33,259 nucleotides of DNA from Bacillota bacterium (GTDB lineage: Bacteria > Bacillota > Proteinivoracia > UBA4975). The DNA lies in NCBI GenBank assembly GCA_012727415.1, contig JAAYHI010000160.1:1-33259 (forward strand). The letters run 5' to 3'. Position numbers and translations under genes: made by a program. Below the pieces are notes generated by a model. It was not told where the DNA came from. It saw only the letters and a list, made by a program, of their open reading frames with translations, and made no database searches. Positions within the stretch are counted from its first letter, which is position 1; the number at the start of each line of letters is the position of its first letter. Below are positions 1 through 33,259 of this stretch, one piece after another.

Positions 1-623
1 ATTGCAACCGGCTCACTCGAAAGCATGTCAACATATACATCGGCACCATACTCAGGGCAGTCGATATACTCCTGGATCATCAGGTCATGGTGTTTACTAA
101 AGAGAAGGTCGATTTCTTCTCTCCCACTAGCAGTCCTGATTCCCAAACTTGCGCTGCCCCTGACCGGCTTGACAATAACAGGATAATCGATGATGCCGCA
201 TTCAACATCCCTGAAAAACAGTTCTTTGTCAACATAGCTTCTGATAGCCTTAAATCCGTTTTCGAGCAGAAATTGATTGAAACGCCATTTATCAAAACAC
301 ATTTCAACAACATCATAATCGGATATTATTGGAGTTATGCCTGCCTTCAAAAACAAGTCCTTATTTGCCGCCAGCATGCTGAGCTCAGGATCTATCAGGG
401 ACAAAACTGCCCTGATGTCATTCTCCTTACAGATATTTAGTATAGTGTCCAGGTAAGATGCTTCATTTATCCCCGGGACTATGAAGTACTTGTCGGCATC
501 ATACAGTGCGGGAGCCAATTCACTGCAATCCGTCGCCATGACAAGGCCATTACTGCCCAATTCCCGTTTAAAGTACTGGATAATCTTATTTCTGGTGCCG
601 CAACTTAATATCAGTATGTTCAT
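1..623 (-). CDS. ATP-grasp domain protein (PylC/carbamoyl-phosphate-synthase-like, polysaccharide-locus type); 3' end runs off the window
   Basis: Not in the ORF track; translated by hand. ATG at 623 directly follows the upstream TAA (TAAATG) and the frame is open to position 1: MNILILSCGTRNKIIQYFKRELG...APALYDADKYFIVP...SLIDPEL...CFDKWRF...YPVIVKPVRGSASLG...MIQEYIDCPEYGADVYVD. DK, P-x-x-x-KP-x-x-G-S-A-S and QEYI...E are ATP-grasp motifs. Confidence 0.88.
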   Translation of the reverse strand, partial: MNILILSCGTRNKIIQYFKRELGSNGLVMATDCSELAPALYDADKYFIVPGINEASYLDTILNICKENDIRAVLSLIDPELSMLAANKDLFLKAGITPIISDYDVVEMCFDKWRFNQFLLENGFKAIRSYVDKELFFRDVECGIIDYPVIVKPVRGSASLGIRTASGREEIDLLFSKHHDLMIQEYIDCPEYGADVYVDMLSSEPVA

Positions 624-1559
624 TTACAGTTCCCCCAAGCTGTCGAAAAATAATGGGGTGCCGCCGGTATGGATAAACAGAATATTCATCCCGGTTATTT
701 GACTTTCCCGGATAAATTCTTTCATCCCCCAGAAGGCCTTCCCGGTATATGTGGTATCCAGAGGAATGCCTTCCTTTATCAATACGCTCCTAATGGTTTG
801 CACAACCTCCTGATTGTAACTGCCGTAGCCTTCAAGCACATAAGCATCTACGAAGTCAATGGATTCTCCGCTGACGCCTGTTTCACCGATACTATTCAGG
901 TAGCTGTTTACACTGTCGACGACTACCTGGCTGCCCCAGGGCTTGCGGCGAGCAATACTGATGCCGACAACTTTACTGTTGTCTTTATTGATTACCTGCC
1001 CGCATACAAGGCCGGCTTGAGTAGTGCCGGTGCCGGACGGGTGGAATATATAGTCAAATTTAATTTTGTTGCTATTTTCGAAGTGCAAAATCTCTTTATA
1101 GGCATCTGCATACGCCTTTGTTCCCAGATTGCCGTGGCCGCCGCCAGGGATAAAGTAAGGCTTATACCCCTGATGCCTTAACCTCTCCAATTTTTCCTCA
1201 ATGGTGTCCTTTACAGCTGCCACCTGACACAAAATTATCTCGGCACCAAAGAACTGCATCAGGGCTGTGTTATATGAAGCTGTTCGGGTCTCAACCGGAG
1301 AAATAATACTGCAGGGCAGCCCCTTGGCAGCAGCGAGGTTTGCAACCACTCTGCAGTGGTTAGAACTGCTGCTGCCGTAGGTGACGACATAATCACAGGA
1401 CTTCCTCTCCACTTCTGCGAAAAAGGGCATCGCCTTCCGTGCTTTATTTCCACCGAAGGAAAAAGGGAAGAGATCATCCCTTTTCACGAAGAAGGCATTG
1501 CCATTAAACCTGTCCGTTAGCATTTGAATTGGTGTCGAGGGATAGTTGCCATACATCAT
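624..1559 (-). CDS. PLP-dependent D-cysteine desulfhydrase / ACC deaminase family enzyme (desulfhydrase-like residues)
   Basis: Motifs KRDDL, GGNKARK (PLP lysine), SNHCR, IPGGG, GTGTTQAG, LDTTYTGKA and FIHTGG; AAGGAG RBS; TAATG overlap with the GNAT stop. Confidence 0.88.
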   Translation of the reverse strand: MMYGNYPSTPIQMLTDRFNGNAFFVKRDDLFPFSFGGNKARKAMPFFAEVERKSCDYVVTYGSSSSNHCRVVANLAAAKGLPCSIISPVETRTASYNTALMQFFGAEIILCQVAAVKDTIEEKLERLRHQGYKPYFIPGGGHGNLGTKAYADAYKEILHFENSNKIKFDYIFHPSGTGTTQAGLVCGQVINKDNSKVVGISIARRKPWGSQVVVDSVNSYLNSIGETGVSGESIDFVDAYVLEGYGSYNQEVVQTIRSVLIKEGIPLDTTYTGKAFWGMKEFIRESQITGMNILFIHTGGTPLFFDSLGEL

Positions 1560-2074
1560 TATAAGTTCTCCTTGCGGTATTCAGCAGCCAGCAAGCCGTA
1601 GACGAATCTGTCAACCCTTCTTCCATCCTGGAGGAGGTCTTGTCGCAGCAGGCCTTCTTTGACAAAACCAAGCCTTTCAAAGAGCTTCTGCGCCGCTAAG
1701 TTTTCAACTTCTGTGTACAGGTAAATCTTATTTAAATTAAAAACAGTAAACCCCTTGTCCAGCAAGAGCCGGGAGGCCGTAAACGCTACTCCCCGGCCTT
1801 TGTATTTCTCTTCGCCAAGAGCAACATAGTACTCCCCTTTCCTGTTCCTGGAGTCGATGTTAATAAGGCCAATCAGGCCGGCGGGTTCCCCGTTGCAGGT
1901 AATGGTATAGTCGGCCCGGTCCTTTCTGCCCTGAAGAGACCTGAACCACAACAATGTCTTCTCTTCGCTCAGAGGTAAATCGTAATGAAGAAATCTGTTG
2001 TTCTTCTCGTCATTAATCCATTTTACCTTAAGGGGTATATCTTCCTCGATAAATCTTCGTATCTCAATATTCAT
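1559..2074 (-). CDS. GNAT N-acyltransferase (RimJ/RimL, PseH/SpeG-like)
   Basis: Acyl-CoA loop YKGRGVA, LNKIYLYT and N-x-x-AQKLFERLGFVKEG. Start moved to ATG 2074 behind GAGGTGG (track start 2083). Confidence 0.85.
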   Translation of the reverse strand: MNIEIRRFIEEDIPLKVKWINDEKNNRFLHYDLPLSEEKTLLWFRSLQGRKDRADYTITCNGEPAGLIGLINIDSRNRKGEYYVALGEEKYKGRGVAFTASRLLLDKGFTVFNLNKIYLYTEVENLAAQKLFERLGFVKEGLLRQDLLQDGRRVDRFVYGLLAAEYRKENL

Positions 2075-2088
2075 AACTACCACCTCAG

Positions 2089-2703
2089 TCAGGCAGACAT
2101 GTCCTCAGATTGGGTATAAATGCTTTCCTTGCGAAAAATCTTTTGCACAGTTTTAAAGAGTATTTTTATGTCCAGCCAGATGGTAAAATTTTCGACGTAT
2201 TTGACATCGACGCGGATTCTCTCATCCCAGGGCACGGAATTCCTGACAGTGACTTGAGTCAGCCCAGTCATTCCAGGTCTCATTCCAAACCGCTTCCGCT
2301 GGAAATCAGAGTACTCATCATATCTGTACGGGTGGAATGGAACCGGCGGTCTTGGCCCTACCAAACTCATATCCCCAACGATTACATTCCAAAGTTGGGG
2401 TAGTTCATCCAGACATGTCCCTCTGAGGAATTTGCCTATCTTAGTAATTCTCTGGTCCTGCTCGGTCCTGACGAACAAACCGTCGCCAATCTTCTCGGCA
2501 TCAACCACCATTGTTCGGAACTTAAGGATATTGAAGATCTTGCCGTCCTTCCCCAGGCGTTGCTGTTTAAAGAAAACCGGGCCCTTGGAAGTAAGCTTGA
2601 TCAGCAACGCAATAATAAGGAGAATTGGCGAAATAATAATGCCCCCAATAATGCTTCCCAAGAGATCGACAACCCGTTTAATAAAAATATTTACAGCTCT
2701 CAC
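2089..2703 (-). CDS. Priming phosphoglycosyl transferase (small PglC/EpsL-type bacterial sugar transferase)
   Basis: KRVVD, one hydrophobic segment, KFRTM, LDELPQLWNV, GDMSLVGPRP, RPGMTGLTQV. Confidence 0.93.
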   Translation of the reverse strand: MRAVNIFIKRVVDLLGSIIGGIIISPILLIIALLIKLTSKGPVFFKQQRLGKDGKIFNILKFRTMVVDAEKIGDGLFVRTEQDQRITKIGKFLRGTCLDELPQLWNVIVGDMSLVGPRPPVPFHPYRYDEYSDFQRKRFGMRPGMTGLTQVTVRNSVPWDERIRVDVKYVENFTIWLDIKILFKTVQKIFRKESIYTQSEDMSA

Positions 2704-2810
2704 AGACTCACCCTATCTATTAGCTGATCAGTGCTGCTTGATATCACTTAACAGAGCTTAACACAGTGTACGTTATAATAAAGGGAAATTCATGGCAGGC
2801 TGGCAAGCTA

Positions 2811-3449
2811 TCATTCATAAGGTAAAGGTATTGCTTGCACAAACTTGCCGCGGACAATAAGTCGCTTTGCCGATGAGACGCTTCCCACCCGCTGACAAGT
2901 TGTCAAAGTAATGGCGGCGTAGTCCAGGGGGGCAATTACTTCGACCTGTGTTGGTTCGACAGAAAACACCTCTTCAACTTCATAAAAGTAATCCGCTTTG
3001 GGAGTGCGAAGGATTATTTCATCGCGGGGATTGAGGTCAAAGAGCTTGTGAAAATACCCTGCAGGTCCTCCTCTGTGCCCGGCAATCAATAAGTTGCCGA
3101 CCTCGCCGGGGAAGACGCTTTCCGGATAATAGCTGGGTGGTTGGTTGAACTTACGGGAAAATACATCCATATCCTTGACCGCCACTACTTGCACCGACAA
3201 GTCAACAGCCGGGATCTCCAGTTGAGTGGGAGGGAACTCGTCCCACTTCGGGAGAGAAGGCTCCTGCTGCTTATCTTTTCCGGCAATGGCCTCAATATGA
3301 TATTTCTGACGTTGTTCCATAAATGCTTGTTCCAGGCGGCTCTGCTCCACCCGAGCCTGGATTCTTAAGTACAGAGGATATCCTATCATGGCCAAACCGG
3401 CAAATATCAGGATTGCTGCAACGATATGAATAACTTTCCTTTTTACCAT
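2811..3449 (-). CDS. Sortase, probably class D
   Basis: N-terminal membrane anchor; triad motifs IAGHRG (His), TLTTC (Cys) and RLIVRG (Arg). Start moved to ATG 3449 behind GGGGGTGA. Confidence 0.88.
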   Translation of the reverse strand: MVKRKVIHIVAAILIFAGLAMIGYPLYLRIQARVEQSRLEQAFMEQRQKYHIEAIAGKDKQQEPSLPKWDEFPPTQLEIPAVDLSVQVVAVKDMDVFSRKFNQPPSYYPESVFPGEVGNLLIAGHRGGPAGYFHKLFDLNPRDEIILRTPKADYFYEVEEVFSVEPTQVEVIAPLDYAAITLTTCQRVGSVSSAKRLIVRGKFVQAIPLPYE

Positions 3450-3481
3450 ACCGTCACCCCCATCCCCCAAGAATGGCTAAG

Positions 3482-4651
3482 TTACCTGTCAGCAAGAATA
3501 TTAACATAAAGATCTATTAACTTGCCCTCTTCACGCTCCCAGCAAAACAAACTGGCAGCTTTGCCTGTATTTTCTGAGTAAATCCGGTAAAGGTCCTTCT
3601 CCAGAAATACGTTAAGTTCGTTGGCGATTAACTCAGGATCCCAGGAAGCCAGGACCAGCCCGACTTTATACTCTTCGACAACCTTCCGCATTTCGGGAAG
3701 GTTGCTGACAACCACCGGCAAGCCCGCCTGCATATATTCAAATACCTTATTGGGCAGGCAGTAATGGTAGCTCAGGCATACATCTTCGATTATACTTATG
3801 CCTATATCCCCTCCCGCTGTATAGGGAGCCAAATCTGACGGGGACACTGCGGGGTGAAAATAAACTCTTGCTGCAACACCTAAGTCTGCGGCCAGCTCTT
3901 TCAAGTGAGGGACGAGAATGCCATTGCCCAAAATGACAATGACAAATTCATCGCGCAAATACCTGGTTGCTTTGACCATCAGTTCCAGCCCCCGATGCGG
4001 GCTGATAACCCCCTGATATAAGAGGATAATCTTATCGGGGGCAATGCCCAAATCCCTGCGCAAGGGGGAAGCGTCCCGGGAAAATTCTTCCCGCGCCCGA
4101 TAATATGGAAGATTCCTCAGCAGGACAACCCCTTCAATACCAAAGCTCTCTTCCATATACTGCGCAATTGGCTGGGTAACAGTAATCACTCCTGCTGCTC
4201 TGCGGGCAATAAAGCGTTCCATCTTTGCCGCCAACTTTTTTACATTTGCCGGGCGCTTAGCGGCATGAGCCGTATGACCCCAAAGTTCATGGGCATCATA
4301 AACCAGTTTGCTCCTGGCCAGCTTGGCAATCATATAACCAATGGGCAGGGCATCCCGGTCGTGCGCATGCACCAACACCGGCCGCAGAAGCCTGCCTTTC
4401 TGCACCATCTTCCAGACACATTCGAGGTACTTAAACAGCTGCCAAAAAAAAGATTTCGGCAGGGAACGTGTCCGCAAGGCAAAGCGGGTTAATTCATGGG
4501 TATCCCGGGTCTCCTTCAGCGGCAGGCCGGTTTCATGCAGTGAGAATACATGGACTTGGTACCCGGCCGCGGTCAGAGTGCGACATTCCCGCAACACTCT
4601 GGAATCGTTGGTAAAACTGTTAAGGACAATATGGAGGACGGTATCAGCCAT
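3482..4651 (-). CDS. Glycosyltransferase family 4
   Basis: DSRV, VHAHD, YDAHE, YQG, PNKVFEYMQAGLPVVVS. Start moved to ATG 4651 behind GAGGGG. Confidence 0.9.
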   Translation of the reverse strand: MADTVLHIVLNSFTNDSRVLRECRTLTAAGYQVHVFSLHETGLPLKETRDTHELTRFALRTRSLPKSFFWQLFKYLECVWKMVQKGRLLRPVLVHAHDRDALPIGYMIAKLARSKLVYDAHELWGHTAHAAKRPANVKKLAAKMERFIARRAAGVITVTQPIAQYMEESFGIEGVVLLRNLPYYRAREEFSRDASPLRRDLGIAPDKIILLYQGVISPHRGLELMVKATRYLRDEFVIVILGNGILVPHLKELAADLGVAARVYFHPAVSPSDLAPYTAGGDIGISIIEDVCLSYHYCLPNKVFEYMQAGLPVVVSNLPEMRKVVEEYKVGLVLASWDPELIANELNVFLEKDLYRIYSENTGKAASLFCWEREEGKLIDLYVNILADR

Positions 4652-4674
4652 CTTTTTCCCCTCTTTAGTTATGC

Positions 4675-5796
4675 TCAACCCAGGGATTTGAGTATGGTCG
4701 CCAATGTTCGGGTTACTGTATCCACCTGTTCTTCACTCATCCGGGTAAAGAAAGGCAAAGCTATTGTGCGTGCGGCAATATTTTCTGTCACTGGAAAGTC
4801 ACCAGGTGAGTAACCCGTCATTTCGATTATGTGGGGCTGGTGATGAATGGGGGTAAAATATGGTTTGCAGCCAATGCCCGCTTCCTGCAGGCGATACATG
4901 ACTTTATTCCGATTAATTCCCTCATCCAGGGTTATGACATAGACAAACCAGCTCATCCTGGTAACATTGCCGGCAATCCAGGGTGCGCTAACTCCGGGAA
5001 TGCCCTGCAGCCTTTCTGCGTACATCTCCGCCACCTTTTGACGGGCAGCGATAATTTCATCGAGCCGTTCCATTTGGGCGACGCCAATGGCGGCATGTAC
5101 TTCACTTAAGCGATAGTTATACCCCAGGCGCTGATGCTCCAGCCAGGTTCCTGTGACAGCTCTGCCCTGGCTGCGCATGCTGCGGCATAATTCAGCTATT
5201 TCATCGACATTTGTTACAATCACTCCGCCTTCGGCAGTGGTTATTTGCTTATTAGGATAAAAAGCGAAAGCGGCAACGGTAGACTGAGAACCAGCCATCT
5301 TTCCCCTCCAGGCTGAACCCAGGGCCTCACAGCTGTCCTGAATAACCACCAGGTTATGGCGATGAGCAATATCATTTACCGCCTCAATGTCAAAAGGCTG
5401 GCCAAAAACATCCACAGGCAAAATCCCTTTGGTTTTTGAGGTTATCCTGGCTTCGATCTGATTGATATCGAGATTGAAAGTGCGGGGGTCAATGTCAACA
5501 AATACAGGCTTGCCCCTTTCAAATAATATGCAGTTAGTCGAGGCAATAAAGCTAAAAGGCGTCGTGATGACTTCATCGCCTTCTTCAATCCCGCATGCCC
5601 TGATCATCAAGTGCAAAGCACTGGTGCCGCTGTTTACGGCAATGGCATGTTTAACGCCAATATATTCGCTGACTAGTTGCTCAAATCTTTCGATTACCGG
5701 ACCGATGCTGAGCACACCTGAACGCAATACTTCATTGACATATTCGATTTCTTTTTCACCGACATCCGGCCGGGACAGAGGAATTACTTCTTTCAT
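4675..5796 (-). CDS. DegT/DnrJ/EryC1/StrS sugar aminotransferase (likely C4 aminotransferase paired with the CapD-type dehydratase)
   Basis: NSGTSALH, TTPFSFIAS, FYPNKQITTAEGG (PLP Lys), GYNYRL. True start MKEVIPLS at 5796, overlapping the flippase stop (TAATG); the track's extension to 5952 lies inside the flippase gene. Confidence 0.92.
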   Translation of the reverse strand: MKEVIPLSRPDVGEKEIEYVNEVLRSGVLSIGPVIERFEQLVSEYIGVKHAIAVNSGTSALHLMIRACGIEEGDEVITTPFSFIASTNCILFERGKPVFVDIDPRTFNLDINQIEARITSKTKGILPVDVFGQPFDIEAVNDIAHRHNLVVIQDSCEALGSAWRGKMAGSQSTVAAFAFYPNKQITTAEGGVIVTNVDEIAELCRSMRSQGRAVTGTWLEHQRLGYNYRLSEVHAAIGVAQMERLDEIIAARQKVAEMYAERLQGIPGVSAPWIAGNVTRMSWFVYVITLDEGINRNKVMYRLQEAGIGCKPYFTPIHHQPHIIEMTGYSPGDFPVTENIAARTIALPFFTRMSEEQVDTVTRTLATILKSLG

Positions 5797-7358
5797 TATT
5801 TTCCTCCCTGCTCTGCATGGCTGAATCTTTGCCATACTCTTTTGATCAGAATCTTTGTTTCGGCAGCTCCCTGTGCTTTCAGCAACGCGGCGCAGAGGAA
5901 GTACACTGCAGCACCAAGCCCGATAACTGCTGCCAAGGTCACCGCTGCCCACAATCTGCCCGAGGGCATCAAGGGCATCAACATATCATATACAAAGTAT
6001 ACCACTATCCCCATCAGCAATGAAGCAACCAGTGACTTACCCGCATCGGCCAGCATGGGCCGAACTTTTATGCCGCCAATTTTGCGGGCGAGAAGCCAAA
6101 GCAGCAAAACCCCTCCCAGCCAGTGGGACAATGAAGTTGCCAGGGCCAGCCCCCCATGCTTGAGGCTGCCGATAAAGAGGAAATTTAACACTACATTCAT
6201 AGAAATAGAGGCAAACGAAGACAGCAATGGAGTCTTGACATCACCCATGGCGTAGAAGGCTTTAATCGAAAAAGTGCTCAGCATGGTGCCAATCAGACCG
6301 ACGCTGTAAAACTGTAAAGGGGCAGCAGTTTGAATGGCAGCGGTCATATCGAAATGGCCCCTTTGAAAGACAATCTGAATTATTGGCAAGGCCAGCACCA
6401 CAAATCCCACCACCATAGGCATCAGCAAAAACTGCATGGAATTGACGGCCTTGGTGAAGGTATCGCGAAACTTGTCATATTCCCGATTGTTAATGTAGTC
6501 AACAAGGCTCGGGTAAACTACAGTAATAATTGAAGTAATCAGCAAGCCCTGAGGCAAGCCGACCAAGCGGGAAGAATAATTGAGGTAGGAAATGCTTCCC
6601 TCCGCCAATGTAGAGGCAAACATTTTGTCAGTTACAGACTTAATCTGGCTAGCCATGCTCCCAATAATTACCGGCGGCAGCATGCGCAAGATCTCTTTAA
6701 GCCCATCGGCGGATGATGCCTTCAAGTCCCCATACATCTTGGTTTTCAGGAACCATGGTAACTTAAACAACGACTGTGCGACGACGCCAAAAAGGGTTCC
6801 CCAAACCAGGGCATAAATACCCAGCTTCTGGTGGAGCGCAAAGCTTATGGCAATAATGACTATGTTATAAGGAAAACCATCCATTCCGGGAACGGCAAAA
6901 TTCCTGTTGACATGGAGAACTGCCCGGATAACTGAAGAAAGGAAGCGGAACAGAATCATTACGCACAGGATTTTCACCATACCTGCGGTAATGCTGGCAG
7001 TGGCATCGTCAAAACCAACTGCAAAGAGCTTAACCAACTGCTTGGGAAAAAGCTCAATAGGAAGGACAAATAACAGGGCGGTAACTGCCAGGCCAATAAG
7101 AATAAATCTTATCACCAAAGACTTGTCCCGCTTTTGTTTGCGGAAACGGTCATATATCGGTATAAAAACATTGTTGATGGCTGACCCCACTCCGGTATAA
7201 AGCAGGGTAGGAATCGTCACCGCCATATTATAAGCATCCGTCAAAGCCGTCGCACCGAAAAGGGCAGCTACCACCATCTCCCGGCCGAAACCCAGGACTT
7301 TGCTTGCCATGGTCAGGACAATTACAATTATTGCTGAGCGCGTAATATTCTTTTTCAT
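5796..7358 (-). CDS. murJ: MurJ/MviN-family lipid-linked glycan flippase
   Basis: SKVLGFGRE...FGA...DAY, FIP, YLNYSSRLVGLP, FQRGHFD, AFYAMGDVKTP; many transmembrane segments. Context suggests a polysaccharide flippase. Confidence 0.88.
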   Translation of the reverse strand: MKKNITRSAIIVIVLTMASKVLGFGREMVVAALFGATALTDAYNMAVTIPTLLYTGVGSAINNVFIPIYDRFRKQKRDKSLVIRFILIGLAVTALLFVLPIELFPKQLVKLFAVGFDDATASITAGMVKILCVMILFRFLSSVIRAVLHVNRNFAVPGMDGFPYNIVIIAISFALHQKLGIYALVWGTLFGVVAQSLFKLPWFLKTKMYGDLKASSADGLKEILRMLPPVIIGSMASQIKSVTDKMFASTLAEGSISYLNYSSRLVGLPQGLLITSIITVVYPSLVDYINNREYDKFRDTFTKAVNSMQFLLMPMVVGFVVLALPIIQIVFQRGHFDMTAAIQTAAPLQFYSVGLIGTMLSTFSIKAFYAMGDVKTPLLSSFASISMNVVLNFLFIGSLKHGGLALATSLSHWLGGVLLLWLLARKIGGIKVRPMLADAGKSLVASLLMGIVVYFVYDMLMPLMPSGRLWAAVTLAAVIGLGAAVYFLCAALLKAQGAAETKILIKRVWQRFSHAEQGGK

Positions 7359-7382
7359 TATTATCCCCCTTGCCTGCGGCTA

Positions 7383-8504
7383 TCAGACCAACAAGGCTGC
7401 AATTCTTTGTCCGGCACGTCCATCTCCGTAAGGAGCTGGCCGCGGCCCCTCCGGCGGCAAAAAGTCATGGTACATTGTCAGTTTTCTGCCCCCCAGCCCC
7501 GCCAGCACATTCCAGCCCGCTTCAACTGTTTCCAGCCATTCTGTTTCATCTCGCAAAGTAATGCACGGCTTCCCTAAAATAAAGGCTTCCTTTTGCACTC
7601 CGCCTGAATCGGTAATTATCAAGGATGCATTGTCCATCAGAAGCAGCATTTCCAGATAGCCAACGGGCTCAATTGCGTGCAGAGAGGGAGATTCCAGCAG
7701 TCTCTCCAGCCTGAAACCGGCGGCCTTTTTTCTGGTCCGGGGATGCAAGGGCAGTATTACTTTGCGCCCCATCGAGGCAAGCCCCCGGAAGACACCTTCC
7801 AGGTTTTCAGGCACATCAGTATTTTCCGCCCGGTGTACTGTAGCAAGGATATAATCATCGCCAAAATGGATTTCCGGTGGCAACTGCCTGCGGCGTGCTA
7901 TCTCCAGATTGTATAATACAGCGTCGTACATGACATCTCCTGTGTTGACAACCAAGGGCCTTTCAGGAGTAACCGAAGGTATTGCCGCCCCAATGTTCGC
8001 CAAATCCCCATTGGAGAAGAGATTAGTAAAGCCTTCCTCTGACAGGTTCCTTACTGCAGTTGCCGTGGGACAAGCTAAGATGGTGGAGATGCTGTCGGTA
8101 ACCACCCGATTGATTTCCTCAGGCATTCTGCGGTTAAAGCTGCGCAGCCCCGACTCCACATGCAAAACCGGCACGTGCAGCTTTACCGCTGCCAAAGCCC
8201 CCGCCACAGTGGAATTAGTATCCCCGTACACAAGTACCCAATCAGGTTGTTCCTTGACAATTATCTCCTCAACCTCCGCCAGCATCCTGCCAGTCTGGCG
8301 GCCATGACTGCCCGAACCCACCCCCAGATTATAGTCGGGCAGCGGAATATTCAGTTCCTGAAAAAAAACGGCAGACATATTTTCGTCATAATGCTGGCCA
8401 GTATGGACTATCACTTCCTGATGGAACCGGCGCAACACCCTGGACACTGCTGCTGCCTTGATAAACTGAGGACGTGCGCCTAAAACCGTAAGAACTTTCA
8501 TCAT
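7383..8504 (-). CDS. Non-hydrolysing UDP-HexNAc 2-epimerase, WbpI/WlbD-like
   Basis: GARPQFIK (WbpI-like rather than the WecB GTRPEAIK), HTGQHYD, GDTNST, HVESGLRS, PEEINR, TDSGGVQKEA. Confidence 0.92.
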   Translation of the reverse strand: MMKVLTVLGARPQFIKAAAVSRVLRRFHQEVIVHTGQHYDENMSAVFFQELNIPLPDYNLGVGSGSHGRQTGRMLAEVEEIIVKEQPDWVLVYGDTNSTVAGALAAVKLHVPVLHVESGLRSFNRRMPEEINRVVTDSISTILACPTATAVRNLSEEGFTNLFSNGDLANIGAAIPSVTPERPLVVNTGDVMYDAVLYNLEIARRRQLPPEIHFGDDYILATVHRAENTDVPENLEGVFRGLASMGRKVILPLHPRTRKKAAGFRLERLLESPSLHAIEPVGYLEMLLLMDNASLIITDSGGVQKEAFILGKPCITLRDETEWLETVEAGWNVLAGLGGRKLTMYHDFLPPEGPRPAPYGDGRAGQRIAALLV

Positions 8505-9694
8505 CCATTCCCCTTACCTGATGAACTGTCGATGGCCGCAAACAGGTTTATCATCTTTTTTGCATTGGTATGCCATGAATACTTGTCAAGCACTAATTTT
8601 CTGGCCCTCGACCCCATTCCTCTGGCAGCATCAGGATTGGCCAGCAATTGGTCCAGTGCCTTTACCAAGGCATCGAGGTCGTCGGCCTCGATCAACATCC
8701 CCGTTTTACCGGAACAAACGACATCGGCAATCCCCTCTCCCTTGCAGCCGATAACGGGCAAACCTGCCGCCATTGCCTCCAAATAAGCAATACCGAAACC
8801 CTCCATACTGCTGGGGAGAGAAAAAATCTGAGCCTTAGCCAGTAAGCCTGGCACGTCCTGATTGGGGACCCGACCCGTAAACTCAACTATATCATCAATT
8901 TGCAAATCTCGGGCCAGTCGCTGCAAGTTGGCTGCCTCTTCCCCGTCCCCTGCTACGGTATAGCGAATATAGGGGTATTTGCGGCGCAAAACAGCCACAG
9001 CATGCAGATTCAAGTCCAGTCTCTTTGTCTTTACCAAGTTGGATACACTGATAATGGATCCGGCTTGAGCCGAAGGTTGTATTTCTATGTACCTGCTGCT
9101 GTCAAAGCCATTATGTATTACTGCCGTCTTGTCAGGCATATGCGTTATCTCGTCCAACATATCTTTTAGCTTGCTGCTAACAGCAACAACCATGTCCGCT
9201 TCCCTGACGGCATTAATAATAGCTTGGCGGCAACTGTGGTTGCGGCAGGCAGTTTGCTGGACGTCTTTACCGTGAACAGTGATTACAAGAGGTATTCCCA
9301 GCTGCCTTTTGAGTAAGTGCCCTGCCTGTCCATCAGGTAAAATTGTGTGCGCATGGATAACAGCAAAGGGATTTTTTTTGTGGAGTTCAGCTACATGTTT
9401 ATGCAGTGCCCGGTACAGCCGGAAGCCGCTGCGCGCCATGCCCAGCCCGGCCGGGAAGACGAGATAAGCCGGGCGCCGGACAGCAATGCCGTCACGGGAA
9501 AAGGCCTTGGGAATGCTGCAGTAATGCCTCCAGCGGGGCAGAAGTCCAAGGGGATATGGCACCCAGGGACGAGGAGCGAGAACTGTTAAGCTGCAGCCCT
9601 GGCGCATTAGTTCCAGGTTTTGCTGATGTACGAAAATGCCTTTTGTAATGTTAGCAGGGTAGGGATACATATGGGAGATGACGAGGATGTTCAC
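8501..9694 (-). CDS. Glycosyltransferase family 4 (TuaC-like)
   Basis: ISHMYP...GIFVHQQ, IHAH, TVHG, EGFGIAYLEAMAAGLPVI (EX7E); AGGAGG RBS with GTG start. Confidence 0.92.
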   Translation of the reverse strand: MNILVISHMYPYPANITKGIFVHQQNLELMRQGCSLTVLAPRPWVPYPLGLLPRWRHYCSIPKAFSRDGIAVRRPAYLVFPAGLGMARSGFRLYRALHKHVAELHKKNPFAVIHAHTILPDGQAGHLLKRQLGIPLVITVHGKDVQQTACRNHSCRQAIINAVREADMVVAVSSKLKDMLDEITHMPDKTAVIHNGFDSSRYIEIQPSAQAGSIISVSNLVKTKRLDLNLHAVAVLRRKYPYIRYTVAGDGEEAANLQRLARDLQIDDIVEFTGRVPNQDVPGLLAKAQIFSLPSSMEGFGIAYLEAMAAGLPVIGCKGEGIADVVCSGKTGMLIEADDLDALVKALDQLLANPDAARGMGSRARKLVLDKYSWHTNAKKMINLFAAIDSSSGKGNG

Positions 9695-10968
9695 GCAGTC
9701 GCCTCCTGTCCTTCAGTATCCTCATTGCAGGCACACCAGAAGTATACAAACAGCAGCCAGAATAGTTTCAGCAACAGCCCGTCTTCTCCGGAAATGCAGA
9801 TATTAAGGACATACATAACAGCGACTGAGCAAATGAGAACCTTTTGATAGAATAAACGCCCTCTGGCTGCGACAATGCCCAGCCCAATAAAGAGCAAGTA
9901 CAATATCGCTGCGACAGTGGACTTAATCAGTCCCCCCTCAATGAAGGCATTGAAATAAAAATTGTGGGGATGGTCGCCCGCCCCAAACATATCTGTGTAC
10001 GCCCTGGTTCCAGCACCAAAAATTAGCTGAAAAGCAGTAAATCCATTAATATAGTCTGCAGCCTGAGCGATGCGCTCCGCCCGGCCCCCGATCATTCCCA
10101 GTACCCCTTCCTGACGAATGGTAACAAGGATTCTTTGAATGGTTGTAAACTTAAAATTTTCATTCAGCATTGGCAACAATACTGACAGGGCCAGGATGCC
10201 CAGGACAATTACAGCTGTCAGGGGAATAAAAAGACCCTTTGACCGCCGAAGGGTCAAAATTGCTATAGCCAACAGGGGAAGGGTGTAAAAGATTATACCC
10301 CGCCTGGAGCCGCTGTAGAGCAGCATAAAAGTCAGTAAGCCATAAGCCCCCAGCATTGCCAGGTGGACAAGCCATACTTTCTTTTTGAAGACTTGATTCA
10401 TCAGGGCGACAGACAGCAGTACAGATACAATTAAGTGCAGGAAAAAAATATTATAGTCACCAAACACACTGATGCTGTTGGCCGACCAGTTTCTTGCCCT
10501 GTTTGTCGCCGAGAAGACAAACATAAGCAGAGCAAGCAGCGAAATTACCCCGCTGCACTCCAACACTTTCATCGCAAAACCTGACCTGAACTTTTGCAAC
10601 ACCAGTATACTTGACAAGGAAAGCAGGAAAAACCACAAAATCCTCAGGGTTTTCTGGAAAGCTGCCTGGGGAAGCGGTGACCAGCCAATGGCCAAAAAAC
10701 TTAGGGCAATATAGAGAAGGATGCTGAACAGCAATACCTTCTTTAATTGCTTTGCCTGTCCAAAATTAAAGGTTAAGGTGCCGAAAACCAAAAACTCAAT
10801 TGTCAGCAAGCCGAACAATCCTGCAGCAGCCAGCATGAAAGAAGTAATGCCCAAAATGCTGCGAAAGTAATCCACTCCTGTTTCAAACAGGGAAGCCGCC
10901 CATAAAACTGCCACGCAGGCAACCTGGAGCATTGCATAATTCTTTTGTCTCTGCTCTAAAGTATCCAT
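9691..10968 (-). CDS. O-antigen ligase/polymerase (Wzy_C family) membrane protein
   Basis: Many transmembrane segments, SGSRRG, and FGAG...HPHNFYFNAFIEGG in the large loop. Start moved to ATG 10968 behind AGGAGAAGG. Confidence 0.8.
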   Translation of the reverse strand: MDTLEQRQKNYAMLQVACVAVLWAASLFETGVDYFRSILGITSFMLAAAGLFGLLTIEFLVFGTLTFNFGQAKQLKKVLLFSILLYIALSFLAIGWSPLPQAAFQKTLRILWFFLLSLSSILVLQKFRSGFAMKVLECSGVISLLALLMFVFSATNRARNWSANSISVFGDYNIFFLHLIVSVLLSVALMNQVFKKKVWLVHLAMLGAYGLLTFMLLYSGSRRGIIFYTLPLLAIAILTLRRSKGLFIPLTAVIVLGILALSVLLPMLNENFKFTTIQRILVTIRQEGVLGMIGGRAERIAQAADYINGFTAFQLIFGAGTRAYTDMFGAGDHPHNFYFNAFIEGGLIKSTVAAILYLLFIGLGIVAARGRLFYQKVLICSVAVMYVLNICISGEDGLLLKLFWLLFVYFWCACNEDTEGQEATA

Positions 10969-10996
10969 TAGCCTTCTCCTTAACCTGCAGCCAATA

Positions 10997-11830
10997 CTAA
11001 CTTTGCTGCCTGCGAGCGTCAATACCGGCGCGGACAAAATCTGCGATGATGACGAGAATCGCCCCTGCAAACAAGCCGGCAACAGCGAAGACAATGATCT
11101 TGGTTCGGCTTAAGGGAGTCGAAGCAGCATATTGCACCCTGTTAACATACTGCAACTCGTAACGGTTTAAGATGTCGGGAAGCTTGTCCTTTAAGCCAAG
11201 CATCTCGTCACGGGCGTAATCCAGTTGAGACAATTGGATGTAAAGACGAGTCCGTTCTTCGGAAAAAGTCTCCCGGTAAAGCTCATCTTGTTGTTCCCTG
11301 TATTTCTCCAGGTGCTCAATTTCTCCCTGGCGATATAGAATATCGTAGTCAATGCACTCCAGAATGCCGTCAATTATTTCACCAGACCGTTCCGAGCGAT
11401 AGCGATCAACTGCAGCAGTATAGGCTGACAACCCTTTCTCCAGCAACTGGGCATGTTCTGCCACTTCTTTGCTGCGCACAGATATGCGGACAATTCTCCC
11501 TGACCTGGCAACACTAACCTCTTGGGGAAGAGCATCGATGCCAGCCAGTATAGAGTCAATTACTCCTTCGTCTGTCTGGCGTGTAATTGCGCGGTCGAGC
11601 TCGTACAGACTGGAAAAGAAGCCAGCCACATACAGATTGCGGTGAATCTTGTAGTCGGCCTCAGTAACTTGTTGATACCCGATTTGAATAGTGGACTGAC
11701 CTGTTAAAAGGTACTGGGTAAAGATAATACCTCCCACAACCACTGCAACCATTGCTGTCACGATAACAAACTTTTTCTTCCACAAGAGGTGCAACAGTGC
11801 GAAGATGTCAAGTTTTTCGGTTTTCTTCAT
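10997..11830 (-). CDS. Wzz-like polysaccharide chain-length determinant / co-polymerase
   Basis: LDIFALLHLLWKKKFVI then an N-terminal TM, a charged helical middle, a Pro-preceded C-terminal TM, and position next to the Wzy-like gene. Confidence 0.72.
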   Translation of the reverse strand: MKKTEKLDIFALLHLLWKKKFVIVTAMVAVVVGGIIFTQYLLTGQSTIQIGYQQVTEADYKIHRNLYVAGFFSSLYELDRAITRQTDEGVIDSILAGIDALPQEVSVARSGRIVRISVRSKEVAEHAQLLEKGLSAYTAAVDRYRSERSGEIIDGILECIDYDILYRQGEIEHLEKYREQQDELYRETFSEERTRLYIQLSQLDYARDEMLGLKDKLPDILNRYELQYVNRVQYAASTPLSRTKIIVFAVAGLFAGAILVIIADFVRAGIDARRQQS

Positions 11831-11859
11831 TTTGTCATCTCCCGTTCCCTAAAATTCTT

Positions 11860-11882
11860 CACGGGGCAGGCTTGTCCCCGTG
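11860..11882. repeat. GC-rich intergenic inverted repeat (stem-loop)
   Basis: CACGGGG-caggcttgt-CCCCGTG between the acetyltransferase and wzz genes; no U-tract directly after the stem. Confidence 0.6.
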
Positions 11883-11893
11883 CAACGAAACAT

Positions 11894-12637
11894 CTATTCT
11901 TCCAGAGGCAGCAGCTGTTCCTCAGGAACCGGCCGCAACACCCTGGCCGGAGTGCCAACGACGATGGATTTCGCCGGCACGTCCCTGGTAACCACCGCCC
12001 CCGCTGCTGCAAACCCCTGTTCCTCAACTGTACGACCTGGCAGAACGGTGGCATTGGCCCCGATTCTTCCCCCGTCTTTCACTGTAACCCCTTTAAAATG
12101 ACGGAATCTCTCCTCGCTGCGGCCGGCGAAGTTATCATTGCTGGTGACAACCCCAGGGGCAATAAAAACATAATCCCCCAATTCAGACCAGGCGGTAATA
12201 TAGGAATTGGTCTCTAATTTGCAGTATGCGCCGACCATGCAATTATTTTCAATGGCTGCGTTTCTGCCGACAATGGTCCTGTTGCCAATGGCGACATGTT
12301 CCCGGATGGTGGCCAAATCCGCCACCAGGCACTCATCGCCCACCTGGCACCCCCTGTAGATCACAACGCCCGTGCCAATAATACAGGCGTTACCGATTAC
12401 TGCCGGCTTGAGACTGTCTACTTTAGAAGCAGCGCTGGTAACAGCCCGCATGGGCATTTTGCCAATGACTGTGTTGTCGTCTATTCTGACCCCATTGCCA
12501 ATTTTTGTCCCTGAATGAATAGTTACATTGTTGCCTATGCAGACTCCATCTCCTATTTCCACGTCGGGACCAATGGTACAGAAGTTACCCAATTGAATGT
12601 TTTTCCCAAGCTTTGCCCGGGGATCAATTGCATTCAT
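11894..12637 (-). CDS. Hexapeptide-repeat N-acetyltransferase, WbpD/WlbB-like
   Basis: Extensive [LIV]-G-x4 left-handed beta-helix repeats, VFIAPGVVTSND, IGANATVLPG, AGAVVTRDVP...VGTPAR. Confidence 0.88.
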   Translation of the reverse strand: MNAIDPRAKLGKNIQLGNFCTIGPDVEIGDGVCIGNNVTIHSGTKIGNGVRIDDNTVIGKMPMRAVTSAASKVDSLKPAVIGNACIIGTGVVIYRGCQVGDECLVADLATIREHVAIGNRTIVGRNAAIENNCMVGAYCKLETNSYITAWSELGDYVFIAPGVVTSNDNFAGRSEERFRHFKGVTVKDGGRIGANATVLPGRTVEEQGFAAAGAVVTRDVPAKSIVVGTPARVLRPVPEEQLLPLEE

Positions 12638-13844
12638 TACTTAAGCACCTCGCAATCAGGTTTTCCAGTTTATTTGTGAGAATCGGGATATCATATTCTT
12701 CTTCCGCAAGGCGTCTGCCCCGCAGACCCATTTCCCAGGCCATATCCTCATCTGCCATTATTGCCATAATTGCCTGGGCTACAGCTTTGGAATCCTCCGG
12801 CGGCACGGAAATCCCCGCCCTGGCCTCGCGGACAAGGTCGTTGGCCACCTTGCCTGAAAAGACAATTGGCTTGCCGCTTGCAAGATAAACATACAGTTTG
12901 TTTAGACTGATGCCATATTGATAAAGGTCGATATTCTTCATGGCGACAATGTTAAGGTGGCATCCCCTTAGCAAGGCAGGGATCAAAGAATAGGGCTGCT
13001 GGCCCATAAAATGCACATTATCCAGACCCATTTCAGCCGTCTCTGACTTTAAGCGCTCGACTTCAGTGCCCTGACCAAAGAGGAGGAAGCAAATTCTGTC
13101 TGCACCGGCTGCAGCAACTTCCCGAGCAGCACCGATGATTGTATCCATTTGATTGGCCCTGCTCATGGCACCTGTATAAGCCACGATATACTTATTTTTA
13201 TAAGGCCTGAGGATCTCCTCTGCCTTGCCTGCGTTCTCCTGTGCATAGCGGTCAAACTCCGCAAGGTTTACGCCATTGGATATATGGGTTATTTTATCTC
13301 GATTCACTCCGTGCTTACTGCAAATATAAAGGTCGGCAGCAGGCAGAAGAGTGATAATATGCCGGGAATTTTTATAGGCGCGCCTTTCCAGCCTGCGGAA
13401 AAACCAGGCGATTATGCTTTTGTCGCCTATTGCGCCCATATCGATAAGGGTCTGGGGCCATAGATCCCGGACCTCAGCAATAAAAGGCGCATTGGCTTTG
13501 CGGGCTATTCTATCTCCCGCCCGCCAGGAAAAAGGATGCACCGATGAGGCAATGACGACGTCAGGCCTGTATCCTCCGGGCAGACAGCCCTTGACCCTGG
13601 CAGCGAATTGCAGCATATTGATTACTCTTCCGGGTCCATTCCCCCGGTATGAGCATGTGGGAACAAAGATAAACTTTATACCCTCGGAAACAACAGCTCC
13701 TGTCCGTTGCGCATTTGTTTTGTGCTGAAAACTGGCAGCGGCAATTGTGACGCCATAGCCCCGCCTCACCAATTCCCGGGCCAGCTGAAAATGGCGCCCC
13801 GAATCTGGATTGGCATAGTGGTTAATAATCAGGATTTCATGCAT
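12624..13844 (-). CDS. Glycosyltransferase family 4 (WbuB-like)
   Basis: IINHYANP, EVRDLWP, YTGAM, NKLYVYLASGKPIV. Start moved to ATG 13844 behind AGGTGA. Confidence 0.9.
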   Translation of the reverse strand: MHEILIINHYANPDSGRHFQLARELVRRGYGVTIAAASFQHKTNAQRTGAVVSEGIKFIFVPTCSYRGNGPGRVINMLQFAARVKGCLPGGYRPDVVIASSVHPFSWRAGDRIARKANAPFIAEVRDLWPQTLIDMGAIGDKSIIAWFFRRLERRAYKNSRHIITLLPAADLYICSKHGVNRDKITHISNGVNLAEFDRYAQENAGKAEEILRPYKNKYIVAYTGAMSRANQMDTIIGAAREVAAAGADRICFLLFGQGTEVERLKSETAEMGLDNVHFMGQQPYSLIPALLRGCHLNIVAMKNIDLYQYGISLNKLYVYLASGKPIVFSGKVANDLVREARAGISVPPEDSKAVAQAIMAIMADEDMAWEMGLRGRRLAEEEYDIPILTNKLENLIARCLSNECN

Positions 13845-14934
13845 TTTTTTCACCTAACATTGCGTTATATAAAGCCAGCAGTTTTTTCTCCTGACTCTCC
13901 CAGTTATAAAGGGTTTGGTACGCCTCCTGGCCCCGCCGTCCCATAGCGGCTATTTCATCCCGATTGCTCTCCAGACGTTCGATAGCCTCCGCGATGGTAT
14001 CTGTATCCAGGGGATCAACCAATAGTCCGCAAGCGTGCTTTGCCAATATTTCCCGCCAATAAGGAAAGTCGGAAGCAATAATTGCCATGCCCATGGCCAT
14101 GTACTCAAACAATTTGTTGGGCATGGATGTCAGATGGTTGGGACTGGGCAGCAGACACATCATCCCCACATCATACTGCACCAGGTAGTCAAAAAAACTG
14201 GAGTAAGGGATTGACTGAATATGCTTTATATTATCTGTTTGTTGGATCTCGGCACTGACAAGGTGCTGGAATTCCATGCTGTTATAATGACCAATGATGT
14301 CAAAGCTGACGGGAATTTGAACTTTTTTAACCGCTTCAATCATACTGAGGACCCCCCGGGCCTGGGAAATAAGGCCCACATACACCAGTTTCAGCTGCCC
14401 CCGGGAGGGCTGCCGAAGGGGAGGGGTAAAGGAAATGAGGGGGTAGTTCTTGATAGTATGGACATTGCCTGGTAAGCTCTGGCTCAATTCGTCTGTTACA
14501 ACCAGCACCAAATCAAAGCACCGGCAAGACAGATTTTCCAACATCTTAAATAAAGCACAGACTGCCCCCCGCAAAAATCTGGGAATTGAACGCTTGTGCC
14601 GTATGGTCTTGGCATAATTCTCATGTACATCATAGACGACTTTTTTGCCCCATAGCTTGGCAATCAAACCGATCGGTATTAGTTCCGGATCATGAAAATG
14701 AATAACCCTGGCCTCTTTGGCAAGGGATTCCCGGAGCAAACGCCAGCAGTTTCCCAGCCTGATCCGCAGCTTTCTCCCTGCAGGCAAGGCAACACAGTGG
14801 ATCTTTTCCGGCCGCCAGTCCTTCACCTCTTGGGCATAAAATTTAACGGAATACTGCTTGGCCAGAGATAAGACCTGACGGTAATAAATTCGGCTGTCAG
14901 ATATGGGATGCACACTGGAGATGACATAAATCAT
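13837..14934 (-). CDS. Glycosyltransferase family 4
   Basis: SSVHP-x-x-DSRI, HFHDPEL, YDVHE, PNKLFEYMAMG; GGAGG RBS. Confidence 0.92.
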   Translation of the reverse strand: MIYVISSVHPISDSRIYYRQVLSLAKQYSVKFYAQEVKDWRPEKIHCVALPAGRKLRIRLGNCWRLLRESLAKEARVIHFHDPELIPIGLIAKLWGKKVVYDVHENYAKTIRHKRSIPRFLRGAVCALFKMLENLSCRCFDLVLVVTDELSQSLPGNVHTIKNYPLISFTPPLRQPSRGQLKLVYVGLISQARGVLSMIEAVKKVQIPVSFDIIGHYNSMEFQHLVSAEIQQTDNIKHIQSIPYSSFFDYLVQYDVGMMCLLPSPNHLTSMPNKLFEYMAMGMAIIASDFPYWREILAKHACGLLVDPLDTDTIAEAIERLESNRDEIAAMGRRGQEAYQTLYNWESQEKKLLALYNAMLGEKNA

Positions 14935-14953
14935 CAGGTTTCCTCCAATCTAA

Positions 14954-16033
14954 TCAGCGCTGTTTGAGATCAATCTCTTTCATGTCCAAAGTGGAAAAGC
15001 TCCCCAGAGGCAGCCTAACGGGCATTCCTGTCAGCTGGGACTTGTATGCAGCAAGGATAATCTCCACAGCCTTTTTTCCCGCCCTGCCATCGATATAAGG
15101 CTTGCGCCCCTCCTTAACAGCAGTGACAAAATCTCTGTACAAGGGGATATGCCCTGCCCCATAAACGGTGTCCGGATCAGGCTGACTTGCATTGTCAGTT
15201 GAGTCTTCGCCCAGCACATTCCAGACCTCGATTTTGTTAACGGCAATGCCACCGATGCAAACCGTACCAGTTTCCCCGAAGATGTTTAATGTCTCTTCAA
15301 GATTGGCAGGGTATACACAGGCGCTGCCCTCGACGATGCCGATGGCACCACTGGCGAAGCGGATGACGATGGCACCGAAATCCTCAGCTTCAATATCCCG
15401 GAGGAAATTTCCTGTCTGGGCAAAGACTGTCCCTGCGTCCTCGCCCAGCATCCACTGCAGCAGATCAATATTGTGCAAGCACTGGTTCATCAAAGTGCCG
15501 CCATCCAGCTCCCAGGTCCCGCGCCAGGGGGCCTGATTATAATAATCCTGATTGCGGTTCCAGCGAATACAGGCGGTGCCGTTTATTACCCTGCCCAGCT
15601 TGTCTTGTTGCAGTGCCTGACGCAATTTCTGCACCGGGGGGTTAAAGCGATTTTGATGGCACAGCCCCAGGGTCAGTCCCCGCTCTTCCGCTGCCGCTAT
15701 CATCTTATCGCAATCACTGATGGACAAGGCCATGGGCTTTTCCACCAGGACATGCTTGCCAGCCTGTAAACTCGCCAGAGCGTGTTGTGCATGGTACCCG
15801 CTTTCGGTGGCAATGGAAATAATGTCGATTTCTTCCTGCAGCATCTCCTGGTAATCCCTGTACTTCCTGACATCTTTGCCTGTTTTCTCGCTGTACAAAG
15901 CAGCTGCCGCATCCATTTTCGCCGGGATAAGATCAGCTACCGCCGCCAGTTCACAGATATCGCCGTTGGCAGCGATGGCCTCGATATGTTTCCTGGAAAT
16001 TCTCCCGCAACCCACCAACCCGATTTTCAACAT
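14954..16033 (-). CDS. Gfo/Idh/MocA oxidoreductase, WbpB/WlbA-like UDP-GlcNAcA 3-dehydrogenase
   Basis: GCGRIS, VEKPMA, HQNRFN, WRGTWELDGGTLMNQCLH. Start moved to ATG 16033 behind AAGGAGGT. Confidence 0.88.
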   Translation of the reverse strand: MLKIGLVGCGRISRKHIEAIAANGDICELAAVADLIPAKMDAAAALYSEKTGKDVRKYRDYQEMLQEEIDIISIATESGYHAQHALASLQAGKHVLVEKPMALSISDCDKMIAAAEERGLTLGLCHQNRFNPPVQKLRQALQQDKLGRVINGTACIRWNRNQDYYNQAPWRGTWELDGGTLMNQCLHNIDLLQWMLGEDAGTVFAQTGNFLRDIEAEDFGAIVIRFASGAIGIVEGSACVYPANLEETLNIFGETGTVCIGGIAVNKIEVWNVLGEDSTDNASQPDPDTVYGAGHIPLYRDFVTAVKEGRKPYIDGRAGKKAVEIILAAYKSQLTGMPVRLPLGSFSTLDMKEIDLKQR

Positions 16034-16052
16034 TGTTACCTCCTTATCCAAC

Positions 16053-17369
16053 CTAGAGCTTGCTGATTTTGTCTGACTTAATGCCGGCACAGGCGTTACG
16101 CGTATCTAAAATTAGCTGCGAATGCTCAACAATCATGGCGTAGTCATAGACGCTGTGGTCGGTAGTGATGATGACAATATCCGCCTCAGCCAAAGTCTCC
16201 GGCGTCACTTCCAACGAAGCATAATCCCTGCCCTTATGCCTGAAGCTGGGGATATAAGGGTCATTATATAATATTACTGCCTCTTCCTGTCGCAGAATAT
16301 CAATGATTTTTAAAACCGGGGACTCCCGCAAATCGTCGATATCCTTTTTATAGGCAGCCCCCAGGAGCATTACTTTAGAGCTATTCAAGGGCTTTTTCGC
16401 CTTGTTGAGCAACCTTGCAGCCTTGTCTACTACGAATTGAGGCATCGACTGATTTATCTCTCCTGCCAGTTCAATAAGCCTGGTATGGTAATCGTACTCC
16501 CTGGCCTTCCAGGTGAGGTAATAAGGATCAATGGGGATGCAGTGGCCGCCAAGGCCGGGGCCGGGGTAGAAAGCCATGAAGCCATAAGGCTTGGTCTTGG
16601 CTGCCTCAATTACCTCCCAGACATCTATACCCATTTTATTGCACAAGATGGCCATCTCGTTAGCCAAAGCGATGTTGATATTGCGGAATGTGTTCTCGAG
16701 AATCTTTTCCATCTCCGCCACCCGGGGAGAGGACACCACGTGGACATCGCCGTCCAAGACACTGGAATAAAGCAACTCGGCCAGCTGGGAACATGCAGGG
16801 GTCACGCCGCCGACAACCTTTGGCGTGTTCTTGGTGTTGTACTGTTTGTTGCCGGGGTCCACCCGCTCAGGAGAGAAAGCGAGGAAAAAATCCTTGCCAC
16901 AAGTCATGCCGGCGGACTCTAAAATTGGCTTGACAATCTCCTCAGTAGTCCCAGGATAGGTGGTGCTTTCCAGGATGACCAGGGTGCCTGTTTGCAGGTA
17001 TCTTGCCACATCCCGGGACGAATTTTCTACATAGGAGGTGTCCGGCTGGTAGTAGCGATCCAGGGGTGTAGGCACACAGATGGCTATGCAATCCGCCTTG
17101 GCCAGCTCACTGTAATCTGTGGTTGCCCGCAACTGCCCCTTGTGTACCATTTCATTCAGGTCGCTGTCCACCACGTCGCCGATGTAGTTAATGCCTTCAT
17201 TGACCTGGTCCACCCGTTTTTGCTGAACATCGAGGCCGATGACCTTATATCCTGCCTTGGCCTTCTCAACTGCCAGGGGCAGGCCGACATATCCCAGTCC
17301 GATGACTGCAATTACTGCCGACCTTTCTTGAAGCTTTTCCTTGAGAGAACTTACCAATGGGTTTGTCAT
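16053..17369 (-). CDS. UDP-HexNAc 6-dehydrogenase (WbpA/WecC family)
   Basis: GLGYVG, CVPTP, ESTTYPGTT, SPERVDPG, GPGLGGHCIP, DLRESP. Start moved to ATG 17369 behind GAGGGGTG. Confidence 0.93.
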   Translation of the reverse strand: MTNPLVSSLKEKLQERSAVIAVIGLGYVGLPLAVEKAKAGYKVIGLDVQQKRVDQVNEGINYIGDVVDSDLNEMVHKGQLRATTDYSELAKADCIAICVPTPLDRYYQPDTSYVENSSRDVARYLQTGTLVILESTTYPGTTEEIVKPILESAGMTCGKDFFLAFSPERVDPGNKQYNTKNTPKVVGGVTPACSQLAELLYSSVLDGDVHVVSSPRVAEMEKILENTFRNINIALANEMAILCNKMGIDVWEVIEAAKTKPYGFMAFYPGPGLGGHCIPIDPYYLTWKAREYDYHTRLIELAGEINQSMPQFVVDKAARLLNKAKKPLNSSKVMLLGAAYKKDIDDLRESPVLKIIDILRQEEAVILYNDPYIPSFRHKGRDYASLEVTPETLAEADIVIITTDHSVYDYAMIVEHSQLILDTRNACAGIKSDKISKL

Positions 17370-17382
17370 CAATCTACACCCC

Positions 17383-18480
17383 TCATTCATAGAATCCACG
17401 CACAGCTTGAATGACGCAGTCCTGAGTCTGCTTGGTCATTTCGGGATACAGGGGAATGGCAAAGGCGGTTTTGCATGCTTTTTCCGCCACCGGCAAACTG
17501 CCCTCCCGGTAGCCCAAATCCCGGTAGACCTCCTGAAGGTGCAGAGGAACGGGGTAATAATGCCCGGTGGCAATGCCTTTGTCTTCGAGATAGGCACAGA
17601 TTTCATCCCGGTGCGGGCTACGCAGCACATAAAGATGGTAGACATGGGTCCCTGTAAACTCAAGAGGCAGAGTCAGGGGCAGGTCGGCAAAGGCCTGGTT
17701 ATAGCGGGCAGCCAGTTCCCTGCGCTTTTGATTCCATTTGTCCAGATGCCGCAATTTTATCCTCAGAATGGCTGCTTGTAATTCATCCAGGCGGCTGTTT
17801 TGCCCGACAAGGGAATGGATGTATTTTTGTTTGCTTCCATGGAGGCGAAGCAGGCGCAGTCGGTGGGCAAGCTGTTCATCATCGGTGGTGATCATACCCC
17901 CGTCTCCGCAACAACCCAGGTTTTTCGTGGGGAAGAAGGAGAAGGCTGCAGCCTTGGCCAAAGTGCCTGTCATTTTGCCCAGGTAGCTGGAACCGATTGC
18001 CTGGCAAGCGTCCTCCAGGAGGATGAGCTGATGCTTATCGGCAATATTCTGTAGCTTATCCATTGCGCAGGGTTGTCCAAAAATATGCACCGGCAAAATG
18101 GCCTTGGTCCTTGGCGTAATTGCTGCCTCAACCTGCTCCTCATCGATATTCATGGTATCGGGCCGCAAATCGACGAAAACCGGCTTGGCGCCGCACAGGG
18201 ATATAGTTTCGGCACTGGCAAAAAAGGTAAAGGGAGTAGTGATTACCTCGTCTCCGGGACCAATGCCGAGGGCGCGCAAGATTAAGAACAGGGCATCGGT
18301 GCCGTTGGCAACGGCAACAGCATGTTCTGCCCCCAGGTAGCGGGCAGCCTCCTCCTCGAACCTCCTGACGTTTTCCCCCATAATATACCTGCCGCTGGCC
18401 AGTACCTCAGTGACAGCGGGGAGGATTTCCTGCTCAAGTTGTTTGTACTGTTCTGTAAGATCTAACAGCGATATTTTCAT
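17383..18480 (-). CDS. DegT-family aminotransferase, WbpE/WlbC-like
   Basis: ANGTDAL, EDACQAIG, SFFPTKNLG (PLP Lys), NSRLDELQAA, HYYPVPLHLQ; adjacent to the wbpA- and wbpB-like genes. Confidence 0.9.
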   Translation of the reverse strand: MKISLLDLTEQYKQLEQEILPAVTEVLASGRYIMGENVRRFEEEAARYLGAEHAVAVANGTDALFLILRALGIGPGDEVITTPFTFFASAETISLCGAKPVFVDLRPDTMNIDEEQVEAAITPRTKAILPVHIFGQPCAMDKLQNIADKHQLILLEDACQAIGSSYLGKMTGTLAKAAAFSFFPTKNLGCCGDGGMITTDDEQLAHRLRLLRLHGSKQKYIHSLVGQNSRLDELQAAILRIKLRHLDKWNQKRRELAARYNQAFADLPLTLPLEFTGTHVYHLYVLRSPHRDEICAYLEDKGIATGHYYPVPLHLQEVYRDLGYREGSLPVAEKACKTAFAIPLYPEMTKQTQDCVIQAVRGFYE

Positions 18481-18489
18481 TTTTCCACC

Positions 18490-20352
18490 TCAGTCTTGTA
18501 TAGTCTCACTTGATGCCTGAGCATCATGGTTAACTGCAGGCTTAAAGCTGGGAACCACCTGTCTAAGAACATTTACTACCTCAGAATTAGAAGCCTGTAA
18601 CAGAGTTGCCCGCAGCTTATCGATTTCCTGGCGGCAGGCTTGAAGGTCGTCGAGACAGCCGTTTTTCAAGACAAAAATCTTGTCGTGGCAAGTAGTTTGG
18701 ACGGATTCATCATCCAGGTGCAATTCTTCATATAGTTTTTCTCCCGGCCTAAGGCCGATAAACTGAATGGGAATATCGACGTCAGGCTTAAACCCCGAAA
18801 GTTTAATAAGGTCCCGGGCCAGATCCAGGATTTTCACCGGCTTGCCCATGTCGAGGACAAATATTTCCCCGCCCTTGGCCATGGCAGAAGCCTGCAGCAC
18901 TAACTGCACCGCCTCCTGTATTGTCATAAAGTAGCGGGTCACTTCGGGGTGAGTAACCTGCACCGGCCCACCAGCAGCTATCTGACGTTGAAAGATGGGG
19001 ATGACGCTGCCATTGCTGCCCAAAACATTGCCAAAACGCACTGCGACGTATTCAGTCTGGCTGTTCCTGTTGAGATGTTGCACCACCAGCTCCGCTGCCC
19101 GCTTACTGGCCCCCATGACATTGGTTGGGTTGACAGCCTTGTCGGTGGAAATCAGGACAAAACGCTGGACCTTATAGCGATTGGCCGCTTCCGCCACATT
19201 GATAGTGCCCAGGACATTGTTCTTTATTGCCTCACCGGGACTGTCTTCCATCAAAGGCACATGCTTGTGCGCAGCAGCGTGGAAAACGATGTGGGGGCGG
19301 TATATTGAAAACACCTGATCAATTCTCGCCTCATCCCGGACACTGCCGATGAGCACTTTCCTGGGGATATCCGGGAAATTTCTCTCCAACTCCAGCTGCA
19401 GTTCGTACATATTGTTTTCATATATATCCAACATGATGAGAAATTGGGGCCCATACTCTGAAATCTGCCTGCACAGTTCAGAGCCTATTGAACCTCCTGC
19501 CCCTGTAACCAACACGACTTTACCGGAAATATAAGCGCTGATGTTCTCGGTATCCAGGGTAACCGGGGGACGGCCCAGCAAATCCTCAATTTTTACATCC
19601 TGAATCTGTTTTATCGAAACCTGGCCATCGAGAATTTTGTAGACTCCCGGCAACCGCCGCAGCCGACAGCCAGTTTCTTTGCACTGGTTGATGATATCCA
19701 GGATGTTTTGTTCGCTGGCCGAGGGTATCGCAATGATAATCTCACCAATTAAGAACCTGTCGACAGTGTGCTGAAGCATGTCCATACCGCCGACAACGGG
19801 AATGGAATGAATCCTCGTCTTCCACTTGTTCCTGTCCTCATCAATAACCGCCACGGGAACCCGCCTGAGCTCAGGATGCTCCCGCAACTCCTTGATTACC
19901 ATCGACCCGGCAGAGCCGGCCCCGATGACGAGCACATTGGTATGCTTTCCCCGGGCACTCCGGGTAGGGCGCAGAGAATCAACAGCCCGGAGAACGAAGC
20001 GGGAGCCGCTGATAAAGGCGACGAGGATAAACCATTGCAGCACATAAATGCTGCGGGGAAGACTGTCGGGGATAAACTGAAAGACAATATACACTGCCAG
20101 GCAATAGGTGCTGACTCCAGCGATAACTGTCAAGAATTCATCGATGCTGGCATAGCGCCAGAGGTTAATATACATTTTATAAGCAGCAAAAATAAGTACG
20201 CCCAACACCGCCATGGGTATACTGTACTTCCATGCAATATCGATATAACGTTGCGGTACATCGCCTTCAAAGCGTAAAAATAAGGCCAGAGCTACCGCCA
20301 CAATAAGCATCACTATATCCAAGACAATCAGGCCCCATTGTCTGCGGATCAT
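18490..20352 (-). CDS. Membrane-anchored UDP-GlcNAc 4,6-dehydratase (CapD/PglF/WbpM family)
   Basis: Four N-terminal TMs, GAGSAG, EDLLGR, TGAGGSIGSE, HAAAHKHVP, STDKAVNPTNVMGASK, RFGNVLGS, GLRPGEKLYEEL. Start placed at ATG 20352 behind AAGGAGG. Confidence 0.94.
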   Translation of the reverse strand: MIRRQWGLIVLDIVMLIVAVALALFLRFEGDVPQRYIDIAWKYSIPMAVLGVLIFAAYKMYINLWRYASIDEFLTVIAGVSTYCLAVYIVFQFIPDSLPRSIYVLQWFILVAFISGSRFVLRAVDSLRPTRSARGKHTNVLVIGAGSAGSMVIKELREHPELRRVPVAVIDEDRNKWKTRIHSIPVVGGMDMLQHTVDRFLIGEIIIAIPSASEQNILDIINQCKETGCRLRRLPGVYKILDGQVSIKQIQDVKIEDLLGRPPVTLDTENISAYISGKVVLVTGAGGSIGSELCRQISEYGPQFLIMLDIYENNMYELQLELERNFPDIPRKVLIGSVRDEARIDQVFSIYRPHIVFHAAAHKHVPLMEDSPGEAIKNNVLGTINVAEAANRYKVQRFVLISTDKAVNPTNVMGASKRAAELVVQHLNRNSQTEYVAVRFGNVLGSNGSVIPIFQRQIAAGGPVQVTHPEVTRYFMTIQEAVQLVLQASAMAKGGEIFVLDMGKPVKILDLARDLIKLSGFKPDVDIPIQFIGLRPGEKLYEELHLDDESVQTTCHDKIFVLKNGCLDDLQACRQEIDKLRATLLQASNSEVVNVLRQVVPSFKPAVNHDAQASSETIQD

Positions 20353-20435
20353 TTCCATCCTCCTTAGCTGAAACAGCATGCCTACATACTTCTATAAAAA
20401 ACATAAATACCCTTCTTCATGTTGGGCTCCTGCCC

Positions 20436-21836
20436 CTACCCAATTAATCCCAACTCCCGGGCAAGGGTTTGCTGCAACGCGGATAAAGTTTCCCTGTCCC
20501 CGGCCTCGCCGTAAATGCGAAAAACGGGTTCAGTCCCTGAAGCCCTTACCAGCAGCCAACTGCCGTCCGCCAGCAGGTATTTCCAGCCGTCAATGGTGAC
20601 AATTTCGCGGACAGGAACCCCGCCGATAGCAGACGGTCTATACTGCTCCAGCAGGGCAATAACCCCGCCTTTTTTCGTTTCGGGGCAGCGGAAATCCAGA
20701 CGCTGGGTTTCGACATGCCCAAAATGAGCGTAGATGTCCTCCAAAACAAGGCTCAGGGGCTTGCCATAATGGGCTGTAACCTCAGCCATCAACAGGCAGG
20801 CCAGGATACCATCCTTTTCCGGGACATGGCCGCTAACAGACAGGCCGCCGGATTCCTCCCCGGCCAGAATCGCCCCTTGCAGACGCATTGCCTCACCCTG
20901 GTATTTAAAGCCCACTGGAGTTTCAATGACTGCCAGTCCATAGGCCCTGGCCATCCTGTCCAGAAGAGTAGTAGTGGCCACCGTCCGGGCAACTGGCCCC
21001 TTAAGACCCCGCACCTCCACCAAGTAGCGGAAGAGCACAGACAACACCTGGTTGGGAGTGATATACCTGCCGAGGCCATCCACTATCCCGAAGCGGTCGG
21101 CGTCACCATCGAGGGCAAGGCCCAGGTCCCTTCCTTCTGCGCGCACCCGGTCTGCCAGATCGGTCAATAAATCTTCCCTGGGTTCAGGCATGCTGCCGCC
21201 AAAAAGGGGATCCCGCCAATTGCGCAAGGCCAATACATCCAGGCCTAGATCAGATAATAGCCCTTCTAAGTATCCTATTCCTGCCCCATGCATAGGATCA
21301 ATGGCCAACCGCATTTTTCCCCTGCGTAATTTCTCCAGGTCCACCTGGCCGGCAATGAACTGGAGATAGCTGTCCCGAAGGTCGATCTCATGCAAAGCAC
21401 CTTTAGCTCCGCCATCGCGCCTAAGTCCCTGCTTGATTAAGGCAGTCAATCTGTCGGTAACATCGGGCATGGCGGGCCCTGCATACTCCGGGATAAACTT
21501 AAAGCCCAAGTATTCGGGCGGGTTGTGACTGGCAGTCAGCATCACTGCTCCACCCGCCTGTTTGTGAATCACTCCGAAGGCAATGACAGGAGTTGGAGCA
21601 GCTCCTTTATTGAGGAAGACATCAATGCCCTGGCACTGCATTTCTTCCGCCACAACGCCCGCGAACCGCTCCGCCAGGAACCTGGTGTCATAGCCAATGA
21701 CAATTCCCCGCTCCGCCAGGGACATTTCATGCAGATAGGCAGCAACAGCTGAACTGACCCGGCGCACATTAGCGAAGGTAAAATCTTCTGCCATTATTCC
21801 CCTCCAGCCGTCAGTGCCAAACCGTATTTCGTCCAT
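20436..21836 (-). CDS. Phosphoglucomutase/phosphomannomutase
   Basis: FGTDGWRG, TASHNP (phosphoserine), DGDADR (metal), GEESGG, RASGTEP; GGGAGG RBS. Confidence 0.95.
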   Translation of the reverse strand: MDEIRFGTDGWRGIMAEDFTFANVRRVSSAVAAYLHEMSLAERGIVIGYDTRFLAERFAGVVAEEMQCQGIDVFLNKGAAPTPVIAFGVIHKQAGGAVMLTASHNPPEYLGFKFIPEYAGPAMPDVTDRLTALIKQGLRRDGGAKGALHEIDLRDSYLQFIAGQVDLEKLRRGKMRLAIDPMHGAGIGYLEGLLSDLGLDVLALRNWRDPLFGGSMPEPREDLLTDLADRVRAEGRDLGLALDGDADRFGIVDGLGRYITPNQVLSVLFRYLVEVRGLKGPVARTVATTTLLDRMARAYGLAVIETPVGFKYQGEAMRLQGAILAGEESGGLSVSGHVPEKDGILACLLMAEVTAHYGKPLSLVLEDIYAHFGHVETQRLDFRCPETKKGGVIALLEQYRPSAIGGVPVREIVTIDGWKYLLADGSWLLVRASGTEPVFRIYGEAGDRETLSALQQTLARELGLIG

Positions 21837-21859
21837 ATCGCCGCCTCCCTAACTTTGTT

Positions 21860-21868
21860 ATTATACCA
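21860..21868 (-). promoter_or_regulatory. Extended -10 element upstream of pgm
   Basis: Minus strand TGGTATAAT between the CWB2-gene terminator and the pgm RBS; no canonical -35 at 17 bp. Confidence 0.5.
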
Positions 21869-21881
21869 TATTATCGGTAGC

Positions 21882-21904
21882 AAAAAGAGAGCCTGAGCTC
21901 TCTA
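21882..21904 (-). terminator. Intrinsic terminator of the CWB2-GH18 gene
   Basis: Minus strand TAGAGAGC-TCAG-GCTCTCTTTTT overlapping the TAG stop. Confidence 0.7.
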
Positions 21905-24289
21905 TTCTTCTAGTATAGAATTCCACAACTGCCGTTCTCCATCCATCCAATTTATGCTCCAGGCAGCCATTCCCGCCAGCCCTTTTTCCAGCGTCAGCGC
22001 CAACCTCTTTTGCAAGGACATCACATCTTCCAGCCAGATTGTGCACTGCATGCCTTCGTCATTGATGTACGTAAGGATATTTTGCTCGCTGGCAGAGTTA
22101 TAGACAATGCTGACCTCCGTCATGTGATTTACTGCTCCACCCAGGGTTGTCCAAAAACTTGTCTTGGTTTCCTGGTCGAAATTATCCACCATCGCCTTGA
22201 TAATCCGGTAGCTGTAATGACTGCTTCGCGTCGACTGTGCCAGCACCGTACCTGCAGGGATTATTTCAGAGTAGTAAGCGGAAATATAGCCTGTCCCTTC
22301 CGCGCCCAGGTCGACCTTGTGCCAATTGGGGTTGCCATTGATGTTTTCACCTGTAACAGTCTCCACATAGGCGAGGAGAACGCTGCCATCCACCCGCCGG
22401 ATGACCGTTGCCGACCCTCCGGCGGTGGTGGGTTCAGTCCTGACAGCCACTGCGCTGCCAGTGGCGCGGACATAATCCCGGTCTGCAGCTACCCTTTCCT
22501 GAATCCACACCCGGTTATAAAAGGGCACTCCCAGAATAGTTTTCCTGGCAGGCACTTCTTCCAGCAGCCGATTCACGGCATCCCTGGTCCATGGGTGAGA
22601 TGCCACCGGACCGGGGACTGAGCTCCCTGCCGGGTATTGGTCATAGGCCATGAGAATAACGTAATCGCATATGCGGCCCAGGGCCTCCCTGTCGTAGCAC
22701 ACGCTCCAGCTGCTGCCAGCAGCATGTTTAGTCACATCTACAGATAATGCCAGCCCGTGTTTTGCAGTTTCTACTGCCAGCTTGTCCATAAAAGCCGTAA
22801 AAGAATCCCGATTCTCCAGACCCAGATTCTCAAAATCAATGTTAATCCCATCCACATCCAGGCGCAGGGCCTCAGCGATAAGGTCCTGGATAAGGGCATT
22901 GGACATATTAGAGTCCTTGCCGAATTGCTGCACCGTCATCCACACCAAGTAGCCGTTGCTGCGGGCAGTGGGAATGGAGCTGTTAATTCCGGTATGTACT
23001 CCCAAAGTATATGTCCCTTTACTGCCGGGAGTAACGGAGTGGCTGACAGGAGCATATACATTGTAGCCGCTGGCATTAGGAGGTTCGGGCACGAAATCCG
23101 AAGCCGAAGTAAAATTCCATGTCATGCGAATAAAATCCTGTTCACGTTCAGTCCTTGTCACGTCTGCCCTGGGCACCCAGCCCGTCTTACTGCCGTATTT
23201 AATCTTAAAATGGGACTCTGTTGCGTCCAGCACAGAGGTAACATGACCCTGGTACGGAAAGCGGACAGGGGCACCCCCCGGAGTCAGGGCCAAGGCCGAT
23301 GGGCGTATAAATTCTACCTTTTCGCCGACGTCATTTAAAATATTGTACAGCCTGACCTCAACTTGCCTGCTGACAGCACCTTCGCCCCCAAGAATAATCA
23401 GTTCCGGTTCCTTTTCCTTCAGGTAATCATAAATGCACCCCGGAACAACAGTGGTAACCAACAGCAAACCGCGGTCCTCTCGGGCTGCCAGAGCTGCTCC
23501 CGTCAGGGCATCGGCATATCCCAAACCCGTGGCGACATACATATGCGCCGCCGCTGGCTGGAAATACTCTGCCAGGGCCAAAGAAGTCGCCGCCCTGTTT
23601 GGCCCGAAAATCCGCACAGCCTCGCCGGGCAAGCTTTCCAATACTGTTTGTCCTACTACAGCTTCACCGCCGACGACAACGCACTCCTTCTCCTCCAATG
23701 CTTCCCCGGTGACCGGAGGCAAACTGTCAACACGAGTCAGCAATATCGGGTAGCCATTTCTGGCTGCATATGACGCCGCCGCCAGGGCATCGGGAAAGTC
23801 CAGGCCATTGGCTAACACTGCCTTTTCGGCGCCGGACAGAAGGGTATGTGCAGCTATTTGGGCCGCAGTCTCAAAACGGTTTGCCCCGGCAATGCGTTCA
23901 ACCTCAATCCCTATAGCAGCCAGCTCATCAGCAACATCAGCGCCAATAGCGCCTTCTCCGCCTAAAACCACTGCCTTCCTGGCTCCTAGCCGCACAATTT
24001 CTTCCCGGGTTGAATTGCTGAGCCTGTGAGAATTGGTCAACAGCACTGGAGCGTCATAGGCAAAAGCCAGGGGCACACCCGCCAGGGCATCGGCATAGTC
24101 ATCGCCCCGGGCAAGCACTACAACCTCAGAGCTATTCCAACCCTGCTGGCTAACTGCAACTGCAGTAGCATAGCGGTTGGCACCTGAGATACGCGGCAGT
24201 CCTCCGTATGTCAGCTTAGATGCCGATACAGGGGTAATCAACCCGATGAACAACAAAGATATTGAAAAGATTAACAATGCCTTCTTCAT
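21902..24289 (-). CDS. Secreted cell-wall protein: three CWB2 repeats, SH3-like domains and a GH18 hydrolase
   Basis: Signal peptide ending VSA; three CWB2 repeats (RISGANRYATA...ADALA...PVLLT; RIAGANRFETA...PDALA...PILLT; RIFGPNRAATS...ADALT); GH18 motifs DGINIDFE, LMAYDQ, LGVPFY, IWLED and AAWS. Confidence 0.9.
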   Translation of the reverse strand: MKKALLIFSISLLFIGLITPVSASKLTYGGLPRISGANRYATAVAVSQQGWNSSEVVVLARGDDYADALAGVPLAFAYDAPVLLTNSHRLSNSTREEIVRLGARKAVVLGGEGAIGADVADELAAIGIEVERIAGANRFETAAQIAAHTLLSGAEKAVLANGLDFPDALAAASYAARNGYPILLTRVDSLPPVTGEALEEKECVVVGGEAVVGQTVLESLPGEAVRIFGPNRAATSLALAEYFQPAAAHMYVATGLGYADALTGAALAAREDRGLLLVTTVVPGCIYDYLKEKEPELIILGGEGAVSRQVEVRLYNILNDVGEKVEFIRPSALALTPGGAPVRFPYQGHVTSVLDATESHFKIKYGSKTGWVPRADVTRTEREQDFIRMTWNFTSASDFVPEPPNASGYNVYAPVSHSVTPGSKGTYTLGVHTGINSSIPTARSNGYLVWMTVQQFGKDSNMSNALIQDLIAEALRLDVDGINIDFENLGLENRDSFTAFMDKLAVETAKHGLALSVDVTKHAAGSSWSVCYDREALGRICDYVILMAYDQYPAGSSVPGPVASHPWTRDAVNRLLEEVPARKTILGVPFYNRVWIQERVAADRDYVRATGSAVAVRTEPTTAGGSATVIRRVDGSVLLAYVETVTGENINGNPNWHKVDLGAEGTGYISAYYSEIIPAGTVLAQSTRSSHYSYRIIKAMVDNFDQETKTSFWTTLGGAVNHMTEVSIVYNSASEQNILTYINDEGMQCTIWLEDVMSLQKRLALTLEKGLAGMAAWSINWMDGERQLWNSILEE

Positions 24290-24457
24290 TGTTCCACCTC
24301 CTTCTTTGATAAACTATTTCGTTGAGTATATTAAAAGCTCCTGCCAACAAACTGGAATTATGATCGGTAATTTTTGGAACGTACTGCCCCAGGTAAAAAA
24401 ATTATTTTCCTTTTTTGTGCAGGAATATTGTATACTTAGATTAAGGAGGGGATGACA

Positions 24458-26146
24458 ATGAAAGTGGTATGCACAAGGAATGCTGCCCCCTACATATATT
24501 GCGAAGAAAACCTGAGAGATCTGTCTCATTGCGATGACGGCACCCTTGGAGTCGTAGTATATGGCTATCCGTATAATCTTGCAACCAAAAAATGGGTAAA
24601 AGCTCAGGATTTCATGTCCTTATATCGCGAGCATGGGAAACAGGCAATTGACCCAATTGACGGGGTATTCAGCATTATTTGCCTGGACAGGCTTAAGAAA
24701 CGCACCTATGTGTTTAGCGACCCTTACAAAATATATACCTATTATATTAAAGAGTCTAAAGACAGCGTCATCATCAGCACTACTCTGGAAGATATTAACA
24801 GAGAACTCAATGATTATACCCTGGACGAGCAAGGAATCCTGGAATTCCTGAACTTCGGTTTTGTCCTTGGCATCAAAACTATCTACAAGGGCATTGAGAC
24901 AGTTCCCGGAGGTACCATCTATTGTATCGACGATAAACTCAACATAAAAAAGGAGTACTATGTAAATTACCTTAAATCTGATAAGGGATCTGCAACAAAG
25001 CACGATTTTTATGATGAGTTTACAAACGTTCTGGCCACGGCTTCCTCCCTTTCCCAATCTATATCTTTACCGCTCACTGGAGGCCTGGATAGTCGCACCA
25101 CTTTATCCGGATGCTTAAAGTTCAAAGAAAAGATTCATTGCTATACCCACGGGTTCAAGAATTCTGATGATGTTAAAATTGCCAGCAAGATAAGCAAACT
25201 CGTGGGTGTAAATCACAGTGCATATACCTATCTCGGAGAAGATTTTGTTATGAGTATTCCAGATAAGGCCCACATGCTCGCGAAAGCGTACCAAGGCATG
25301 CTTAATTCCGTGCTCTTCTCCCATCTTTGTTATTCTTATGAACAAGAATCAAAGCTCTGCGACACTCATTTTACCGGGGTGGCAGGAGGGCTGTACCGAA
25401 ATTACTATTCATCCGGTCATACAATCACAAGTATTAATAACCTGGCTCAATTACTTAAGAGGAAAATCACTAAAACTAACGAGTTAAATTTCTTAAATAC
25501 TGAAGGCCTCCACCAGGTGCTGCTGGATTCAATTCTGACTGAGCTGCAGAGCTATAACTCTGACGATGTTGCTTATCTCAGTAATATGTTCTTGTTAAAG
25601 AACAGAACTCCCAATTTCGCAGGCCCCTCTGCAAGATTTATCGGAAAGAATTTTAACGTCTTCTTCCCATACCTGTCGAAAAAACTTCTGGCTATTATAC
25701 TGGATATCCGTGAAAAAGACCTGCGCGAAGGGTTGCAAAATTATACCATTATGCAAAACAGCCAGCAGCTAGCCAATTACCCCTTAGACCGGGGCAGGGT
25801 AATACGCAATACTTTCCGCAACAAAGCAAGGACCAAGCTATATTACCTGCCCACCTTTTGTAAGAAAGCCACAAACAAATTGCTCGGGAGGAAGGTATTT
25901 TCTTTCAGATATATCGACTATTGTTACTGGCTGAAAACCGACCTCAAAGATTTCGTCCTTGAGATTCTGGATTATGACACCTTGGCGATAAAATCTTTCT
26001 TCTCAGAAGACGATTTCCGCACCAAATTACATAGATTCCTGCATGGCACCAAGGATTACAGCTACTTCTATACTAATATGATGACGCTGCAGCTTTACCT
26101 GCAAAATGTCGCCTCAATAACTGGTTCTAAAGCCGCCAATGATTAA
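24458..26146 (+). CDS. Asparagine synthetase-like amide ligase lacking the N-terminal Cys nucleophile
   Basis: Degenerate Ntn-like N-terminal region (IDGVFS...SDPY, KTIYKGIETVPGG), PP-loop LPLTGGLDSR, YTHG, FTG, FPYL. AAGGAGG spacing favours ATG 24458 over 24452. Confidence 0.78.
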   Translation: MKVVCTRNAAPYIYCEENLRDLSHCDDGTLGVVVYGYPYNLATKKWVKAQDFMSLYREHGKQAIDPIDGVFSIICLDRLKKRTYVFSDPYKIYTYYIKESKDSVIISTTLEDINRELNDYTLDEQGILEFLNFGFVLGIKTIYKGIETVPGGTIYCIDDKLNIKKEYYVNYLKSDKGSATKHDFYDEFTNVLATASSLSQSISLPLTGGLDSRTTLSGCLKFKEKIHCYTHGFKNSDDVKIASKISKLVGVNHSAYTYLGEDFVMSIPDKAHMLAKAYQGMLNSVLFSHLCYSYEQESKLCDTHFTGVAGGLYRNYYSSGHTITSINNLAQLLKRKITKTNELNFLNTEGLHQVLLDSILTELQSYNSDDVAYLSNMFLLKNRTPNFAGPSARFIGKNFNVFFPYLSKKLLAIILDIREKDLREGLQNYTIMQNSQQLANYPLDRGRVIRNTFRNKARTKLYYLPTFCKKATNKLLGRKVFSFRYIDYCYWLKTDLKDFVLEILDYDTLAIKSFFSEDDFRTKLHRFLHGTKDYSYFYTNMMTLQLYLQNVASITGSKAAND

Positions 26147-26178
26147 TCCCTTCCCTGGCAACCTGCTTAATCAACTTC

Positions 26179-26219
26179 AAAAATCGCCCGTGAATCGCAA
26201 CGCGTCACTGGCGATTTTT
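26179..26219. terminator. Bidirectional intrinsic terminator between the convergent asnB-like and RluA-family genes
   Basis: AAAAATCGCCcGTGA...TCACtGGCGATTTTT inverted repeat with T-tracts on both strands. Confidence 0.75.
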
Positions 26220-27126
26220 AATTGTCCCGATCAGGCAACAGACCTGTCCCCTCAACTCTCCCGCAAACTGCGGCAGCCATATCCCCAGGCAGGTCAGATG
26301 TAAAACAAAGCCTGTCACCTGTGGAAGGGTGGACAAATTGCAGGCTATACGCATGCAAGGCGGTCCTGCCCACTATACCTTCCTCAACCCCATACATATA
26401 ATCATCCACCAGGGGACAGCCGATAGAAGCCATGTGAATCCGCAGCTGATGGGTACGGCCGGTAACAGGCTGCAGCCTCACCAAAGCGAAACTTTCCCCT
26501 GCCGCTTCGGTCCAGTACCTGGTGAGGGCAGGCTTGCCTGCAGGATTTACCCCCCGCAGGCCAGTGTTATCCAGGGATCTGCCAATGGGAAGAGCTATCT
26601 CGCCAATCAGAGGGTGGGGTATTCCCCGGGTAATAGCGTAGTATATCTTGTTTATTCCACCTTGGCTCAGCTGGTAGTGGCTCCAGGCAGATTTCGCCGC
26701 CAGGACCAAGCCAGAGGTATCCTTGTCCAGGCGGGTTACCAGGCGGGCAGGCAGTCTCTCCCCCCGCTGCTGCCAGTGCCAGGACAGGGCATTGGCCAAG
26801 GTTCCCCCCTTATACCCCTTAGTGGGGTGACTGACCATCCCCGCTGGCTTGTTGACGACAACCAGCACCTCGTCCTCATAAATGATGTCCAGGGGAATGG
26901 GCTCCGGGGGCAGGGGCTCCAGATGTTCCTCCAGCTTAACCTGGACGCGATCTCCAGCCTGCAGGCGGCTGATCAACAAGGCGGGCATTCCATTGACCAG
27001 CACCGCCCACGGATTCTGTTTCAGGCGGACCAGTTGCCGGCGGGAGAGGCCATATCCCTGACGCAGGACCTGCCTCAGCCTGGCCCCTGCCTGCTCGGCC
27101 GCCACCGTCCAATTGATATATTTCAT
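26218..27126 (-). CDS. RluA/RluD-family RNA pseudouridine synthase with S4-like N-terminus
   Basis: IIYED, VNKPAG, TRLDKDTSG (catalytic Asp), TGRTHQLRIHMASIGCP, LHAYSL. Confidence 0.94.
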   Translation of the reverse strand: MKYINWTVAAEQAGARLRQVLRQGYGLSRRQLVRLKQNPWAVLVNGMPALLISRLQAGDRVQVKLEEHLEPLPPEPIPLDIIYEDEVLVVVNKPAGMVSHPTKGYKGGTLANALSWHWQQRGERLPARLVTRLDKDTSGLVLAAKSAWSHYQLSQGGINKIYYAITRGIPHPLIGEIALPIGRSLDNTGLRGVNPAGKPALTRYWTEAAGESFALVRLQPVTGRTHQLRIHMASIGCPLVDDYMYGVEEGIVGRTALHAYSLQFVHPSTGDRLCFTSDLPGDMAAAVCGRVEGTGLLPDRDN

Positions 27127-27181
27127 TGCCTGCCCCTCCTTTCCCTGGGCCTATTGTAACATTTTCAACCACCATGCAATC

Positions 27182-27218
27182 AAAAAAAGAGAGCCGGTTT
27201 ACCTGCTCTCTGTCTTTT
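27182..27218 (-). terminator. Intrinsic terminator after the hypothetical gene
   Basis: Minus strand AGAGAGC-AGGTAAACCG-GCTCTC followed by T7, directly after the TAG at 27222. Confidence 0.75.
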
Positions 27219-27221
27219 CTC

Positions 27222-28223
27222 CTAGGATCCTATGAAAGAAAAAGTAATTTCCAGGGTAAAGGGTACTCCGTCAGCGGTAACGCAGTTCATAGTCATCACC
27301 TGACTCTGGCCAATTATCTCATAGACCCAGGTAGGATTGCCCACAAGGACACTGCCGAACAATGCTAACTCAATTTCAAACCACTGCCCGCTTCGGGGAG
27401 TTCCATCTTCATTCTTGAAGTTGACAGTGGAGCCACCGGCAGAAACACCTTGAATTTCAGGAATAGCGGCCAAGTTATAAAAAGCAGTTTTTAATCCCGT
27501 AGCCTGCAAAGCAGTGTAGGAACCCATATTCTGCGCTTCCGGCGAGAAGATAAAGGTCATCACCATATTTTCAACGTCCAATTCCACCAACAATTTATTC
27601 GGAGGATCAGTCTTAGGCGCCTGATTATTAATAGTATTGGAAAATTCTATCGTAGCGTAGTAAATAGTGCCCAGGGCAGCCATCTTGTCTTCTAAGCCAA
27701 ACAGTTTCTCAAGATTTTCCACTAGTCCCTGCTGCTCACTGCCCAAAGCGTCTATGATTCTCCGGGCACCTTCCACCAAGTCCTTATCCTGGAATATTAA
27801 CTCCTCGAATTCGGGAAGGGAGTTTATCAGCAGCTGAGCAAATTCGACACCTAAGGACTCAACTACCGCATTCACACAAGTGAAACTGCCTGCGCCTCTC
27901 ACGGCAAGCAATTCTGCCGCTAACAGGGATACATATTCTGTATCCAGGTTATACCCTAACTCATTCAAAATCAAAGTGTAGCTTTCACCTGACCCAACCG
28001 CGCCCCGAGCAATTAAGGCCTGACGATTTGCTTGGAGCACCGGAATGTATTCCATCAGGACTGTCTCCATGACAGCTACATCTTCAGCATGATTCAGGGC
28101 GTCGATAAATGACTTCTTGTCATATTCCTTCCGGACATCAGTTTGGATACAGCTATGTTGTTTTTCCTGCAGTTTTTTCGCTTCCCCTACTCGCTTACGT
28201 CAAAACATAACTGGCTGACCCAT
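27222..28223 (-). CDS. Hypothetical protein with an in-frame TGA at codon 8 (pseudogene, recoded gene or sequence error); carries a surface-protein-like helical repeat
   Basis: AAGGGAGG RBS with ATG 28223, in frame with the track ORF 27222..28070; the only interruption is TGA at 28200-28202; own terminator downstream. Confidence 0.62.
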
Positions 28224-28262
28224 CTTTCGCCTCCCTTATGCTGAAATTATCAGTGATTGCCG

Positions 28263-28287
28263 CTATTATACAACAACCCTGTGACAG
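28263..28287 (-). promoter_or_regulatory. Putative promoter CTGTCAC-N10-TATAATAG
   Basis: Perfect TATAAT about 40 bp upstream of ATG 28223; the same architecture recurs at 32332-32356. Confidence 0.45.
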
Positions 28288-28452
28288 ATTTTGCATTTGG
28301 CAGTTGTTTTTCTGCAATGAATGCTAATTGATACTTTGGCAGATTTTGTCTTTGAAAATTGGTGACAATGGTATTCGACTTAATTCCATATAGGTAATAT
28401 ATTTCTCCTGGATTGAATAGATTTTTCAAGAAATATTTCCGCCTGAGGATAT

Positions 28453-28482
28453 AAAAAACTCCTTGGAAATCCTCCAAGGAGT
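28453..28482 (-). terminator. Intrinsic terminator after the first LCP gene
   Basis: Minus strand ACTCCTTGGA-GGATT-TCCAAGGAGT followed by a T-tract; perfect 10-bp stem. Confidence 0.85.
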
Positions 28483-28531
28483 CTGTACCAGCCTGCAATT
28501 GAGTGAACTGCGAGACGGGCAAAAAAATGTC

Positions 28532-29698
28532 CTAAGTCTGGTCAGGGTCCTCGGGGTCCTCGGGTTCCTCAGGGTCCTCAGGGTCCTCGTCACTTTCTTC
28601 AGTAAATTCTTCCTCCGGCAGCGGGTCAAAGATTACATCAGTTTTATCCGGTTTTACTTCCAGCCCCCAGATATCATAGAGCATCTTGGCGCGGGCTTTC
28701 TGGTTGATAATGAGGTAACTGTACGACTTGGTCCAGCTTTCACTCAGGCGCCCCCATTTAAAAGAAGTAGGCATGACATAGGTAGAGATTTTTTCTGCAT
28801 CCAGAGTATTCATCCCGTAATGGGCCAAAGACATAATCTGTTCCATGGTGAGATTGGTCTTTACGTTATCGGCAACGGCGGCATATATTTTGGGGATCCG
28901 CAGGAGATTTCCGGTGGACTTTAACTGCTTAAACAACTCCATCATAATATCCTGTTGATTCTCAACTCTTTTAATATCCCCCATTGAGTACTGGCGATCC
29001 CTGACAAAGATCAGCAACTGGGCGCCGTTTAAAACCTTTTTGCCCTTCTCGAGTAACAGTCTTCCTGATTTGCTGTATATGTTTTTGGGAACATCATATT
29101 CTACTCCCCCGATGGCATCGACGATGCTTTTTACCGATTCCATGTCCACAGAGACATAGTAATGGATCGGCACACCCTTGAGGGCCATGCTGACAGTTTC
29201 CACCTGGTAGAGCATGCCTTTCTCATACTTTTCCTCGTCGGTCTTGCCGCCGCCGTACCGCCAGCCATAGTAATATGCGCTGTTAATCTTGTCACGGCCG
29301 CCGCCTCTCTTGTAAATAGGAACAAGGGTGTCCCGGGGAATGCTGACTACAGCGGCGGTGCCATCCTTCAAATTGATAGAAGCCAGCATTATTGTATCTG
29401 CCCGGTAAGTTGCATATACTTCATCACGGGCGAGATTCCTGTCGAAACCGAAGAGGACAATATTAATTATGTCTTTAGAGAAAGCATCCCTGACATCCAG
29501 TATTTGCTGTTCATGAGCAGCATTGGCTTCAGGAAAGCTGATTTTCCCCCCGAGAACGCCCTCATAGTTCCCGATTCGAAAATGCCAATACGCACCTGCG
29601 CAACCGACGACGGTTACAAGCGCCAGGGCGATTACAATAATGATTTTATTCCGCCTGCGCTTCTTTGCCTGTTTGGTTTTGACCCTGCTATGCCCCAC
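28532..29698 (-). CDS. LCP (LytR-CpsA-Psr) glycopolymer-peptidoglycan transferase, copy 1
   Basis: Basic N-terminus plus TM, FGFD, RADTIM, SIPRDT, KINSAY, DAIGGV, FVRDR, DIKR...QQ, VKTNL. Start moved to GTG 29698 behind GAGGTG. Confidence 0.92.
   Translation of the reverse strand: MGHSRVKTKQAKKRRRNKIIIVIALALVTVVGCAGAYWHFRIGNYEGVLGGKISFPEANAAHEQQILDVRDAFSKDIINIVLFGFDRNLARDEVYATYRADTIMLASINLKDGTAAVVSIPRDTLVPIYKRGGGRDKINSAYYYGWRYGGGKTDEEKYEKGMLYQVETVSMALKGVPIHYYVSVDMESVKSIVDAIGGVEYDVPKNIYSKSGRLLLEKGKKVLNGAQLLIFVRDRQYSMGDIKRVENQQDIMMELFKQLKSTGNLLRIPKIYAAVADNVKTNLTMEQIMSLAHYGMNTLDAEKISTYVMPTSFKWGRLSESWTKSYSYLIINQKARAKMLYDIWGLEVKPDKTDVIFDPLPEEEFTEESDEDPEDPEEPEDPEDPDQT
28544..28588. repeat. Five 9-bp tandem repeats encoding (E-D/E-P)5 at the LCP C-terminus
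   Basis: agggtcctc ggggtcctc gggttcctc agggtcctc agggtcctc. Confidence 0.9.
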
Positions 29699-29839
29699 TG
29701 TGATACACCTCGCAATTGACATTATTGCATGTTAATACTGCCATATCGCAACTATTAATAATATATGCTGCATGCACCCGGTGCAGCCTGACCGGGGATA
29801 ATTCAAACCCCATGTTCCTGCGGCAAGTAAAGCACTGGC

Positions 29840-30049
29840 TTAGTGACAACTGGAACAATTGCCGCCTTTGCAGCCGCTGCATCCATCCTGCCCGCCCCTG
29901 ACTCCGGGACAGGCAAAAGCGGATACCATGCGTTGAAGGGACTTTTCCCCGCAGCGGGGACAAACCATATCTTCCCCTGATTCGTTCATTTTACACAGCT
30001 TTTCGCTGCGCTGCCCGCACTTAGTGCATTGAAACTCATAGATCGGCAT
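29840..30049 (-). CDS. FmdB-family zinc-ribbon protein with Cys-rich tail
   Basis: MPIYEFQCTKCG...CPRCG...R-x-x-S followed by CSGCKGGNCSSCH; GAGGTG RBS. Confidence 0.9.
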   Translation of the reverse strand: MPIYEFQCTKCGQRSEKLCKMNESGEDMVCPRCGEKSLQRMVSAFACPGVRGGQDGCSGCKGGNCSSCH

Positions 30050-30069
30050 GGATTTTCACCTCTTAGTTC

Positions 30070-30098
30070 ATTATAATGATTATACCAGGAATAGGCAA
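30070..30098 (-). promoter_or_regulatory. SigA-type promoter for the FmdB gene
   Basis: Minus strand TTGCCT (30098-30093), 17 bp spacer, TATAAT (30075-30070); a second TGGTATAAT at 30087-30079. Confidence 0.55.
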
Positions 30099-30112
30099 TG
30101 AGGAGTGCTAAT

Positions 30113-30619
30113 ATGCAAACAGACCTTACCCGCTCCCTGACCCGGGGCGGAATGATAGCTGCAATATATGTTATTCTCACCCTTTCCCTGGGGCAACTTT
30201 CCTATGGCCTGCCCCTGGGACCGGTATTAATTCAGTTTCGCCCTGCAGAAGCCCTTACCGTGCTGCCAATCCTCTTCCCCGAGGCTGTCCCCGCCCTGTT
30301 CCTGGGGGTCTTTATCGCCAACATACCCTTTGGCTGGGTGGATATGATTTTGGGCAGCCTCCTGACTTTGGCGGCAGCCGTCGTCACCCGCAGGATGCGC
30401 ACCAGCCTTGTCGCCTGGTTTAGCCCGGTTATCTTTAACGCCTTGGGAGTCAGCATATACCTGGCTTATTTCATCACCAACCAGTGGTGGACACCCACCT
30501 ACTGGCTTGCGTATTTCCAGCAGGTATTGTCTATCGGCATCAGTGAGGCCCTGGTGGTATTTGGACTGGGACTGCCCCTCATTACCTACCTGCGCAAGAA
30601 CATCTTTGGCGAATATTAA
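30113..30619 (+). CDS. queT: QueT-family (queuosine precursor ECF S-component-like) membrane protein
   Basis: IAAIYVILT...LSYG...IQFRPAEALTVLP...LFLGVFIAN...G-x-VD-x-x-x-GS...PVIFNA. Start moved to ATG 30113 behind GAGGAG. Confidence 0.85.
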   Translation: MQTDLTRSLTRGGMIAAIYVILTLSLGQLSYGLPLGPVLIQFRPAEALTVLPILFPEAVPALFLGVFIANIPFGWVDMILGSLLTLAAAVVTRRMRTSLVAWFSPVIFNALGVSIYLAYFITNQWWTPTYWLAYFQQVLSIGISEALVVFGLGLPLITYLRKNIFGEY

Positions 30620-30652
30620 GGAAAACTACCCAGTCGTTGAGTAGTTTCCTTT
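30618..30652. terminator. Probable bidirectional terminator between queT and LCP copy 2
   Basis: AAGGAAAACTAC...GTAGTTTCCTT inverted repeat fills the gap between the convergent stops. Confidence 0.7.
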
Positions 30653-31799
30653 AAGGATCAGATGGGTAATCGTCCCCCTCGCCCTCAGATTTGGGGGGGT
30701 CTTTTTTTTCTACCGGCAGCACCTTATCGGGAGGGCCAGGCTCCACCACTATTCCCCATATTTCCTCAATGAGCTTTGCTCTTTTGGGATGGTCGAGAAG
30801 GTAATAGGGAAGTTTTTGGTCCCGGCGGCCGGGGATCCCCCCAGACTCATACCTTCCTTCCAGGACGTGGGTGGAAATGTCGCTGGAACTTACCTCCTGG
30901 GAGGCAAAGAGGGCTAAAGCCATAATTTGCTCTAAAGAAAGGTTGGTCCTGACCTCATTTTTCATTTTCAGGAGTATTGTTGGAGCGTGAAGGAGGGTCT
31001 TGGTCTTTTTAAACTGATTTAATCCCGCTATAAGAATATCCTGTTGATTACCAGCCCTTATTGCATCCGAAGAGCCCTTGCGGTCGCGAACATAGTACAT
31101 AAACTTGCGGCCGTTGAGCTTTTGATAGCCCTTTTCCACCAGTAGTTGCCCTCTCCGGGAATAGATATCTTTGGGAACATCGTACGACACGCCGCCAATT
31201 AAATCGACTAATTCCTCAACGGCATCCAGATCCATGGCAACATAGAAGTGGATGGGCACCCCGCCCAGAATTGAACTTATCGTCTCAACCTGAGTGGTGA
31301 TGCCGGCTGCCACCCTGTCCTCCATGGGCAACCCTTTGTCCTTAGACCAGCCCCAATAGTTGGCGTGATTAATTTTATCTTTGAAACTGTCATAGCCGTA
31401 TATCGGAACGAGGCTGTCCCGGGGAATGCTGACCAGGTTTACCTTGGCAGTGTCAAGATTAATAGCCGCAACCATAATGGTATCCACAAGCCCGGTATAA
31501 CCCTTTACCCTCTGTTGAGAGCGGGCAGCATTATTGTCATGACCGAGAAAGGCGATATTGATAATCTTTTCCCCTGAAAACGCTTCACTTATATCTGGAG
31601 AGTCGTCCTCACTAGCCCCGCCCCCCCAATCGATATCGTCAAAGACCTTGTCGGGATCGGTCAGGTGGCTGTAGTACAGGGCTAGAGCAGTACCCATACA
31701 TAACACAAGGATTAGCGCAATCAATGCTGTACGTTGGAGTTTGCCCATTCCCCGAATCCACTGCCACAGGCGTTGAAAAATATTAGGCTTGTTTTCCAT
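30651..31799 (-). CDS. LCP family protein, copy 2
   Basis: TM, LGHD, VDTIM, SIPRDS, KINHA, DLIGGV, YVRDR, DAIR...QQ, VRTNL; AAGGAGGTG RBS. Confidence 0.92.
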   Translation of the reverse strand: MENKPNIFQRLWQWIRGMGKLQRTALIALILVLCMGTALALYYSHLTDPDKVFDDIDWGGGASEDDSPDISEAFSGEKIINIAFLGHDNNAARSQQRVKGYTGLVDTIMVAAINLDTAKVNLVSIPRDSLVPIYGYDSFKDKINHANYWGWSKDKGLPMEDRVAAGITTQVETISSILGGVPIHFYVAMDLDAVEELVDLIGGVSYDVPKDIYSRRGQLLVEKGYQKLNGRKFMYYVRDRKGSSDAIRAGNQQDILIAGLNQFKKTKTLLHAPTILLKMKNEVRTNLSLEQIMALALFASQEVSSSDISTHVLEGRYESGGIPGRRDQKLPYYLLDHPKRAKLIEEIWGIVVEPGPPDKVLPVEKKDPPKSEGEGDDYPSDP

Positions 31800-31869
31800 G
31801 GGTACACCTCCTTAGCAATTCATTATACTCCATCAGCACCTAATAATTCATTTCCAAAAAATGCTTGGA

Positions 31870-32307
31870 TTAAGGGACACTGGCCCCGTTAACGGCAGGG
31901 GGACTGACAATGAGATCTGCCTCTAAACTGAGTACAGTTCCGTCTTTCCCGCGGCGTCCCTGCAGAACCAGCTTATATGTACCGGGCACCAAGGTGCTCG
32001 CAGGAATATAATAGAGCGTCTGTTCCCTGGTGGTGGAAAACATCGGTGACCCCGCCTTGCGATATTCAAACCACTTGCCGTCGCCATCCATTCGAAAAAT
32101 ATCGATGCCTTCCCAGTCTACGGGAATAAATAATTCTTCTTTTCCCGGATTGTTCAGGACCAGCTTAATCTCATCGTCGGGAGACAATGGAGGTGAGGCA
32201 ACATTTAATGACAAGGTCGCTTTGGCATTGCCAAAGCATCCTGAGATAAAAGCAATCAGGATTAGCATGGCAAGTCCCCTGGTTCTCTTATCTGCAAACC
32301 CTTTCAC
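31870..32307 (-). CDS. Putative lipoprotein with a small beta-rich (Ig-like) domain
   Basis: Basic N-terminus, hydrophobic core and ISG-C lipobox; LVPGTYKLV pattern. GGAGG spacing favours GTG 32307. Confidence 0.7.
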   Translation of the reverse strand: MKGFADKRTRGLAMLILIAFISGCFGNAKATLSLNVASPPLSPDDEIKLVLNNPGKEELFIPVDWEGIDIFRMDGDGKWFEYRKAGSPMFSTTREQTLYYIPASTLVPGTYKLVLQGRRGKDGTVLSLEADLIVSPPAVNGASVP

Positions 32308-32331
32308 TTTCACCCCTCCCCATTTTCATCC

Positions 32332-32356
32332 CTATTATATTCGACGCCGGTGACAG
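32332..32356 (-). promoter_or_regulatory. Putative promoter CTGTCAC-N10-TATAATAG
   Basis: Perfect TATAAT just upstream of the lipoprotein RBS; same architecture as 28263-28287. Confidence 0.45.
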
Positions 32357-32369
32357 CTTATTGGTTTAA

Positions 32370-33259
32370 TTAATAAATTTTTTCTGCAGTATATTGCCAG
32401 GCAGTCGCAGCCAAGAGAGCAGTACCCAGCCAGAGGATCGACTCATCAAAGCCAAAGCGACTATGATGGTGCGGATAATCTGCCGCTGGATTGCCTGCGC
32501 CCAAGAGGAAAAAAGTGCCGGGCACTTCTTGCAGGAAATAAGATACATCTTCACTGACCATAAGGGGATACTCCAGAACCTTAACATTTTCTTCACCGAC
32601 GAGAGAAGTGGCAATTCCGTTGAAAAATCTTGTAAACTGAGGATCGTTGACCACCGGAGGATAGCCTTGATCAAATGTTAATCTGTACTTCCCCTTCCAG
32701 GCAGAACATATTCCCGACATTACTTCCTCAAGCCGAGTTTTTAAGGTCGCTCCCGCCTCGTGGTGGAAATAGCGAATGGTTCCCTGGAGGTAAACCTCGG
32801 CGGGAATAATGTTGTGGGTCTGGCCCCCATGGATTTGGCCCACAGTCAGCACGGCAGGGTACAAGGGAGATATCTCCCGGGTAAGAATGCGCTGCCAGGC
32901 GGTGATAATTTCGGCACTGATCACCACCGGGTCGATTGTGTTATGGGGCATGGCCCCGTGCCCCTCCCGGCCGGTAACCCATGCTTCGAAAACATTTACT
33001 GCTGCCATAATGGGACCATAGGTAAGGCCGACCTGGCCCAGGGCCAGTTCTGGAGACAATGTGCCCAGGTGGCAGGCGACAACAGCCTCAACCTGATGAC
33101 GCACCAGGACACCGTCGTCAATCATGGCTTTGGCACCATGCCAACCTTCCTCTCCCGGCTGGAAGATAAGAACCACAGTCCCTGAAAGTTCCTGCCTTCT
33201 GCGGGCGAGAAGCATTGCTGCTCCCAAGCCCATGGCGATATGGCCGTCATGGCCACAGG
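32370..33259 (-). CDS. M20-family amidohydrolase; 5' end outside the window
   Basis: Frame is open to the right edge: CGHDGHIAMGLGAA, FQPGEEG, GHGAMPH, SEDVSYF, HHHSRF. Confidence 0.92.
   Translation of the reverse strand, partial: CGHDGHIAMGLGAAMLLARRRQELSGTVVLIFQPGEEGWHGAKAMIDDGVLVRHQVEAVVACHLGTLSPELALGQVGLTYGPIMAAVNVFEAWVTGREGHGAMPHNTIDPVVISAEIITAWQRILTREISPLYPAVLTVGQIHGGQTHNIIPAEVYLQGTIRYFHHEAGATLKTRLEEVMSGICSAWKGKYRLTFDQGYPPVVNDPQFTRFFNGIATSLVGEENVKVLEYPLMVSEDVSYFLQEVPGTFFLLGAGNPAADYPHHHSRFGFDESILWLGTALLAATAWQYTAEKIY

Follow-up and report, generated by a model that had tools for sequence, protein, structure and literature searches.

A recurrent cassette of a PylC-like ATP-grasp ligase, a D-cysteine desulfhydrase-like enzyme, a GNAT and a small phosphoglycosyl transferase that may tailor the priming sugar of a wall polysaccharide

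A cell-wall polysaccharide cluster in a Bacillota genome ends, within a window of 33,259 nucleotides (the whole stretch of DNA that was analysed), in four minus-strand genes that lie head to tail and form a cassette. From the linkage of the genes, their fusions in nature, the conservation of catalytic residues and the interchangeable accessory enzymes, we consider it on balance probable that this cassette makes and transfers the sugar with which synthesis of a wall polysaccharide is primed, and that this sugar bears a tailored N4-acyl group of the amino-acid type. The cassette genes, the gap beside them and the relevant genes elsewhere in the cluster are as follows.

3..623, minus strand: ATP-grasp carboxylate-amine ligase, N-terminal 207 aa (ORF, open at the window edge)
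624..1559, minus strand: fold-type II PLP enzyme of the D-cysteine desulfhydrase / ACC deaminase family, 311 aa (ORF, PALP)
1559..2083, minus strand: GNAT N-acetyltransferase (ORF, Pfam match to Acetyltransf_3)
2089..2703, minus strand: small monotopic polyprenyl-phosphate phosphoglycosyl transferase (PGT; the priming enzyme), 204 aa (ORF, Bac_transf)
2704..2810, no strand: intergenic gap of 107 bp from the sortase stop to the PGT start (sequence read directly)
4675..5952, minus strand: DegT-family aminotransferase (DegT 413.8 bits; PseC-like 335 bits, below cut-off)
17383..18480: second DegT aminotransferase (Pfam)
18490..20379, minus strand: PglF/WbpM-type membrane-anchored UDP-GlcNAc 4,6-dehydratase, the predicted source of the 4-keto sugar (Polysacc_synt_2 408 bits)

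An earlier note on this DNA had described the four genes as tightly coupled, and direct reading of the sequence agrees at every junction. The PGT stop codon TGA (2091-2089) is followed after 5 bp by a GTG at 2083 or after 14 bp by an ATG at 2074; the latter stands behind a GAGGTG ribosome-binding site and is likely to be the true GNAT start. The GNAT stop and PLP enzyme start overlap by one base in TAATG, with AGGAG upstream, and the PLP enzyme stop abuts the start of the ATP-grasp gene, the last in the operon, as TAAATG. The 107-bp gap that was said to set the cassette off is real but gives no sign of a transcription boundary: consensus promoter and terminator sites were looked for in 2704-2810 and neither was found, and over positions 1..6000 there is no excess of promoter-like sites (12, against 8.5 +/- 3.1 in shuffles) or of terminator-like sites (5, against 6.1 +/- 2.6). 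The window begins at a contig end, and the leftward extension that the note had called for is supplied by contig C56, whose terminal 127 bases are identical to window positions 1-127 and which contains the remainder of the ATP-grasp ORF in the same reading frame (L003 9493..9032), giving a total of ~318 aa. Gene order is conserved in a genome of the same genus, where an ATP-grasp protein of 319 aa is followed by a 1079-aa protein.

A survey of gene neighbourhoods, also proposed in that note, was clearly positive. A motif-limited scan with one genome per species recovered 341 relatives of the PLP enzyme, spread over Clostridia, Bacilli and some Bacteroidota, and linkage was counted in the best 80 of the 341 (53-92% identity). 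The same ATP-grasp gene follows the PLP gene on its strand in 77/80 of these loci (at a distance of <=200 bp in 70), a small PGT lies upstream of the PLP gene in 77/80, the three misses being contig starts, and a GNAT is present in 43/80; the linkage holds across many orders. DegT aminotransferase genes occur in 57 of the 68 assessable loci, and in other loci directly upstream of the PGT, while 32 of the 51 loci that could be assessed have a PglF-like gene upstream. As a control, nine distant paralogues (30-34% identity) were inspected, and 0/9 had any cassette partner gene within 1.5 kb. The four genes are a recurrent unit in glycan loci, and it is clearly not the case that the close homologues lie mostly outside such loci, an outcome that would have spoken against the original proposal.

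The PLP enzyme is, moreover, joined to its partners in natural fusions. Single-ORF GNAT-PLP fusions are present in 13 of the best 80 loci (P0075 was checked), and seven such fusions were counted among 120 homologues listed. In a sister clade (38-45% identity), 61 of the 120 proteins listed have the length of an ATP-grasp-PLP fusion and 59 that of a PLP-2xGNAT fusion, as judged by length, with three checked by Pfam. A quick tree parts 40 glycan-linked PLP sequences from distant paralogues by a branch with an SH-aLRT of 100; judged from its sequence, the PLP enzyme belongs to a separate clade that is found only in amino-sugar loci. The genome encodes a second, distant PLP paralogue on contig C17. 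This paralogue, together with the wide distribution and often housekeeping nature of the family, could be taken to mean that a housekeeping D-cysteine desulfhydrase gene merely happens to lie beside glycan genes here, but such chance adjacency is contradicted by the linkage in 77 of the best 80 loci over many orders, by the fusions, by the distinct clade and by the failure to reach any D-cysteine desulfhydrase equivalog cut-off. We rejected it as extremely improbable.

The PLP enzyme matches PALP at 129.8 bits, and its PLP-binding lysine, K39 in a GGNK motif, is the counterpart of Lys51 in 4d8t and does not vary within the clade. Its matches in the PDB are 7ysk, 1j0a and 4d8t, and it has the same fold and active site as the Salmonella D-cysteine desulfhydrase (4d8t) and the ACC deaminase family, at ~30-35% identity. 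The earlier note had drawn a contrast between YTGK and HTGG in this enzyme and YEGK and HLGG in ACC deaminases. PDB alignments bear this out: YTGK (residues 271-274) and HTGG (297-300), invariant or nearly so in the clade, correspond to YEGK and HLGG in the Pseudomonas ACC deaminase 1rqx, whereas YTGK or YSGK, plus HTGG, is present in the D-cysteine desulfhydrases 4d8t and 7ysk, and the account of the motifs in PMC3344862 agrees. In the alignment, N38, K39, S66, N67, H68, Y245, Y271, T272 and T298 keep the StDCyD active-site residues Asn50, Lys51, Ser78, Asn79, His80, Tyr261, Tyr287, Thr288 and Thr315, so that the PLP lysine, the tyrosine that abstracts the C-alpha proton, Ser78, His80, Thr288 and Thr315 are shared with the Salmonella enzyme; the roles of Tyr287, Thr288 (in YTGK) and Thr315 (in HTGG) are described in PMC3344862. 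The sole active-site change is Gln77, which is replaced by Ser65, a serine in at least 90% of the clade; Gln77, beside Ser78, is described as a key determinant of D-Cys specificity in the Salmonella enzyme (PMC3344862).

In contrast to the Salmonella enzyme, the cassette protein also misses every curated equivalog cut-off. It scores 194.4 against 289.4 bits for the TIGR01275 subfamily, and 153.7 against 469, 147.5 against 429 and 140.6 against 610 for the D-cysteine desulfhydrase equivalogs NF003032, NF003030 and NF003029. It thus has the Tyr/Thr motifs of D-cysteine desulfhydrase proper (DcyD) and lacks both its Gln77 and its equivalog scores. The YTGK and HTGG motifs and the TIGR01274 score (134.9 against a cut-off of 392) speak against an identity as ACC deaminase, and the best NCBIfam match, the CuyA cysteate sulfo-lyase NF052482, likewise falls short of its cut-off at 208.9 against 450. 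The characterised members of the family treated in PMC3344862 are all lyases that yield a 2-oxo acid and ammonia, and no amino-acid supplier is among them.

The ATP-grasp protein matches PylC-like_N at 129.9 bits and, with only 207 of its ~318 residues, passes the cut-off of NF009406 (271.8 against 271 bits), which places it in the PRK12767-type 'carbamoyl phosphate synthase-like' ATP-grasp family. A full-length orthologue comprises PylC-like_N and ATP-grasp_3 and matches PDB 2pn1 (331 aa) over its whole length (293 bits, E 2e-86). A deposited structure of this ligase family thus exists, although the entry name, 'Carbamoylphosphate synthase large subunit', gives no real function. Natural fusions join the ligase to DegT (P0311, 49%; P0318, 41%), to a WecA/MraY-type priming transferase (P0326), to a DAP-decarboxylase-like enzyme (P0302, 59%) and to an SDR (P0303). 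The fusions to DegT and to a priming transferase, and the adjoining DegT and small PGT genes, support the earlier suggestion that the ligase acts on an amino sugar, as far as gene context can indicate.

Near-identical ligases are partnered by the D-Cys-desulfhydrase-like PLP enzyme, by a DAP-decarboxylase-like PLP enzyme or by no PLP enzyme. One family sample contained 14 strong ATP-grasp loci, of which seven have no PLP partner, five have the DAP-decarboxylase-like enzyme and only two the D-Cys-desulfhydrase-like one, and in a tree of the ligases the three partner states are intermixed, the PLP label requiring at least five changes on well-supported branches. One genome has the order PglF-DegT-PGT-GNAT-ATP-grasp (61% identity)-GT4, and a search of it for a PLP homologue at E<=1e-10 found none. 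Because the partners are intermixed in the tree and this genome lacks a detectable PLP homologue, the ligase appears to be the constant part of the cassette and the PLP enzyme an optional, swappable accessory.

The PGT matches Bac_transf at 229.4 bits over residues 9-190 of 204, and its matches to EPS_sugtrans, WcaJ and WbaP cover just the catalytic C-terminal part of each; with a Bac_transf catalytic domain alone in ~200 aa, it is a small monotopic PGT of the PglC/EpsL type. The two DegT genes (4675..5952 and 17383..18480) account for the two aminotransferases that the note had counted in the cluster. The first, which has 84% identity to its counterpart in the same-genus locus, is likely to be the UDP-4-keto-6-deoxy-HexNAc 4-aminotransferase that feeds the cassette; since its longest ORF runs into the MurJ gene, translation probably begins at an internal codon. 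The dehydratase carries the TDK...MGASK motif that is tabulated for PglF/WbpM in PMC8987622. Since CWB2 wall-binding proteins lie to either side of the cluster and two LCP ligases lie within it, its product is probably a wall polymer that anchors surface proteins. The window also encodes a UDP-HexNAc dehydrogenase pathway.

Two known systems resemble this arrangement. The Pat/Pyl route of Bacillus cereus ATCC 14579 to UDP-Yelosamine, as described in PMC11626204, similarly combines in one operon a DegT-type 4-aminotransferase, an ATP-grasp enzyme that acylates N4 of a UDP-4-amino-6-deoxy-HexNAc and a small monotopic PGT; the acid used by Pyl is 2-oxoglutarate, the aminotransferase by-product. 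The likeness is one of gene context and description, and that description, unlike the cassette, includes neither a fold-type II PLP enzyme nor a GNAT. The Pyl-type layout, with the ATP-grasp gene adjoining DegT and a small PGT, is seen in related loci, and a B. cereus-group locus has the order PGT-ATP-grasp (31-33% identity)-HAD-DegT; in the window itself, the ligase has the PGT two genes upstream, and the PLP gene has DegT ~4 kb upstream. Neisseria PglB2, called an 'ATP grasp/phosphoglycosyl-transferase' in PMC11130364, makes a glyceramido-acetamido-trideoxyhexose and is comparable, by its description, in that an ATP-grasp takes the place of the usual N4 acetyltransferase for the bacillosamine precursor and is coupled to the priming transferase. 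PglB2 is, however, a single polypeptide whose acid is glycerate, whereas the window has separate genes with the PLP enzyme and GNAT between them; the fusion of this kind found elsewhere is that to the WecA/MraY-type enzyme.

Alternatively, the ATP-grasp enzyme might activate and amidate a uronic acid of the repeat unit, using ammonia from PLP-dependent deamination or an amine from the other partners, in a manner resembling the Campylobacter jejuni HS:2 glucuronamide enzymes. The range of ligase-family partners (decarboxylase, HAD phosphatase, deaminase-type PLP enzyme), a UDP-sugar 6-dehydrogenase two genes downstream in many Lachnospiraceae-type loci and the UDP-HexNAc dehydrogenase pathway of the window would fit such a role. 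The conserved neighbours of the ligase are nonetheless DegT and PGT and not a dehydrogenase, dehydrogenase clusters being present in 17 of the best 80 of 341 loci, and its fusions are with DegT and with priming transferases, while no dehydrogenase fusion was found among the 30 long proteins listed. We regard uronamide formation as distinctly unlikely.

The GNAT belongs to the general GNAT family (Acetyltransf_3, 65.5 bits) and misses the PseH model TIGR03585 (47.8 against a cut-off of 93.1 bits). Across the 80 loci, the slot between the PGT and PLP genes is either empty (26 loci) or holds amine-modifying enzymes only: a GNAT, a formyltransferase (three loci), an amino-acid-ligase-like ATP-grasp (three loci), and, in one locus each, a formyltransferase with a PIG-L deacetylase and a GNAT, a FemAB-like transferase, a second ATP-grasp with a HAD protein, and a PglD-like acetyltransferase with a second PGT and a GNAT. 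The proposal that the GNAT caps an amine gains from this pattern, as the formyltransferase, FemAB-like and amino-acid-ligase-like occupants are all predicted to act on amines. In seven loci a further ORF separates the PLP gene from the ATP-grasp gene; because its model, of pLDDT 68, resembles asparagine synthetase and beta-lactam synthetase (Foldseek E 8.5e-10, TM 0.44-0.50), it suggests that the acyl group may also carry a free carboxylate.

The slot bears on two further explanations. The GNAT or formyltransferase could acylate the sugar 4-amino group itself, like PseH or PglD, leaving the PLP enzyme and ATP-grasp to make an unrelated molecule or another decoration; sugar N-formyltransferases are common, and the GNAT has its weak similarity to PseH. 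This is very unlikely, given that the 26 loci with an empty slot retain DegT, PGT, PLP enzyme and ATP-grasp, and that the GNAT is fused to the PLP enzyme and not to sugar enzymes, while the ATP-grasp is fused to DegT. The other explanation starts from the lyase chemistry of the family: the PLP enzyme would act on a D-amino-acid-type substrate to free pyruvate or 2-oxobutyrate, which the ATP-grasp would ligate to the 4-amino sugar, just as Pyl joins 2-oxoglutarate, and the GNAT would act on another amine. Conservation of all D-Cys desulfhydrase catalytic residues, the 2-oxo acids produced by the characterised family members described so far and the Pyl substrate, itself a 2-oxo acid, speak for it. 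Yet pyruvate needs no dedicated supplier, the alternative decarboxylase-type PLP partner makes no oxo acid, and both the GNAT-PLP fusions and a slot with only amine-modifying enzymes are hard to explain without an amine in the product; we therefore think it unlikely.

The reading that we favour, an amino-acid-type acyl group on the priming sugar, would run as follows. The PglF-type dehydratase and DegT, encoded elsewhere in the cluster, would make UDP-2-acetamido-4-amino-2,4,6-trideoxyhexose. The ATP-grasp, as the constant catalytic core, would convert a carboxylic acid to an acyl phosphate and join it to the sugar 4-amino group. The acyl group would be of the amino-acid type, its free amine being acetylated by the GNAT, and the PLP enzyme, as an optional accessory, would tailor the amino acid at its alpha or beta carbons. 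The note had suggested that this enzyme makes the acid, by beta-elimination or replacement. Tailoring may take place before ligation, by provision of a D-configured or beta-modified amino acid, or instead after ligation, by editing of the exposed alpha-amino-acid head group. The small PGT would then move the finished sugar phosphate onto undecaprenyl phosphate, for extension by GT4 enzymes.

Comparable logic, in which a ligase installs an amino acid whose free alpha-amino-acid end is then modified by a PLP enzyme or GNAT, is seen in butirosin biosynthesis, where BtrJ and BtrK (ATP-grasp and PLP decarboxylase) act on a gamma-glutamyl group, and in mycothiol biosynthesis, where MshC and MshD (ligase and GNAT) act on an amino sugar. 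It fits best the variant loci with the DAP-decarboxylase-like partner. The carriers differ, being an acyl carrier protein and an inositol glycoside, and to our knowledge a D-Cys-desulfhydrase-type enzyme takes part in neither pathway.

More tentatively, the PylC-like ATP-grasp might be the hub of a modular N4-acyl toolkit of interchangeable PLP editors, amine cappers and a carboxyl amidase-type enzyme acting on the priming 4-amino sugars of Gram-positive wall polymers. Its D-Cys-desulfhydrase-like member would go beyond lyase chemistry, with the Lys/Tyr two-base site epimerising or beta-modifying a free or sugar-bound amino acid and the GNAT, whether fused or adjacent, locking the product. The editors would be the D-Cys-desulfhydrase-like and DAP-decarboxylase-like enzymes, and the caps acetyl, formyl and aminoacyl groups. 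This possibility, to which we give limited credence, would imply a kind of reaction, and a building block for glycans, that are undescribed for the D-Cys-desulfhydrase-like family.

Many bacterial surface glycans begin with a rare N-acylated 4-amino-trideoxy sugar; such sugars govern acceptance by priming transferases, and in the accounts cited above their acylation by ATP-grasp enzymes is documented in two cases, Pyl and PglB2. The cassette is widespread yet unstudied, and brings a PLP family with no described role in glycan synthesis into this ATP-grasp acylation chemistry. Because near-identical ligases occur in natural loci that have the PLP enzyme and in others that lack it, a comparison of the two kinds should show what the PLP enzyme contributes.

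Four genes, all on the minus strand, occupy the initial 2.7 kb of the window:

2703..2089, minus strand: small priming phosphoglycosyl transferase (PGT), 204 aa; Bac_transf, 229 bits
2083/2074..1559, minus strand: GNAT; Acetyltransf_3, 65.5 bits
1559..624, minus strand: PLP enzyme, D-Cys-desulfhydrase-like, 311 aa; PALP, 129.8 bits
623..3, minus strand: ATP-grasp ligase; PylC-like N domain, 129.9 bits; NF009406, 271.8 bits (cut-off 271)

The tight junctions described in the earlier note are borne out in the sequence, namely TAAATG, TAATG and a spacer of 5 or 14 bp, and upstream of the set there is a gap of 107 bp. Scanning this gap revealed no consensus promoter or terminator, and site counts over positions 1 to 6000 were not above those in shuffled sequences. 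The window starts at a contig end, and its bases 1-127 are identical to the end of another contig of the same genome, C56 (9369-9495 of locus L003), an exact 127-base overlap. Extending the contig leftwards, as that note had proposed, carries the ATP-grasp frame on to its stop codon, followed on C56 by genes for two CWB2 proteins, an S8 protease (three repeats) and a DUF5050 protein (two repeats). Gene order matches in a same-genus genome, where a 319-aa ligase is followed by a 1079-aa protein. From the continuation on C56 and this shared order, the ligase is the last gene of the operon. A complex prediction for the PLP enzyme and the ATP-grasp protein, run with two alignments, returned a score of zero, which counts neither for nor against their association.

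The main question was whether the PLP enzyme keeps this company elsewhere. Homologues are abundant (5682 of 7998 proteins scored at E<=1e-30, the 120 listed being 59-99% identical), and a motif-based scan, restricted to a single genome for each species, yielded 341 genomic relatives. We read the best 80 of these loci (53-92% identity), many from Clostridia and Bacilli and a few from records labelled Alistipes, Flavobacterium or Muiribacteriota, calling neighbouring genes by tblastn with the window's proteins. The recurrent linkage that the earlier note had named as supporting evidence was found: in 77 of the 80 loci the PLP gene is followed on its own strand by an ATP-grasp gene, which in 70 cases is within 200 bp of it. 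Among the other three, the contig stops at the PLP gene in L033, and L030 and L090 truly have no ligase. A small PGT gene lies upstream of the PLP gene in 77/80 loci, the three misses being contig starts, and a GNAT gene is directly upstream in 43/80. As a control, none of nine distant paralogues from related genomes (30-34% identity) has any cassette neighbour within 1.5 kb, and a branch with SH-aLRT support of 100 separates these nine from 40 glycan-linked PLP sequences. (This tree and the ligase tree below are quick trees with midpoint roots and SH-aLRT as their only support measure.) The chance that these genes are adjacent by accident is next to negligible. The close form of the enzyme is patchily distributed, with two examples (92% and 66% identity) besides the window's own among 61 related genomes, where the remaining matches reach at most 35% identity. 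The genome under study also carries a distant PLP paralogue of 30% identity (contig C17, 3087-3884), presumably the housekeeping form.

The usual gene order in these loci is PglF - DegT - PGT - [slot] - PLP - ATP-grasp - GT4, the slot being the space between the PGT and PLP genes. Where the locus could be assessed, 57 of 68 have the DegT aminotransferase gene and 32 of 51 a gene for a PglF-like 4,6-dehydratase. From sequence and genomic context we infer the following as the most likely chemistry. The dehydratase and the DegT enzyme would generate UDP-4-amino-4,6-dideoxy-HexNAc, whose 4-amino group would be acylated by the ATP-grasp ligase with a group of the amino-acid type; the PLP enzyme would tailor this acyl group, the GNAT would acetylate its amine, and the PGT would move the finished sugar phosphate onto the lipid carrier.

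The nature of the acyl group is suggested by the contents of the slot, which we catalogued across the 80 loci, with Pfam run on one representative per type:

GNAT: separate gene in 34 loci, fused with the PLP enzyme as a single ORF in 13, both in two
Formyltransferase: 3 loci
Formyltransferase, PIG-L deacetylase and GNAT: 1 locus
FemAB-like transferase: 1 locus
Amino-acid-ligase-like ATP-grasp: 3 loci
Second ATP-grasp and HAD hydrolase: 1 locus
PglD-like acetyltransferase, second PGT and GNAT: 1 locus
Empty: 26 loci

All of these enzymes are predicted to act on amines. In seven of the 80 loci, an extra ORF (recorded as 410-517 aa and also as 477-509 aa) separates the ATP-grasp gene from the PLP gene. 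Neither Pfam nor the PDB sequences give a match for it, and its sequence does not resemble that of the AsnB-like gene in the window (564 aa, 24452-26146); its identification comes from the fold alone, since Foldseek matches its structural model (pLDDT 68) to beta-lactam synthetase, carbapenam synthetase and asparagine synthetase (E down to 8.5e-10, TM 0.44-0.50). In such synthetases a carboxylate is activated and an amide is then formed. The amine-acting slot enzymes and the synthetase-like extra ORF together suggest that the group being built has a free amine and sometimes also a free carboxylate, and may thus be an amino acid. A split of roles, with the GNAT capping the sugar instead, appears very improbable.

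Fusions among the homologues show the same associations. GNAT-PLP fusions account for 7 of the 120 listed homologues (P0075 was checked). Of the 120 proteins listed for a sister clade (38-45% identity), 61 are, judged by length, fusions of an N-terminal ATP-grasp with a C-terminal PLP domain (~700 aa) and 59 are fusions of an N-terminal PLP domain with two GNAT domains (~600 aa); three were checked by Pfam. The ATP-grasp in these fusions is of a different, L-amino-acid-ligase-like type. Standalone members of the sister clade (loci L126-L133 and L135) neighbour genes for DegT, for GT2 enzymes and for a pair of small EamA proteins, an arrangement that we take to resemble Arn-type lipid-linked amino-sugar systems. 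From the fusions and the sister-clade loci, the PLP clade has been joined to ATP-grasp ligases and GNATs more than once, always beside amino-sugar genes.

Viewed from the ligase, the PLP partner varies. The full-length ligase orthologue matches PDB 2pn1 best (293 bits), an entry named simply as a carbamoyl-phosphate synthase subunit, followed by RimK and LysX. Searching for proteins of >560 aa that hold the ligase gave 30 at E<=1e-25, including fusions to DegT (P0311, P0318), to a WecA/MraY-type priming transferase (P0326), to an SDR (P0303), to a FemAB-like domain (P0322) and to a DAP-decarboxylase-like PLP enzyme (P0302). Through the DegT and priming-transferase fusions, the ligase is linked both to what the aminotransferase makes and to what the priming transferase uses. 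These fusions further weaken an alternative in which the ligase uses ammonia or an amine to amidate a uronic acid, which is distinctly unlikely given that DegT and PGT are the conserved neighbours, whereas a dehydrogenase occurs in only 17/80 loci.

In a one-family sample of 301 genomes, 39 had a ligase match, and in the 14 strongest loci the partner was D-Cys-desulfhydrase-like in two, DAP-decarboxylase-like at the same position in five and missing in seven, the last having the order DegT - PGT - ligase - GT4. Ligase matches were found in 52 of 401 genomes in a Bacilli sample, two of them at >60% identity, and one of these two genomes has no PLP homologue anywhere at E<=1e-10. Bacilli loci with proteins recorded under Brevibacillus names read DegT - DAP-decarboxylase-like - ligase; a B. 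cereus-group and Paenibacillus set reads PGT - ligase - HAD - DegT, the module that houses more distant ligases (31-41% identity; L166, L167, L169, L185, L196, L198 and L200), some of them recorded under those names; and in a further Bacilli set a VanZ gene lies upstream of the ligase, the 1.5 kb around it holding no recognised glycan gene. The DAP-decarboxylase-like partner, fused in P0302, replaces the D-Cys-desulfhydrase-like one in many genomes (L139-L164, L176-L183), which makes this pairing another, likewise uncharacterised, variant of the cassette. In the ligase tree (63 sequences), a single clade (SH-aLRT 99) unites the 44 closest, and in this clade the three partner states are mixed, the D-Cys-desulfhydrase label requiring at least five changes on well-supported branches. 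This mixing indicates that the ligase is the constant part, and that the PLP enzyme is an accessory that is gained, lost and swapped.

The solved structures nearest to the PLP enzyme, 7ysk (141 bits), 1j0a and 4d8t, are D-Cys desulfhydrases or ACC-deaminase homologues. Alignment to PDB sequences agrees with the earlier note that the Glu and Leu residues of ACC deaminases are absent. Using residue roles from PMC3344862, we mapped the active site of the Salmonella D-Cys desulfhydrase onto the PLP enzyme: Lys51 corresponds to K39, Asn50 to N38, Ser78 to S66, Asn79 to N67, His80 to H68, Tyr261 to Y245, Tyr287 to Y271, Thr288 to T272 and Thr315 to T298. The single exception is Gln77, named in that paper as a key determinant of D-Cys specificity, which is replaced by Ser65; serine occupies this position in at least 90% of the clade. 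The PLP enzyme looks like a competent family member with a different substrate. It falls below every curated NCBIfam cut-off (CuyA, 208.9 versus 450; TIGR01275, 194.4 versus 289.4; DcyD models, about 150 bits versus 429 or more). Cysteate chemistry, which the top match, CuyA, might suggest, was rejected as unsupported because related models score closely together, all below their cut-offs.

Several considerations bear on when the PLP enzyme would act. Partners are freely swapped on near-identical ligases, and the decarboxylase-type alternative partner needs a free alpha-carboxylate; both favour action after ligation, or a tolerant ligase. BtrJ and BtrK form a comparable pair to the ligase and its decarboxylase-type partner. 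The known chemistry of the PLP family, elimination from D-amino acids to give 2-oxo acids, favours instead a role as supplier, or an oxo-acid version of the same pathway, which we consider fairly unlikely. There are two documented ATP-grasp precedents, to which we liken the cassette ligase in its proposed sugar-acylating role: B. cereus Pyl uses 2-oxoglutarate and is encoded beside a small PGT (PMC11626204), and Neisseria PglB2 is an 'ATP grasp/phosphoglycosyl-transferase' making a glyceramido sugar (PMC11130364). A limited literature search found nothing linking the D-Cys-desulfhydrase-like PLP family with ATP-grasp enzymes in glycan synthesis and no pertinent work on amidoligases, and the genome-neighbourhood figure for PGT cluster 24 (PMC11626204) may already show the PLP gene. 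Pathways of this type are already known. What appears undescribed is the PLP partner, the modular slot and how broad the family is.

Upstream of the cassette, on the same strand, lie genes for a class E-like sortase, a GT4 enzyme and a DegT aminotransferase, and further minus-strand genes for a MurJ-type flippase, a WecB-type 2-epimerase, further GT4 enzymes, a Wzy-like protein, an LbH acetyltransferase, a GFO oxidoreductase (UDP-GlcNAc 3-dehydrogenase-like, 147 bits), a UDP-HexNAc 6-dehydrogenase and a second DegT enzyme. A PglF/WbpM-type 4,6-dehydratase with a TDK...MxxxK motif is also encoded upstream, and the cluster includes two LCP ligases. Two features concern the product:

11894-18480 and 7383-8504, minus strand: UDP-HexNAc 6-dehydrogenase, GFO 3-dehydrogenase-like enzyme, second DegT, LbH acetyltransferase and WecB-type 2-epimerase
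21902-24289, minus strand: 795-aa protein; three CWB2 repeats, GH18 domain, weak SH3 match

The first set resembles a 2,3-diacetamido-2,3-dideoxy-uronic acid pathway, which would account for the second aminotransferase of the cluster. CWB2 repeats bind wall-linked polymers, and since proteins bearing them lie on both flanks of the glycan cluster (the GH18 protein in the window, the S8 protease and DUF5050 protein on C56), the product is probably a wall-linked polymer. The Wzy-like ORF (467 aa, within 9691-11830, minus strand) has an O-antigen ligase domain slightly below the Pfam cut-off and overlaps the next ORF (277 aa, with a faint Wzz match only) by about 100 bp, so start codons there are uncertain. 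The 564-aa AsnB-like protein is encoded on the opposite, plus strand in a region of lower G+C (0.42-0.43, about 0.50 elsewhere) and has weak asparagine-synthase similarity only (35 bits in Pfam, 50.5 bits for TIGR01536). The sortase gene (2811-3470, minus strand) is located within the glycan operon, with the GT4 gene on one side and the priming transferase on the other, and a sortase is also encoded in the same-genus genome (217-aa ORF, L018).
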